A stretch of DNA of 53,899 nt, taken from Syntrophaceae bacterium. GTDB taxonomy: Bacteria; Desulfobacterota; Desulfomonilia; Desulfomonilales; Desulfomonilaceae. A model generated the notes under the pieces. The model did no database searches. It was not told the origin of the DNA and worked only from the letters and a program-made list of their open reading frames with translations. The position numbers were made by a program, and so were the translations under genes. The DNA is taken from positions 1-53,899 of the forward strand of contig JARLHM010000055.1 in NCBI GenBank assembly GCA_031292235.1, in the 5' to 3' direction. This document shows positions 1 through 53,899 of this stretch, one piece after another (the stretch's first letter is position 1; every line of letters begins with the position of its first letter).

Positions 1-4
1 AGAT

Positions 5-2317
5 TTACTCGCCTAAACCTTTTTTTGAATCGCATTTCGGACAGTGCAGATAGCGTCCCTCTTTTTTTGAGACTTTTTCTTCCATTACAGTCGAATCACA
101 GTTCGGATTCGGGCATTTCATAGGTACTGGCTTGTTCCACATCGAAAAGTCGCAGCTTGGGTATTTGTCACATCCGTAAAAGGCCCTTCCTTTTTTTGTT
201 CGCTTGTGGACAAGGGATCCCTCACCGCATTTGGGGCATTGCGCTCCAGTCGAAACCGGACTTGCGCCCTTGCATTCCGGGTACCTCGAACAGGCGAGAA
301 ACGGTCCCGACCTGCCCTGTCTCATGACCATGGGCGCTCCACATGAGCAGACCTTGTCAGTCGGAACAGCGGCTGTGTCTGCGGCAGTTACGGAGACGAG
401 CTTCTTAGTATAGGTGCAATCAGGATAGGATGGGCAGCCTAAAAACAGACCATATCGACCGGCCCTTATCAAAAGGCGGTTACCGCATTCGGGACAACCC
501 TCTTTGGTGGAGACGCCTTCTCTTTTTATGTTTTTCATATTCTTTTTAGCTTCGACAAAAGCCGTGTTGAAAGGCGCGTAAAATTGCTCAAGTATCTGGG
601 TCATGGTTTCCGCCCCTTCTTCAATCAGGTCTAGGGAGGATTCCATTTCGGCGGTAAATTGGGGACTGACCAGGTCTGGAAAGCTGTCGACCAATAACGA
701 TGCTATTATTCGTCCCAAAACGGTTGGTTCGAACTTCTTGTCAACTATTTCCACATATTTTCGCTTTTGAATTGTGGTGACTATCTCCGCATAGGTTGAA
801 GGACGGCCAATGCCGCGTTCCTCCAGTTCTTTTATCAGTGACGCCTCATTGAATGCCGGAGGTGGTTGGGTAAACCGCTGCCGTGGGATAAGGCGATCCA
901 ATGCAAGGACGTCCCCTTCATTCAAATCAGGGAGAACCATGCTGGTGTTTTCCTTATCATCGGTCTGAACGCCGCCGTCTTCTTCCAATGAAATTGCGTA
1001 GATCCTGGTAAATCCATCGAATTTCATGATTGACCCGGTAACTCGGAAAAGGAGATCCCCGGCTTCGATGTTTGCCGTAGTCATGAAAAAGATCGCAGGG
1101 GCCGCCTGACTGGCAAGAAATCTGTTCCATATAAGCGAGTATAGGTCCCTCTGTTGTTTGTCCAGGAACGTGGCTACTCTTTCAGGGGGAAAATCTAGCG
1201 AAGTTGGTCGGATAGCTTCGTGGGCATCCTGCGCTCCTTTTTTACTTTTGTAAAAGTTGGGTTCCTGTGGGACATATTCTGGACCGAAATTCTTGTTCAG
1301 AAAATCACGCGCCGCCGCCATAGCTTCGGGCGCAATGCGGGGAGCGTCAGTTCTCATGTAAGTTATCAGCCCGATGGAACCTTCCTTTCCTAGTTCAATC
1401 CCCTCGTAAAGCTGCTGGGCGATACGCATAGTTCTGTTCGGCGACATTCGGAGTTTTCTCGACGCCTCTTGTTGAAGCGTAGAAGTGATAAAAGGGGGCA
1501 GCGCCCTTCTGGCCCTCTCTTTACGCTTTACTTGACTTACCTTGAATGTCTGCGAGTTGGCGTGTCGAGTGATTTCCGACGCCTTTCCAACATCCTGAAT
1601 CTCGGACTTGGCTCCATTGATTTCGACAAGTTTCGCCTCGAACGGCGCTGAACCGTTCTTCACAAGACTAGCCGAAACATTCCAGTATTCAGATGGAACG
1701 TATGTTTCAATATCCAGGCGTCTGTCCACAATCAATCTCAACGCGACAGATTGCACACGGCCGGCGCTCAAGCCGTACTGGACCTTATCCCATAGTAACG
1801 GACTGATCTGATAGCCTACAATCCTGTCCAAAATCCGTCTGGTTTGTTGAGCGTTGTATCTGTTGACATCGAGTTTCGAAGGATGCGCTACCGCCTCTCT
1901 GATAGTCCTCTCAGTCAATTCATTGAAACGGACCCTGAATACTGAACCCGCTGGTTTGCCTAGTTCTTCGCTTAAATGCCACGCAATGGCTTCGCCTTCT
2001 CTATCAGGGTCTGTCGCCAGCAGCACGCGTGATGATTTGCGGGCGAGGCTCCTGAGTTCGGAAATAATCTTCTCTTTGCCAGGAATGATCTCGTAATGAG
2101 GCTTAAATCCGGAATCTACGTCAACTCCGAGAACCGGTCCGGACCATTTGATCCGACCATTTGATTCGCCTTTGGCCTTCTGAGCAGTCTGCGGGAGGTC
2201 CTTTACGTGGCCCACGGAAGCTTTGACCTCGAAATTAGGGCCAAGATACTTTTTGATAGTTTTGGCTTTGGCGGGAGATTCCACCACAACCAGGGTTTTT
2301 CCTTCTGAATCGTTCAT
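5..2317 (-). CDS. topA: DNA topoisomerase I (type IA) with C-terminal zinc-ribbon repeats
   Basis: 770-aa ORF. Toprim N-terminus TLVVVESPAKAKTIKKYLG, DPDREGEAIAWH, catalytic Tyr motif GLITYMRTD, and several CxxC...CxxC zinc ribbons at the C-terminus. Confidence 0.95.
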   Translation of the reverse strand: MNDSEGKTLVVVESPAKAKTIKKYLGPNFEVKASVGHVKDLPQTAQKAKGESNGRIKWSGPVLGVDVDSGFKPHYEIIPGKEKIISELRSLARKSSRVLLATDPDREGEAIAWHLSEELGKPAGSVFRVRFNELTERTIREAVAHPSKLDVNRYNAQQTRRILDRIVGYQISPLLWDKVQYGLSAGRVQSVALRLIVDRRLDIETYVPSEYWNVSASLVKNGSAPFEAKLVEINGAKSEIQDVGKASEITRHANSQTFKVSQVKRKERARRALPPFITSTLQQEASRKLRMSPNRTMRIAQQLYEGIELGKEGSIGLITYMRTDAPRIAPEAMAAARDFLNKNFGPEYVPQEPNFYKSKKGAQDAHEAIRPTSLDFPPERVATFLDKQQRDLYSLIWNRFLASQAAPAIFFMTTANIEAGDLLFRVTGSIMKFDGFTRIYAISLEEDGGVQTDDKENTSMVLPDLNEGDVLALDRLIPRQRFTQPPPAFNEASLIKELEERGIGRPSTYAEIVTTIQKRKYVEIVDKKFEPTVLGRIIASLLVDSFPDLVSPQFTAEMESSLDLIEEGAETMTQILEQFYAPFNTAFVEAKKNMKNIKREGVSTKEGCPECGNRLLIRAGRYGLFLGCPSYPDCTYTKKLVSVTAADTAAVPTDKVCSCGAPMVMRQGRSGPFLACSRYPECKGASPVSTGAQCPKCGEGSLVHKRTKKGRAFYGCDKYPSCDFSMWNKPVPMKCPNPNCDSTVMEEKVSKKEGRYLHCPKCDSKKGLGE

Positions 2318-2569
2318 TCTGTCGCCTAAAATAATATTTCAAGAAATGTCATTGTTGACTCGAGATTTTCATACTCTGGAACACCTTCAGCCAACAATTT
2401 TAGTTCTAATGTTTCCTCAAAGCCAAAAGCTTTAGGTTTAAACATACAAAGTGTCAACTAAATTCACAGAATCACCAAATTGATCCCTCTGAAATAATAG
2501 TCTAACTCTTCGGACTTATGCCTCTTTCCCCTGAGACTTTAATCTGGGGCCTAATATGCCAAAGTCAAG

Positions 2570-3706
2570 TCAAAGCGCCACTCTGGAAAATAGTTTTCCG
2601 GGACTCTGGCGGACAAGCCCCAACATTTCAAGTTCAAGAAGGGCGCCAGATAGCCTTCCAGGTTCAATCTTCAGGCCTTCGCAGATGAGATCGATTGGAG
2701 TTGGATCCAAATCAAGAAAGTCGAGAATAGTTCGCGCAGCTTCAGACACTTCTAATCTATCAGGGGGAATTAAATTTGAGGGCGCCTCGTTTCTGTCCTT
2801 TTCAAATTCACATGTTGAAAAGGATGACAAAATATCTTCCACAGACTCTACGAGTCCGGCTCCCTGTTTTATAAGGAAATGAGGTCCTCGAGACCGTTCG
2901 TTTGTAATGTCTCCTGGAACTGCGAAGACATCTCTATTTTGATCCAGGGCGTGAAAAGCGGTGATCAACGAACCACTCTTTTTGGCCGCCTGGACAACGA
3001 CGACAGCTTTAGAAAGGCCTGATACTATCCTATTCCTACGAAAAAAATTCGTTTTCAATGGAGAGATCCCAGGCCTGAATTCAGTGATTACCGCACCATG
3101 TTCAGCCAATTGCTCGATGAGACTCTCGTTTTCTTTTGGATAAACGACATCAAGACCGCAACCAATTACCGCTATGGATCTTCCACCTTCCTTCAGGGCC
3201 GTCTGGTGACACACTGTGTCGATTCCCCGCGCAAGCCCACTAACAACGGTGAACGAAGACCGAACAAGGTCCCTTGTTATCGATCTGGCAAACTCCACAC
3301 CATACCTGGTAGGATTTCTGGTCCCTACCATCGCGATGGCCTTAGAGTCTTCAGGCAACAGCGAGCCTCTTACAAAGAGGATGGCTGGGGGATCGTAAAT
3401 GTCCTTTAGGTTGGAAGGATAATTGACTCCCCACCTCGTGATCAGTTTGGCCCCAAGGTGTTTTAGAAGGTCCATGTCCTTTTGAATTTCTTGAGACTGT
3501 GGTTTGTAGAAAGCTATCGAGTTGGAGAGACGTTCAGATAATCCGGTGCGACGCCGAATATCCGCAGCCGAGGCCCGGAAAACCTGACTTGGTCCCCCGA
3601 AGGATTCAACTAGTTTTGCCAATGTCAGGGGTCCGACTAGTGGAATTCTTTCAAGAGCTAACCAATCATAAATATCCTGTTCACATTCATGTTCGATTTG
3701 AACCAT
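2570..3706 (-). CDS. dprA: DNA-processing protein DprA/Smf
   Basis: 378-aa ORF with an N-terminal helical domain and a Rossmann core carrying GLARGID, RNRIVSGLS and KSGSLITA motifs. It sits directly upstream of topA on the same strand, a common pairing. Confidence 0.9.
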   Translation of the reverse strand: MVQIEHECEQDIYDWLALERIPLVGPLTLAKLVESFGGPSQVFRASAADIRRRTGLSERLSNSIAFYKPQSQEIQKDMDLLKHLGAKLITRWGVNYPSNLKDIYDPPAILFVRGSLLPEDSKAIAMVGTRNPTRYGVEFARSITRDLVRSSFTVVSGLARGIDTVCHQTALKEGGRSIAVIGCGLDVVYPKENESLIEQLAEHGAVITEFRPGISPLKTNFFRRNRIVSGLSKAVVVVQAAKKSGSLITAFHALDQNRDVFAVPGDITNERSRGPHFLIKQGAGLVESVEDILSSFSTCEFEKDRNEAPSNLIPPDRLEVSEAARTILDFLDLDPTPIDLICEGLKIEPGRLSGALLELEMLGLVRQSPGKLFSRVAL

Positions 3707-3803
3707 TTCTAAAGTTTCCCCCCAGAATTTAATTGATACGATGAATTTAAGAGTTATGCTTCAAAACGTAGCTGGCTAAAAAATCGGACGGGTCATAGGG
3801 ACT

Positions 3804-4529
3804 TTAACTTTTGTGACCGCCCAAAGACAAAATAATCTCGTTCATAGGAATGTAGGGTAGTTCAATAGTTGTCTCTGAAAGAGGTGATATTTGACTTCCG
3901 TTACATATGAATGACCGACATTCCAAAATTATTCCTGTTATTAAATCAGACCCTGCGCTCGTGATTTCTATTTGGCCTAGAGCCACATTTCCCGAATCTG
4001 AGGAATTGAATGTCGTGGCCGGCATAATGGTCGATAAGGAATCGGAGAATATGGCGAAACGGTCGCCCTCACGAACTAAGCCCCTTTTGGAGTCAACGCA
4101 ACGTATGTACACAATGTCTTTCTCATGGTAAAGAGCGCAAACGCCTGATGGTGAATCAACAATCTGTCCCCAGAACGGATTCATCAAGGCGCCTTTCTCT
4201 TTTATCCCGCCACTGGTTGACCGTTGCTGGTCTGACGCATTTGCCGGGTCAATCGCGCCATCGAATATTTCCTGAGTGTCCCTATCAGGACGTTTAACGG
4301 ATGGCGACGCCAGAGCTGTCACCATGCGGAGCTGGGAATTGTCGCAATCCGGCCGGTTATCTCCGGCAAAACACATTTGGGAGGACCAGATAGTGAAAAT
4401 GCAGCATAAATGAAACATCACACGGATAAATAATTTTTGAGCGACCATAGGTGGTCGATTATGTTTCAAAGACGCCGCAGCGTGATTCCTATGAACACAG
4501 TTACGAATTTGGGAGCACATTTGATTCAC
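3804..4529 (-). CDS. hypothetical protein, probably secreted (start uncertain)
   Basis: 241-aa ORF from a GTG. An internal Met at 4448 gives a signal-peptide-like MVAQKLFIRVMFHLCCIFTIWSSQMCFA. I recognise no family. AT-rich upstream region. Confidence 0.5.
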   Translation of the reverse strand: MNQMCSQIRNCVHRNHAAASLKHNRPPMVAQKLFIRVMFHLCCIFTIWSSQMCFAGDNRPDCDNSQLRMVTALASPSVKRPDRDTQEIFDGAIDPANASDQQRSTSGGIKEKGALMNPFWGQIVDSPSGVCALYHEKDIVYIRCVDSKRGLVREGDRFAIFSDSLSTIMPATTFNSSDSGNVALGQIEITSAGSDLITGIILECRSFICNGSQISPLSETTIELPYIPMNEIILSLGGHKS

Positions 4530-4717
4530 GGCGCCACTTCGTCCAGAACTTCACTTGAGGTACTTAAATCTAAACTTAACTTGCTATAAAGGACATTTAT
4601 AACTATTAATTAAACTAAACTATTATCAATATCGTGTAACATCTAATACTTTATAATCATTATACGCTTATGTCAAGTTCAGATTTTTCCTCAATAGCCT
4701 CAATGGGACTTCTCAAA

Positions 4718-7700
4718 TTAGCAGGATATTGAAAGGACCAGTGATTCTATTGGACTCAACACCAAGTCTCTTGGTGTCACTCGCTGGACAAAGTCCTCAA
4801 TTGAACATGAACTGGCTTGTTCTTCAAGTTTTTCAACAACATCATGGAACCTGCCGCCGAGGGCCTTTAGCATGTTCATCTTCTTCGACACGGAAGCCTG
4901 GCCGACGAATTCGACATGTAGGAGCGCAAGACTTTTACACTCTCCGGAACCGTCGCTAAAAAGAGGCGCTACCAGCAGACTTTCCTGGCCTCCCTTGCCT
5001 GAACTCCAAACAGCTCTGCGCAGTCTTAGGGCGGTTCTTTTGCTCCCGCCTGCGGGATTCGGGGTGTCATATCTGGACGCTTTGCCTTCGGAGTATCCGA
5101 ATCGAGCCACAACCTGGATAGGCGAAAATTCTCTGGTCAGTTCGTCAGGTTTCAAAGGGTCGCCAACCTTGTAAAGCATCCCGCCTTTGACGTTTTCAAT
5201 GACTTGGGACAACGCTTTAAGGACTCGCTTATCTTGATCCTTAACCCATGCGGCTTGCGCTCCCAGCCTTTCCAACGCTTTTAGCAACAATGAAGGCAAG
5301 GTGTCCTGAGGACGAGAAATTCCGACTGTCACGGTTTTGGCCTGATGCCGAATCGAATCGATGGGTCTTGTCATCTCTTCTATTGCTTTGCTGAGCGTGA
5401 CGATGCCCTCGTTTATCAGAAGTTCAAGGTCGTCTGGCGTCTCATCGAATGTGGCCAATTTACCAGAGTACATAGCCATGGACGCGGCTGTAGAAGCAGG
5501 TAGGGCAGCGTTCATTTCCCCGTCGGAGATTAGTTTTAAAGCGCCGTCAAATCTATTTTGGAGTTCAATACGGTCCCATGTCTCCGGATTCTCTAGAAAC
5601 TGGGTCAGTAGAGACCTAATGTCCCTCAGCCTGTTAGATTGTATATCAATGGCCTTAGCTGTATGGAACCCCCATAAATGTCCAGCTACAGTTGCAAGCA
5701 CAAACCCTAACCCTCCGCCTATTACCGGCAATTCCACGATGCCTTCCGCGTGGTCAAGAAATCGCTTTTCTCCTTCGGCGCAAAACACGAGAGGTTTTCC
5801 AGAGTGGGCCTTGAATATTGCTACTTCTTTGGCTGTATCTTGAACAATCTGGTCTGGGAGGTCATTTGCAATGACTAATGTTAGAGGTTCAGTAGAAAGA
5901 TCGATGTGTTTCTTGTCCTCCGTGAAATCGCAAGGGATAGATTTATAACAGAGTTCGCTCAGTTTTATTCTGATTTCATCTGCCGCGATTTTATTGGGAC
6001 CATTTCCGACAACCGCCCAGTTCCGGCTACTGGGACCGTAAATCTCTGCTAGATGTTTTATGACATCCTCTCGTTGGAGTACTAATTCTACCAATCTCGG
6101 CAATTCTTCAAGAGAGGCAATTTCCTGATATATCAGATCATCTGATAAGGAATTGAATTCCTTAGCTAACAGCGCCGCAGTTAGTTTTCCGGCGGTAACT
6201 TGAGAATAAAACGCCTTGGTTGACGCGACGGCCATCTCAACGTCGCGGCCATCACTTGTATAAAAATGGGAGTTAGATTTTGCGACCAGAGGCGAGTTAC
6301 GCCTGTTCACTATAGCGTGTATCCAGGCGCCGTGGGCGCTTGCCACGTCTACGGTCCTGTTGGTGTCGGTAGTCGTGCCACTTTGCGATATTGCTATCAG
6401 CAATGTGTCGTTCAGGGAATTATCGGGCATGAAGCCGGACAATTCCGAAGCTTTACATGACGTGACCGAAACGCCAAGTCCATCCAGGGCCTTCTCGATC
6501 AGGTATGCGACCCCATTTGCGGCGATGGAAGCCGTTCCCTGACCAATTACTATAATTTTTCGAATACGGGGTTGACTTGTGTCGCGAAGTCTACCAACTA
6601 GCGCTCCAAACGTTTCGGGTCCAACGTCCAAGAATTCGATGGTTCTACCCTTTTTGGTATATTTACCTTTGATGGTTTTACGTATGCTCGACGGCGCCTC
6701 GTGGATTTCTTTCTCAAAATAGTAGGCGAAAGCGCCTCGAAAAATGTCTCGAGAATGAATGTAAATCGGTTCCGTCCTTAACCTAAGTTGGGATAAATCT
6801 TCGAGAAAGTAAGCTTTAACATCATGTTTTGAGCGGGTAGATATCACAACTTCGGTTCCACCTTTTTCAAGACCGGACAGTAGCATACAGTTCCTTGTCC
6901 ATGCTGCAAGCCCGTAAACTTCAGAGGCGAATATGAATCCATCCAGCGGTTGGCCTATGAATAGGCTCTGGCCGCTTCCTTTTTGGCCCATCACAAGCTC
7001 ATCCGGAAACAGTGGATGTTGCATCACTATGGCCAAGGACCCCTCGCAACTGTTCATCAGTTCCGCAAACCTCTTGAAATGCGGCTCGGTAAGGCTGGTT
7101 CCCAATCGGTAGAACACAGGAAGGATCTTGGCGTCTGTCGTTACGGTCGGCTCGATCTGATAGCCACGGGAATGAACAACATCCTCAACAAGGGAGTGAT
7201 AGTTGTCGACATCTCCATTTAAGACAAATAGCGCGTTCCGGTCATTTATGGACTCGATATTTTCTTTTTCATGAAGCTCACCATCCACCGGATGGCAGTT
7301 AGAAAGGCTGATTATCCCGTTGGAAGCCCATCTAGTATGGGCTACAATATTGGCCTTCTCTATGAATGCGGCGATCCGCCATAGTTCTTCGTCATTCCGG
7401 ACGGCTTTCCTGATGTGGCTGGTGTTATCCCCCAAGCGCCCCACCAGGTTCGCTACCTTATAAATAAACGTGAGAACAAATCCCCTCGAATCGAGTTGGT
7501 TCCCATTAAACCCAATTTTAACGCCGTCTACGATCCTGGAGCGTTTGTCAAGAAGCCTTTCCTTGCACAGTTCGGAGACTTGCGGCAAACATGTGTTTTG
7601 GTCAATCAGGCATTGAACCGCTATCCCTACGGAATCTCGACCCCTGACCTCTAGTCTGTCGATATTTTCGAGCACTTTCTCAATCGACCATGCGACGAAT

Positions 7701-8122
7701 CGTTGTGAGCGGTTTGGTGATTTCGCGAGTAGCGCAGGATTCATCAGTTCATTTGTTCTGGAGACATTTTGTAGGACTTCGGCCCTGATCTGCCATATGG
7801 CGTCTCCGATATCCTGTTGTAGCGATTCAACTTCCTCTGTTGGTGGTTCACTGGCCAGTTGGGCGAGGATCTTTTCCAACCGGTTAGCCATACTATAAAC
7901 CTGAGAATAAAACTCGGATTTGGAAGCCAGTTCGAAATGAAAGGAAAACGTCATCAATTCATCGAAGTTTTTGATAAGGCGATCGACAGAATTTCTAAGT
8001 TGTCCAATGTCAAATGACTCGCGGTAAATTCCATCGAGTGAATCGGCAATTTGATGGACCCAATTTAAATCTGAATCATTTTTCCATGCTTCATTGCTGA
8101 GAAAGCCGGCTATTCCGCACAC
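4718..8122 (-). CDS. giant GlmS-like glutamine amidotransferase (class II Ntn) / tandem SIS-domain protein
   Basis: 1134-aa ORF with a GTG start 8 nt after GAGG. N-terminal MCGIAGF (Cys1 nucleophile), then LEVRGRDSVGIAV, AHTRWASNG and LNGDVDNY. Two SIS modules (GQGTASIAA...ISQSGTTTD and VGNGPNKIAADEIRIKLSE). GlmS-tail-like RHQAKTVTVGISRP, plus extra segments (see findings). Confidence 0.85.
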   Translation of the reverse strand: MCGIAGFLSNEAWKNDSDLNWVHQIADSLDGIYRESFDIGQLRNSVDRLIKNFDELMTFSFHFELASKSEFYSQVYSMANRLEKILAQLASEPPTEEVESLQQDIGDAIWQIRAEVLQNVSRTNELMNPALLAKSPNRSQRFVAWSIEKVLENIDRLEVRGRDSVGIAVQCLIDQNTCLPQVSELCKERLLDKRSRIVDGVKIGFNGNQLDSRGFVLTFIYKVANLVGRLGDNTSHIRKAVRNDEELWRIAAFIEKANIVAHTRWASNGIISLSNCHPVDGELHEKENIESINDRNALFVLNGDVDNYHSLVEDVVHSRGYQIEPTVTTDAKILPVFYRLGTSLTEPHFKRFAELMNSCEGSLAIVMQHPLFPDELVMGQKGSGQSLFIGQPLDGFIFASEVYGLAAWTRNCMLLSGLEKGGTEVVISTRSKHDVKAYFLEDLSQLRLRTEPIYIHSRDIFRGAFAYYFEKEIHEAPSSIRKTIKGKYTKKGRTIEFLDVGPETFGALVGRLRDTSQPRIRKIIVIGQGTASIAANGVAYLIEKALDGLGVSVTSCKASELSGFMPDNSLNDTLLIAISQSGTTTDTNRTVDVASAHGAWIHAIVNRRNSPLVAKSNSHFYTSDGRDVEMAVASTKAFYSQVTAGKLTAALLAKEFNSLSDDLIYQEIASLEELPRLVELVLQREDVIKHLAEIYGPSSRNWAVVGNGPNKIAADEIRIKLSELCYKSIPCDFTEDKKHIDLSTEPLTLVIANDLPDQIVQDTAKEVAIFKAHSGKPLVFCAEGEKRFLDHAEGIVELPVIGGGLGFVLATVAGHLWGFHTAKAIDIQSNRLRDIRSLLTQFLENPETWDRIELQNRFDGALKLISDGEMNAALPASTAASMAMYSGKLATFDETPDDLELLINEGIVTLSKAIEEMTRPIDSIRHQAKTVTVGISRPQDTLPSLLLKALERLGAQAAWVKDQDKRVLKALSQVIENVKGGMLYKVGDPLKPDELTREFSPIQVVARFGYSEGKASRYDTPNPAGGSKRTALRLRRAVWSSGKGGQESLLVAPLFSDGSGECKSLALLHVEFVGQASVSKKMNMLKALGGRFHDVVEKLEEQASSCSIEDFVQRVTPRDLVLSPIESLVLSISC

Positions 8123-8263
8123 GTTGTTTACCTCATAATAGATATTAATTTAAGCATGCAATGTTGAACAATGTATTTAACATTACTTACGTTGTGTCTC
8201 TAGTATTTTAATTTAAAATGATAGAGAAATGGGTCTGGCTAAAGTCCAGGAAAGGAAACCAAA

Positions 8264-8926
8264 TTGATCGATTTTCATACACACACCATATTTAGTGACG
8301 GGGTCCTAATACCGAGCGAACTGGTGCGGAGGGCTGAAGTTATAGGATACCGCGCCATAGGGTTGACCGACCATGTGGACGCGTCCAATCTGGATTTTGT
8401 AGCCCCTCGAATCATCAAAGTTGCGCAGGAATTGAACAGGCGCCAGAAGGTCTTGGTAATTCCTGGGGTTGAGATTACGCACGCGCCTCCCTCCGAAATA
8501 GCAGAGTTGATATCAGAAGCGCGAAAGCTAGGGGTAACCCTAATCGTTACACATGGCGAATCACCGGTTGAGCCGGTGGTTCCAGGCACGAACCATGCGG
8601 CTATTCTTGCGGAAACCGACATCCTGGCCCATCCAGGTTTGATCTCAAAAGAAGACGCGGCTTTGGCCAAAGAGAAAAACGTTTTCCTTGAAATAACGTA
8701 CCGATCCGGTCACAGCTTAACGAACGGACACGTTTTCCGGATGGCCTCAGAGACCGGGGCCCAAATGGTCCTCAGCACGGATACTCATACACCTGACAAT
8801 CTGATGACCGATCAAAAGGCTGAAATGGTGCTGATAGGCGCAGGAATGTCACATAAAGAAGCTGATAGAGTTCTGGACTCGAATCATGCGCTCCTTGATG
8901 TTTTGAAAGCCAGGATGGACTGGTGA
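8264..8926 (+). CDS. PHP-domain metal-dependent phosphoesterase (histidinol-phosphatase-like)
   Basis: 220-aa ORF with a TTG start. N-terminal IDFHTHTIFSDG, followed by the GLTDHVD and THGE His/Asp metal ligands typical of the PHP fold. Confidence 0.8.
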   Translation: MIDFHTHTIFSDGVLIPSELVRRAEVIGYRAIGLTDHVDASNLDFVAPRIIKVAQELNRRQKVLVIPGVEITHAPPSEIAELISEARKLGVTLIVTHGESPVEPVVPGTNHAAILAETDILAHPGLISKEDAALAKEKNVFLEITYRSGHSLTNGHVFRMASETGAQMVLSTDTHTPDNLMTDQKAEMVLIGAGMSHKEADRVLDSNHALLDVLKARMDW

Positions 8927-9152
8927 CAGCACAATGGCTTTCCCTTCGCCCTTGAAAGAATTCGGCGTGTCGGACGGATAAAAGGGAGTGGAACAGAATC
9001 GGGAACATGGTGATTCGATACAATAGGGCGGGCCGGTGGCTGTGGCCGGTGGCTTGCGAACACTTATCTTTTCTGATAACTTTTCCACCTTACAATGTTT
9101 GTAGTCTTCCTGAATGCGAGTAATAAACTCGAGTTGGGCGGGTATAATCAGA

Positions 9153-10064
9153 ATGAAAAAGTCCAGGCTTGCTGTTTCCTTAACTTTCGTAATCGTTCTA
9201 ATGGTTGTTTTTGTTACTTTGGTGTTCACGCTATCACGTTTCTTTGAGGACGAGGAGCGACCGTCCGGATTTTCGGGCATACTGGATTATGGTAACAAGA
9301 TCGGAATAATTCCTATTGAAGGAACTATTATGACGGCTGATGAAACTCTCAAGAACTTGAGAAAGTTCGAGAAAAGGTCGTCTATTCGAGCAATTGTACT
9401 AAGAATTAATTCTCCAGGAGGTACGGTTGCTCCCGCTCAGGAAATCTACCGGGAGATTGAGAAAATCAAGAAGAAAAAACCGGTCGTAGCTTCAATTGAA
9501 ACAGTAGGCGCATCGGCTGCTTATTATATTGCTTCCAACACTGATCGGATAGTTTGCTCGAAGGGTTCAATCACCGGAAGCATTGGCGTTATAATGATGC
9601 TGCCGGATATCCACAAAGTAATCGAAAAGATTGGTGTCAATGTCAATATTATCAAGGCTGGGGCTTTCAAAGACATCGGGTCCGGAGTAAAACCGCTGGA
9701 TGACAAAGAGCGCGATATACTACAAGGTTTCGCGACGGAGGTTCACGAACAGTTTATTTCAGATGTGATTCAAGGAAGAAAGGGAAAGATCGAAGAAGAC
9801 AAGCTGCGCAGCATAGCTGACGGACGATTTTTCACCGGTCAGACGGCGAAAGATTTGGGTTTGGTTGATTCTATGGGTAATTTTTATGATGCGATTAAGG
9901 TCGCTGCGAATCTTTGCGGAATAAAGGGTGAACCGGAAATTGAGTATCCGAAGAAAAAATGGAATAGTTACCTTGACCTCTTCCTGGATTCAACTTCAAA
10001 AAGTATTGTTAAAGGGTTGGAATACGCTGGGTCCGCGCGATCTAACGCTCCAATACCCAGATAG
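9153..10064 (+). CDS. sppA: signal peptide peptidase SppA, 36K type
   Basis: The ORF is open from 9114, but Met at 9153 gives MKKSRLAVSLTFVIVLMVVFV (basic residues then a TM helix). ClpP/crotonase-like core with NSPGG, GASAAYYIAS and GSITGSIGV. Confidence 0.85.
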   Translation: MKKSRLAVSLTFVIVLMVVFVTLVFTLSRFFEDEERPSGFSGILDYGNKIGIIPIEGTIMTADETLKNLRKFEKRSSIRAIVLRINSPGGTVAPAQEIYREIEKIKKKKPVVASIETVGASAAYYIASNTDRIVCSKGSITGSIGVIMMLPDIHKVIEKIGVNVNIIKAGAFKDIGSGVKPLDDKERDILQGFATEVHEQFISDVIQGRKGKIEEDKLRSIADGRFFTGQTAKDLGLVDSMGNFYDAIKVAANLCGIKGEPEIEYPKKKWNSYLDLFLDSTSKSIVKGLEYAGSARSNAPIPR

Positions 10065-10205
10065 GAACGACGTCTGAACAATATTGGGACCTCTAAATGT
10101 TGTTTTTTGCAAAATAGTGTAACATTTTCCTGTTAGCGCTTTTTCATACGGGCCCTTATCCTTGAAGAATGTAAACGATACATGAAGAAAGACGGAGAGT
10201 TATTG

Positions 10206-11663
10206 ATGGTTGTGCAAGAATCTTTGACCTTTGATGATGTTTTTCTAGTGCCTTGTTATTCAGAATTGCTGCCATCAGCGGTAGACGTTCAGACCAGGCT
10301 GACCGCAGCCATCACTTTGAATATTCCTCTCGTTAGCGCTGCCATGGATACGGTCACGGAATCCGAGATGGCTATCAGTTTAGCCCGTCAGGGCGGGATA
10401 GGAATTATTCATCGTAATCTCGGCATACCGGAGCAGGTTCGGGAGGTTGACCGCGTTAAAAGGTCGGAGTCGGGAATGATAGTGGACCCGATAACGATAC
10501 ATCCTGAACAAAAAATCTCAGATGCTCTTCAAATTATGAAGAAATACCATATTTCAGGTGTACCGGTTACAGTCAACGGATACTTGAAGGGTATTCTCAC
10601 GAACCGGGACCTTCGTTTTATCGAAGACCTCGACCTCAAGGTCGAGGAAGTCATGACCAAAGAGAACCTGATTACGGTTGATGAGAAAATAGGCATAGAA
10701 GAATCTAAGGCTCTGCTTCACAAACACAGGATAGAAAAACTGGTCGTTGTTGACCGCGAAAACAGGGTCAAAGGGTTAATTACCATTAAGGACATTCAAA
10801 AGGCCATCATGTATCCTAATTCTGCAAAAGACGAGTTCGGTCGTTTGCGGGTTGGGGCCGCTGTTGGAGTTGGCCCCGACAGGGAGGAGAGGGTTGAAGC
10901 GCTTTTAAGGCGTGGCGCAGATGTAATTGTGGTCGACACTTCACACGGACATTCTAAAAACGTGATGGACGTCATTAGAGATATAAAAGCCAGTTACAGC
11001 AATTGCCAAATTATAGGAGGCAACATCGCAACACCTGAAGCGGTTCGTGATCTTGTCAGCGCTGGCGCTGACGGAGTCAAGCTGGGGGTTGGTCCAGGAT
11101 CTATTTGTACTACTAGGATTGTGGCCGGGGTTGGTGTGCCCCAAGTTTCCGCTATCCTTGAGTGTTCCAAGGTGGCCGCTGAACTTAATGTGCCCATAAT
11201 AGCCGACGGAGGGGTCAAATACTCGGGTGATGTTACCAAAGCCCTGGCTGCAGGCGCTAACACCGTCATGATCGGCGGACTGCTTGCGGGCACAGACGAG
11301 AGCCCTGGGGAGATGGTACTATATCAAGGCAGATCTTACAAATCATACCGCGGAATGGGTTCAATTGAGGCAATGAAAGATGGTTCCCGTGACCGTTATG
11401 GACAACACGAGGGAGTCGCAGAACACAAGCTCGTTCCTGAGGGTATTGTAGGCATGGTGCCGGCAAAAGGACCTGTTTCCGATTCAATCACACAACTTAT
11501 TGGGGGACTCAAAGCCGGCATGGGCTATCTTGGCGCCAAAACTCTTGAAGATCTCAGATCAAGGGCCAAATTTATAAAGGTCACCGCGGCCGGTCTGAAA
11601 GAGTCTCATGTTCACGATGTTGTAATTACCAAAGAGGCCCCCAATTACAGACGTGAATCCTAA
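10206..11663 (+). CDS. guaB: IMP dehydrogenase
   Basis: [11 protein letters not shown]-terminus, CBS pair, catalytic loop [11 protein letters not shown], and GGLLAG. The ORF is open from ATG 10182, but ATG 10206 has GGAGAG 6 nt upstream. Confidence 0.93.
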
Positions 11664-11683
11664 CAGAAGTTTAGAGTCTTAAA

Positions 11684-12721
11684 ATGTTGCAAGCACTAAT
11701 TTTTGGAACGACGGGATATACTGGTATAGAACTAATCCGAATCCTTAGCGCCCATCCTGAAGTCTCAGTTGTCGCGGGTAGTTCTCGAACGTGGGCCAAC
11801 AAGAAAGCGAGCGAAGTTTTCTCATATATTTCCGCTGAGAAAGACTTCCCCCTTGTTGAACTTGAACGACTCCTCGACAAACCAGAAGCGGACGTTGCGT
11901 TTCTTGCCCTTCCTCACGGGGATTCCGCCATCGCTGCTCGTCGACTTTTGGAATCAGGTGTCAAAGTTATTGATTTGTCCGCTGATTTTCGTTTGAAAGA
12001 CCTTGGGACCTATGAATCCTGGTATGGTTTACACAAGGACCCTGATTTGCTTAATAGCGGAGTTTATGGGCTTGCGGAAATTCACAGGGATGAAATACGA
12101 ACAGCCGAACTTGTAGCTAATCCGGGTTGTTATCCCACAACGGTGATCCTCGGAATAGCTCCAGTCGTTAACATTGATGGAGTTGACACTTCGTTTCCTA
12201 TTGTTGATTCGAAGTCAGGTATATCCGGAGCCGGGCGGGGCGCAAAGCTGAACACGAGCTTCAGCGAGGCCGGTGAGGGATTCAGGCCATATGGAGTTAT
12301 CGGCCACAGACACATTCCAGAGATGGAACAGGAACTCTCGCTGTTGGCCGGGCGAAAAATCACGGTCAGGTTCACACCGCACCTTATCCCTGTGAGTCGG
12401 GGCATGGTCAGCACAATATATTTGCGGACCGTTCCCGATCTGGATGCTGAAACTTTGAGAGACGCGTTCGAAAAGTTTTATGAGAATGAACAGTTTGTGC
12501 GGGTGCTCCCCAAGGGCATATTCCCGGATACTGCCAGAATTAGGGGTTCCAACCAGGTCCACATATCCGTTGAAATTGATCAGCGGACCCACTACGCGGT
12601 TATAATGACGGCAATTGACAACCTCGTAAAAGGAGCGTCGGGCGCGGCGGTTCAGAATATGAACATCATGTTTGACTTTGAAGAGAGCGCGGCGCTGATG
12701 GGACTTCCTTTGTTTCCTTGA
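11684..12721 (+). CDS. argC: N-acetyl-gamma-glutamyl-phosphate reductase
   Basis: 345 aa with GTTGYTGIELIRIL NAD-binding motif and active-site ANPGCYPT. Confidence 0.93.
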   Translation: MLQALIFGTTGYTGIELIRILSAHPEVSVVAGSSRTWANKKASEVFSYISAEKDFPLVELERLLDKPEADVAFLALPHGDSAIAARRLLESGVKVIDLSADFRLKDLGTYESWYGLHKDPDLLNSGVYGLAEIHRDEIRTAELVANPGCYPTTVILGIAPVVNIDGVDTSFPIVDSKSGISGAGRGAKLNTSFSEAGEGFRPYGVIGHRHIPEMEQELSLLAGRKITVRFTPHLIPVSRGMVSTIYLRTVPDLDAETLRDAFEKFYENEQFVRVLPKGIFPDTARIRGSNQVHISVEIDQRTHYAVIMTAIDNLVKGASGAAVQNMNIMFDFEESAALMGLPLFP

Positions 12722-12768
12722 TCCCTGACCATCAATCAGTTGATTTCTAACAAGGTAAGGTGAGAGCC

Positions 12769-13338
12769 ATGAGTTCCAGGAAAAAACAAGTCGGAGTCGA
12801 CATGGGGTTAACGGAGGAAGACAAAGCTCAGCTTCTTAAGCTGGTTAAGACCGCCGTGGAATGCAAGTGCAAGGGGCTCAAACCACCGGTCTTCAAACCT
12901 ACGTCAGAGAAGCTCAAAGAGAAATGCGGCGCTTTTGTAACAATAAACAAGAAGGGCATGCTCAGGGGTTGTATCGGATGGCTAAATGCGACCAAGCCTC
13001 TCTGTGAGACTGTCCTGGAAATGGCCGAGTCCGCAGCTTTTAAGGACCCCCGGTTCAGACCCATATGCGGGGATGAACTGGAATTCCTGGATTATGAGAT
13101 CTCAGTCCTAACACCCTTTCACCGAATTAAAGATGTTGACGAAATTCAGGTAGGGATTCACGGTATTCTAATCCGAAACGGTTTAGGATCAGGCTTGCTG
13201 TTGCCGCAAGTGGCTGCGGAACGCGATTGGGACCGAACCACCTTCCTAGAGGAAACATGTCGAAAGGCAGGGCTAAATCGGGACGCATGGAAGGACCCGA
13301 ATTCAGAGATCTATGTATTCTCCGCAGATGTATTCTGA
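12769..13338 (+). CDS. AMMECR1-domain protein
   Basis: CGAFVTINKKGMLRGCIG and LLPQVA motifs of AMMECR1. The ORF is open from GTG 12760. ATG 12769 lies 8 nt after AAGGTAAGG. Confidence 0.85.
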   Translation: MSSRKKQVGVDMGLTEEDKAQLLKLVKTAVECKCKGLKPPVFKPTSEKLKEKCGAFVTINKKGMLRGCIGWLNATKPLCETVLEMAESAAFKDPRFRPICGDELEFLDYEISVLTPFHRIKDVDEIQVGIHGILIRNGLGSGLLLPQVAAERDWDRTTFLEETCRKAGLNRDAWKDPNSEIYVFSADVF

Positions 13339-13403
13339 CAGTTTATGTTTGAAGGGCCTGTAAAAACCTTATAATTCGAAATTGGTTTCTCAAGGAGAAG
13401 AAG

Positions 13404-14150
13404 GTGATCTGTCCCAAATGCGGCAAGGAGTTTGATCCGTCGCCTGGGGCCACGGAATTATGCCCCAACTGTTTCATGTCTTCCGAAAGGTCCGATCAAA
13501 GGGACACCTTTGGCGACGCGTCGTCGTCTCATCCGGAATTCCATTTTGGCGGATCATTCGGATATTGTCCCTGGGAAGACGAAGCTGGAATCGGTTTCAT
13601 TCAAGGGCTACTACAGACCCTCAGGCAATCAATATTTCAGCCCACCAATTTCTTCAGACATTTGCCGCTTCAGGGAGGATACAAGTTCCCATTCCTTTAT
13701 GCGCTGGTTGTTTCATCTATTTCCATTCTAGCTGCATATATAGCTTCCACAATTTGGGATTCCAGGGCCATGTCAATGAGTCATGGCATGATATTAATGG
13801 GCCCCCGTCTTGGCGCCCTAATTTATGTTTTGTCGGTAGTGGTTCTGGAAATTTTCATCAAACCTGCTGTTCTGCTAGTGTGCCTGCTGGCTCTAGGGGT
13901 TGGGAACGCCAAAATGGAAAGTGTTTTCAGAATAAGTTGTTATTCGACGGGACCAGGGATTTTTAACGTTGTGCCATTGTTGGGCTCTCTTGTCGCAGGC
14001 GTTTGGGAGTTTGTAGTCCTTGTGATTGGCCTAAAGGAGGGATTTGGTATCGGAACAGGCCGAGCGATAATTGCTATCCTTTTACCATTGATTGTCACGG
14101 TGGTATTTTTGATTGTGGCCATTATGATGGTTATCGGGAAACTTTTCTAG
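13404..14150 (+). CDS. zinc-ribbon / Yip1-like multi-pass membrane protein
   Basis: GTG start. N-terminal CPKCG...CPNC ribbon followed by about five hydrophobic helices in a Yip1/DUF-like arrangement. Confidence 0.65.
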   Translation: MICPKCGKEFDPSPGATELCPNCFMSSERSDQRDTFGDASSSHPEFHFGGSFGYCPWEDEAGIGFIQGLLQTLRQSIFQPTNFFRHLPLQGGYKFPFLYALVVSSISILAAYIASTIWDSRAMSMSHGMILMGPRLGALIYVLSVVVLEIFIKPAVLLVCLLALGVGNAKMESVFRISCYSTGPGIFNVVPLLGSLVAGVWEFVVLVIGLKEGFGIGTGRAIIAILLPLIVTVVFLIVAIMMVIGKLF

Positions 14151-14186
14151 GATAACCGTAGTGTACTGGGATAAATTAATATAAAG

Positions 14187-16595
14187 CTATATAGGGATAT
14201 TCAATACTTCAGACACATTAGACGCATAGTGGACAGTTATTGAAAGCCGACCTCTAAAATATTTTGAGATCTCGATTCCGAGCGGCGTTGTCCCACCATT
14301 CCTCAGCCCATACATGAGCCAACAGAAGAGCGAAGGCAGCGTTGTTTTGGTTCGGAAACGGACACTGTGAGCCGGTTGATCGGTTCCAGCGGTCGACACC
14401 CATCCTCTTGGCGGGTTTGTAGCTCCACAAGCATGATCAATCTTTGCATGGGCGGTTGGCGATATCATCCCGATAACGAATCCACCCGATTTGCCGTATG
14501 CTACTATTTTGTTCCGTCCTTTAGGTTTCACTTTCAGGACATAAGTTGAAAATTGCCAGTTATGAATGATTTCGTGTAAACCTGAACCTAAAATATGTTC
14601 CAGGACAATCCAGAACCCATTCTTTGAGAAGATTAGACTTCTTTTCAAATTACATGCGTTCCCCGCGAGGTCGTTCAATTCGTCGGATCCACCTGAACCG
14701 GCCACAAACCCAGGTCCTTCGTGAACCCTGATCGAGTTTCGAGATGGTTTGATCCGTTCAAAGATAGGTCGGCTCATTCTCTGTGGTTCAATCCCATCGA
14801 CAACAACAACGTTGTGAGCTAAGGCGGATCGATAGTTTGATGTCAAAATGTCAGGAGCATACTTGGTTATACCAGGGTCTACGAGCCACGGCGCTCCCTC
14901 ATCGAAAATTTCTAGTGACAAGAGATCATTATGGACGTGAAACGCCCCACCTGGTCCGGCTCTGAACAGTGCCCACCTTGGATGGTTTTCTTCGAAGCCA
15001 TTAATAACGAATATCCCCGAGTCCGGGAACAACCTCGTGGTTCGTTCGGGTGGTTTACCCGACTTCCCGCTAGATGCTACCCATGCAAAATCGGGCCTTT
15101 CGAAAACATGGGCTGCGTTTACAAAAAACTGGCAATAATTTCTGTCAACGCCGCCTGAATCGTTTATAGATGGCCACGTAAAATCAGGTCGGGCTAAGGC
15201 CATCAAATATTCAAAGCTCTTTTCCAGAGGTCCATAGAAAATCGGCGGGAGCGAGGTCCTGGATACTTCAGCAACTTGTCTGACTTCTAGAAGGGCGTTT
15301 ATACAAATCGAGTGGTAAAGAGGAGAGAGTTCAAAATGGGCGCCATCAGGAAGAAACTGCCGGTCATGCTCGCTGACCAATCTGCTCAATCCTGTTTCAA
15401 TCCATTTTGAAGCGTCCCGGAATAGAGGGAAGAGCAGTCCGGCTAAAGTCAGAGCGGCAGATTCGACAATGATCCAATTGTTGGGATGTCCCTGATGGTC
15501 CATGAGACTTTGAGCGTGTTCCCATACCGATCTTAGCATCAATTCCTTGACTTCCTCGGGAAATGAACGGCTAGGCCACATGGTCCCTACAATCCAAAGC
15601 CATTCTCTCAGTCTCCAAGCGGCCGTCAGGGTTTCCCAGGTTGGTCCTGCTCCACCATTAGATCCTATGGGAACTGGACATTTGCGAATCCAATCCGCCA
15701 CGACTTCGGCCAATCTCTCAACCACTTGTTTGTCTCCGGACTTTACGAATTCCTGGACCATTGAACGCAGGAAGTGGTGACGGTTAAGGAAATGGGTCCA
15801 TTCGAGTTCTCCGAGAGGATTGGCGTCCCATGTGATTTCGTGTGGGAGTACTTGACCCATTATTCTACCATTCATGACATCGGACCAGGTGTCGTCGGGA
15901 TAGTAATGAGGCGGTGGAACAAATAGCCCTGGGTCTTGGGCAGAGAAGGGTGGAAGGCCATTTTGAGTTTTAACATCTTTGCAGGACGGCATGAGGTTTG
16001 ACTTTGGACGGTGGTTCCTGAAATTTTGGTCAAAAGACGTTTTGTCTGTCATCAGTTCTTTTAGACCGCTACTAGTTAAACGTGGGCCTTCAGGGTTAAG
16101 ATGTTTCTCTCCTTGAATTTCTTGGAACTCGATCCTGATGTCTTTAGGGCCTATCTGGAATTTTTCATTGGAAAAAGTAATTTCTATCCCTGTTACATTT
16201 GTCCATCCAAGGGGAGTTCCGTAAACGCCGAAACTCTCGAGGGGAAAACGCAATGTCGTGGCTGTTCCAGGACCGAGTATCTCTATACCGCCTGAGAATG
16301 AAATTGGTTTTTGATTTCGTGCGCCTCCGGGATTTCCATGTTTTAGCGTTATCCCCACCAAAATGGGAAATTCACTGAGACTTCGAAGAGTCAATGACAG
16401 AGAATTGAACGCCGAAAGATCTGGAGATTCGAATTCAACCGAAAAAGAGATCCTATTTATTCCATTAATTAGAACCTTGTTACCTCTAAGCTCGAAATCG
16501 TTGGAATTAGCGATGTCCGATGGGTTGACCAGGGTTGAGCGGGAAAGAATAATGTCTCTTTTAAATTCCGAATCGTGAAGACTTGGATCTTTCAT
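14187..16595 (-). CDS. heparinase II/III-like (alginate-lyase fold) protein with N-terminal beta-sandwich domain, no signal peptide
   Basis: 802 aa. Central alpha/alpha toroid-like region (ELEWTHFLNRHHFLRSM, WETLTAAWRLREW, NNWIIVE) and C-terminal HNDLLSLE/HNVVVVDG heparinase_II_III-like sheet. The N-terminus MKDPSLHDSEF is not a signal peptide. Confidence 0.75.
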   Translation of the reverse strand: MKDPSLHDSEFKRDIILSRSTLVNPSDIANSNDFELRGNKVLINGINRISFSVEFESPDLSAFNSLSLTLRSLSEFPILVGITLKHGNPGGARNQKPISFSGGIEILGPGTATTLRFPLESFGVYGTPLGWTNVTGIEITFSNEKFQIGPKDIRIEFQEIQGEKHLNPEGPRLTSSGLKELMTDKTSFDQNFRNHRPKSNLMPSCKDVKTQNGLPPFSAQDPGLFVPPPHYYPDDTWSDVMNGRIMGQVLPHEITWDANPLGELEWTHFLNRHHFLRSMVQEFVKSGDKQVVERLAEVVADWIRKCPVPIGSNGGAGPTWETLTAAWRLREWLWIVGTMWPSRSFPEEVKELMLRSVWEHAQSLMDHQGHPNNWIIVESAALTLAGLLFPLFRDASKWIETGLSRLVSEHDRQFLPDGAHFELSPLYHSICINALLEVRQVAEVSRTSLPPIFYGPLEKSFEYLMALARPDFTWPSINDSGGVDRNYCQFFVNAAHVFERPDFAWVASSGKSGKPPERTTRLFPDSGIFVINGFEENHPRWALFRAGPGGAFHVHNDLLSLEIFDEGAPWLVDPGITKYAPDILTSNYRSALAHNVVVVDGIEPQRMSRPIFERIKPSRNSIRVHEGPGFVAGSGGSDELNDLAGNACNLKRSLIFSKNGFWIVLEHILGSGLHEIIHNWQFSTYVLKVKPKGRNKIVAYGKSGGFVIGMISPTAHAKIDHACGATNPPRGWVSTAGTDQPAHSVRFRTKTTLPSLFCWLMYGLRNGGTTPLGIEISKYFRGRLSITVHYASNVSEVLNIPI

Positions 16596-17176
16596 TTCGA
16601 ATTTCGATTGATGTTTTGGCTAAATTCCTGACACGCTTTTTGTACAAGCAACACAGGATCGTCTTCGGTAAAGAACGCCATTCCGGGGGTCCGTCCTGAT
16701 TTTGCGACAATCTCGTCAAAAAAGTCGGACAAGCGCCCACTTCCTGAAAGGAACCCTATTACATTTTCATGGGTAAAATCATCAAAGGCTATAGTAAATT
16801 CATTCAGAGTCCCTATGCCGCCGCCCAAAAATATCGCCACGTCAGCGCTGCGAACCAGAATCACATTTCGCCCTTTGTTACCCATGCCGGTGAATATAAT
16901 TATATCACTATCAGCAGGATAGCAGTAACGCTCGAGGTGTTCTGTCCTGTTCAGAGCGGGTGAGACAGCCAAAGTTAATCCGCCAACAGCTTTTGCTCCA
17001 AGAGACGCCATATGTGGCACCCCTGGACATCCGCCGGTAAGGACGATTCCTTCCTGTCGTCCTATCTCTTGACCCAATTTAAAGGCCTTTTTTGAAATTT
17101 CCGAATTTTCAGGTTCACGGGCTGAGCCCAGAACTGCAATTTTGAGTCGTTGAGTAAACAAGCGACTGACCTCCAC
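16592..17176 (-). CDS. TIGR00725 / LOG-like (SLOG) Rossmann protein
   Basis: KIAVLGSA...GIVLTGGCPGVPHMA...FLGGGIGTLNEF pattern. 4-nt overlap with the downstream heparinase-like gene. Alternative TTG start at 17161 lies 8 nt after GGAGG. Confidence 0.75.
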   Translation of the reverse strand: MEVSRLFTQRLKIAVLGSAREPENSEISKKAFKLGQEIGRQEGIVLTGGCPGVPHMASLGAKAVGGLTLAVSPALNRTEHLERYCYPADSDIIIFTGMGNKGRNVILVRSADVAIFLGGGIGTLNEFTIAFDDFTHENVIGFLSGSGRLSDFFDEIVAKSGRTPGMAFFTEDDPVLLVQKACQEFSQNINRNSK

Positions 17177-17380
17177 GTCTTAAAGGTCTGTTAATGATAC
17201 TGGGAAGTGATAGAAAATCCAGGAATAAAGACATTTCTAAAAAAATATACGGAAACATTATCGCGCGGGTTAACCATGAAACCTGCCATACGATGCGCCT
17301 GCCGCAAGAAATCATGGAACCCTGAAGGCTGTAAGTTATTCATTTGGTGTCCTCAATAACAATGTTTGCCCTGATAAATC

Positions 17381-17407
17381 TTGACACTTCACGTCTGAAA
17401 ATATAAT
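17381..17407 (+). promoter_or_regulatory. candidate sigma70-type promoter for glmU-dusB-fis
   Basis: TTGACA (17381-86), 15-nt spacer, TATAAT (17402-07), 40 nt upstream of the glmU ATG. The spacer is short. Confidence 0.4.
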
Positions 17408-17447
17408 TTTCTACTCTGATCGCTTTATAGATTGGATATGGTCAAAC

Positions 17448-18839
17448 ATGAAACGTTATGGCGCTGTGATCCTTGCGGCAGGCAAGGGAACGCGTATGAA
17501 GTCGAATTGTTGCAAAGTACTGCATCCAGTAGCCGGCCGACCAATGCTGGCCTATGTCCTGGATGCGGTACGGACCTTGAGTCTGGACAGAATAGGTGTA
17601 GTGATTGGCCATCAGGCTGAAGATGTCATGCGGTGTTTCGACGATGGGGATTTGAATTTTGTGAAGCAGGATCCACAACTGGGAACTGGGCATGCTGTTA
17701 AGCAGTGTTACGAATTGTTTCAAGGATTTGATGGACACGTCTTGATAATGTGTGGAGATACCCCGCTTGTTAAACCTGAGACACTTGACGGTTTTATAAG
17801 GTATCACGACGAAAATTCCAGTTTGCTTAGTGTGCTGACCACTAACTTGGAGAATCCTTTTGGTTATGGTCGAATTTTAAGGGATTGCGCAGGCAACGTG
17901 GCGAAGATTGTTGAAGAAAAAGACGCATGTGATCCGGAAAAAGCTATAAAGGAAATCAACACAGGGATTTATATTGTTGAATGCAGTCTTTTATTTAGAT
18001 TACTTGATAGGCTCAAGGCTGAAAATGCGCAGAAAGAATATTATCTGACTGATGTTGTTTCATGGGCTAATCGTGAAGGTGTAACGGTTCATGGTTGCCG
18101 AACGGAAGACTCTTGTGTGGTCATGGGGGTAAACAGTAGGTCTGATGTCGCCGCTGCAAATGGCGTTGTGTGGAATCGAATTAGATGGGAATTAATGTCG
18201 GAAGGGACGACTCTTCTTGACCCGTCGTCATTTTACGGGGATTTTGGAATAACAGTAGGGCCTGATACTGTAATCTATCCGAACGTTATGATTACCGGGA
18301 ATTCATCTATTGGAAGGGACTGCGTAATTGAGCCCGGTTGCTTTATAAACGATTCCAGAATCGGTGACAGGGTGCGAGTTCTTTTAGGATCGAAGTTGGA
18401 CGACGTTGAAATCTCGGAGGATGTCTCAATAGGTCCAATGGCCCATTTGAGGCCCAAGGCCAAGATCGGAAAGAACGCCCGAATAGGGAATTTCGTTGAG
18501 GTCAAGAACACCACTGTTGGAGATAGAACCAAGGCTGCGCACCTGACGTATCTCGGCGATAGTCAGATAGGAGACGACGTTAATATTGGATGTGGGACGA
18601 TTACATGTAACTACGACGGGAAAAAGAAACATCGCACCATTATTGAGAACCGATGTTTCGTAGGATCGGATGTACAATTTGTTGCTCCGGTCGAGATTGG
18701 ATCCGGCAGTGTGATTGGAGCGGGAAGCACAATAACCAAGGATGTGCCGCCGAACTCCCTTGCTGTTTCTAGGTCAAAACAGAAAACGTTTCCTCTTCGT
18801 TTAGGACAGGGCCTGGCTCCAAAGAATGAAGATCGGTAA
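17448..18839 (+). CDS. glmU: bifunctional GlcNAc-1-P uridyltransferase / GlcN-1-P acetyltransferase
   Basis: 463 aa with AVILAAGKGTRMKS N-terminus and C-terminal left-handed beta-helix hexapeptide repeats. Confidence 0.95.
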   Translation: MKRYGAVILAAGKGTRMKSNCCKVLHPVAGRPMLAYVLDAVRTLSLDRIGVVIGHQAEDVMRCFDDGDLNFVKQDPQLGTGHAVKQCYELFQGFDGHVLIMCGDTPLVKPETLDGFIRYHDENSSLLSVLTTNLENPFGYGRILRDCAGNVAKIVEEKDACDPEKAIKEINTGIYIVECSLLFRLLDRLKAENAQKEYYLTDVVSWANREGVTVHGCRTEDSCVVMGVNSRSDVAAANGVVWNRIRWELMSEGTTLLDPSSFYGDFGITVGPDTVIYPNVMITGNSSIGRDCVIEPGCFINDSRIGDRVRVLLGSKLDDVEISEDVSIGPMAHLRPKAKIGKNARIGNFVEVKNTTVGDRTKAAHLTYLGDSQIGDDVNIGCGTITCNYDGKKKHRTIIENRCFVGSDVQFVAPVEIGSGSVIGAGSTITKDVPPNSLAVSRSKQKTFPLRLGQGLAPKNEDR

Positions 18840-19794
18840 TATTGAGCTGAATGGCGCCGTGGTTCTGGCGCCTATGGCGGGAATAACTGATCCCCCGTTT
18901 AGACGTAGTGTGCTGACCTTTGGAATTTCGTGTCTGTGGACAGAAATGATAAGCTGTAACGCTGTCGTCCATGCACGAAAAATTCTGGCTACGATGGACA
19001 CCAGGGAGCATACTGTTCCCGTGATTTTTCAGATCATCGGCAAAGATCCGGAAATCATGGCTGAATGCGCAAGGATTGTACAGGATCATGGCGCTGCGGC
19101 TGTAGATATTAATATGGGTTGCCCTGCGAGGCAGGTGATAGGTTCCGGTGGCGGTGTCGCTCTGATGCGTAACCTGGAACTGGCTGGTCGGATCATTGGC
19201 TCAGTGCGGAAAGCAATAACAATACCCCTGACGGTAAAGATGAGAACCGGCTGGGACGAAAAAAGCGTCAATGCGCCTGAGTTGGCTTTGATAGCCGAAC
19301 GGGAAGGGGCCGACGCTATTGTTTTGCACGCCAGGAGCAGATGCGCAGGCCACTGTGGCCCAGTTTCTTTGGATCTTTTGAAGCTGGTCAAGTCCACGGT
19401 GTCAATCCCTGTAATAGGAAACGGTGGAGTGATAGCGGTTGAAGACGCTCTGAATATGGTAATGGAAACCGGTTGCGATGGAATTATGATTGGCAAGGGA
19501 GCGCTGGGACGTCCCTGGTTCCCAAGGAAGATACTCGAAACACTGTTTGGTTGGGTGGTGACGTCATACCAATCGAATAGATCGCTGGGTGTAGTTGTGA
19601 GGCGGCATTTCGAAGATGAACTGAGGTGGTGCGGTGTGAGGCCAGGCTTACACAGGATGCGAAAGCACCTAGGTTGGTACTCAAAAGGGATTGATGGCGC
19701 CGCCGAATTCCGCTCTCGAGTATTTACGGAAGAAAACCCTGAGATGGTCCTAGCTTTCATAGACAATTTTCTTGGAAAGGTAATGATCCCATGA
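18826..19794 (+). CDS. dusB: tRNA-dihydrouridine synthase
   Basis: LAPMAGITDPPFR, DINMGCP, and a TIM-barrel FMN pattern. Followed by a fis-like gene, as in the dusB-fis operon. Confidence 0.92.
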   Translation: MKIGNIELNGAVVLAPMAGITDPPFRRSVLTFGISCLWTEMISCNAVVHARKILATMDTREHTVPVIFQIIGKDPEIMAECARIVQDHGAAAVDINMGCPARQVIGSGGGVALMRNLELAGRIIGSVRKAITIPLTVKMRTGWDEKSVNAPELALIAEREGADAIVLHARSRCAGHCGPVSLDLLKLVKSTVSIPVIGNGGVIAVEDALNMVMETGCDGIMIGKGALGRPWFPRKILETLFGWVVTSYQSNRSLGVVVRRHFEDELRWCGVRPGLHRMRKHLGWYSKGIDGAAEFRSRVFTEENPEMVLAFIDNFLGKVMIP

Positions 19795-20123
19795 AATCTG
19801 GCCATAGGCATATGGATTCGAGTCCTGCCGGATCGGAGACTTCCCGTGAGAACAAGAAGTCTGGGGGGGCCCCTTGGGCATCGAACATTGGAGATTCATT
19901 GGACTCTCTTGTTGAATATCTTGTGGACAACAATGTAGAGGGCATTCATCCTCTAATCATGGGGGAAGTTGAAAAGAGGCTGATCATAAAAGTGCTCGAA
20001 AGGAATCGCGGTAATAAGCTCCGTGCCGCGCGTAGTCTTGGACTAAGTAGAAACACTTTTCACAGAAAAATTCTTAAACTGAAGGAGTCTTGTGATTTGT
20101 CAGATTCAAATCCCGATTCGTGA
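19791..20123 (+). CDS. fis: Fis-family DNA-binding protein
   Basis: 110 aa with C-terminal HTH NRGNKLRAARSLGLSRNTFHRKILKL. 4-nt overlap with dusB. Confidence 0.8.
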   Translation: MKSGHRHMDSSPAGSETSRENKKSGGAPWASNIGDSLDSLVEYLVDNNVEGIHPLIMGEVEKRLIIKVLERNRGNKLRAARSLGLSRNTFHRKILKLKESCDLSDSNPDS

Positions 20124-20317
20124 ATCCAGGGCTCGAAGCTAGCTGATCTGTTACATTTTTGTAAGAAGCCATGTTTCAGGGACCTGATGTCGGCCCTTTG
20201 GGGTGAATGACAAAATCCTGCGGTTCGCTTTTGGGCAACCTGTTGTCGAGTGTTAACATAGCGGAATTATGACTAGTGAAGTTGTCGTTACTTGAGTTCT
20301 GTTGCACTAGATATAGC

Positions 20318-20345
20318 TTGACACCAACGCCCAATAAAATATAAT
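20318..20345 (+). promoter_or_regulatory. near-consensus sigma70-type promoter
   Basis: TTGACA (20318-23), 16-nt spacer, TATAAT (20340-45). About 30 nt downstream are AGGAG (20368-72) and ATG 20379. Confidence 0.55.
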
Positions 20346-20378
20346 CAACAAAGCTTCCGATGTTCCTAGGAGAGCCTG

Positions 20379-20471
20379 ATGGATCCCGGCGATTTGGTCG
20401 TGCTCCAGAAGAAGGTTTATGACTCATTTAGCAGACGGATAGCTGGAGAAAATAGTAGGAATAAAGACTAA
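20379..20471 (+). CDS. 30-codon ORF, possible N-terminal part of a frame-split ZapB-like coiled-coil protein
   Basis: AGGAG 6 nt before the ATG. Peptide MDPGDLVVLQKKVYDSFSRRIAGENSRNKD. The -1 frame continues open to 20602 with coiled-coil-like LNLELGKRDKEIAELHK...KLDRITAILEALT. Confidence 0.4.
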   Translation: MDPGDLVVLQKKVYDSFSRRIAGENSRNKD

Positions 20472-20670
20472 ATCTGGAACTCGGTAAGAGAGACAAAGAG
20501 ATAGCTGAGTTACATAAAACCCCGAATGAGGTTAAATGGGACAATAAGGCGGCAAATGGGAAATTGGACAGGATAACCGCAATATTGGAGGCTTTAACCT
20601 GAAAGATGGTCAAAGTTTAGGTTCAAAGACCCTGAAGCCGGAAAGTGGCCAGGACTCTAGATCGGTTAAG

Positions 20671-20961
20671 GTGACGCTGTTCGGACGAGAATATAGTGTT
20701 CGGGGCCGTGGGTCCGGAGACTATATCGAGAGGCTTGTAGAGTTTATCAATTCCCGATCCGAAGAGATCAGGGGAAAATCAGGAGTTGTGACCACAATTG
20801 ATCTCGCGATTCTCACGTTGCTCAACATCACGGATGAGCTTTTTGAATGTAGACAGTCGATTTCAGAACAAATCGAGAAAACGGAGGAAGAAGATTACGG
20901 TCTCTTAAAACCCGGTGATTTGGGAGAGACTGATTTAAAAATTCCCCTGCGCGGTTCGTGA
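20671..20961 (+). CDS. zapA: cell division protein ZapA (start probably upstream at CTG 20599)
   Basis: TLFGREYSVRG...YIERLVEFINSRSEEI...TIDLAILTLLNITDELF matches the ZapA pattern. In-frame upstream codons (..RSVKV) look like part of the protein, but no ATG/GTG/TTG is present there. Confidence 0.8.
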   Translation: MTLFGREYSVRGRGSGDYIERLVEFINSRSEEIRGKSGVVTTIDLAILTLLNITDELFECRQSISEQIEKTEEEDYGLLKPGDLGETDLKIPLRGS

Positions 20962-20997
20962 GGGATAGAGAATTTTTGAGCCAACACTCGAAAATTG

Positions 20998-21202
20998 GGA
21001 ACTGAACCCGATTGTGGTGTGCAAGCCTACCGTTGAAGTAGGAAGCCTGAAACAACCGCTAGGATCCCACCTGGGAAACCAGGTTCAAAAGTTCTATTGC
21101 CACGGCCGACTGCGGGGGATAAAAACAACGTAGATTGCATTTTGCTTTACACCCTACAACCGGGATGTGCTACGAAGCCTCTGGATGGCAGTTCAGGGTT
21201 CC
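20998..21202 (+). ncRNA. ssrS: candidate structured ncRNA, possibly 6S RNA (ssrS)
   Basis: It lies in a 359-nt non-coding gap directly downstream of zapA, which is the classical ssrS position. By-eye closing helices: 20998-21007 with 21191-21202, 21008-20 with 21149-63, and 21021-35 with 21126-38. Internal GNRA hairpin at 21070-83. Ends are not defined. Confidence 0.35.
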
Positions 21203-21320
21203 ATATATAGATTCAGTTTTCTAGAAATGCCTTGTTATCATAACCCTTTGGACACTTACGGTCATCGTCCCTCATCCGAAATGGTTTCTACGCTTCAAAC
21301 GTCCCGCTAAATAAAATGAT

Positions 21321-22895
21321 ATGGAGGGGGTTGTGGGATCGATTCCCTTTTTGATCTATGCCCTTGTCACAATAGTTTTGGGGCTCGGTGTCGGCTACGC
21401 CGTCGCTAGATTTCTGGACAAGAGGCGATTTGAATCAGCGAAATCCAGCGCTGACCAAATCGTCAAGAACGCCCAAAAAGAAGCGGAAACAATTGAGAAG
21501 GAAGCTCTGCTCCAGACTAAGGACCAGTTGTTTCAGGCTAGAGCGGAACTTGAGAATGAAATACGAGAAAGAAGATCCGAACTTTCTGCTAGAGAGGCTC
21601 GACTTCTCAAAAAGGATGAAAATCTTGAGAGAAAATCAAGCCAACTCGAACAGAAGGACGCCCAACTGGTCAAACACGAAAGAGAAATTGAAGCTGGGCA
21701 AAAAAGAACAAAGGATAAAGAGCGCGAGGCTGATAATCTTGTAAAAAGACAGCAGGAAAAACTGGAAGCTCTGGCTGGCCTTTCCACTGTGGAAGCCCGA
21801 GATATGCTGCTTAAGAAGGTTGAAGACGAAACCCGCATCGAGAGCGCCAGAATAATTAGGCAAATCGAAGAAGAAACCCTTGCCCAATCTGACAAGAAGG
21901 CCAAGGAAATAGTATCTACAGCCATTGGCAGGTACGCCGCTGATTTTATTGTGGAGAGAACCGTGTCGGTTGTGAATTTGCCAAACGAAGAAATGAAGGG
22001 CCGAATCATAGGCCGGGAGGGTAGAAATATCCGGGCTATTGAGGCTGCGACCGGGGTTGATCTCATCATTGACGATACACCGGAGGCTGTAATACTTTCA
22101 GGTTACAATTCTATCCGTCGAGAAATAGCCAGGATAGCTCTAGAAAGACTCGTTAACGATGGTCGAATTCATCCTGCCAGAATTGAGGAAATCGTAAAAA
22201 AGGTCACGCAAGAGATGGAAGACACCATCGTCGAAGCCGGGGAGCAGGCAAGTTTCGATGTTGGGGTCCATGGAATCAACCCTGAGTTGATCAAATTGGT
22301 TGGAAAACTCAAATACAGGACCTCTTTTGCGCAAAATGTGTATCAACATTCCATCGAGGTTGCTTTTCTTTGTGGTATTATGGCCGCTGAATTGGGTCTC
22401 AACCAGAAAAAGGCCAAGAGAGCGGGATTGTTGCACGATATTGGCAAGGCGATAGATCATGAGGTGGAAGGGGCCCACGCCATCATCGGCTCGGACATTG
22501 CCAGGAGATATGGAGAATCCCCTCTGATCGTGAACGCGATTGCCTCCCATCACGGGGATGAAGACCCTACTAGCGCCATAGCTGTCCTTGTTCAGGCGGC
22601 TGACACCCTCTCGGCGGCCAGGCCCGGCGCACGACGCGAAATGCTGGAAAACTATGTTAAAAGACTTGAAGATCTCGAGAGAATAGCCGATTCCTTCAAG
22701 GGAGTTAGTAAGTCGTTCGCTATTCAGGCTGGTAGGGAAATCAGGATCATTGTTGAGAACTCAAACATGCGCGATGAACACCTCACTTTGCTTGCCAGGG
22801 ACATTCGCAAGAAAATCGAAAAGGACTTGTCCTATCCCGGTCAAATTAAGATTGTCGTCATTAGAGAAAGTCGAGCCGTAGAATACGCCAGGTAG
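21321..22895 (+). CDS. rny: ribonuclease Y
   Basis: N-terminal TM helix, Lys/Glu-rich coiled coil, KH domain (GREGRNIRA) and HD domain (LLHDIGKA). Alternative GTG start at 21333 after GGAGG. Confidence 0.95.
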
Positions 22896-22909
22896 TCATC
22901 GGAAGAAAC

Positions 22910-23623
22910 TTGCGCATAAACGACATAACTGAACTAGCGGATGAAGAATTGCTGGCGCTTACGGTATTCCCAGAGCTTGTCGGTGGACTTTCCCATGAAG
23001 TCGCTCAACCGTTAAACGCTATATCGTTGGCCTGTGAGGTTATTCGCTTTAAGGTCGAACGACTTGCCTTAAACGAAACCGATCTTAATTTTTTTCAAGA
23101 CAAGTTGGCCAGCATAAAGAACCAAGTAGTGAGGGCGGCGGACACAATTAACGGGATTCGACGCTATGGCTCCTGGTCTGTAAATTCTTCGACAATCGAT
23201 CTGGAAACTTCATTTCTCAGAGTTTGTAATCTTCTTCGACAGCAATTTGTTTCAAGGGGGATCGAATTCACTGTTCAAAACCGTAATAAAGGTTCGACGC
23301 CAACTCGAATTGACGCTGTTCTCCTCGACCTCACTATCGCTCAGTGTATCTTGTTTGCTAGAACTCGGGTCGAGTTCCTGGAATCCCGACACAGAGAGAA
23401 CAGCGTTCGTTACGACAAAAGGATAGAGGCCCAACTGGATTGTTCTCCCTGCGCAAACTCAATTGTGATAATGTGGAACCGTGGAACACTCCGGCTAAAA
23501 GACCTCGATGAATTTATTCCACCTCGCGTCAGGATCGGCTTGAGCGCTTCTAAAGGAATCATGGGCCGGTCGGGTGGGACAATGCAGATAGGTGAGGAAC
23601 GGATCTCCCTGGTTTTTCAATAA
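22910..23623 (+). CDS. orphan histidine-kinase-like protein with degenerate ATPase domain
   Basis: TTG start. H-box LSHEVAQPLNAI. The C-terminal half has the HATPase_c outline but lacks clear N, G1 and G2 boxes. No sensor or TM region. Confidence 0.6.
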   Translation: MRINDITELADEELLALTVFPELVGGLSHEVAQPLNAISLACEVIRFKVERLALNETDLNFFQDKLASIKNQVVRAADTINGIRRYGSWSVNSSTIDLETSFLRVCNLLRQQFVSRGIEFTVQNRNKGSTPTRIDAVLLDLTIAQCILFARTRVEFLESRHRENSVRYDKRIEAQLDCSPCANSIVIMWNRGTLRLKDLDEFIPPRVRIGLSASKGIMGRSGGTMQIGEERISLVFQ

Positions 23624-23781
23624 AAAGACTCAAAACCCCAAAGTTTAAGCTGACAATTCTTCTCCTGCGCCTCTAATTGTGATAAGATCCAAAAAAGTTT
23701 GGGCATAAGGGTAATCATACTGCGTCCCAAACGCCGGTGCGATTCATTTAGAATAGGTAGTTGGATACGGTGGAGGCATAA

Positions 23782-25056
23782 TTGCGCTGCGGTAGGATCC
23801 CTGCCATTAATCCCAAAAACCGAAGGCGATCCACTCTCGCAGGCTTCCTCAAGTTTTCTTTCTTGGGGGCCTTGCTGATTAATCTGGCCGGTTGTGGCGC
23901 TTCTTTGAATCTTGTAAAAAGGGATAATCTCAATCCATCTTCCCTATCCGGCACCATTGCAAAAGCATTTACCTTTGGGTCGGGAAAATCTTCCCAAGTG
24001 TCAAATAGGTCCGGCGTTTATCCTCCTATTCCTCTCGAAGCGAACGAACCACGAGTAAGAAAATTTCTTAGGGAATATGGATACGAGCACAGAAATACAA
24101 CTCGAAATTATCTAGCTCAAGCCCAAAAATTTCTACCCATGGTCAAGGAACAAACACGAGAGCATCATTTGCCTCAGGAGCTTGCCTATCTGTTTTTACT
24201 TGAATCAGGCGCTAACCCCGAAGCTAGGTCTCGTGCAAACGCGTTGGGCATGTGGCAATTTATGCCTGCCACGGCACGCACTTACGGTCTACGGGTCGAC
24301 AGTTACGTGGATGAGCGTCTTGATCCAGCAAAATCCACAAACGCCGCTTTACTCTATTTGAAGGATCTGTACGGCATGTTTGGTTGTTGGAGGCTTGCGC
24401 TAAGCGCCTATAACTCCGGAGAGAATAAACTAAACAGAGTGTTGTGCAAGGAAGACGCAAATGAATACGAGGATATTTGTTCCAGCCGTATGCTTAAACG
24501 CGAGACCAAGGAGTTCCTACCTCGTTTCCAGGCTATAACCATAATTGCAAAAAGCCCCGAAAAATACGGTTTTCAGCGAATAGTCTCAAAGAGATCTGAC
24601 GAAAAGCATGAACTTGCTCCGATACAAGGGAGTTATTCTCTGGACAGGCTGGCCCATATTTTGGGCATTTCGTATGCCGATTTGCTGGAACTTAATCCCG
24701 CTCTTGTGCGTGGGGTAACTCCGACTGACGGATCACCTTACTCTGTGAGAGTTCCCACCGGGAAAAAGGACATTCTGCTGGCCGGACTCAGAAACATCCC
24801 TGAAGATAAGCCGAAGAGCCAGATAATTCATGTTGTTAAAAGGGGGGACTCAGTAAAGGGGATCATAAGAAAATATGGGGTGCCAAAGGAGATGTTGGTT
24901 CAGCTCAATCCCGATGTGAATTTGTCCCGCAGGCTTAAGAAAGGCATTAAAATTACGGTCCCCAAGATCCCGGTTACAAAGAAGGTGGTGTCCAAGACAA
25001 ACGGGATTACGCCAAAAAATAGACCGAAACCGGGGACCTCAGCGAAAAAATCCTAA
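23782..25056 (+). CDS. mltD: lipoprotein lytic transglycosylase (SLT domain) with LysM repeats, MltD-like
   Basis: Lipobox LINLAGC, SLT catalytic motif LLESGANPEARSRANALGMWQFMP, and two LysM-like modules (SLDRLAHILGISYADLLELNP; VKRGDSVKGIIRKYGVPKEMLVQLNP). Confidence 0.85.
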   Translation: MRCGRIPAINPKNRRRSTLAGFLKFSFLGALLINLAGCGASLNLVKRDNLNPSSLSGTIAKAFTFGSGKSSQVSNRSGVYPPIPLEANEPRVRKFLREYGYEHRNTTRNYLAQAQKFLPMVKEQTREHHLPQELAYLFLLESGANPEARSRANALGMWQFMPATARTYGLRVDSYVDERLDPAKSTNAALLYLKDLYGMFGCWRLALSAYNSGENKLNRVLCKEDANEYEDICSSRMLKRETKEFLPRFQAITIIAKSPEKYGFQRIVSKRSDEKHELAPIQGSYSLDRLAHILGISYADLLELNPALVRGVTPTDGSPYSVRVPTGKKDILLAGLRNIPEDKPKSQIIHVVKRGDSVKGIIRKYGVPKEMLVQLNPDVNLSRRLKKGIKITVPKIPVTKKVVSKTNGITPKNRPKPGTSAKKS

Positions 25057-25083
25057 CCTCGTGGATAGTGATTTGGTACCGGT

Positions 25084-26286
25084 TCATGAACGATAATCAG
25101 CGTTTATCGCAACGTACTCCTCTGAGAGGTCGCATGTAAGAATCGTCGCATGGGCCGAACCGGTTTTCAAGTCTATTGATACCGAAAATTCTGGATAGCG
25201 CATCTCCTGCTTAGCCCGCGCTTCCCAGTCTCCGACTTCCAATATTCCGGATTTAACAATCTGAACTGAGCCAATCCAAAGATCAATCATTGATGGATCG
25301 AATTTAACTCCAGCCGATCCGGCTGCGCAAACGATTCTACCCCAATTTGGGTCTTCTCCGTGGAAAGCGGTTTTAACCAAAGGTGACTCCGCTATCCGTC
25401 TAGAAACCCGTGCCGCCGAGACTTCATCAGGAGCGCCGAATACTTTCACTTCGACAACCTTGGTAGCGCCTTCTCCGTCCTTAACAATCTGTCTCGCCAA
25501 ATTCGCGCAAACACTCAGCACACCTTGTGAAAACAGATCTCGATCTGTGTCATTGTCTAGGAGTCCTTTAGACTGATCTGATCCACCGGACATTACTATG
25601 GCAGTGTCATTTGTGCTAGTGTCCCCATCAACGGTAATTCTATTAAATGTCAAACTGTTAGCTCGCACGAAAACATTTCGAAGGTATGACTCCTCAACGC
25701 GCATGTTCACCAGGACAACAGCGAGCATTGTAGCCATGTTAGGCGCCATCATACCTGCTCCCTTGGCCATGCCTACAATCTTTAACGGACCGTTGCTGAG
25801 TCGTTTCTCGACCAATGCTGTTTTGGGAAAGGTGTCAGTAGTCAGAATGGCGGACGCTGCGTCAAGAAAAGCCGACGCGCTTATCAAAGCCGCCAATTCG
25901 GGAATTTTTGCGTTCATGCGATCTACTGGAAGAGGTTGACCAATGACCCCTGTAGACATTGGCACTACCAGTTCATGGGCAATCCCTAATCTATCCGCTA
26001 CGGATTTGGTCAGAAACAAAGCGTCAGCCAGACCTGAGTCCCCTGTGTACGCATTTGCGTTTCCAGAATTGATTAATAGCGCTTGAGAGATTCCCCTTTG
26101 GAGACACTCTCTTGTTATTGTAACCGGAGCGGCGCAAACGAGGTTGGTCGTTGTGACCCCAACAGTTATTGCGGGGCGCTCCGAGGCTATCAAAGCTAGA
26201 TCGAGTCGGTCGGAGTCCGCGTGTTTTATGCCTGCGCCTACCGCTGAAAATCTAAATCCTTCGATTTCAAATTTATCTATGCTCAA
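25084..26286 (-). CDS. argJ: bifunctional ornithine acetyltransferase / N-acetylglutamate synthase
   Basis: 400 aa with autoprocessing site PNMATMLAVV and KGAGMMAPN. Confidence 0.93.
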   Translation of the reverse strand: MSIDKFEIEGFRFSAVGAGIKHADSDRLDLALIASERPAITVGVTTTNLVCAAPVTITRECLQRGISQALLINSGNANAYTGDSGLADALFLTKSVADRLGIAHELVVPMSTGVIGQPLPVDRMNAKIPELAALISASAFLDAASAILTTDTFPKTALVEKRLSNGPLKIVGMAKGAGMMAPNMATMLAVVLVNMRVEESYLRNVFVRANSLTFNRITVDGDTSTNDTAIVMSGGSDQSKGLLDNDTDRDLFSQGVLSVCANLARQIVKDGEGATKVVEVKVFGAPDEVSAARVSRRIAESPLVKTAFHGEDPNWGRIVCAAGSAGVKFDPSMIDLWIGSVQIVKSGILEVGDWEARAKQEMRYPEFSVSIDLKTGSAHATILTCDLSEEYVAINADYRS

Positions 26287-26932
26287 TGCCCTGACCCCTT
26301 GGAAGTTTTCCGATTACCACCCCATATTCTCTTAGTCGCTCGGAGAGGGACTGAAAAGTAGTGAACTGTATGCCTACAATCCCCAATTTGCCGGCGGCTT
26401 GGATGTTTTCCATAATATCGTCAATAAATATTGCGTTTTCCGCGTTGATCCGGAACAGTTCCAATGCCTTAATGAAATACTGCGGTTGTGGCTTCCTCGT
26501 TCCCATTTTGTAGGACAAGGCCGCCTTTTCATAGAAGAGTAATTCAGGAAATTTTCCAGTAATGTATTCATAATGGGTTTCATCGGTATTGGACGCTAAC
26601 CACACGCCATATCGTCGCGCCAGTTCATGGCCGAGATTCACCATTTGATGATCAAGTCTAAATATGTCACACCAAATTCGCCGAAATTCTACCAGATCAG
26701 CGCTGAGACCAGTCCTCGACACAACTTCTCTATGAAATTCGTCGAATCTTATGGACCCGATCTCCAATGCCTCAATGAGATCACTTACTACTAGAGCGAA
26801 CGATTTGGGGTCATTTTCTGATTTGTCAGCGAGATCACGAGGAAGATATCTTAGTAACCTGATTACGGCAATGCGCCAATCAAAAGGAACCAGAACATTA
26901 CCGAGATCGAAGATAACATCTTTAACTAGCAT
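26273..26932 (-). CDS. HAD-superfamily hydrolase (YihX-like FDLGNV subfamily)
   Basis: VIFDLGNVLV motif I variant, SNT motif II, and FIDD motif IV. 14-nt overlap with argJ. Confidence 0.75.
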   Translation of the reverse strand: MLVKDVIFDLGNVLVPFDWRIAVIRLLRYLPRDLADKSENDPKSFALVVSDLIEALEIGSIRFDEFHREVVSRTGLSADLVEFRRIWCDIFRLDHQMVNLGHELARRYGVWLASNTDETHYEYITGKFPELLFYEKAALSYKMGTRKPQPQYFIKALELFRINAENAIFIDDIMENIQAAGKLGIVGIQFTTFQSLSERLREYGVVIGKLPRGQGIEHR

Positions 26933-26981
26933 GAGGTGTAACCCAGATAAAGGCTTGGAAGCTTACAAAACTGTTGCCGCT

Positions 26982-27419
26982 CTAAAATCTCGTGCGTCTC
27001 TGGACGCAATTGAAGTGATTCCGGATCTGACGCTCCCATTCATCGATAAAGGACGTCACAATTTCCTTAACCGGCATATTAGATTTGTCGGCCAGGCGCC
27101 GAACTGCCTTCCAGAAGTCCTTGATTGATGGGAGGATTTCATCCGTAACGCTAACCACAAGGGTATTTCCGCAGGAGCAGTTCCGGTAAATCATTGTAAA
27201 TGATTTGCCCATTATCTCTCCAGCGTCCTCCATAGACTGCGCCTTAGCTTCTGTGTCGTAAATGTAATGATACAGGCTCTCATATTTTTTGCCGCAAGTT
27301 CGGCATTTTTTCGGAAAAAGGTCCTTGTCGTTGTTTATCAACGAAAACTGTTGAATGAAGTCTTTGAAAACCATTTCACGAGTTCTTTCTGCGACCCGTG
27401 ATTCGGTTTCTTCTTCCAT
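26982..27419 (-). CDS. hypothetical protein with CxxC...CxC cluster
   Basis: 145-aa ORF with good coding appearance. CRTCGKKY ... CSCGN suggests a small zinc-binding module. Family not recognised. Confidence 0.5.
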   Translation of the reverse strand: MEEETESRVAERTREMVFKDFIQQFSLINNDKDLFPKKCRTCGKKYESLYHYIYDTEAKAQSMEDAGEIMGKSFTMIYRNCSCGNTLVVSVTDEILPSIKDFWKAVRRLADKSNMPVKEIVTSFIDEWERQIRNHFNCVQRRTRF

Positions 27420-27493
27420 GAATCCTCCGAAAAAATAGAACAGCGCCTGACAAATATATCACGACAACGCAAATGCTGGCTAATTTATTACTC

Positions 27494-28207
27494 CTAACCG
27501 TTGTGACGACGGAGCCATCTTTCGATTCGGCCACGTTGCGAGAAAACCAAAACGAATGCCAACGCGCAAACGACTGTAAGTGCTATGAGCAAAGTCCAAT
27601 CTTCCTCGAACACTGCGGAACCGCTCAAGCTTAGCATAATGGTTCCCGGAATTCGTCCAATAGCGCTGACCCAAAAAAATGTGATAACTCCCATAGGGCT
27701 TAACCCCAATATATAGGAAAGGATGTCCTTTGGAAAACCCGGGATGGCAAACAAGATTAGTGATATGGTCGCTCCACGCCTCTCAGTAAGAAAATGGAAC
27801 CTTTCAAGAGATTTCTCGCTTACAAAATATTTTACCAACGGCATACCTATAACTCTTGCCGCAAGAAAGGCCGCCATTGATCCGATGGACAATCCGATAG
27901 TAGAGTAGACTGTGTTGGGCAGGGCGCCGAATATGAATCCTCCAACTGCGCCGGTGAATTCTCCGGGGATTGGCGCGATGACGACCTGTAACGCTTGTAT
28001 CAATATGAAAACCACAGGCGCCGCCTTACCCCAATTTTCTACATAATTCCGAAGTGTGTCCCTGTTTTCAAAAATGGCGAACAACTCGGTTAGCATAGGG
28101 CTCAAACTACCTGATAGCCAGAGATAGAAACATGCTCCCGCCAAAAGAACCAAGCATGCCACGGCCAACCTCAACCTCACGGTGTCATCAATACTAACCT
28201 TTTTCAT
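27494..28207 (-). CDS. TVP38/TMEM64 (DedA-related) membrane protein
   Basis: 237 aa, multi-pass, with the characteristic LQVVIAPIPGEFTG re-entrant loop motif. 14-nt overlap with hflX. Confidence 0.8.
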   Translation of the reverse strand: MKKVSIDDTVRLRLAVACLVLLAGACFYLWLSGSLSPMLTELFAIFENRDTLRNYVENWGKAAPVVFILIQALQVVIAPIPGEFTGAVGGFIFGALPNTVYSTIGLSIGSMAAFLAARVIGMPLVKYFVSEKSLERFHFLTERRGATISLILFAIPGFPKDILSYILGLSPMGVITFFWVSAIGRIPGTIMLSLSGSAVFEEDWTLLIALTVVCALAFVLVFSQRGRIERWLRRHNG

Positions 28208-29888
28208 GGGTCAAGCTTGCTCCGGTAGCTCTGTTGTCATAGTATTCGATTTGCTTCAGCTTTATGTCTTGAAGGATTTTGTTTTCAACTTGTCCAATCA
28301 GCCCCTTGAAAGTCTCGGATCTTAACGCTGAGACAGCTACCCCATCGTACCGGGCGCACAAATTGCTCACAGTTTCAGAATCGGTCAAGTCGATTTTGTT
28401 GAACACGCGCATTATCGGCTTTTCCGAGAGTTCTAATCTATCAAGCAAATCCTCTACAGCCTCAAGTTGTTTCTCAACTTGAGGATTTGACGAATCTATT
28501 ACGTGAAGCAGAAGATCCGCGTCGGCCAATTCATCCAGTGTGGCTGCAAAGGCTTTTAGCAGTGTTTCCGGGAGATCTTTAATGAATCCGACTGTGTCAG
28601 TGATAATAACTTCGGTTTCACGCGGAAACCTCAACCTTCTACTCGTAGGATCTAACGTGGCAAAAAGTTTGTTTTCTACAAGGACCCTGGATTTAGTTAG
28701 ATTGTTCAATAGGGTAGACTTTCCGGCGTTGGTGTATCCGACAATCGAGATGATCGGGACGCTTCTCCTGGAGCGTAGGCTTCGTCTCAGCGACCTGGCC
28801 TTGGCAACCTGCTTGATCCGTCGTTCGAGAAACCCGATTCTACTATGAATTCTTCGCCGGTCGATTTCCAGTCGGGTTTCACCAGGACCACGTCCTCCGA
28901 TGCCACCAGTAAGTCTAGATAAAGCGTCGTCTTTTTCACTGAGCTTGGGCAGAGCGTATTTGAGTTGAGCAAGTTCAACTTGTAGTTTTCCTTCACTGGA
29001 CTTGGCCCTTTGGGCAAATATATCGAGAATAAGCTGTGATCGATCCAGGACTTTGATCTCTGTAAATTCTGAAATCGCTTTAACCTGAGGAGCTGTTAGC
29101 TCGGTGTCAAATACCAGGACATCAGCTCCCTTTTGTAAAGCGTCGATAACAATTTCTTTAAGTTTCCCTTTACCGACAACATAGTGGGGATCAACCGAAT
29201 CCCTACGTTGGATCGAAAAACCAACTACGTCCAAACCGCTAGAACTCGCTAGTTCTTTGAGTTCCTGTATAGATTCTTCTATTTCCCATGATCTTCGATC
29301 AATTTTGCCCACCAGAAAAGCCATCTCGTTTTGGGAACCGATCGAGCTGGAGTTGACCATCCTGTAGATTTCACCCTCGAGGGATTTTATGAAGGCAAGG
29401 AAGTCGAGATCAAGTTGAGAAGGAAAAGTTGGTTCCATGAGGCGCCATGCTTCCCCTTTAGGGTTTGGCGGTAAAAGATGCGCAATCTCTATGAGGGTAG
29501 GTAGTCCCACACTATCAACACCGACAGACGCAATGAGGTCAAGCCTCAGTAGGGCTAGATCTGTGAGGTCTTCGTGTGACAAGCGCTCGTTCTTCAAGTG
29601 CGTGTGAACCAGTCGGAGTCCTCTCAGGTGGCCGGCCCCGACACGCCAACCTGTCAACCGAGGTATAAGAATAGACCGGGCGTCTCCTACAATGATCTGC
29701 TGGAGTCTCCCCTTGCGATCTACGAGCAAACCGAGTTGCCGGTTAATCTCGAATGCAAGTTGAGTAAGACTCCGCGCTAATTCATGGGTTATTACGACAT
29801 TCGCCGGGACACGCCTTGTGGCAAATTTTTCTAACCGCGCTATTTGGGAGTGTTTTAGGCCCGAAGTTGATCCGGAAACAAAACTCAA
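28194..29888 (-). CDS. hflX: GTPase HflX with long N-terminal extension
   Basis: TTG start 6 nt after AGGAGG. HflX N-domain (GKLQVELAQLKY), G-domain VGYTNAGKSTLLN, DTVGF, NKID. 564 aa. Confidence 0.9.
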   Translation of the reverse strand: MSFVSGSTSGLKHSQIARLEKFATRRVPANVVITHELARSLTQLAFEINRQLGLLVDRKGRLQQIIVGDARSILIPRLTGWRVGAGHLRGLRLVHTHLKNERLSHEDLTDLALLRLDLIASVGVDSVGLPTLIEIAHLLPPNPKGEAWRLMEPTFPSQLDLDFLAFIKSLEGEIYRMVNSSSIGSQNEMAFLVGKIDRRSWEIEESIQELKELASSSGLDVVGFSIQRRDSVDPHYVVGKGKLKEIVIDALQKGADVLVFDTELTAPQVKAISEFTEIKVLDRSQLILDIFAQRAKSSEGKLQVELAQLKYALPKLSEKDDALSRLTGGIGGRGPGETRLEIDRRRIHSRIGFLERRIKQVAKARSLRRSLRSRRSVPIISIVGYTNAGKSTLLNNLTKSRVLVENKLFATLDPTSRRLRFPRETEVIITDTVGFIKDLPETLLKAFAATLDELADADLLLHVIDSSNPQVEKQLEAVEDLLDRLELSEKPIMRVFNKIDLTDSETVSNLCARYDGVAVSALRSETFKGLIGQVENKILQDIKLKQIEYYDNRATGASLTHEKG

Positions 29889-30043
29889 TAAAATCCTCCT
29901 GACTTAAGGAGTTCATGAAAATGGGTTAATAATATTGTGGGCGGAAAGTCGGACGTAATTGAGAAGCCCAACTTCCCATGCGGTTTGTTCGCTTGTTTAC
30001 GGCACGGCCCGAGGCCCGGCAGTGAGACCTTAACTTCCTTGAT

Positions 30044-32608
30044 CTATTTTACGTAGGAGTCCGGAATAATTTTGACGACTACGAGTTTTTGTGGATCAAG
30101 GTATTTCTTGGCAACCCTTAGAACGTCTTCCGGTTTGACTTCCGAGATTTTTTTAACGTACTCAGTTTCATAATTCCAGCCGAGACCATACAGGGTGTTG
30201 AGGGACATGTTCTCAGCGCGGGACCATGTGCTCTGCAGCCTGATTGCATGGTTGCCAATCAGGTTGCTCAGTGCATTCTTGATCTCTTTATCGGATGCGG
30301 AAGTTGATCTGACTTTCTCAATTTCACCCAACAGGCCGGAAAAGGCTCTGTCAACTTTCGACGCCTCGCACGCCATATAAAAGCCGAATGCCCCTTTGTC
30401 CAGGCTGGGCCTCATGAAAGATGCGACCGAATAGGCTAATGACTGTTTGTCCCTCAGTTCAAAAAAGAGACGTCCGCCCTGGCCACCAAGTAAATTATTC
30501 AATACTTCAAGAGGATATCTGTCTTTTTCCAACATGCTAACGGTTTGAAAACCCATTGCAATGTGCGCCTTGGCCCTGGGAATACGGACTATCTGTTCCC
30601 AAGGGTGATCAACGGGGGATTCTGCTGGAACTTTTGGAGGTTCAAAAGGTGACGCAGGAACATTTCCAAAGAGGTTATCAAGAATCTTGAGCGCTTTCTC
30701 CTGGTCAAATTCTCCTACTATTGCGATTATCGTGTTTGCTGGAACTGAATACGTACGATAACAATCCATTAGGTCCATGCGAGTGAATTTTGCTACAGTA
30801 GCAGGAGTTCCCTCTGTGTCAAAACCATATGGGTGGATTTTGTATAGAGCTTGATTGAGACAGTTTAAAGCGAATTCAACGGGTCTATCAGGTTTTGTCT
30901 TGATCCTGTTAATTATAAGTTGTCGTTCTCTTTCCATTTCCTTTTCGGGAAATGTAGGATGGTTGTGAATCGTGGAGATCAAGTTGAGACCTTTTTCCAG
31001 ATGACGACTAAAAATGGTTAGGGAGAAGCCAAACGAGTCGTAACCGGAAAAGCCGGCCAATCGACCACCCATTTCTTCAACTATCCGTAAAATCTCAACT
31101 TCCGAGACGCCTTCGACTCCTTTGGTTGACATATCAGCTACAAAGTTCATTATGCCTTGGTTTTCTTCAGTTTCAAATCTTTTGCCGCCCAAGTGTACAA
31201 TTTTGATGGAAACCGCCGGATTTGAATTGTCAGGAGTTAGTAGGACCCGGATTCCATTCGAGAGTTGCGTAAGAGTAGTTTGTGGCTCCCTTGAGGGGGT
31301 TTCTGTAGCGACTTTCAAGACCGGCGCGAAAGACCTGATGATTTGAGTGAGACTGTCGATCTTGCAATCTTTAGAGTTATCTTCCGGCGCCAAAACAGTG
31401 ATAGTGCTGCTGAGCGCCCTCATATAAATTCTTACGACTTCGGATACTTCGTCGGGAGTAACTGCCCTGTTCAGAACCAGATACTTATCTTCGAAGTTCG
31501 GGTCACCAGCATCGGCTTTTGACGTGCCTATGCCTCTGGCTATTCCTTGGACGGTCTCGTAGGAATACACATGCAGAGACTCAATATGTACTTTGGCGCG
31601 TTCAAGTTCTGCCAATGATGGGTGTTCATTTGCCAGCCGGGAAATTTCTTCCATTATCCCGAGAGTTGCGGCTTCCAGGTTTGATGAATCCAATGTCGCT
31701 GAGATTACCATTAGGCCTGGTTCTTTTGGTGTGAGGCAAGCGACGGATATCGAATGAACCAGTCTCTTTTCCATTTTAAGGGACTTGATAAGGCGAGAAC
31801 TTTCTCTGCCCCCCAGAATGTTTGCCGCAAGGTCTAACGGGTTGGTGTCGATTGAACTAGCCTGTGGGACATGGAATGCGATATTTAATCTGGTCTCCTG
31901 GGCATTCTTGTCTATGACCAATGATGACCTGATATCCTTTTGGGAAGGTTCCATCGCTCTCGGTGGTCTGAAAAATCCTACTGGCTTCAGGTCCGCCGTC
32001 AACTTTTCGACTTCCTGAAGTACTTCGGAAGTATTCACATCTCCAGACACAACAAGGAACATATTGTCAGGCATATACCATTTTTTCCGGAATGCAAGGA
32101 CGTCCTCCCGAGTGAATTTCTCCACTATATCCTTGGCGCCAATCACGGGATATTTGTAAGGGCTGGTGACAAATGCTGTTGAGAAAATAAGTTGTGAAGA
32201 CTTTCGCTCAGGTCTTTCCTCAGTCTCTAGGATTTCTTCGAGGATAACCTGTTTTTCTCTATTCAATTCTTCAGGGTCAAGCGCAGGGTGAATTACTGCG
32301 TCAACCAATATATCCAGAATATTGGAGATCTCCGTAGAAGGCGCCGCAATGTGAAACACTGTCTCATCCCAACTGGTATAGGCGTTGATTTCACCTCCTA
32401 ACGCTTCTATTTCTTTAGCTATTTGGCCTACTCCCCGTCTTGCGGTTCCTTTAAAGGCCATGTGTTCAATGAGGTGGCTAATTCCCCGTTCAGAAGATTC
32501 CTCATCGGCGCTACCGACAGTAACCCACAACTCAGCGGCCGCAATTTTCCGGGCATGGTCTTCCTGAATCAGGACCTCAAGACCATTCTTTAACGTGTGA
32601 CGAGTCAA
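30044..32608 (-). CDS. M16-family zinc peptidase, fused active + inactive halves
   Basis: 854 aa with inverted zinc motif HLIEHMAFKGT in the first half. The second half is M16-like without HxxEH. No signal peptide. Confidence 0.85.
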   Translation of the reverse strand: MTRHTLKNGLEVLIQEDHARKIAAAELWVTVGSADEESSERGISHLIEHMAFKGTARRGVGQIAKEIEALGGEINAYTSWDETVFHIAAPSTEISNILDILVDAVIHPALDPEELNREKQVILEEILETEERPERKSSQLIFSTAFVTSPYKYPVIGAKDIVEKFTREDVLAFRKKWYMPDNMFLVVSGDVNTSEVLQEVEKLTADLKPVGFFRPPRAMEPSQKDIRSSLVIDKNAQETRLNIAFHVPQASSIDTNPLDLAANILGGRESSRLIKSLKMEKRLVHSISVACLTPKEPGLMVISATLDSSNLEAATLGIMEEISRLANEHPSLAELERAKVHIESLHVYSYETVQGIARGIGTSKADAGDPNFEDKYLVLNRAVTPDEVSEVVRIYMRALSSTITVLAPEDNSKDCKIDSLTQIIRSFAPVLKVATETPSREPQTTLTQLSNGIRVLLTPDNSNPAVSIKIVHLGGKRFETEENQGIMNFVADMSTKGVEGVSEVEILRIVEEMGGRLAGFSGYDSFGFSLTIFSRHLEKGLNLISTIHNHPTFPEKEMERERQLIINRIKTKPDRPVEFALNCLNQALYKIHPYGFDTEGTPATVAKFTRMDLMDCYRTYSVPANTIIAIVGEFDQEKALKILDNLFGNVPASPFEPPKVPAESPVDHPWEQIVRIPRAKAHIAMGFQTVSMLEKDRYPLEVLNNLLGGQGGRLFFELRDKQSLAYSVASFMRPSLDKGAFGFYMACEASKVDRAFSGLLGEIEKVRSTSASDKEIKNALSNLIGNHAIRLQSTWSRAENMSLNTLYGLGWNYETEYVKKISEVKPEDVLRVAKKYLDPQKLVVVKIIPDSYVK

Positions 32609-32705
32609 CTTTCCCTCCTTGGCGCAAACATTTCGAGTATCAAATGTTATTGAAAAAAAAGTATCTGGATCAATCCAGATGAAAATGGTTAATAAAGTTA
32701 AAGCG

Positions 32706-34382
32706 CTATACGGTATTTTTAAAACTGTCTCTCAGGTTCATCAAATTTTTGACCGACGCTTCATCGGGCCCTAGGGTCAAGAATACATCGGTATAGATCT
32801 TAGCCTGACTTTGTAGAATTTCCCTAAACGCATCACGACGATAACTATCAACTCTGGCCGCAATATCCCTCAGTATGTCTACGATCTTAAGTTTCAGTAA
32901 CCACTTTGGAATAAAAGGCGCTATGGCTGTATTCAAGACCATGTCCAGAAGTGTTATGCCTCCGCCAATCGCCACCTCCGCTGTAACAAGAAACACTGCC
33001 CAGAGAGTGTATGAGCCGTACAACTTGAGTTCATCCGCAGTGGACAACCCCTGTTTGAATTTTTCAAATTCTCCTTCCAATAATTGTTCAATGTTTGGAA
33101 AAACCTGTTCATAAAACGTGCGAATTTGTTCGGATGTAAGTCTTGGGCATGATTCAAGGGCAATCGATCTGAAATCGGAAAAATCTTCTTCGGATGACAA
33201 AATTTCCGCGACGCTGAGGTTGAATCTCGCAATTGAAGCTTCAATCATCGCTAGAGAATAACCGTAATCATTTTGCAAGAACGTTTCTATGGACACCTTT
33301 TCGTCAATACTGGCTTCGTCCCTGGCGACCCAATTTGCAGGGATTGCACTGCGTATTGTGGTAAACACCTTCCTGAATGCCATCCGTACCACTGATCTAG
33401 GAGCATACAGGATGTCATATTTGCGGAGCAAATTTTCGAGGCGGACCTGGATTCTTTCCTCCACGTCTTTAGATCCGGATACATCGAGCTGGCTCTCAAC
33501 CTTTTCTATGACGTTCTCGGCGATGGTCTCAACACTGTGGATAACTTTTCGAACTCTAGCCTGAAAGTTATTAATTGAGTCAATTGTCGTTTCAAGGTTC
33601 TCCAAGGTTATCGACCGCAATCGAGTATTCTCAGCATTTCTCAGCATAAAGACTTCATCGATTGACTCAAATTTTTCTAACACATTCAGGAAATGTGTGA
33701 TCCGATTGTCGGTGGGTAAAATGTCGGGTATTCCCTCGATCCGATCTATCCGGGTAAGTTCCATTTCCGGAAATTCGTTGCACAGGCTTTGCTGGAAGTC
33801 AGCAAACGCGTCCTCAGATACTGCCTTGTTGAGAATTACCCTAATTTCTTTGCCCCATTTGAAAGCGTTACGTATTACCTTTCGTCCTGCCATGTCAGCG
33901 TATTTTTCCTGGGAAGCGACGAAAAGAATCAGATCTGACAATATAAAAAAGTGGTCCGAGATAATCTGGTTCGACTTTTCTATACTGTCAAAGTCCGGCG
34001 TATCGACTAGGATCACGTTTTCAAAAGTTCTCGCCTGATAAGGAAAAATTTGCGATTCACTCCTGAAGCCCCATTCATTTAGAAAGCCTTCCAACGTGTC
34101 TATTAAGGGGAGGGGGCAAGATATCATAGCCCCTCTGGTACAGGGTCTTCTCAGCCCAACCTTGCTTGCCTTTGCAGCGATCAGTGAGTTGAACAAGACA
34201 CTTTTCCCGGCACCGGTTCCCCCCAAAATACAAATCAAGACTGGAAAATAGGGACCTAGGCGGTTTCTCCACTCAACGGCATGCAATAATCCGCCAGTAT
34301 CAATTATCTGCTTCTTGAGCGCAGGATAATTTTTTACCCTCGGATCTAATCCAAGATCCGGCTGGCCTTGCAGAACAGCCAA
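32706..34382 (-). CDS. P-loop GTPase-like protein with helical stalk and C-terminal membrane hairpin
   Basis: TTG start. G1 GGTGAGKS, G3-like ILVDTPDF, G4-like LNKA. Long helical region, then hydrophobic YTLWAVFLVTAEVAIGGGITLLDMVLNTAIAPFIP. Confidence 0.6.
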   Translation of the reverse strand: MAVLQGQPDLGLDPRVKNYPALKKQIIDTGGLLHAVEWRNRLGPYFPVLICILGGTGAGKSVLFNSLIAAKASKVGLRRPCTRGAMISCPLPLIDTLEGFLNEWGFRSESQIFPYQARTFENVILVDTPDFDSIEKSNQIISDHFFILSDLILFVASQEKYADMAGRKVIRNAFKWGKEIRVILNKAVSEDAFADFQQSLCNEFPEMELTRIDRIEGIPDILPTDNRITHFLNVLEKFESIDEVFMLRNAENTRLRSITLENLETTIDSINNFQARVRKVIHSVETIAENVIEKVESQLDVSGSKDVEERIQVRLENLLRKYDILYAPRSVVRMAFRKVFTTIRSAIPANWVARDEASIDEKVSIETFLQNDYGYSLAMIEASIARFNLSVAEILSSEEDFSDFRSIALESCPRLTSEQIRTFYEQVFPNIEQLLEGEFEKFKQGLSTADELKLYGSYTLWAVFLVTAEVAIGGGITLLDMVLNTAIAPFIPKWLLKLKIVDILRDIAARVDSYRRDAFREILQSQAKIYTDVFLTLGPDEASVKNLMNLRDSFKNTV

Positions 34383-34494
34383 ATCAGAAGGCCTACTTAC
34401 ACTATCACTCTTTTCTTTACTATATACGTTTACGCGCCGAATCCCCTATTTAGAAATCACTTTGAGTTTAAATCAATGTTTGTTCACCTAATTC

Positions 34495-34761
34495 TCATTT
34501 GTCCGATGAACATATTATACGTCGTAGAGCGGGAGAAATAAACACTGTTTCCAGATTAAACCGACTTAACGAGCGGGCGAGCAATTTTATTTTTCTCTTT
34601 TTCGAATCATTTTTCTCTATGAGTATCAGGTGATCTTTCTGTAGCCTACAATAGCCCCCGTTAGCGCGAATTGGACCTTTAGCCAGGTTCTCGTATCTAA
34701 GCTTGACTCCTAGGCGGTTCGCAAGATCTTCAAGTTTTGATAACACATCAAAATCGTTCAT
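34495..34761 (-). CDS. hypothetical small basic protein
   Basis: 88-aa ORF directly upstream of the GTPase gene on the same strand. Family not recognised. Confidence 0.45.
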   Translation of the reverse strand: MNDFDVLSKLEDLANRLGVKLRYENLAKGPIRANGGYCRLQKDHLILIEKNDSKKRKIKLLARSLSRFNLETVFISPALRRIICSSDK

Positions 34762-34908
34762 ACAAATTATCCAGAATTTTTAGAGTGTTCTGTTCGATTA
34801 GGTTTTATGGGAGCAGTTGTCAAGTAAAATTCGGTGTGGCATTATACAAAACATAAAGTTCTAAGTGGCTAAATTTGGTAAAATATTCGAAAACAGCGAG
34901 AGTGAATC

Positions 34909-34937
34909 TTGACAATCAGAATATTTGTCTATAACAT
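34909..34937 (+). promoter_or_regulatory. candidate sigma70-type promoter for hup
   Basis: TTGACA (34909-14), then TATAAC (15-nt spacer) or TAACAT (17-nt spacer). TATAACATG occurs twice in this region. Confidence 0.4.
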
Positions 34938-34994
34938 GCGGTAATTCGTGTATTTATAACATGTTGAATAGATTAACTTTTAATTGGAGGTGCT

Positions 34995-35282
34995 TTGGTG
35001 AGGACATCTGACGTGGTAGATTTGGTAGCTCAGGAAGCCGGAATAACAAAAAAGGCGGCCTCAATCGCATTGAAAACAGTAGTAAAGGCCATTCAGGATT
35101 CATTAAATACTAAAGATGGTATGATTCGTATTCCTGATCTTGGGACATTCAAAGTCATAGAGAAGAAGGAAAGAATGGGCACCAACCCGAAGACTGGCGA
35201 GAAAATCAAGATCCTGGGCGGCACGGCTCCGAAGTTCTCCGCATCAGCTACTTTGAAGAAACTCGTGGCACAGGGAGGATAA
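34995..35282 (+). CDS. hup: nucleoid protein HU
   Basis: 95 aa with the HU/IHF fold pattern ...GTFKVIEKKERMGTNPKTGEKIKI.... GGAGG lies upstream. The start is TTG 34995 or GTG 34998. Confidence 0.92.
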   Translation: MVRTSDVVDLVAQEAGITKKAASIALKTVVKAIQDSLNTKDGMIRIPDLGTFKVIEKKERMGTNPKTGEKIKILGGTAPKFSASATLKKLVAQGG

Positions 35283-35430
35283 CTCCATCCGTCGCTCGTG
35301 GTTTATAAACATAGCGCTATTTGCGGCTACTATCGTTACAACGACAGTAGCCGGCGCACTTTATGCCAATAAAGAGTTCGTTTCATGGTTTCCTTTTTTC
35401 GTTAATGGACTGTTTTTTTCAATTCCGCTG

Positions 35431-36126
35431 ATGTCCATTCTGCTGGTCCATGAGATGGGACATTTCCTTGCAGGCAGACGTCGCTATTTAGATGTGACGC
35501 CTCCCTATTTCATACCAGCGATTCCACCGGTGGGCACATTTGGGGCGTTCATCAAGATTCGTTCCCCTATTCCCAACCGTCAGGCGCTAATAGAGGTTGG
35601 GGCCGCAGGGCCGGTCTGTGGAGCTATTATCGCCATTCCTCTGCTTTTCATTGGAATTAGCCTGTCCGACATCCACCAGGGATCTCAGGTTGGGATCTCT
35701 GGAATGTCGTTCGGAACGTCAATCGTACTGGAACTCGCCTGTCTGGCGTGGTTCGGACATTTTTCCTATCAGGCGGTGATTATTCTCCACCCTGTGGCAA
35801 TCGCCGCATGGTTTGGATTATTTGTTACCGCGATGAACCTGTTGCCTATGGGACAGTTGGACGGTGGACACGTAGTATATGCGATGTTCGGACCGAGAAT
35901 TGCCCGTTACGTGAGTTACGGGGTGTTTGGGGCCCTGGTTCCTCTGGGATATTTCACATGGCCCGGCTGGATAATGTTCGCTGCTCTTGCTCTGGTAATC
36001 GGCTTGAAACACCCACCACCCATCGACACATACACTCCCCCGTCTCCTGCAGGAAAGGCCTTGGCCTGGACGGCGATAGCGCTGTTTGTTCTAACTTTTG
36101 TCCCTGCGCCGATTAGTGTCTTCTAA
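35431..36126 (+). CDS. M50 (site-2 protease family) membrane metalloprotease; true start probably upstream (see finding)
   Basis: HEMGHFLAG zinc motif and NLLPMGQLDGGHV second motif. The first canonical start is ATG 35431, but the frame is open from 35257 and encodes a typical N-terminal TM helix. Confidence 0.85.
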   Translation: MSILLVHEMGHFLAGRRRYLDVTPPYFIPAIPPVGTFGAFIKIRSPIPNRQALIEVGAAGPVCGAIIAIPLLFIGISLSDIHQGSQVGISGMSFGTSIVLELACLAWFGHFSYQAVIILHPVAIAAWFGLFVTAMNLLPMGQLDGGHVVYAMFGPRIARYVSYGVFGALVPLGYFTWPGWIMFAALALVIGLKHPPPIDTYTPPSPAGKALAWTAIALFVLTFVPAPISVF

Positions 36127-36261
36127 AATAGCGTTGTAAATCAATCAGACATTTTGTCACCGGACACAGGCTTAGGACCTGTCTTATAGTCAACTGCCGG
36201 TTGATCCCAGTTGGTCTTTCGAAGAATTCCGTTTGACAGATATGTTTGTGTCATCAACAGT

Positions 36262-36984
36262 TCAGTCGGTTCCATTTTGAGGTTCCCCTTTCATCCTCAA
36301 ATACAATTTTGCCACTGCTATCACGCCTATTGCAAAAAGAACTTCAAGAGCATAGAGACCAAACGTCGGTATTCGAATGAGTTCTCTGACCGCTGGGTCT
36401 GTGAAGATCATCTCCGCCGCTACTTTACCCAAGATAGCCGCCCCCAGATAAATTATGACCGGAAACTTTGCCATCAGCCTTGACAGCAAGTCACTGGTGA
36501 AAACTACAAGGGGTATACTAAGCGCAAGACCAAATATCAAGAGAGGCAGATTGCCTCTGGACGCGGCCGCTAGAGCCAGGATATTATCGGTCGACATAGT
36601 GACGTCCGCTACTGTTATTATCCAGATCGCATTCCATACGCTGGTTGCCTGACGCCCCGTTTCCTGGGCCGCTGCGTCTTGAAGCAGCAGCTTGCATCCG
36701 ATCCAAAATATTAGCAAACCGCCAACAAGCTTTACAAAGTTGATTTGAAGCAACTGGGAAGCGAAAAAGGTGAGAGCTACACGAAGGATTACGGCAAGTC
36801 CTGCGCCGAAAATGATCCCGAACCGACGTCTTTTCCTGGGCAGCGATCTTACCGCCATGGCGATTACCACCGCGTTGTCACCAGCCAGGACAAGATCAAT
36901 TAAAACGATCTGAAATATCCCAAAAACGAGATCCTCCAGTGAGCCTGAAAATGCCCTGGAATCAATAACCATAATTTGCCCCAA
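36262..36984 (-). CDS. TerC-family integral membrane protein
   Basis: 240 aa with duplicated LAGDNAVVIA / STDNILALA TerC motifs. Confidence 0.85.
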   Translation of the reverse strand: MGQIMVIDSRAFSGSLEDLVFGIFQIVLIDLVLAGDNAVVIAMAVRSLPRKRRRFGIIFGAGLAVILRVALTFFASQLLQINFVKLVGGLLIFWIGCKLLLQDAAAQETGRQATSVWNAIWIITVADVTMSTDNILALAAASRGNLPLLIFGLALSIPLVVFTSDLLSRLMAKFPVIIYLGAAILGKVAAEMIFTDPAVRELIRIPTFGLYALEVLFAIGVIAVAKLYLRMKGEPQNGTD

Positions 36985-37009
36985 TCCGATTCAAAACAAT
37001 CTGTTTTGG

Positions 37010-37468
37010 CTAATTGTCCTCGTCATGAATTGGCATCCTGACCACTAGCACAGAACACTTGGCTCGGCGTAAAACCGCTTCCGCAACGCTGCCAAGAATC
37101 TGGTACCTAAAACCGGTCCAGCCATGTGTCCCCATAATGATTAGATCTACGCATTCCTTTTTCGCAAAACTTAATATTTCGTCAGAAGGAGAGCCGATCC
37201 CAGTATGATAAGACGTCTGTATTCCGTGTTTTCTAAATTCTTGCGAAATTTCTTCGAGGTCCGCGTTAACTGGTTCTTTGACCTTTTCAATGATCTGTTG
37301 TTCATGAAATTTAAGTTTGGGCCGGTAAGCCTGAACAGGCCATGCGCCTATAACATGAATGATCCTGATAGACGCGCCCAAGGCTTTAGCGTAATCCAGC
37401 GCCCAAGATCGGGCAGCCTCGGCGTTCTTAGAAAAATCTTCACAGAAGAGTATCTTTTTAGGTACCAT
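37010..37468 (-). CDS. universal stress protein (UspA family)
   Basis: KKILFCEDFS...IIMGTHGWTGF...GSVAEAVLRRAKCSVLVV. ATG at 37468 lies 8 nt after GGAGG. The upstream 37 in-frame codons of the tracked ORF look non-coding. Confidence 0.85.
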   Translation of the reverse strand: MVPKKILFCEDFSKNAEAARSWALDYAKALGASIRIIHVIGAWPVQAYRPKLKFHEQQIIEKVKEPVNADLEEISQEFRKHGIQTSYHTGIGSPSDEILSFAKKECVDLIIMGTHGWTGFRYQILGSVAEAVLRRAKCSVLVVRMPIHDEDN

Positions 37469-37572
37469 TGGTGGCGACCTCCGTATGGGTTTGCTAAACG
37501 AGGCCCGAAATTCGGATAGCAAGTGAATGAATAGCGCTCTCGATCTGTTGCCTACACTCGGGCTGTTGGATC

Positions 37573-37601
37573 TTGACACCTCATTAGTTCTAAGATATTT
37601 A
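37573..37601 (+). promoter_or_regulatory. possible promoter for trp leader / trpE unit
   Basis: TTGACA (37573-78), 17-nt spacer, TATTTA. The -10 element is weak and it sits very close to the leader SD. Confidence 0.25.
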
Positions 37602-37625
37602 ATATAAAGGAGTCAACGAGTTACC

Positions 37626-37763
37626 GTGGAACAAACCCTTACAAAATTTGTTAGTAAACTTGAGCGATCTTCATTAACTAGTGTTCGTGAAACCGGTTTC
37701 TTGTTTTACTGGTGGCGCCATTCAACCGTGACGGTGTGGTCCGCCCTGGATTGCTCAGTTTAA
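37626..37763 (+). CDS. trpL: putative trp leader peptide (45 aa, tandem Trp codons)
   Basis: GTG start with AAGGAG 13 nt upstream. Peptide ..GFLFYWWRHSTVTVWSALDCSV, with UGG UGG at 37710-15 and a third UGG at 37737. It overlaps alternative hairpins and is followed by the terminator. Alternative TTG start at 37701. Confidence 0.55.
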   Translation: MEQTLTKFVSKLERSSLTSVRETGFLFYWWRHSTVTVWSALDCSV

Positions 37764-37789
37764 CTACTAATTGTAGATAGACAACAAGC

Positions 37790-37817
37790 CCCACCGTCAG
37801 AAGACGGTGGGTTTTTT
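37790..37817 (+). terminator. intrinsic terminator (attenuator) upstream of trpE
   Basis: CCCACCGUC (37790-98), AGAA loop, GACGGUGGG (37803-11), then UUUUUU. 25 nt before the trpE start. Confidence 0.8.
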
Positions 37818-37841
37818 GTTTCTGAAGAAAGGAATCAAATT

Positions 37842-39230
37842 GTGGCCTCGCTCAAAACCCTGTCGAAGGAATTACTGGCGGACATGGAGACGCCTGTTTC
37901 AAGCTATTTGAAACTGTGCACAGGCGAAGATGTTTCATTTCTCTTCGAAAGCAGCGAAGACGTTGAGAGCATAGGTCGTTATTCGATTATAGCCTGGGAC
38001 CCTCTGTTGTCTATAACACTTTCGGATGAAGGGACCAAAATCCAATCACACGGAGAGGTTTCATTAAGCTCTAAAGACGATTTTTTCACATCTGTGCGCA
38101 ACCTGATGGCTAGTATGGAGTGTGTCGATTCTCCCAAACTTCCATTTGTAGGATCGCTAGCTGGTTATGTTGGTTATGACGCCATAAGACTGATCGAAAA
38201 ACTTCCCAAGCCACTCCCTGGTAATCTGCCAACTGCTTACCTCTGCTATCCCTCTCAATTCGTGGTTTTCGATCACTTGTACAGGACAATCACGATATGC
38301 GCCATTGGAGAAAATGATACAGATTGCAGTGATAAACTACGCGGAATAGAATCAAAACTTGCCCGGAACTTAACCACTAGTGTTGGTAATGAGAAATTCT
38401 CCCTTGTGCGGCCTTCTCAGGAACGATTTGTCAATTCGGTTCTGAAGGCAAAGGAACACATACTCGACGGAGATATATTTCAGGTTGTTCTTTCCGATCA
38501 AATCATGGGGGAAATCAATGTCGACCCATTTGAGGTCTATCGATGGATGAGGGTGAACAGCCCATCCCCTTACATGTTTTTTTTGAAGCTCGGAGATCTG
38601 AAACTTGCGGGGGCTTCTCCCGAAACACTAGTCAAACTTATAAACGGCAAGGTATTGATAAGACCAATAGCGGGCACAAGGGGGCGTTCAGCGGACCCCA
38701 TAAAGGATAAAGCGCTTGAAAAGGAACTAATGGAATCGGAAAAGGAACGCGCCGAGCATGTCATGTTGGTTGACTTGGCAAGGAATGACGCCGGTCGTGT
38801 TTGCCGATATGGCTCTGTAACCGTTGACCCTTACATGATAGTTGAGCGCTATAGTCATGTAATGCACATTGTCTCCCAGGTTACAGGAGATTTACGCGAG
38901 GGTTTGGACGCATGGGACGCGTTTATAGCCGGTTTTCCTGCGGGCACGGTTTCCGGGGCGCCCAAAATTCGCGCGATGGAAATTATTGATGACCTTGAAA
39001 CCGAACCACGGGGGCCCTACGGAGGGGCCGTCGGCTACTGGGGACCAGGTCTAACGATGGACACCTGTATTGCAATACGGATGATCCAGTTTTATCAAAA
39101 CAAATTTGTTTTGCAGGCCGGCGCTGGGATTGTCGCTGATTCGTCCCCTGTTTTCGAATACGAGGAGATAATGAGAAAAGCGGCGCATGGAATAGCTTCT
39201 CTTCGAGCAGCCATGGGAGACATGTCATGA
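37842..39230 (+). CDS. trpE: anthranilate synthase component I
   Basis: 462 aa with LVDLARNDAGRV and GAVGYW motifs. GTG start 7 nt after AAAGGAA. Confidence 0.95.
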   Translation: MASLKTLSKELLADMETPVSSYLKLCTGEDVSFLFESSEDVESIGRYSIIAWDPLLSITLSDEGTKIQSHGEVSLSSKDDFFTSVRNLMASMECVDSPKLPFVGSLAGYVGYDAIRLIEKLPKPLPGNLPTAYLCYPSQFVVFDHLYRTITICAIGENDTDCSDKLRGIESKLARNLTTSVGNEKFSLVRPSQERFVNSVLKAKEHILDGDIFQVVLSDQIMGEINVDPFEVYRWMRVNSPSPYMFFLKLGDLKLAGASPETLVKLINGKVLIRPIAGTRGRSADPIKDKALEKELMESEKERAEHVMLVDLARNDAGRVCRYGSVTVDPYMIVERYSHVMHIVSQVTGDLREGLDAWDAFIAGFPAGTVSGAPKIRAMEIIDDLETEPRGPYGGAVGYWGPGLTMDTCIAIRMIQFYQNKFVLQAGAGIVADSSPVFEYEEIMRKAAHGIASLRAAMGDMS

Positions 39231-39814
39231 TACTTGTAATCGACAATTATGATTCATTCACGTTTAACGTTGTCCATGCGCTCGGAAAATTGGGAAAGCA
39301 AATTGAAGTTGTTCGTAATGATGAGATTACCGTCGATCAAATTGCCGATATAAGTCCCGAAGCGATCATAATATCTCCAGGTCCCGGTCGGCCTGAAGAC
39401 TCCGGGATTACATGCCCAACTATTACGAAGTACGCCGGTAAAATTCCAATACTGGGTGTCTGTCTTGGTCACCAGGCGATAGGTCAGGTTTTCGGAGCGA
39501 CGATTACGCGGGCCTTGCGGCCGGTTCACGGCAAAGTTACAGATATATTTCATGATTCTAAAGGGCTGTTCCGAGGCTTGCCGAATCCATTTCCTGCCGC
39601 CCGATATCACTCTTTGATTGTGCTTAAGGAAACTGTGGCGCCGCCACTTACAGTTACAGCCCAAACCTCCGAAGGAGAAGTAATGGGTCTGCGAAGTTCG
39701 GAACTCAAACTCGAAGGGGTTCAATTTCACCCTGAATCAATAGCTACGGCCCAGGGAATGGACCTCTTCAGAAACTTTCTCGACATTTATGTGGTTAAGG
39801 AAAACCAGCGATGA
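39227..39814 (+). CDS. trpG: anthranilate synthase component II (glutamine amidotransferase)
   Basis: ILVIDNYDSFTFN, GVCLGHQ, HPES triad. 4-nt overlap with trpE. Confidence 0.95.
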   Translation: MILVIDNYDSFTFNVVHALGKLGKQIEVVRNDEITVDQIADISPEAIIISPGPGRPEDSGITCPTITKYAGKIPILGVCLGHQAIGQVFGATITRALRPVHGKVTDIFHDSKGLFRGLPNPFPAARYHSLIVLKETVAPPLTVTAQTSEGEVMGLRSSELKLEGVQFHPESIATAQGMDLFRNFLDIYVVKENQR

Positions 39815-41064
39815 GGCTTTCAGGGACGTTCAAACCACCAGGTGACAAATCGATATCCCATCGCATTGCCCTATTGTCGCTGTTGGCTAAGGGGGAATGT
39901 GTTGTTTCGAATTATTCCACAGCTCAAGACTGTATGACGTCTGTACATGCCGTGAACGCGCTTGGAGGAGGAGCTGTTTTCTCAGGAGAGGACCTGAATC
40001 TGTCAGCTAATGGTCGTATCTTGACAGACTCAGTGGATGTTGATTGCGGCAATTCCGGCACAACCATGAGATTACTGATGGGGGTCCTCGCCGGAGCTTC
40101 AGGTCGATTCATTCTTTGGGGAGATGATTCTCTGATGAAACGGCCCATGGAACGTGTGGCAAAACCGCTGCGCAGTATGGGCGCAAATATTTTTTGCGCT
40201 CCAAATGGAACACCACCTGTTAACATAGAGGGCTCAAAATTGTGCGGGATTGATTACAGATTACCGGTGGCGAGCGCCCAGTTGAAAAGCGCTGTTTTGA
40301 TCGCCGGTGTTCAAGCTGAAGGTCTGACGAGGATTACTGAGCCTGTAAAAAGTCGAGACCACACTGAACACATGCTGGGAATGTTCGGAGCTGACATCTA
40401 TTTTGAATCCGGGGCATGGTGTGTTCGAAAATCGTTGATGGAACTCCCCTCAGCTTTCGGTGTTCCCGGAGATCCATCTTCCGCCGCGTTCTTCCTATGT
40501 GGAGCGGCGATGCTTGATGGAAGTGAAGTTACAGCAGAAGGGATCCTGCTGAATCCGACCAGAGTAAAATTTCTTGACAAGCTCAAAGAGATGGGCGCGC
40601 AAACTGAGATCCACATTAAGGGGGATTCTCCCGAACCATGGGGAAGCGTCAAGTCTAGTCATTCAGGAAAACTTTCGTCGTGTAAAGTGACATCTGAAGA
40701 ACTACCACTGCTTGTTGATGAAGTTCCCATATTGGCGCTGCTGGCTACTCAAGCGCACGGCGTTTCAGTTTTTCACGAAATTGGGGAACTGAGAATCAAG
40801 GAATCCGACCGTGTCGCCGCCCTAGTTTCAGAATTGGGTAAACTGGGCGCTAAGCTTGAGATTGATGGTCCAAATCTCCTAATTTATGGACCAACGAAAT
40901 TTAAGGCGACTGATGGATTGGAAAGCTTTGGCGACCACCGAATAGCAATGACCTTAGCCATAGCCCGTGGGCTGACTGATGAGAATGTCCCAATCCGTGA
41001 CATGTCTTGCGTTTCAATTTCATATCCGGATTTTTTCGAAACTTTGAGGGAATTGACTCTATGA
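39811..41064 (+). CDS. aroA: 3-phosphoshikimate 1-carboxyvinyltransferase (EPSP synthase)
   Basis: PGDKSISHR, CGNSGTTMRLL, KESDR, HRIAM. Confidence 0.95.
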   Translation: MRLSGTFKPPGDKSISHRIALLSLLAKGECVVSNYSTAQDCMTSVHAVNALGGGAVFSGEDLNLSANGRILTDSVDVDCGNSGTTMRLLMGVLAGASGRFILWGDDSLMKRPMERVAKPLRSMGANIFCAPNGTPPVNIEGSKLCGIDYRLPVASAQLKSAVLIAGVQAEGLTRITEPVKSRDHTEHMLGMFGADIYFESGAWCVRKSLMELPSAFGVPGDPSSAAFFLCGAAMLDGSEVTAEGILLNPTRVKFLDKLKEMGAQTEIHIKGDSPEPWGSVKSSHSGKLSSCKVTSEELPLLVDEVPILALLATQAHGVSVFHEIGELRIKESDRVAALVSELGKLGAKLEIDGPNLLIYGPTKFKATDGLESFGDHRIAMTLAIARGLTDENVPIRDMSCVSISYPDFFETLRELTL

Positions 41065-41882
41065 AAGTTTACTGTGTGATTGGAGACCAGCGGGTTGAAA
41101 GGTCTCTTTCGCCAATTATGCATAATTCAGTTTTTTCAGTATATGGCATGAACTGTAAGTATGTTGCGTTCAGAATAGAACCTGCCGATCTGGAAAACGC
41201 CGTTTTGGGAATAAGAGCTTTGAATATTTCAGGAGTTAACGTTACTGTCCCTCATAAGGAAATCATCATTCCGTTTCTTGATGGGCTTTCGGATCGTGCC
41301 CGGGCCATCGGCGCGGTTAATACAATAGTTCGTGATGGGCCAACCCTGATAGGTCACAATACCGACGCAGGAGGGTTTGGAGACTTGCTCGACAAATACA
41401 GGGTTTCTCCCAATAATTCGGATGTGGTGATATTAGGGGCGGGTGGCGCCACGAGAGCAGTGCTTCGTTCTTTCATCGAGCGTGGCTATGAAAAGGTTAG
41501 TGTAATCAACAGAACGTACAAAAAGAGCTTAGATCTGACGGCTAAACTGGGCGGCTTGGCAATCCCTCCGGAAAATACTACGGAAGCTCTGCGAAAAGCC
41601 ACTCTGCTGATAAACACAACAAGCGTGTCAGAGGTGGCCGAAGGTCCATCTTTCATGGAAATCTTCTCCAATGAGGCTCGGCTCGATAAACTTAGGTTGG
41701 TCATAGATATAAACTACGGGCGTAAAACCAATTTTTGGGCCTCCCTGGCGGAGAATAGCGGAGCCGGCTTTACTGATGGTTTATATATGTTGGCCGCGCA
41801 GGCTAGACGGAGTTTCCGTTTGTGGACAGGAGAAGAGCCGGCAATCGAAAATTTTCTTGATCCTATAGGTTTAGTTGAATGA
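41061..41882 (+). CDS. aroE: shikimate dehydrogenase
   Basis: SLSPIMHN, NVTVPHK, GAGGATRAV. ATG 41061 overlaps the aroA stop (ATGA). The tracked ORF starts 54 nt earlier, inside aroA. Confidence 0.92.
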   Translation: MKVYCVIGDQRVERSLSPIMHNSVFSVYGMNCKYVAFRIEPADLENAVLGIRALNISGVNVTVPHKEIIIPFLDGLSDRARAIGAVNTIVRDGPTLIGHNTDAGGFGDLLDKYRVSPNNSDVVILGAGGATRAVLRSFIERGYEKVSVINRTYKKSLDLTAKLGGLAIPPENTTEALRKATLLINTTSVSEVAEGPSFMEIFSNEARLDKLRLVIDINYGRKTNFWASLAENSGAGFTDGLYMLAAQARRSFRLWTGEEPAIENFLDPIGLVE

Positions 41883-43447
41883 TGGACAATATATACATTA
41901 CCGGTTTCATGGGAGCGGGTAAATCTACGATAGGTAAGGCCCTGTCTAAAATCTTGAAGCGGGGCTTTGTCGACATGGACGAGGCGATCTCAAGAAAGAG
42001 CGGAATGTCAGTCAGGGCCTATTTTGAAGAATTGGGGGAGAATAATTTCCGTGAAGCTGAAACAAAATTACTCCAGAAGATTGCGTCAGGAAAATCGCTG
42101 GTTGTATCCACTGGAGGCGGCGCGCCAACTAGAGTCATGAATCGAAAGATTATGCGTGACTCCGGTAAGATTGTTCACCTTAACGCAACACTGGATGAAT
42201 GTTTGAGCCGCCTGGGCGTTGAAACAGATTCGGTGCGGCCATTGTGGAAGGATCGGGCCTCAGTTTCAGCGCTATACAATAGCCGTCTCGAAGCATATGC
42301 TGATTGTGACATTAAAGTTGACGCTTTGAACAGGTCGGCTGAGGAATTGGCGTGGGAAATTTGCGAAAAACTTCAACCGCGACGATCAATTGACGTTCAA
42401 CTAGGCGGAGTGAGTCATCCTCTGGTTTTTGCATGGAGGTCCCAGGAAGAAGTCTCCATGTTTTCAAAGCCTTCCAAAACATTCGTAGTAACCGATAAAC
42501 ATTTATCCAGATTGCATATGGAGCGTTACTCGAGCGCGCTGGGTGACGCTACTGTAGTGGCCCTGAAAGCGGGAGAGCGCAGCAAATCGCTTGGTAGCGC
42601 CAGACGTCTGTACGAAGCAATGTTAAAGGATCGACTTGGTAGAGATGGTCTTGTGGTGGCGATTGGTGGTGGTGTTATTACTGATTTAGGCGCGTTCGTG
42701 GCTTCAACTTACAAACGAGGTGTCCCGTTTATTTTAGTTTCAACCTCTCTCGTGGGTTGTGTTGACGCTGCAATCGGAGGTAAAGCCGCTGTTGACCTGA
42801 ATGAGGTAAAAAACCCGGTAGGTTGTTTCGCTGCTCCCTCTGCGGTATTCCTGGATCTCAGGGCCCTGAGCACTCTGCCTGGAAAATGTGTTTCAGAGGG
42901 CCTGGTCGAGGCTTACAAAACTGGACTTGTAGCTGATCCATCCCTTGCGGAGTTGATAGAAAGCAATATTGACTCACTTCTACGAGCAGACCTGCTCACT
43001 TTGGCCGAGGTCGTCCGTTTGTCCGCTTCAGCGAAAGCGGACATTGTAGGAAAGGATTTCAAGGAAAGTGGCCTTAGGCGTATTCTGAACTTTGGCCACA
43101 CTTACGGCCATGCTGTCGAGAGCTTCAACAACTATCGATTGAGCCACGGAGTATCTGTCGCTTTAGGAATGATGGTGGCGGTGGTTATTTCTGAAAACCG
43201 GGGCTTGTTGAGACAGAAACTGTCGATCGGGATTCAGACAACATTGAGAAATTTCGTTCAAAGCCCCACTGTTATGCCTTCCGTCAATGAAGCCTGGCGA
43301 ATCATGATGAATGATAAAAAGAACCGTAACGGGCGAGTAACCTTTGTATTGCTTGCGGAACTCGGTTCTCCCATCTGTGTGGATGATCTGCGGCCGGAAG
43401 AACTAGATGCCGCCATTCGAAGTGTGGAAGGTTTGAAAAATGGGTAG
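41879..43447 (+). CDS. aroKB: bifunctional shikimate kinase / 3-dehydroquinate synthase fusion
   Basis: N-terminal GFMGAGKSTIG (AroK, about 170 aa). C-terminal GGGVITDLGAFVASTYKRGVPFILVSTSL...GHTYGHAVE (AroB). Confidence 0.92.
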   Translation: MMDNIYITGFMGAGKSTIGKALSKILKRGFVDMDEAISRKSGMSVRAYFEELGENNFREAETKLLQKIASGKSLVVSTGGGAPTRVMNRKIMRDSGKIVHLNATLDECLSRLGVETDSVRPLWKDRASVSALYNSRLEAYADCDIKVDALNRSAEELAWEICEKLQPRRSIDVQLGGVSHPLVFAWRSQEEVSMFSKPSKTFVVTDKHLSRLHMERYSSALGDATVVALKAGERSKSLGSARRLYEAMLKDRLGRDGLVVAIGGGVITDLGAFVASTYKRGVPFILVSTSLVGCVDAAIGGKAAVDLNEVKNPVGCFAAPSAVFLDLRALSTLPGKCVSEGLVEAYKTGLVADPSLAELIESNIDSLLRADLLTLAEVVRLSASAKADIVGKDFKESGLRRILNFGHTYGHAVESFNNYRLSHGVSVALGMMVAVVISENRGLLRQKLSIGIQTTLRNFVQSPTVMPSVNEAWRIMMNDKKNRNGRVTFVLLAELGSPICVDDLRPEELDAAIRSVEGLKNG

Positions 43448-44501
43448 TATCTATGGCCGATTCTTTCGCTTGTCAACATTCGGCGAATCTCATGGTCCTG
43501 CTGTAGGTGTCGTCGTAGAAGGGGTCCCAGCCGGGCTGGCGTTAACCTCGGAAATCATCCAGTCAGAACTGGATAAACGCAAACCCGGTTCCAGTCAGTA
43601 TGTCTCACAGCGTTCAGAATCGGATACGGTAGAAATTCTTTCCGGTGTGGCAAATGGGAAGACGCTCGGATCTCCCGTGGCAATGCTGGTCAGGAACACT
43701 AACCAGCGATCCAAGGATTATTCAGCCATCGCGGACCTTTTCCGCCCTGGTCATGCGGATTACACGTATTTCAGGAAATATCTAACTGCTCCGCAGCCGG
43801 GTGGAGGTCGATCATCAGGTCGGGAAACAGTAGGTCGGGTTGCTGCTGGGGCTATAGCTAAAGTCATGCTTAGGCAGGTTGGTTTGCATGTAAACGCTTA
43901 TACAGTAAAGATCGGAGGGATAGTCGCTCATAATGTGGATATTGATTTTGCTCTTACTAATCCATTGAGGTGCGCGGACCCGGGTGTTGCTGAAGCAATG
44001 GGAAACGAGGTTAAATTGGCTGTTTCCGAAGGCGATTCGATAGGTGGGATAATTGAGGTCACGGCCGAAGGTGTGCCCCCGGGGCTCGGGGACCCTGTTT
44101 TCGATAAACTTGACGCCTCACTGGCCGCCGCGTTGCTTTCAATAGGTGGAGTAAAGGGTTTAGAGTTTGGTGAAGGGTTCCGTTCCGCTGGTTTGAGAGG
44201 GTCTCAGCACAACGACGGGATGACTTCAGCCGGTTTTTTGTCCAATCACTCTGGCGGCATCCTGGGTGGGATCTCTACCGGACAATCTATAATAATGAGG
44301 TTAGCCATAAAACCCACGGCGTCTATTTCTATTGAGCAGAAAACAATAGACTTGAAGGGTCAGGACCGACTGATCTCCGTCAAAGGAAGACACGACCCCT
44401 GTCTGTGCCCGAGGATTGCGCCAGTCGCTGAGGCGATGACAGCAATAACGCTTGCGGACGCGTGGCTTGCGGACAGGGCCGTTAGAGGAATAAGCGAATG
44501 A
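43440..44501 (+). CDS. aroC: chorismate synthase
   Basis: [34 protein letters not shown]. Confidence 0.95.
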
Positions 44502-44944
44502 AATTATTTGTGGTAAATGGGCCGAACCTGAACATGCTCGGTAAGCGGGAACCGGAATTGTATGGGTCCAAGACCCTGTCGGAAATAGAAAATGACCTTG
44601 TCGAACTTGGCGCCGAGTTGGGTTTCAAAATTGAATGTTTTCAATCAAACTTTGAAGGTGAAATAGTTTCGATCATTCAATCTGCCGGGACCCTGGCTTG
44701 TGGAGTGATTCTAAACGCGGGCGCGTACACTCACACAAGTATTGCAATCCGCGACGCTGTCTTGTGTTGCTCTGTTCCGGTAGTGGAGGTTCACCTCACC
44801 AACCCTCATGGCCGAGAGTTATTTCGCAGGAGATCGCTACTATCGGACGTTTGCAGGGGAGTAATAGCAGGTTTTGGGTGGCGTTCATACTGCTTGGCGC
44901 TAATGTGGTTTGCAAACTATCGCAGTGATCCCGGGCTGTTATAG
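44498..44944 (+). CDS. aroQ: type II 3-dehydroquinate dehydratase
   Basis: VVNGPNLNMLGKREPELYG, NAGAYTHTSIAIRDA, EVHLTN. Confidence 0.95.
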   Translation: MKLFVVNGPNLNMLGKREPELYGSKTLSEIENDLVELGAELGFKIECFQSNFEGEIVSIIQSAGTLACGVILNAGAYTHTSIAIRDAVLCCSVPVVEVHLTNPHGRELFRRRSLLSDVCRGVIAGFGWRSYCLALMWFANYRSDPGLL

Positions 44945-44972
44945 AATCATGTTCAGTGCGCTTAATAAAATG

Positions 44973-45001
44973 TTGACAATGTTTTCACGCTGCTGTAGAA
45001 A
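44973..45001 (+). promoter_or_regulatory. candidate promoter for the aromatic leader / aroF-pheA-tyrA unit
   Basis: TTGACA (44973-78), 17-nt spacer, TAGAAA (44996-45001). About 20 nt before the leader SD. Confidence 0.4.
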
Positions 45002-45032
45002 TAGACTATAGCATAAAGCAAGGAAACGGTTC

Positions 45033-45149
45033 ATGGGTTCACAATTTAATAATCTCGCAAAAGTTGATGGCCAGATCGAAAACGGGGCATACTTTTATTT
45101 TTGGCGATTTTATTATTTCGTCTGTCTACCCGTGTCCGGAGGGCTATAA
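45033..45149 (+). CDS. putative aromatic-amino-acid leader peptide (38 aa)
   Basis: AAGGA 8 nt before the ATG. Peptide MGSQFNNLAKVDGQIENGAYFYFWRFYYFVCLPVSGGL. 9 of 10 consecutive codons (45090-45119) are Tyr, Phe or Trp. Followed by alternative helices and two terminators. Confidence 0.7.
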   Translation: MGSQFNNLAKVDGQIENGAYFYFWRFYYFVCLPVSGGL

Positions 45150-45178
45150 AGAGTAACAGAATTTAGACGGAAAGCAAC

Positions 45179-45225
45179 AAGGCCATGGGTAGACAGCGAA
45201 AGCGCCCATGGCCTTTATTATTTTT
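45179..45225 (+). terminator. attenuator hairpin 1 / terminator T1
   Basis: AAGGCCAUGGG (45179-89) pairs with CCCAUGGCCUU (45205-15). The 15-nt loop contains a GAAA mini-hairpin. Followed by UAUUAUUUUU. Confidence 0.7.
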
Positions 45226-45268
45226 GGGCCTTGGGCGTAAAAAAAACCCCCAAGGCCCTTTTCGTTTC
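45226..45268 (+). terminator. attenuator terminator T2
   Basis: GGGCCUUGGG (45226-35) pairs with CCCAAGGCCC (45249-58), A-rich loop, then UUUUCGUUU. 18 nt before the aroF ATG. Confidence 0.75.
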
Positions 45269-45285
45269 CGAAAGGAGCGTTTCAG

Positions 45286-46179
45286 ATGATTAAATCTCGC
45301 GCCAGCGTGTCCAGAGTAGAAGACCCAGTTTCGCCGTCAACGATGGAGCTTAAAAGACCGCCTACCAGGAAAGGGTTCATAAGTCGTGACTATCAACGGG
45401 AAGATACGGTAGTTAGGGTGGGTGAGGCCATTATAGGTGGAGGTTCATTTGCGGTAATAGCCGGGCCGTGCTCTGTAGAATCCCTGCAGCAACTTGTGGA
45501 TACCGCATTCGCCGTCAAAGAAGCAGGGGCTGTCGTGTTGCGGGGTGGGGCTTTCAAACCCAGAACCAGCCCTTATAGTTTTCAAGGATTGGGCGAGGAA
45601 GGTCTGAAGCTGCTGTCGTTAGCCCGGGAAGTGACTGGAATGCCGGTAGTTACTGAAGTTATGGATACTGCGGATGTGGCGCTTGTCGAAGATTATGCTG
45701 ATATGCTACAGATCGGCGCTCGTAATATTCAGAATTTTTCTCTCCTCAAAAAAGTTGGAAAGTGTCAAAAGCCGATCATTCTTAAAAGGGGATTGATGTC
45801 AACCATCGATGAGTTGCTATCATCCGCGGAGTATATTCTCGCGGCGGGAAACTCACAGGTCATTCTATGCGAAAGAGGGATACGGACTTTTGAAACGGCG
45901 ACCAGGAACACTCTCGATCTTAGCGCTGTTTGTGTCCTCAAAGAACGAACCCATTTGCCCGTGATTGTAGATCCGAGCCACGCTGTAGGTGTGAGACGTT
46001 TCGTTCAACCGTTGTCTCGGGCAGCGATGGCCGTGGGGGCTGACGGAATTATGGTCGAAGTTCATTGTTCCCCTGAAACCGCTCTATGTGACGGTGAACA
46101 ATCTCTACGACCTGAGGATTTTTGTAACCTCATGAAAAACCTGGCGATCATTGGCGAGGCCATGAGCCTTTTGGTTTGA
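45286..46179 (+). CDS. aroF: 3-deoxy-7-phosphoheptulonate (DAHP) synthase, type I-beta
   Basis: [41 protein letters not shown] 8 nt upstream of the ATG. Confidence 0.92.
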
Positions 46180-46214
46180 AATGTTTTGAGAAGCAAAATC
46201 AGAAAGAGGCCCTG

Positions 46215-47360
46215 ATGCGGTTATCTGAAACACTTAGAATTGATGAGGCCCAAGGTAATACCAACCCCACCGGGATAGCCTCGATTCAAGGAATAAGAGA
46301 ACAAATTGATAATATCGACAAGGAATTATTACGACTAGTTAATCAGAGAGCTTTTCACGCGTTGAGCATCGCGGAATTGAGAAATTCAGCCAATATAACT
46401 AATTTCTCCCCTGAACGTGAACTCACGATAATTAAGTCTCTGTGTGATGCGAACGCCGGCCCGTTGTCAAAATCTTCTGTAGCCAATGTGTTTTCCGAAA
46501 TAATTTCAGCCTGCCGCAGCGCCAAACGTCCATTGAGGGTGGCCTTTCTAGGGCCTGAGGGGACGTTCAGTCACCTGGCGGCGTTACGACGATTTGGCAA
46601 TTCGGCGCTTTATCTTCCCGAAGTTTCGATTGATGACGTCTTTGACGCAGTTGAAAAAGGAGCGGCGGATGTCGGGATCACACCGGTGGAAAATTCTTCA
46701 GAAGGCGCTGTTAGCGCAACCATGGATCAGTTTATAGATTCCAATTTGTTGATCTGCGGGGAAATCTTCTCAAGAATACGACATGTGCTCATGTCGACGG
46801 AATCCTCGTTGGACAACATTTCCGTGGTTTATTCTCACCCGCAGGCCCTCAATCAATGTCGCAACTGGTTACGAGTGAATTTGCCCGCGGCTTCTCTGAT
46901 GCCGGAATCAAGTACCGCAGAGTCCGCGCGTATTGCGCTTGCCAGGCCCGGGGCAGCGGCAATAGGTAACGAGGTTACAGCCACACAGCATAACCTGAAA
47001 ATCCTTGCCTCGGACATACAGGATAGCCTTAGTAACACTACACGATTCCTGCTGTTGGGGAAAAACAGAAGCGCTCCGACTGGTCTGGACAGGACATCTC
47101 TAGTTTTCGCCGCCGCTCATATCCCTGGTTCACTTCATAAGGCGCTTGAGCATTTTGCGAAGAGATCTGTAAACCTCACTCGAATTGAATCCCGTCCCAT
47201 GAAAAACAAAAACTGGGAGTATTTTTTCTTCGTGGATATCGAAGGTCATCAGGAATCGCCAATGGTCAAAGAAGCGATTGAAAGCCTACGTTCTGACGTG
47301 GAATTTCTGAAACTTCTTGGTTCCTATCCAATAGGCGATATCGATTCATCAAATTTGTAG
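46215..47360 (+). CDS. pheA: bifunctional chorismate mutase / prephenate dehydratase (P-protein)
   Basis: CM domain (IRE QIDNIDKELLRLVNQR), PDT domain (VAFLGPEGTFSH), ACT domain (TRIESRP). ATG 46215 lies 5 nt after AAGAGG. The ORF is also open from TTG 46176, overlapping the aroF stop. Confidence 0.92.
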   Translation: MRLSETLRIDEAQGNTNPTGIASIQGIREQIDNIDKELLRLVNQRAFHALSIAELRNSANITNFSPERELTIIKSLCDANAGPLSKSSVANVFSEIISACRSAKRPLRVAFLGPEGTFSHLAALRRFGNSALYLPEVSIDDVFDAVEKGAADVGITPVENSSEGAVSATMDQFIDSNLLICGEIFSRIRHVLMSTESSLDNISVVYSHPQALNQCRNWLRVNLPAASLMPESSTAESARIALARPGAAAIGNEVTATQHNLKILASDIQDSLSNTTRFLLLGKNRSAPTGLDRTSLVFAAAHIPGSLHKALEHFAKRSVNLTRIESRPMKNKNWEYFFFVDIEGHQESPMVKEAIESLRSDVEFLKLLGSYPIGDIDSSNL

Positions 47361-47389
47361 AGAGCGAGAGAAAGTATACGGTAAAGATA

Positions 47390-48253
47390 GTGAGCGACAC
47401 AGACTTTAGGAAAGCTAATGTTTGCATAGTAGGCGGAAAGGGTCGTATGGGCCGCTGGTTTGTATCGCTATTTCGTGAAGCCGGCATGGATACGATCGTC
47501 TCGGATTTAGATGATTCTCCAATTTCTGAAAAGTCTGTGGCTTCGTGTGACATTGTCCTTTTGGCGGTCCCGGTGACAGCGATCGAAGGTGTAATGAGAT
47601 CAATAGGACCGTTTATAAGATCCGACGCTCTGCTAATGGACATATCCTCTATTAAGCGAGACCCTATAAATTTTATGCTCAAATATTCACAGAGCGAAGT
47701 CATAGGAACGCACCCTTTGTTCGGCCCATCCACGGCTTCTCTTGTAGATCAGGTGGTGTTTCTTTGCCCGTCACGAACCGAGAGATGGATAAAACCCTTT
47801 AGAAATTTTCTGGAAGAGCGGGGCGCAAAGATTACCGAAATCACCCCTGATGGGCACGACAAACTCATGGCGTGTTTCCAAACCTTGAGACATGTCATGC
47901 TTACGTCTTTGGGGCAGACATTGATAAGATTGGGTTTCGACTCACATTGTCAGGTTGAGGGTACAGGGGCGTGGTTTGAGCAACTGCTGGCAATGATGTG
48001 TCATCAGTTCGAACAGCCTTCAGAACTTTATGCTGATCTTGCTATTGGAAACTCCTATTCGTCTGAGACACTGAAACTGTTCCGCAACAGTTTAAACGAA
48101 CTAGCTAATCTTGTTTCTACAGGAAACAGAGATGGACTTGTTAGCGCCATGGATGAAGTGGCTCAATTCTGCGCGACCGAAGCAACATCAAATGGTTCCG
48201 CATGGGGTTGGTGGCGCGACATAGGAGGAGATTCCCGGCACATCGAGGTCTGA
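47390..48253 (+). CDS. tyrA: prephenate dehydrogenase, with Trp-rich C-terminal tail
   Basis: GTG start. VCIVGGKGRMGRWF NAD motif, GTHPLFGP, and a helical dimerisation domain. The tail is ..SAWGWWRDIGGDSRHIEV. Confidence 0.9.
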   Translation: MSDTDFRKANVCIVGGKGRMGRWFVSLFREAGMDTIVSDLDDSPISEKSVASCDIVLLAVPVTAIEGVMRSIGPFIRSDALLMDISSIKRDPINFMLKYSQSEVIGTHPLFGPSTASLVDQVVFLCPSRTERWIKPFRNFLEERGAKITEITPDGHDKLMACFQTLRHVMLTSLGQTLIRLGFDSHCQVEGTGAWFEQLLAMMCHQFEQPSELYADLAIGNSYSSETLKLFRNSLNELANLVSTGNRDGLVSAMDEVAQFCATEATSNGSAWGWWRDIGGDSRHIEV

Positions 48254-48280
48254 TTAAGCCCTTAAGACAACAGACAACAA

Positions 48281-48328
48281 AAGGCCGTGAATCTCAAAGC
48301 CGAGAGGATTCACGGCCTTTTCTTTTTT
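48281..48328 (+). terminator. intrinsic terminator between tyrA and trpD (attenuator)
   Basis: AAGGCCGUGAAUC (48281-93) pairs with GAUUCACGGCCUU (48307-19), 13 bp, followed by UUCUUUUUU. 28 nt after the tyrA stop and 25 nt before the trpD ATG. Confidence 0.85.
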
Positions 48329-48352
48329 AACGAATAGGATTTGGAGGAAACC

Positions 48353-49390
48353 ATGATTAAGGATTCAATAGAAAAAGCGGTTTCAGGAAATGACATCTCC
48401 GAAGCCCAGATGATGGAGACCATGGAAGAGATAATGGAAGGCCGCGCAACTCAAGCTCAGATCGGCGCCCTCCTGATAGCCTTGAGGATGAAAGGCGAGA
48501 CAGTTGAAGAAATTACTGCCGCTGCAAAAGTGATGAGATCCAAGAGTTCTCACATACCTTACAAATGCGAGGAAGGAGAAATTCTCATCGACACATGCGG
48601 TACTGGAGGCGATTGCTCCAACACCTTTAATGTTTCAACTACTGCGGCGTTTGTGGTTGCAGGCGCTGGAGTAAAGGTCGCTAAACACGGCAATCGGTCC
48701 GTCTCAAGCAAATGCGGCAGCGCGGACTTGATGGAAGCCCTGGGATTGCCGTTGGACCTTTCCCCAGAGCAAGTCGCCTTGTGCATACGGCAAGTAGGTA
48801 TCGGTTTCCTGTTCGCTCCCCTTTTACACACCGCCATGAAATACGCTATCGGTCCCAGACGCGAGTTGGGGCTTCGGACGATATTCAACCTTTTGGGACC
48901 GTTAACTAATCCTGCCGGAGCGCAGGTTCAGTTGATGGGGGTATACGATAATCAGATGGTCAAACCTTTAACTCATGTGATAGCAAGACTTGGGGCCAAA
49001 AAGGCCTTTGTCGTTCATGGTCACGGCGGACTGGATGAAATCAGCCTTAGTGGGCCAACGCTAGTTGGATTGGCCGAGAATGGCGAAGTTTCATTCAGAT
49101 ATATGGAACCATCGGATTTTGGGTTGAAAGGTAATGCTTCGGTAGCAATCGGTGGTGGAAACGCGCAGGAGAACGCTGCCATTACCAAATCTGTGCTAAA
49201 CGGAGATTCGGGACCGTATAGAGATGTGGTTCTCTTGAATGCAGCCGCCGCTTTGGTGGCGGCTGATCGAGGCAAGACCCTCATGGAGGGGATGGCTTTG
49301 TCAACTTTTTCAATTGATTCAGGCGCCGCGTTGAACAAATTGGACGAACTGATCAAATTCGCTAAGTCTCTGAAAGATGGAGGACACTAA
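48353..49390 (+). CDS. trpD: anthranilate phosphoribosyltransferase
   Basis: DTCGTGGD, KHGNRSVSS, NLLGPLTNP. ATG 48353 follows GGAGGAAACC. The tracked ORF starts at TTG 48341, inside the SD. Confidence 0.95.
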   Translation: MIKDSIEKAVSGNDISEAQMMETMEEIMEGRATQAQIGALLIALRMKGETVEEITAAAKVMRSKSSHIPYKCEEGEILIDTCGTGGDCSNTFNVSTTAAFVVAGAGVKVAKHGNRSVSSKCGSADLMEALGLPLDLSPEQVALCIRQVGIGFLFAPLLHTAMKYAIGPRRELGLRTIFNLLGPLTNPAGAQVQLMGVYDNQMVKPLTHVIARLGAKKAFVVHGHGGLDEISLSGPTLVGLAENGEVSFRYMEPSDFGLKGNASVAIGGGNAQENAAITKSVLNGDSGPYRDVVLLNAAAALVAADRGKTLMEGMALSTFSIDSGAALNKLDELIKFAKSLKDGGH

Positions 49391-50192
49391 TTTGCTAGCC
49401 TCAACACACGATTTTTTTCTGACGGTAATTGAGAACAAGAAACGGGAAGTTGAAAAGCTCAAAGAGATTGGGATGACAATGCTGGGAATGCTTGCCGAGG
49501 GAGCGCCTAAGCCCCTAGATTTCCTTGAAAGACTTCGGAGTGATAGATCAGTTCCAATTATTGCGGAAATAAAGAAATCAGCGCCATCCTGGAATGGTCT
49601 TCGAAAAAATGTTGATATTGAAAGTTTCGCCAAAGCGTACCAGTATAATGGCGCCGCAGCCATATCCGTCCTTACCGATTCTCCATTCTTTGGGGGCTCT
49701 ATTGATGATTTAACCGCAGTTCGTTATCAGGTCATTCTTCCGCTACTGAGAAAGGATTTCATCATAGGCGCCGAACAGTTATACGAATCGAGGGCGGCGC
49801 AGGCTGACGCTGTATTGCTCATAGTGGCGGTCCTGGATGACCATGAACTCTCGCGACTCTATAAGACCGCCTTAACCTTGGGTATGACCCCACTTCTTGA
49901 AGTACACGATGAGCATGAAGCGCAAAGGGCGCTCAAGCTTGATCCACGTTTAATCGGAATCAACAACCGCAATTTGAAAACACTGGAGGTAGACCTCGGG
50001 GTCTCAGAGCGACTCAGAAAGATGATTCCTGAGCACGTCATCGTTATCGCGGAGAGCGGCGTAGGGACTGTGGCTGATGTCCAAAGACTCCTGGCCGCTG
50101 GAGTCAATGGGTTCCTTATCGGAACGGCCTTGATGAAGTCCTCTGATCCAGGAAAGACGCTGAATTCATTTGTTAGCGTTGGGAGGGCATGA
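49377..50192 (+). CDS. trpC: indole-3-glycerol-phosphate synthase
   Basis: IIAEIKKSAPS, LRKDFI, GINNRNL, ESG. Confidence 0.93.
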   Translation: MEDTNLLASTHDFFLTVIENKKREVEKLKEIGMTMLGMLAEGAPKPLDFLERLRSDRSVPIIAEIKKSAPSWNGLRKNVDIESFAKAYQYNGAAAISVLTDSPFFGGSIDDLTAVRYQVILPLLRKDFIIGAEQLYESRAAQADAVLLIVAVLDDHELSRLYKTALTLGMTPLLEVHDEHEAQRALKLDPRLIGINNRNLKTLEVDLGVSERLRKMIPEHVIVIAESGVGTVADVQRLLAAGVNGFLIGTALMKSSDPGKTLNSFVSVGRA

Positions 50193-50809
50193 TGGTTCGT
50201 GTCAAGATTTGTGGGATTACCAGCTCGGAAGACGCTTCTATTGCCGCCGCAATGGGGGCCGACGCCCTAGGTTTTGTATTCGCGCCTAGCCCGAGGCAGG
50301 TTTCATTGGACAAGGCGTTTGGAATTTCACGTTCTTTACCTCCCTTTGTTCAGACAGTCGGGGTCTTTGTTGACGCTGATATTGAGGAAGTAATTTTTTT
50401 TAGAAATCATTTACGATTGGATCTTGTTCAGTTAAGTGGATCAGAGACCGACGCCTACATTCGCGCGTTGGGATCACGGGTAATCAAGACGGTCCATGTA
50501 AAAAATGGATTCAAACCAGAACCCAATATTCACGCCGAAGCTACCATCCTTCTGGATACCGCCGCAGACGGATTGAAGGGTGGAACAGGCAAGGCTTTTG
50601 ATTGGGACCTCGCTGCTGACGTGGCGGTTAAGCGACCTATAATTCTAGCTGGCGGGTTAACGCCGGAAAATGTGGCGATAGCCGTTAAGAAAGTTCAACC
50701 TTATGCGGTAGACGTTTCCAGTGGAGTAGAAATAGAACCAGGCAGGAAAGACCATGACAAAATCAGGAACTTTATACAAAGAGCAAAAACAGCAGGTTTC
50801 AGCGCCTGA
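50189..50809 (+). CDS. trpF: phosphoribosylanthranilate isomerase
   Basis: [33 protein letters not shown]. Confidence 0.93.
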
Positions 50810-52052
50810 TCAAAACGGTTACTTCGGCAGATTCGGGGGCCGTTTTGTTCCAGAAACACTTATGCCTGCGTTAGAAAAGCTATCAGAAACGTACAATCGA
50901 GTAAAAAATGACCCACCATTTGCGACTGAGCTAAAGGATCTTCTCAAGGATTACGCCGGGCGTGAGACCCCTTTGTATTATGCGCGGCGACTTTCTGAAA
51001 AACTTGGAGGCGCTAGGATTTTTCTGAAACGTGAGGACTTGACGCACACGGGCGCACACAAGATCAATAACGCTCTTGGACAAGTATTGCTAGCTGCCAG
51101 GATGGGTAAGACCCGGATAATTGCGGAAACCGGGGCAGGACAGCATGGTGTCGCTACAGCAACCGCCGCAGCGCTCATGGGACTGGAATGTGTTGTCTAT
51201 ATGGGCAGTCTCGACATTGTACGGCAGGCCCTAAATGTAACTCGTATGAAAATGTTGGGCGCGCAGGTTGTGCCGGTAAATGATGGTAGTTGTTCTCTCA
51301 AAGACGCTGTCAACGCCGCAATCCGTGATTGGGTTACAAATGTCGCTAACACGCACTACATAATCGGATCGGTAATAGGGCCTCATCCATATCCAATGAT
51401 TGTTCGGGATTTTCAGTGCGTGATTGGGAAAGAGGCGAGGAAACAGATGCTCGAACAGGCCAAGAAACTGCCCGATGTCGCAATCGCGTGTGTAGGGGCG
51501 GGCAGTAACGCTATTGGGCTTTTCCACGCTTTTCTGGGTGATCCCGTTCGTTTAATTGGGGTTGAAGCCGCGGGATACGGTCTGGATACTGGGCGTCATG
51601 CGGCCAGCCTGTGCGCCGGTAGTCCCGGGGTCCTTCACGGAGCGCTCCTTTACCTGTTGCAGGACGAAAACGGGCAAATCACTGAGGCCCATTCTATAGC
51701 CGCGGGATTGGACTACCCTGGAGTAGGGCCGGAACATGGAATGCTCAAAGATATCGAACGAGTCACATATGTTGCAGTCACCGATCAGGAAGCTGTTCAG
51801 GGTTTCATGGAGCTTGCGGGCATTGAGGGGATAATACCAGCGCTCGAAAGCGCTCACGCAATCGCCTACCTCAAGAAATTCGCAGGGACCATGTCCAAAG
51901 ATGACACCATCCTGGTATGTCTTTCCGGCCGCGGCGACAAGGATGTGGCCCAAGTGGCGGAATATCTTGATTCAAAAAGTGTTTCGGGTTCAGATGAAAA
52001 TGATTCGAAGAGCGCTAATTACTCTTCGACTTCGGCGGAGAATCAAAAATGA
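50754..52052 (+). CDS. trpB: tryptophan synthase beta chain
   Basis: [22 protein letters not shown] (PLP Lys), [16 protein letters not shown]. 56-nt overlap with trpF. Ser/Asp-rich tail of about 30 aa. Confidence 0.95.
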
Positions 52053-52852
52053 CTTCTAAAATAACCTCGCAATTTGAAAAGGCGGCCATGCAAAATCGAG
52101 CGGCCTATGTTCCGTTTATAATGGGAGGTTTTCCCAATGATGACACATTCATTCGATTATTAAAGGCCCTGGATGATTGCTCCGCAGATGTCATTGAGGT
52201 CGGGGTCCCGTTCTCTGATCCGCTCGCCGATGGACCTACGATACAAAAAGCTGGGAAAATTGCTCTGGATAATGGCTCCAGCCTTAGAAAGATTCTGGGA
52301 ACACTCGGTGAGGTAAGCGTCGATATCCACGCGCCAATTGTTCTGATGACATATTGGAACCCCATTCTCAGGATGGGAGTAGACGAGTTTGGAGACAAGG
52401 CCAAAGCCGCAAACATTTCCGGTGTTATCATCCCTGATTTGCCACCGGAAGAAGCCGGATATTGGATAAAGGTCGCACGAGCGCACGAAATTGATACAAT
52501 CTTCATGGTTGCTCCCACCACGACTCCGAAAAGGCTTGAAACAATAGTGAATTTGTCAAAAGGATTCGTTTATTTGGTTTCCATGACTGGGGTCACAGGG
52601 AGCGCTCTAGTGGTAAGCGACGCATTGCTTAAAACAGTGGCCAACCTGAAAAGGTTAACATCAGTTCCTGTAGCGGTCGGTTTTGGGGTGTCGAATCCAG
52701 AGCAGGTGGCAGCGCTGTCAAATGTGGCCGACGGAGTGATAGTGGGCAGCGCCCTGATTAAAAAGTGTCTTGAAGCTGATGATGATGTAAGCGCAATTGA
52801 CGCTGTTTCGAGTTTGTCCCGTGGCATAATCGGCGCGTTAGGCAGGAATTAA
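52049..52852 (+). CDS. trpA: tryptophan synthase alpha chain
   Basis: [27 protein letters not shown]. Confidence 0.95.
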
Positions 52853-52992
52853 TTCCCCCATCGCTTGAAACAATTTCACAACGGGCTGTCTATAACAAAT
52901 AGTGTCGGTTTCTGGATTTTGCATTTGCATAATTATCAGAAACTGTAGTAATTGACGCGTCTTATAGCATATTTATCAGAAAGGACTAAAAC

Positions 52993-53538
52993 ATGAGAAA
53001 AATCTTGATTAGTATGTGCATGCTTGCGCTCTGCGCCGTTTCTCCTCTAGTTTACGCAGCGGGAAATGAACACGGTCAGGTTAACAAAGCCGCCGAACCA
53101 CAGAAGGAACCGACTCAATCGGCCCCTCACACCCAGAAAGACATGATGTCCAGCATGATGGAGATGATGCAAAAGTGTAAGGCCATGATGTCCAGCGAGA
53201 AATTTTCACCGATGTCGATAATTTCAAGGACAAAGGACTTGGGGTTGACTGACGAGCAGGTGAAAGAACTCAAGGAAATCGACAAAGAAAGCGCAGCTAA
53301 GGCCAAGGCTGTTTTGAAACCTGACCAGGTCACCAAGATGGAAGCATTGGCCGGTCAACAGAAGATGATGTGCCCCATGATGAATATGATGAACAAGAAT
53401 GGAGATTCCAAAGACAAAACACCCGGCATGCCGATGAAAGAGATGAAAGGCGATAAAATGGAACCCGGCATGAAAATGAAAGATACTAACGGTGAGGCTA
53501 AGCCATCCAGCCAAGATGGAATGAAGATGGGTAAATAG
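52993..53538 (+). CDS. periplasmic Met-rich protein with LTxxQ (Spy/CpxP/ZraP-like) motif
   Basis: Signal peptide MRKILISMCMLALCAVSPLVYA/AG, central LGLTDEQVKELKEI, and clusters MMSSMMEMM, MMCPMMNMM, PGMPMKEMKGDKMEPGMKMK. Confidence 0.75.
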   Translation: MRKILISMCMLALCAVSPLVYAAGNEHGQVNKAAEPQKEPTQSAPHTQKDMMSSMMEMMQKCKAMMSSEKFSPMSIISRTKDLGLTDEQVKELKEIDKESAAKAKAVLKPDQVTKMEALAGQQKMMCPMMNMMNKNGDSKDKTPGMPMKEMKGDKMEPGMKMKDTNGEAKPSSQDGMKMGK

Positions 53539-53576
53539 CGAGTCTTTAGGGCTTCCGAGTCACTTAAGGAGACAAC

Positions 53577-53642
53577 AAAAACACAGGGACAATCCCGGTC
53601 GTTGGAAGACGACGCCTCTTCGGATTGACCTGTGTTTTTTTC
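53577..53642 (+). terminator. long-hairpin intrinsic terminator
   Basis: AAAAACACAGG-GACAAUCC ... GGAUUGAC-CCUGUGUUUUUUU with an inner GUCGU/ACGAC helix. U-tract at 53636-41. Confidence 0.75.
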
Positions 53643-53732
53643 TAATATAGTCGGTCGGTCAGGCGGCATTTCTGGGAACCGTGCGTCTGGTTCTTACGCC
53701 GCAGTTAGATTTTGTCAGAAATCGAACTAAGG

Positions 53733-53760
53733 TTGACAGAATACAAGCATTTGTTTTAAT
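53733..53760 (+). promoter_or_regulatory. candidate promoter for tRNA-Thr
   Basis: TTGACA (53733-38), 16-nt spacer, TTTAAT (53755-60). About 40 nt upstream of the mature tRNA 5' end. Confidence 0.4.
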
Positions 53761-53803
53761 TTGTTCGATTGTGTGGGGACTGTTGTCTTCACTCTCCAGC
53801 GGG

Positions 53804-53878
53804 GCCGAGGTAGCTCAGTGGTAGAGCAGATGATTCGTAATCATCAGGCCGTGGGTTCAACTCCCATCCTCGGCTCCA
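53804..53878 (+). tRNA. tRNA-Thr (anticodon CGU), CCA encoded
   Basis: Cloverleaf folded by hand. Acceptor GCCGAGG/CCUCGGC, D arm GCUC-AGUGGUA-GAGC, anticodon arm GAUGA-UUCGUAA-UCAUC, 5-nt variable loop, T arm GUGGG-UUCAACU-CCCAU, discriminator U, then CCA. Confidence 0.93.
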
Positions 53879-53899
53879 GAATTACATAGAAGTTCCGCC

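Follow-up and report, generated by a model that had tools for sequence, protein, structure and literature searches.

The window analysed here (a 53,899-nt stretch of contig JARLHM010000055.1 from Syntrophaceae bacterium, GenBank assembly GCA_031292235.1) contains genes for the synthesis of aromatic amino acids that were identified by Pfam as aroF-pheA-tyrA-trpD-trpC-trpF-trpB-trpA and lie downstream of a trpE-aroQ unit. The interval between aroQ and aroF holds a promoter-like site, a small leader ORF and a chain of potential RNA hairpins. The codon cluster of the leader matches the products of the genes behind it, Tyr, Phe and Trp codons standing ahead of aroF-pheA-tyrA-trpDCFBA. All features are listed in Table 1.

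Table 1. Positions in the window of the leader elements, RNA segments and genes.
Feature	Position	Strand	Remarks
Promoter-like site	44973..45001	+	-35 TTGACA 44973-78, 17-nt spacer, -10 TAGAAA 44996-45001
Shine-Dalgarno (SD) AAGGAAA of leader ORF	45020..45026	+	~7 nt 5' of ATG
Leader ORF	45033..45149	+	38 codons and UAA; encodes MGSQFNNLAKVDGQIENGAYFYFWRFYYFVCLPVSGGL
Putative regulatory codon run YFYFWRFYYF	45090..45119	+	4 Tyr, 4 Phe, 1 Trp
Segment 1, candidate antiterminator 5' arm	45116..45137	+	Core 45122-45134; inside leader ORF, core right after aromatic run
SD-like GGAGG	45138..45142	+	Just 5' of leader stop codon
UAGACGGA	45164..45171	+	May pair weakly, as a decoy, with segment 1 at its 5' part (45121-28)
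Segment 2	45179..45201	+	Pairs with segment 1 (45181-45201) or segment 3 (45179-45190)
Segment 3	45202..45215	+	T1 3' arm (45204-15) or helix 3:4 5' arm (45202-13)
T1 U-rich tail UAUUAUUUUU	45216..45225	+	Doubles as loop of hairpin 3:4
Segment 4	45226..45238	+	T2 5' arm (45226-35) or helix 3:4 3' arm (45227-38)
Segment 5 and U tract	45249..45267	+	T2 3' arm 45249-58, U tract UUUUCGUUU 45259-67; T2 hairpin with T run
Putatively regulated genes	45286..52852	+	Pfam; aroF-pheA-tyrA-trpD-trpC-trpF-trpB-trpA
aroF, DAHP synthase	45286-46179	+	Pfam
pheA, CM-PDT-ACT	46176-47360	+	Pfam
tyrA	47390-48253	+	Pfam
trpD	48341-49390	+	Pfam
trpC	49377-50192	+	Pfam
trpF	50189-50809	+	Pfam
trpB	50754-52052	+	Pfam
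trpA	52049-52852	+	Pfam

An aromatic leader ORF, an ORF-internal segment 1 and a T1 hairpin were found together upstream of aroF at 27 genome loci (L001-L025, L050 and L052) in two divergent clades of Desulfomonile-like and Desulfarculus-like MAGs, with the common gene order aroQ, leader, aroF-pheA-tyrA-trpD-trpC. About 40 metagenome loci have a matching RNA design with a small ORF that carries an aromatic run. Among 13 aligned upstream regions of the Desulfomonile clade the -35 hexamer TTGACA was identical throughout; the Desulfarculus-clade loci have TTGACA at equal distance, with TTTAGT or TTTACT as the -10. Transcription of the leader is predicted to start near 45008. The consensus promoter/terminator scan made no forward-strand call at the leader region, and the promoter was missed because its -10 hexamer lacks the final T.

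The original prediction had proposed a 38-codon ORF with a good SD and with nine aromatic codons in a run of ten, and both were recovered. The SD (AAGGAA) and the start that follows it (ATGGG) are kept in both clades. The 9-of-10 aromatic stretch is the sole instance in a six-frame translation of the window, and the aromatic maximum never exceeded 7 of 10 residues in block shuffles (n=100). The run is likewise kept in the orthologous leaders of both clades, from which its absence had been named in advance as grounds for rejection, with the consensus [YF][YF]YF[WSYG]x[FY]Y[YFW][FST] among relatives. The leader peptide is hydrophobic, and outside the aromatic run its sequence is not kept.

The 281-nt leader fold gave a z score of -4.5 against dinucleotide shuffles. 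Helix 1:2, predicted between 45122-34 and 45184-96, matched the pair table of the minimum free energy (MFE) structure exactly (45122 with 45196, 45134 with 45184) and is extended there by 45116-20/45197-201 and 45136-37/45181-82. T1 (2:3) was confirmed as a perfect stem of 11-12 bp (45179-89/45205-15) followed by the U-rich run UAUUAUUUUU, and T2 (4:5) as a perfect 10 bp stem (45226-35/45249-58) followed by UUUUCGUUU; both stems are rich in GC. Helix 1:2 and T1 are mutually exclusive, 45181-90 being common to both. Helix 3:4 had been drawn with 8 of 9 pairs (45205-13/45227-35) and proved longer, its full extent (45202-13/45227-38) having 11 of 12; the hairpin has an energy of -22.8 kcal/mol, compared with -9.1 +/- 2.9 when segment 4 is shuffled. 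A simple terminator scan with a loop limit of 3-8 nt called neither T1 nor T2, because both loops are 13 nt.

A classical protector helix, in which the aromatic codons or upstream RNA would pair with segment 1, was sought and rejected: the candidate comprises only 5 bp (45082-86) and is not conserved. A predicted hairpin at 45047-66/45090-115 is kept only in the closest relatives, and the Desulfarculus-clade RNAs have just a short local hairpin within segment 1. No protector or pause helix of the trp 1:2 or his A:B type was thus found, and the untranslated leader folds into 1:2. Since no partner of segment 1 turned up on its upstream side, the untranslated RNA should fold into the read-through form, that is, the modelled leader would be ON by default. 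Pairing of UAGACGGA appears in constrained folds in which segment 1 is only partly free, and TTTAGAC or TTTAGAT is kept at this site in the Desulfomonile clade.

The analysis of covariation in aroF upstream regions that the original prediction had proposed bore out three of the four helices. In a 22-sequence alignment (A1) helix 1:2 was 82.6% paired with 8 pairs changed on both sides, and its covariation score was reached by 0 of 500 shuffles. T1, the RNAalifold consensus structure, was 98.5% paired, and 6 of its pairs had changed on both sides; on a second alignment (A2) T2 was 88% paired, both sides having changed in 10 cells. Covariation of helix 3:4 was not significant, 59 of 500 shuffles reaching its score; the complementarity itself is conserved. 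In the majority of loci that have T2, hairpin 3:4 is more stable than with a shuffled segment 4, and in four loci it belongs to the MFE structure, although it is weak in L015; the complementarity could stem in part from T2 having diverged from a copy of T1. A hairpin with a T run at the T2 position was found at 17 of 28 genome loci and at many metagenome loci, and the close relative L012 has lost the T1 3' arm and retained T2. The nucleotides of segment 1 are kept while the frames in which they are read differ between loci (VCLP, SSVYP, GSAR), so conservation acts at the RNA level.

Constrained folding under ribosome masks, also proposed beforehand, reproduced both states of the two-state model and their polarity. 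When any of the first nine aromatic codons (up to 45114) occupied the A site, 1:2 had a probability of 0.8-1.0 and T1 of ~0; when the A site lay within 45117-45144, which spans the tenth aromatic codon through the final sense codon, T1 had a probability of 0.98. The caveat that stalls on the second aromatic cluster cover segment 1 was well placed: T1 is favoured as soon as the stall is at aromatic codon 10, and under a wider footprint at codons 8-9 too. If the ribosome sits at the stop codon (mask 45132-56), 1:2 partly re-forms behind it (0.71) and T1 falls to 0.07, so that the OFF state requires a specific timing or further ribosomes that follow. At equilibrium of the full transcript T2 was favoured in every state (0.76-0.99), so that 3:4 can act only kinetically. 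The calculated energies were -50.3 kcal/mol for 1:2 with 3:4, -49.5 for 1:2 with T2 and -41.1 for T1 with T2, and the direct-path barriers were ~18 kcal/mol from 3:4 to T2 and ~20.6 from T1 to 1:2. When segment 1 is free, 1:2 with 3:4 is hence as stable as 1:2 with T2 and is separated from it by ~18 kcal/mol, so 3:4 can hold T2 open.

Given the sequence features and their conservation, the covarying helices 1:2, T1 and T2, and the calculated energies and barriers, the element is likely (probability about 0.8) to be a ribosome-mediated leader-peptide transcription attenuator of aroF-pheA-tyrA-trpDCFBA that senses charged tRNA-Tyr and tRNA-Phe, and weakly tRNA-Trp. The features that characterise such attenuators were found: an ORF with its own start and SD, a cluster of cognate codons, a terminator before the first gene and a ribosome-dependent antiterminator. 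The chain 1:2 / 2:3 / 3:4 / 4:5 of a his-type cascade is present as well, 3:4 by complementarity and energetics only. That the leader is translated, that ribosomes stall on it, that T1 and T2 terminate, that 3:4 acts kinetically and that expression follows amino-acid supply are inferences. In the proposed mechanism a dedicated promoter would start the transcript near 45008 and the 38-codon leader would be translated. Upon shortage of Tyr or Phe the ribosome would stall on the ten codons of the aromatic run, before it reaches segment 1, which would pair with segment 2 once this is made and so block T1; the freed segment 3 would then pair with segment 4, block T2 and allow RNA polymerase to enter aroF. 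When the amino acids are plentiful the ribosome would cross segment 1 and reach the leader's stop codon (45147), segment 2 would pair with segment 3 to form T1 with its U-rich tail, and polymerase escaping T1 would meet T2. This scheme implies that both terminators are coupled to one sensor with the same polarity.

Relatives of the element differ in their terminators, having T1 only, T2 only (2:3 without a U tail) or both, and the polarity is identical in all of them, as the cascade model requires. L018, L022, L023, L025, L052, L057, L061-63, L072-74, L078 and L099 have a good T run at T1 and no second hairpin, and in these 2:3 can therefore be a terminator. In L056, L064, L067, L070, L075, L088, L093, L098, L107 and L112, no U residues come after 2:3 and the T run stands only at the second hairpin. 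Segment 3 is perfectly complementary to segment 4 in the T2-only relatives; because T2 is their sole terminator, only 3:4 can link the leader to it, and because their U tract lies only at 4:5, the hairpin chain is needed.

The same variants bear on an arrangement of five segments with one terminator, in which T2 alone terminates, 2:3 is an anti-antiterminator like C:D of the his leader and the U-rich tail of 2:3 is merely the loop of 3:4. The many relatives with a U run only after the second hairpin (the L056 to L112 set) are as this arrangement expects, and in the window the T1 tail is interrupted (UAUUAUUUUU) and the T1 loop measures 13-15 nt. Relatives with a good T run at T1 and no second hairpin argue the other way, as does the tail of T1 itself, which is U-rich in every Desulfomonile-clade locus although the 3:4 loop does not need U: the T2-only relatives lack the U-rich stretch, so it is dispensable for that loop, which points to a terminator function of T1 in the window. 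We therefore regard a single terminator as an unlikely arrangement, though one that retains appreciable weight.

The hairpins might instead be the target of a trans-acting factor (a TRAP- or PyrR-type RNA-binding protein, tRNA or small molecule), with an incidental small ORF. The module GGGUCUGCCC / GGCCAUGGGCAGAC / CCCAUGGCC is strikingly conserved over distant loci and before unrelated genes, beyond what base pairing alone demands, which speaks for this reading. In nearly all loci the module nevertheless comes with an in-frame start, an SD and dense aromatic codons, whereas the remaining peptide and even the frame over segment 1 vary; no Rfam riboswitch, T-box or protein-binding leader matched (E <= 10 and gathering score), and no TRAP-like triplet repeats were seen by eye, making a trans-acting factor quite improbable. 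A functional micro-protein as the product of the ORF, with hairpins that simply terminate transcription, for instance of the upstream trpE-aroQ unit, is hardly credible: the peptide is hydrophobic, and T1 and T2 lie downstream of aroQ with no other terminator after aroQ in the scan, yet the peptide outside the aromatic run is not conserved while its nucleotides are kept across frame changes, a conserved promoter lies between aroQ and the leader, and the mutually exclusive helix 1:2, needless for plain terminators, covaries.

The ribosome-mediated attenuator was compared with known systems. Rfam gave no family match within 44000-46500 at E <= 10, including Phe_leader, Trp_leader, His_leader, Leu_leader and Thr_leader, and only 6S RNA and a tRNA at gathering score over the whole window. 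In the A-F model of the his leader of Salmonella and E. coli, B:C with D:E gives read-through and C:D with E:F gives termination. Like His_leader (RF00514), the present leader combines a long run of consecutive regulatory codons with a hairpin cascade in which ribosome position would pick the fold, 1:2 with 3:4 corresponding to B:C with D:E and 2:3 with 4:5 to C:D with E:F. It differs in having no detected arm A in which the regulatory codons pair with B, so that the untranslated RNA is predicted to be ON and not super-attenuated; in the separate U tract that the middle hairpin 2:3 has in this clade; in its Tyr, Phe and Trp codons; and in sharing no sequence or Rfam similarity with it.

In the pheL-pheA attenuator of gamma-proteobacteria a Phe-rich leader before chorismate mutase/prephenate dehydratase controls an intrinsic terminator (PMC3082878), and the present leader resembles it in placing aromatic codons and an intrinsic terminator ahead of the same enzyme. 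pheL relies solely on Phe codons, comprises the four classical segments with a single terminator and serves pheA alone, whereas here Tyr equals Phe in number with one Trp in addition, and the operon runs from DAHP synthase through tyrA and five trp genes. C. glutamicum aroR, upstream of aroF, has Phe-Tyr-Phe codons and a ribosome-mediated response to Phe limitation that was demonstrated experimentally (Neshat et al. 2014, J Biotechnol 190:55, as summarised in PMC11802643 and PMC7356990). As these summaries present it, aroR is likewise a mixed Phe/Tyr leader peptide ahead of a DAHP synthase gene, with three aromatic codons against nine here and from an unrelated lineage and sequence; the summaries describe no tandem terminator or five-segment cascade. 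uORFC-13-1 of Acholeplasma, found computationally before aroF, has conserved Phe adjoining an intrinsic terminator, and a mechanism of ribosome-mediated attenuation was suggested for it (Brewer et al. 2021, PMC8632094). The small ORF and intrinsic terminator before aroF are shared; this candidate motif belongs to another phylum, differs in sequence and structure and has no link to pheA-tyrA-trp.

The suggestion that a mixed-aromatic leader with a terminator cascade is unusual was thus overstated, since aroR and uORFC-13-1 are precedents for mixed Phe/Tyr leaders ahead of aroF and the topology is that of the his leader. A search of the literature returned nothing relevant on attenuators in Desulfo-lineages or on tandem-terminator leader attenuators. 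The element is most likely the textbook attenuation principle in an undescribed form, kept across several lineages of uncultured sulfate reducers. Classical attenuation would thereby extend to Desulfomonile- and Desulfarculus-like bacteria, with a natural case of one leader acting on two serial terminators through a hairpin relay. Serial terminators should cut basal leak yet keep inducibility, and the arrangement might be reused in synthetic circuits.

A wider and tentative reading, at slightly less than even odds, is that the element is one copy of a modular default-ON chassis reused, with differing leaders rich in aromatic codons, before unrelated operons as an aromatic-starvation regulon, complemented by a Trp sensor in the tail of tyrA. 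The chassis would consist of the ORF-internal arm GGGUCUGCCC, then GGCCAUGGGCAGAC and CCCAUGGCC, and an optional second GGCCAUGGG/CCCAUGGCC terminator. Its targets would be the aroF operon, a PaaK-like ligase with a Liv-type transporter, a GNAT-domain protein and an aconitase-IDH-citrate synthase operon, and the lineages that bear it are probably Thermodesulfobacteriota. The shared RNA module offers a search handle for genes of aromatic limitation in uncultured anaerobes, including those for proteins without an assigned role.

Two more candidate Trp attenuators were noted in the same gene cluster, one of them embedded in the 3' end of tyrA, which suggests a candidate three-sensor layout: WW in a leader ahead of trpE, the Tyr/Phe/Trp leader ahead of aroF, and WGWW in the tyrA tail ahead of trpD. 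The topology of codons, ORF-internal arm, stop and terminator is found again in the cluster's Trp leaders. At tyrA the Trp codons and the antiterminator arm would be the last 17 codons of the gene itself, with no separate leader; if so, ribosomes finishing the full-length TyrA enzyme would gate a terminator (48283-48328) in front of trpD. The three-sensor layout maps out, in testable form, how the 15-gene aromatic supra-operon would be regulated.

Of the joint sensing of Tyr, Phe and Trp that had been proposed for the aroF leader, the codons for all three are present; the Trp part comes down to one codon, absent from the aroF leader of the Desulfarculus clade, and Trp would be sensed weakly. 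The idea that this codon tracks downstream trp genes was ruled out, as trpD-trpC follows tyrA in both clades; the codon instead goes along with the lack of a free-standing Trp leader ahead of trpD. The nucleotides GGAGG are kept near the 3' limit of the aroF leader in both clades, in differing frames, and the ending GGAGGTCTGA/TAG is also that of the Desulfarculus Trp leaders.

The sequence features originally described were confirmed, with the ORF, aromatic run and helices placed as tabulated below, and comparison with relatives together with folding supports the reading of the aroF leader as an attenuator, predicted from the DNA alone. Helices are named for the RNA segments (1 to 5) they join, T1 being hairpin 2:3 and T2 hairpin 4:5. 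The predicted 38-codon ORF with its Shine-Dalgarno sequence and nine-aromatic run was borne out, the coordinates proposed for helix 1:2 were exact in the pair table of the minimum-free-energy (MFE) fold, and helix 3:4 was present but longer than proposed.

Features of the aroF leader and of the surrounding aromatic gene cluster
Feature	Position	Strand	Detail	Basis
Leader ORF	45033-45149	+	MGSQFNNLAKVDGQIENGAYFYFWRFYYFVCLPVSGGL, 38 codons	inspection of 44700-45500, ORF list
Shine-Dalgarno of leader ORF	45020-26	+	AAGGAAA	sequence
Aromatic codon run	45090-45119	+	Y F Y F W R F Y Y F	translation of leader ORF
Helix 1:2	45122 opposite 45196, 45134 opposite 45184	+		pair table, MFE fold
T1	45179-89/45205-15	+	perfect stem, then UAUUAUUUUU	sequence/fold
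Helix 3:4	45202-13 with 45227-38	+	11/12 pairs	fold
T2	45226-35/45249-58	+	perfect 10-bp stem, then UUUUCGUUU	sequence/fold
trpE, trpG, aroA, aroE, aroK-aroB fusion, aroC, aroQ	37842-44944		upstream genes	Pfam
aroF, pheA, tyrA, trpD, trpC, trpF, trpB, trpA	45286-52852	+	downstream genes	Pfam
Leader before trpE	37626-37763		ORF with FLFYWWRHS, ...FLFYWWRHSTVTVW...; element spans 37626-37817	
ORF-internal GTGACGGTGTGG	37728-39		resembles 3' arm of trpE terminator	
Terminator before trpE	37790-98/37803-11		CCCACCGTC/GACGGTGGG, then TTTTTT	
Last 17 codons of tyrA	within 48203-48328	+	...SAWGWWRDIGGDSRHIEV, stop; Trp codons at 48203-14	
GGAGAUUCCCGGC arm at tyrA end	48227-39		complementary to 5' arm of terminator before trpD	
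Terminator just before trpD	48283-93/48307-17		strong; T run 48318-28	

In six-frame translation of the 53.9-kb window the run was the sole stretch with 9 aromatics in 10 residues, and none of 100 block shuffles exceeded 7 per 10. Measured against dinucleotide shuffles, the fold of the entire leader was better by 4.5 standard deviations, and the energy of hairpin 3:4 (-22.8 kcal/mol) was about equal to that of T2. Neither T1 nor T2 was called by a simple terminator scan; the loops of both are unusually large.

The leader lies in the 340-nt spacer between aroQ and aroF. By Pfam, the aroF product is a family I DAHP synthase and the pheA product comprises chorismate mutase, prephenate dehydratase and ACT. 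When orthologous leaders were checked, a small ORF with an aromatic run was present upstream of aroF in 27 genome loci. The closest public genomes are Syntrophaceae, Desulfomonilaceae and Desulfomonile MAGs (AroF identity 82-98%; the Desulfomonile clade, to which the window belongs), with runs YFYFWRFYYF, YYYFWQYYYF, YFYFWRYYYS or YYYFWRFYWF; Desulfarculus and Desulfarculaceae MAGs (the Desulfarculus clade) are more distant (69-76%) and carry FFYFSFYYFT, FFYFYFYYFT or YFYFSFYWYS. The upstream regions of Lachnospiraceae and other distant AroF loci held no comparable leader. Gene order (aroQ / leader / aroF-pheA-tyrA-trpD-trpC) is identical in both clades, the start region AAGGAA-N-ATGGG is conserved, and a TTGACA box 17 nt upstream of a TAnAAn or TTTAGT hexamer is kept in both, a predicted promoter consistent with the transcription start estimated near 45008. 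After the run, GUCUG(U/C)CU(A/G)CCC is conserved across differing reading frames (VCLP, SSVYP, AVCP, GSAR), and the constraint is therefore on RNA rather than peptide.

Covariation was assessed in an alignment of 22 sequences for helix 1:2 and T1, and of 17 T2-bearing loci for T2 and helix 3:4; it favored 1:2, T1 and T2 but not 3:4. Helix 1:2 was 82.6% paired, and in 8 of its pairs both partners had changed (e.g. U-A to C-G, G-C to A-U); 0/500 shuffles reached the observed score, and slid controls were only 32-41% paired. T1 was 98.5% paired with 6 compensated pairs and equaled the RNAalifold consensus, and T2 was 88% paired with 10 doubly changed cells. Helix 3:4 was 76.8% paired and its covariation was not significant. 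In most loci, shuffling segment 4 made hairpin 3:4 far less stable, and in four the hairpin lay within the MFE fold; it was poor in one locus (L015). Segment 4 of the Desulfarculus clade retains an A that pairs in 3:4 and is bulged out in T2. In the close relative L012 (3900-3960; AroF 89% identical) the T1 3' arm is replaced by unrelated sequence with 1:2 and T2 intact, so that T1 has either decayed there or been misassembled. Compared with its close relative L021, a Desulfarculus MAG (L024:3640-3930) has ~250 additional bases between T2 and aroF, possibly an inserted element.

Metagenome contigs were scanned with the pattern GGCCATGGGYRGAC-N6-30-CCCATGGCC, which returned 61 loci, ~44 of them with an aromatic-rich small ORF just 5'. 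About half of these aromatic-ORF loci precede aroF. Other targets (L056, L064, L067-L070, L075, L080, L084, L087, L089, L093, L098, L107, L112) include a PaaK-like AMP-ligase with a Liv-type ABC transporter, a GNAT-domain protein of 520-550 aa, a family III CoA-transferase, and an operon of aconitase, IDH-like and citrate-synthase-like genes; the module before aroF and these genes may define an aromatic-limitation regulon. An MBL-fold protein was also seen among the genes behind non-aroF copies. Trp-containing leaders recur in several lineages (YSYYWYWY, GYYWGFYFWY, FFAFSFWYGF).

Three architectures were distinguished. In class 1 a T run follows 2:3 and the second hairpin is missing, so that 2:3 must be the terminator there. 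In class 2 hairpin 2:3 lacks a T run; GGGCCATGGG...CCCATGGCCC and a T run come after it, and segments 3 and 4 are perfectly complementary. Class 3 has both terminators, as in the window, whose clade combines the class 1 and class 2 designs. Since a class 2 leader would reach its only terminator via 3:4 alone, these members provide strong indirect evidence for a functional helix 3:4 and are the chief argument for it. The stretch after T1 is U-rich in the window's clade and not in class 2 members; the 3:4 loop thus needs no U richness, and a U tract is the best reading of the T1 tail.

The original prediction had left polarity unsettled; masked folding and the logic of the architectures largely resolve it in favor of the proposed direction. 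A 25-nt ribosome block was shifted codon by codon along the transcript. With the A site no further along than 45114 (the ninth codon of the ten-codon run), 1:2 probability was 0.8-1.0 and T1 ~0; with the A site at 45117 to 45144, where the ribosome covers segment 1, T1 reached 0.98. When only RNA 3' of the ribosome was considered, stalls at codons 1-7 spared 1:2 and those from the eighth onward favored T1. All three amino acids are represented in the productive zone: run positions 1 and 3 encode Tyr, positions 2, 4 and 7 Phe, and position 5 Trp. In every architecture a terminator would form only when segment 1 is withheld from segment 2, and the sole agent able to withhold it would be a ribosome translating segment 1. 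Because starvation has to leave a biosynthetic operon ON, the stalled ribosome must be upstream of segment 1, where the run lies. A helix pairing the regulatory codons with segment 1 was looked for and not found, so read-through is the prediction for a leader that is not translated.

State energies were -50.3 (1:2+3:4), -49.5 (1:2+T2) and -41.1 kcal/mol (T1+T2). On the direct path, a barrier of ~18 kcal/mol has to be crossed to leave the 3:4 state for T2, and one of ~20.6 kcal/mol to return from T1 to 1:2, so the hairpin forming first in transcription should persist for the relevant second or so. At equilibrium T2 prevails in all states of the full transcript, making 3:4 a kinetic device at best. 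Parking the ribosome on the stop codon (block 45132-56) uncovers the 5' half of segment 1 and lets partial 1:2 re-form (0.71; T1 0.07), so efficient termination would require T1 formed during segment 1 occupancy, or following ribosomes. An SD-like GGAGG (45138-45142) lies a few bases 5' of the leader stop (GGAGGGCUAUAA), with a counterpart in Desulfarculus aroF and Trp leaders (GGAGGUCUAG or GGAGGUCUGA); near the leader ORF ends of L015-L024 and L045 its nucleotides are kept and the frames differ. It might hold a terminating ribosome over segment 1.

Joint sensing of Tyr, Phe and Trp by the aroF leader had been proposed; this is plausible for Tyr and Phe but weak for Trp, whose single codon occurs in the Desulfomonile clade and in only a few lineages besides. 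trpD-trpC follow tyrA in both clades. The tyrA-trpD spacer of the Desulfarculus clade (240-470 nt) contains a promoter-like site of its own, plus a single or paired free-standing Trp-rich leader, every one followed by a terminator; that of the window's clade is only 88 nt. There the Trp codons at the tyrA end, the arm and the terminator are all kept, and from sequence the last 17 tyrA codons resemble a Trp leader built into the enzyme. The trpE leader has the same three-segment layout, is conserved in L055, L097 and L062 and gave no match to Rfam Trp_leader. The cluster thus carries three such predicted sensors.

The underlying principle is textbook attenuation, and the element is not surprising in principle; it represents a clean, widely conserved attenuator family, so far undescribed, in which a relay links two terminators. 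In the window, 1:2/3:4 versus 2:3/4:5 matches the his leader's B:C/D:E versus C:D/E:F relay, with no arm A; unlike the trp and his leaders, the window's untranslated leader is predicted to read through. A mixed-codon leader before DAHP synthase, thought unusual, is not unprecedented: C. glutamicum aroR (Phe-Tyr-Phe), in which limiting Phe elicits a response (Neshat et al. 2014, as related in PMC11802643 and PMC7356990), likewise places mixed Phe/Tyr codons before a DAHP synthase gene. In Acholeplasma, a Phe uORF (uORFC-13-1) adjoining a terminator before aroF has been proposed (PMC8632094). The literature searched held no report of such attenuators for these lineages, and a 2004 survey of delta-proteobacterial regulation leaves aromatic attenuators unmentioned (PMC545781). 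New here are the attenuator family and its spread, the apparent absence of a protector arm, the predicted control of two terminators in series by one leader, and the high density and balance of Tyr/Phe codons, accompanied in several lineages by Trp codons.

A second aroF paralogue, absent from the window, occurs in several Desulfarculus-type loci: between trpG and aroA in L061, L062 and L105, where upstream genes are visible, and immediately 5' of aroA in L023. In the window, a single 522-aa ORF (41879-43447) fuses shikimate kinase to 3-dehydroquinate synthase. The leader region matched no Rfam family; the only matches at gathering score in the window were a 6S RNA gene (20941-21122, 115.7 bits) and a tRNA gene (53804-53875).

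Follow-up and report, generated by a model that had tools for sequence, protein, structure and literature searches.

A putative tryptophan attenuator at the tyrA-trpD junction of an aromatic supraoperon, with the C-terminal extension of TyrA as its candidate leader peptide

Introduction

In its classical form, attenuation is taught as something that belongs to short leader ORFs at the 5' ends of operons. The locus described here raises the question of whether the sensor of such a switch can instead be the end of a full-length enzyme gene lying in the middle of an operon. The whole stretch of DNA analysed (53,899 nt, hereafter the window) carries an aromatic amino-acid supraoperon on its plus strand, which begins with a leader and continues through trpE, trpG, aroA, aroE, aroKB, aroC and aroQ. 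After aroQ there is a gap of 340 nt followed by aroF, pheA and tyrA, and a further gap of 99 nt separates tyrA from trpD, trpC, trpF, trpB and trpA. An earlier note on this DNA had read the last codons of tyrA as the leader peptide of a Trp attenuator gating trpDCFBA. The computational tests named there, namely the state of TyrA orthologues that lack trpD, the conservation of the pairing between segments 2 and 3 and the competition between the two folds, all support such a reading at the level of sequence. We consider it quite probable that the tyrA-trpD junction is a ribosome-mediated, Trp-responsive transcription attenuator with the C-terminal extension of TyrA as its leader peptide. It is also fairly likely, in our view, that the enzyme has acquired a C-terminal extension whose sole role is to serve as leader peptide for the attenuator of the next gene, which would mean that a sensor can be embedded in a full-length, mid-operon ORF.

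The tyrA tail and the terminator ahead of trpD

The features of the junction are as follows.

47390-48253, plus strand: tyrA (prephenate dehydrogenase), an ORF of 287 codons with complete Pfam PDH_N and PDH_C domains
48155-48202, plus strand: variable linker joining the enzyme fold to the putative regulatory tail (residues 256-271); mean pairwise nucleotide identity 0.36 in the aligned codons directly ahead of the Trp cluster
48203-48214, plus strand: putative sensor codons UGG GGU UGG UGG (W-G-W-W), codons 272-275; at least two Trp codons in 14/14 trpD-linked relatives
48228-48239, plus strand: segment 2, GAGAUUCCCGGC, the candidate 5' strand of the antiterminator, lying within codons G-D-S-R-H and nearly identical to the 3' arm of the terminator
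48251-48253, plus strand: tyrA stop codon, 11 nt past segment 2 (11-15 nt in relatives), with the terminator stem 27 nt further on
48281-48295, plus strand: segment 3, the terminator 5' arm, of which 48284-48295 is the alternative partner of segment 2
48304-48319, plus strand: segment 4, the terminator 3' arm (GAG-GAUUCACGGCCUU)
48318-48328, plus strand: U-run UUUUCUUUUUU of the intrinsic terminator
48353-49390, plus strand: trpD, the first gene of trpDCFBA, with a Shine-Dalgarno sequence GGAGGA at 48343-48348

The prephenate dehydrogenase domains recognised by Pfam extend no further than residue 255, leaving residues 256-287 (32 residues) as an appendix beyond the enzyme fold. The C-terminus reads AWGWWRDIGGDSRHIEV before the stop (...A-W-G-W-W-R-D-I-G-G-D-S-R-H-I-E-V-stop), and the UGG codons at 48203, 48209 and 48212 are all in the tyrA frame; these residues, the three UGG positions and the stop at 48251 were given exactly by the earlier note. 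Its statement that GGU UGG UGG CGC (48206-48217) matches the regulatory core of E. coli trpL also proved correct, since the same 12 nt, GGUUGGUGGCGC, can be read in E. coli K-12 trpL (NC_000913). Within the window, UGGUGGCGC of the tyrA tail is found again, as had been claimed, at 37710-37718 in the stand-alone leader ORF ahead of trpE. The Trp codons of the tail belong to the full-length 287-codon tyrA and not to a short ORF with its own start, and no stop codon intervenes in any of the 14 relatives compared below.

The 13-bp terminator with U-tract that had been reported ahead of trpD is present. Its stem is formed by AAGGCCGUGAAUC (48281-48293) and GAUUCACGGCCUU (48307-48319), is lengthened by UC/GAG and is followed by UUUUCUUUUUU up to 48328; the predicted energy is -22.7 to -25.1 kcal/mol, varying with the flanking bases included. 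A simple terminator scan with a loop limit of 8 nt missed this hairpin for the sole reason that its loop is longer than that. The tyrA-trpD gap measures 99 nt, with 24 nt between the U-run and the trpD AUG at 48353. No promoter for trpD was predicted near the part of the gap 3' of the terminator, for which 24 nt is too short. Since only these 24 nt separate the U-run from the AUG, all trpD transcripts must cross the terminator.

Conservation of the module and its linkage to trpD

The comparison set comprised the tyrA 3' junctions of 14 relatives with trpD downstream, their TyrA identity to that of the window ranging from 97% to 49%. The closest genomes are uncultured MAGs labelled Syntrophaceae or Desulfomonilaceae, and all examples of the tail come from one clade that forms a single cluster at 50% identity. 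Three further sequences stood outside the full-module comparison, these being L005 and L021, which end before the full module, and P0013, with the TyrA tail WGWRDDKGGGSRHMEV. A Trp-codon cluster (WGWW, WGW or WWW), the element GAUUCNCGGC and the terminator arms GCCGUGAAUC and GAUUCACGGC are kept together in 14/14 trpD-linked relatives; in L024 the terminator arm is the G·U variant GGUUCACGGC. Mean pairwise nucleotide identity is 0.79 in the Trp-cluster block, 0.92 in segment 2 and 0.95-0.96 in the terminator arms, and it is 0.36 in the linker before the Trp codons, 0.45 in the spacer from stop to terminator and 0.44 in the hairpin loop. This mosaic of conserved and drifting blocks follows the parts predicted by the attenuator model. 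Spacing is also conserved across the 14 sequences, with 12-18 nt from the last UGG to the segment 2 core (GAUUC), 11-15 nt from segment 2 to the stop and 27-34 nt from the stop to the stem, and the conserved spacings of the tail are comparable to those of E. coli trpL.

The earlier note had held that a W-rich tail in TyrA orthologues not followed by trpD would speak against an attenuator. In the four relatives where tyrA has no trpD downstream (L011, L012, L017 and L025) there is neither a Trp tail nor a terminator, the gene after tyrA being a TPR/lipase gene in the first three and a transporter in L025. Relics were found only in L010 and L016. In L010 the trpD remnant is frameshifted and comprises only residues 1-148 of 345; UAG stands in place of the first UGG of the cluster, the codons that follow mostly differ from those of the closest intact relative, segment 2 has decayed to GUAAUUCUCGGCGC and the terminator has gained one mismatch. 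L016 has no trpD and no terminator, and a faint relic, GGCUGGCGGCGG...GGUGAUUCUCGAC, is all that is left. Among 149 other TyrA-family representatives (at most 43% identity) the DSRH motif was found in none, and W-x-W within the last 30 residues in one. The loss of trpD in the tail-less clade may have been a single event. In L009 (2808-3087) trpD shows an apparent frameshift near codons 70-78 next to an intact attenuator module; the sequence is a short MAG contig and an assembly error is possible.

Two competing RNA folds

As the earlier note had claimed, segment 2 (48228-48239) nearly copies the terminator 3' arm and can pair with 48284-48295 over 11 bp with one C/U mismatch, a duplex of -17.1 kcal/mol. 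Of 7657 other stretches of 51 nt in the window, no more than 0.85% pair equally well with the segment 3 arm. The consensus fold of the alignment is the 2:3 helix when segment 4 is left out and the terminator when segment 4 is included. The stalled ribosome was modelled with the last UGG in the A site and the RNA free from +14, which for the window gives -29.1 kcal/mol for the antiterminator conformer and -27.3 kcal/mol for that of the terminator. When the antiterminator energy is subtracted from the terminator energy, again with segment 2 free, the 14 sequences give values of +2 to -10 kcal/mol, the two folds lying within 3 kcal/mol of each other in 9/14, and the estimated direct-path barrier to refolding is 9-18 kcal/mol. 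Once the ribosome is placed at the stop codon, the fold of lowest energy is the terminator in 14/14. E. coli trpL, handled identically, gave -15.6 kcal/mol for the antiterminator and -14.0 to -18.3 kcal/mol for the terminator, which is comparable.

The terminator stem is 100% paired across the 14 sequences and the 2:3 complementarity is invariant in a 9-bp core in 14/14; the pairing on which the earlier note relied is both conserved and, when segment 2 is free, usually close to the terminator in energy. Covariation is almost nil in these sequences, with one compensatory pair in the terminator and none in the 2:3 helix. It is uninformative because the helices scarcely vary, and such invariance is to be expected since one strand pairs with two near-identical partners and is also coding. 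The structural case therefore rests on conservation. All four bases (C, G, A and U) occur at the free position N of GAUUCNCGGC, and that pair is therefore not under selection. The absence of a convincing 1:2 hairpin, already remarked upon in the earlier note, is borne out; the anti-antiterminator or pause hairpin reaches a weak -11.5 kcal/mol in the window alone and only -3.4 kcal/mol, with a different shape, in the consensus of the alignment. Within 48247-48274 a small inner helix, GGUCU/AGAC, could close the antiterminator loop, and AGAC and GUCU are present in most relatives. L009 has a different and stronger inner hairpin in this loop.

These folds bear on the foremost alternative, namely that the junction is a constitutive, partly leaky terminator which sets the ratio of aro/tyrA to trpDCFBA transcripts, with segment 2 tuning the leak regardless of Trp and no sensing of Trp at all. 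The closeness of the two folds in energy in most sequences makes a fixed partial read-through physically plausible, and the lack of a conserved 1:2 hairpin and of covariation is in keeping with it. We nevertheless regard this alternative as improbable, since it leaves unexplained why two to three Trp codons lie 12-18 nt before segment 2 in 14/14 sequences, amid a linker that drifts freely, and why a Trp codon turned into a stop once trpD had decayed in L010. Trp sensing is furthermore suggested by GGUUGGUGGCGC, which is identical in E. coli trpL and in the leader that precedes trpE in this operon.

Selection on the RNA

The sequence WGWWRD-GGDSRH-EV is conserved among the TyrA relatives as an amino-acid motif also, as would be expected if the Trp-rich tail were a feature of the TyrA protein, such as a regulatory or interaction peptide, next to an ordinary operon-internal terminator, the likeness of segment 2 to the terminator arm being a by-product. 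The choice of codons argues strongly against this. Among pairs of sequences with the same residue, codons are identical in 679/788 cases (86%) over the last 16 codons, compared with 5984/11784 (51%) over the rest of tyrA, and the last 16 codons rank first in synonymous conservation of all 16-codon windows in the gene. The Arg codon in segment 2 is always CGG, a codon that accounts for 8% of Arg elsewhere in these tyrA genes. In L006 one nucleotide has been lost after the Trp cluster and before segment 2, so that the peptide now reads ..SAEIPGILMSD (..WGWWRDSAEIPGILMSD), yet GGAGAUUCCCGGCA and the terminator are kept despite being read in another frame. Since L006 has changed the peptide and kept the nucleotides, selection must act on the RNA and not on the peptide. 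The tail also lies outside the Pfam domains, is absent from other TyrA representatives and vanishes together with trpD. Given that synonymous sites are so much more conserved here than in the body of the enzyme and that a rare CGG is fixed, we hold a protein function of the tail to be very improbable. It seems that a leader peptide has been fused to the C-terminus of the enzyme, with selection on the mRNA rather than on the protein tail.

Control of the terminator in trans, by a TRAP-like protein, a tRNA (T-box) or released trpE-leader RNA, is just as improbable, having nothing specific in its favour beyond the GAG triplets in AUAGGAGGAGAU, while Rfam gave no match to a T-box or anything else even when the thresholds were permissive, the TRAP version would have only an adjacent UAG-GAG-GAG at 48222-48230 in place of a spaced array of about 11 (9-11 (G/U)AG, 2-3 nt apart), and the (G/U)AG triplets are lost in L006. 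No Rfam Trp_leader, T-box or other cis-regulatory model was found at the junction, either at gathering thresholds over the whole window or with E values up to 5 over 37400-48500. A plasmid collection searched with the junction DNA gave no match.

Proposed mechanism

The sequences show elements that are selectively conserved as RNA and linked to trpD, together with two folds that compete; from these we infer the ribosome positions, the kinetics and the Trp response of the following model. The lead ribosome would follow RNA polymerase along tyrA. With charged tRNA-Trp plentiful, it would cross segment 2 and proceed to the stop at 48251, keeping the G+C-rich 3' part of segment 2 covered. Segments 3 and 4 would emerge meanwhile and form the 13-bp terminator, and transcription would stop at the U-run without reaching trpD. 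Under Trp scarcity, a ribosome stalled at 48203-48214 would have its leading edge about 13 nt further on and would not quite reach segment 2. The latter would then be able to pair with segment 3 as soon as this is made, no terminator would form and trpDCFBA would be transcribed.

Without a conserved 1:2 hairpin, RNA that carries no ribosome should by default allow read-through, and termination would be expected only while a ribosome traverses segment 2 as segments 3 and 4 emerge. Such a default is in keeping with a sensor located in the last codons of a constantly translated ORF. The earlier note had supposed that a ribosome at the stop covers segment 2. In the model the terminator does win in 14/14 sequences with the ribosome there, but the covering itself holds only in part, as only the four bases at the 3' end of segment 2 would be covered by a ribosome parked at the stop. 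With Trp in excess, termination would therefore have to rely on kinetics or on trailing ribosomes. The model further requires that the lead ribosome is still following the polymerase closely once at least 3 kb of the operon have been translated, which we assume to be the case in these uncultured bacteria.

Relation to known attenuators

The proposed element shares with E. coli trpL the clustered UGG codons, including the identical 12 nt, an antiterminator strand whose start lies about 13 nt past the final Trp codon, an intrinsic terminator that excludes the antiterminator and whose U-run comes directly before a trp structural gene, and comparable fold energies. It differs in that the putative sensor consists of codons 272-275 of a 287-codon enzyme gene in the middle of an operon rather than of a short stand-alone ORF, and in that, without a conserved 1:2 hairpin, the ribosome-free default should be read-through and not termination. 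Unlike the trpL family it has no match to the Rfam Trp_leader model.

The B. subtilis aromatic supraoperon contains an internal trp attenuator under the control of TRAP, a Trp-activated RNA-binding protein that binds to (G/U)AG repeats. The logic would be the same here, with a Trp-specific termination checkpoint within a longer aromatic unit so that transcripts started upstream do not automatically express trp, although there is no (G/U)AG repeat array at the tyrA-trpD junction. At E. coli rph-pyrE, UTP is sensed via polymerase pausing, there are no sensor codons and no antiterminator, and the stop codon lies right beside the hairpin. The full RNase PH ORF is the translated leader of this intercistronic attenuator, and the arrival of the ribosome at the end of the ORF decides termination (PMC2784333). 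Like tyrA, rph is thus a complete enzyme ORF acting as translated leader with a terminator between it and the next gene (tyrA/trpD in our case). The stop codon here is 27-34 nt before the stem in 14/14 sequences, which is not close enough for a steric block by a terminating ribosome, and it is the codon cluster and the alternative helix that would do the work instead. The earlier note, for which an attenuator with its sensor codons in an upstream enzyme ORF was not known to have been described, overlooked rph-pyrE as a precedent for an enzyme ORF as leader (PMC2784333), although rph-pyrE has no sensor codons. Our literature search found no description of a Trp attenuator in the TyrA tail or at the end of any other ORF, its coverage being incomplete and such absence being no proof of novelty; Seliverstov et al. 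(2005) contains no such case and Rodionov et al. (2004) does not mention tryptophan.

If the model is correct, the switch can work only with the lead ribosome still close behind the polymerase after several kilobases. This implies that ribosome and polymerase stay near each other right to the end of a long translated unit, and the tyrA-tail element would be a natural read-out of long-range transcription-translation coupling. ORF-terminal attenuators may in that case be a wider class that has gone unnoticed because searches look only for short upstream ORFs. It would also follow that odd-looking conserved C-terminal tails can be RNA regulatory elements, which matters both for annotation and for dN/dS analyses.

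The other leaders of the operon and the role of the junction

Two further leader-peptide elements that are attenuator-like in sequence were found in the same operon, one before trpE and one before aroF.

37626-37763, plus strand: stand-alone trp leader ORF of 45 codons (..FYWWRHS.., ..FYWWRHSTVTVW..) ahead of trpE, containing UGGUGGCGC
37790-37811, plus strand: terminator of the trpE leader
About 44973, plus strand: promoter-like TTGACA ahead of aroF-pheA-tyrA
45033-45149, plus strand: aromatic leader ORF of 38 codons (..YFYFWRFYYF.., ..GAYFYFWRFYYF..; in full MGSQFNNLAKVDGQIENGAYFYFWRFYYFVCLPVSGGL)
45181-45225 and 45226-45265, plus strand: two tandem terminator-like hairpins before aroF

Both leaders (37626-37811 and 45033-45265) have the design proposed for the tyrA tail, in which the regulatory codons are followed, a few codons on, by a sequence nearly identical to the terminator 3' arm, the difference being that both are short independent ORFs in non-coding leaders; the one before trpE shares UGGUGGCGC with tyrA. 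The trpE leader region (37626-37811) has a fold z-score of -4.2, and this leader would put the common aro genes under Trp control too. Pairing of the trpE-leader RNA in trans with the junction, after the manner of rnTrpL in Sinorhizobium, was considered and rejected, the energy of -72.7 kcal/mol being no better than the shuffled mean of -75.2 kcal/mol.

Transcripts for the Phe/Tyr enzymes that start at about 44973 would not pass through the trpE leader, and one would then expect a second Trp checkpoint ahead of trpD. It is likely that the junction serves as this Trp-specific checkpoint for transcripts from the internal aromatic-leader promoter, which would explain how the Trp branch can be gated on its own even though the supraoperon is of mixed aromatic content and has an internal promoter.

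The promoter-like site, the leader ORF and the two hairpins before aroF are conserved in relatives, the leader in L006, L007, L010, L011 and L012. This aromatic leader has a central Trp (FYFWR, YYFWQ) where trpD follows tyrA and none in L010 and L011, in which trpD is lost or broken; in L012, which has no trpD, it still has one W. This pattern may reflect co-adaptation of the two checkpoints, the sample being small. Elsewhere in the window, the Rfam scan found a 6S RNA at 20941-21122 (115.7 bits) and a tRNA gene at 53804-53875.
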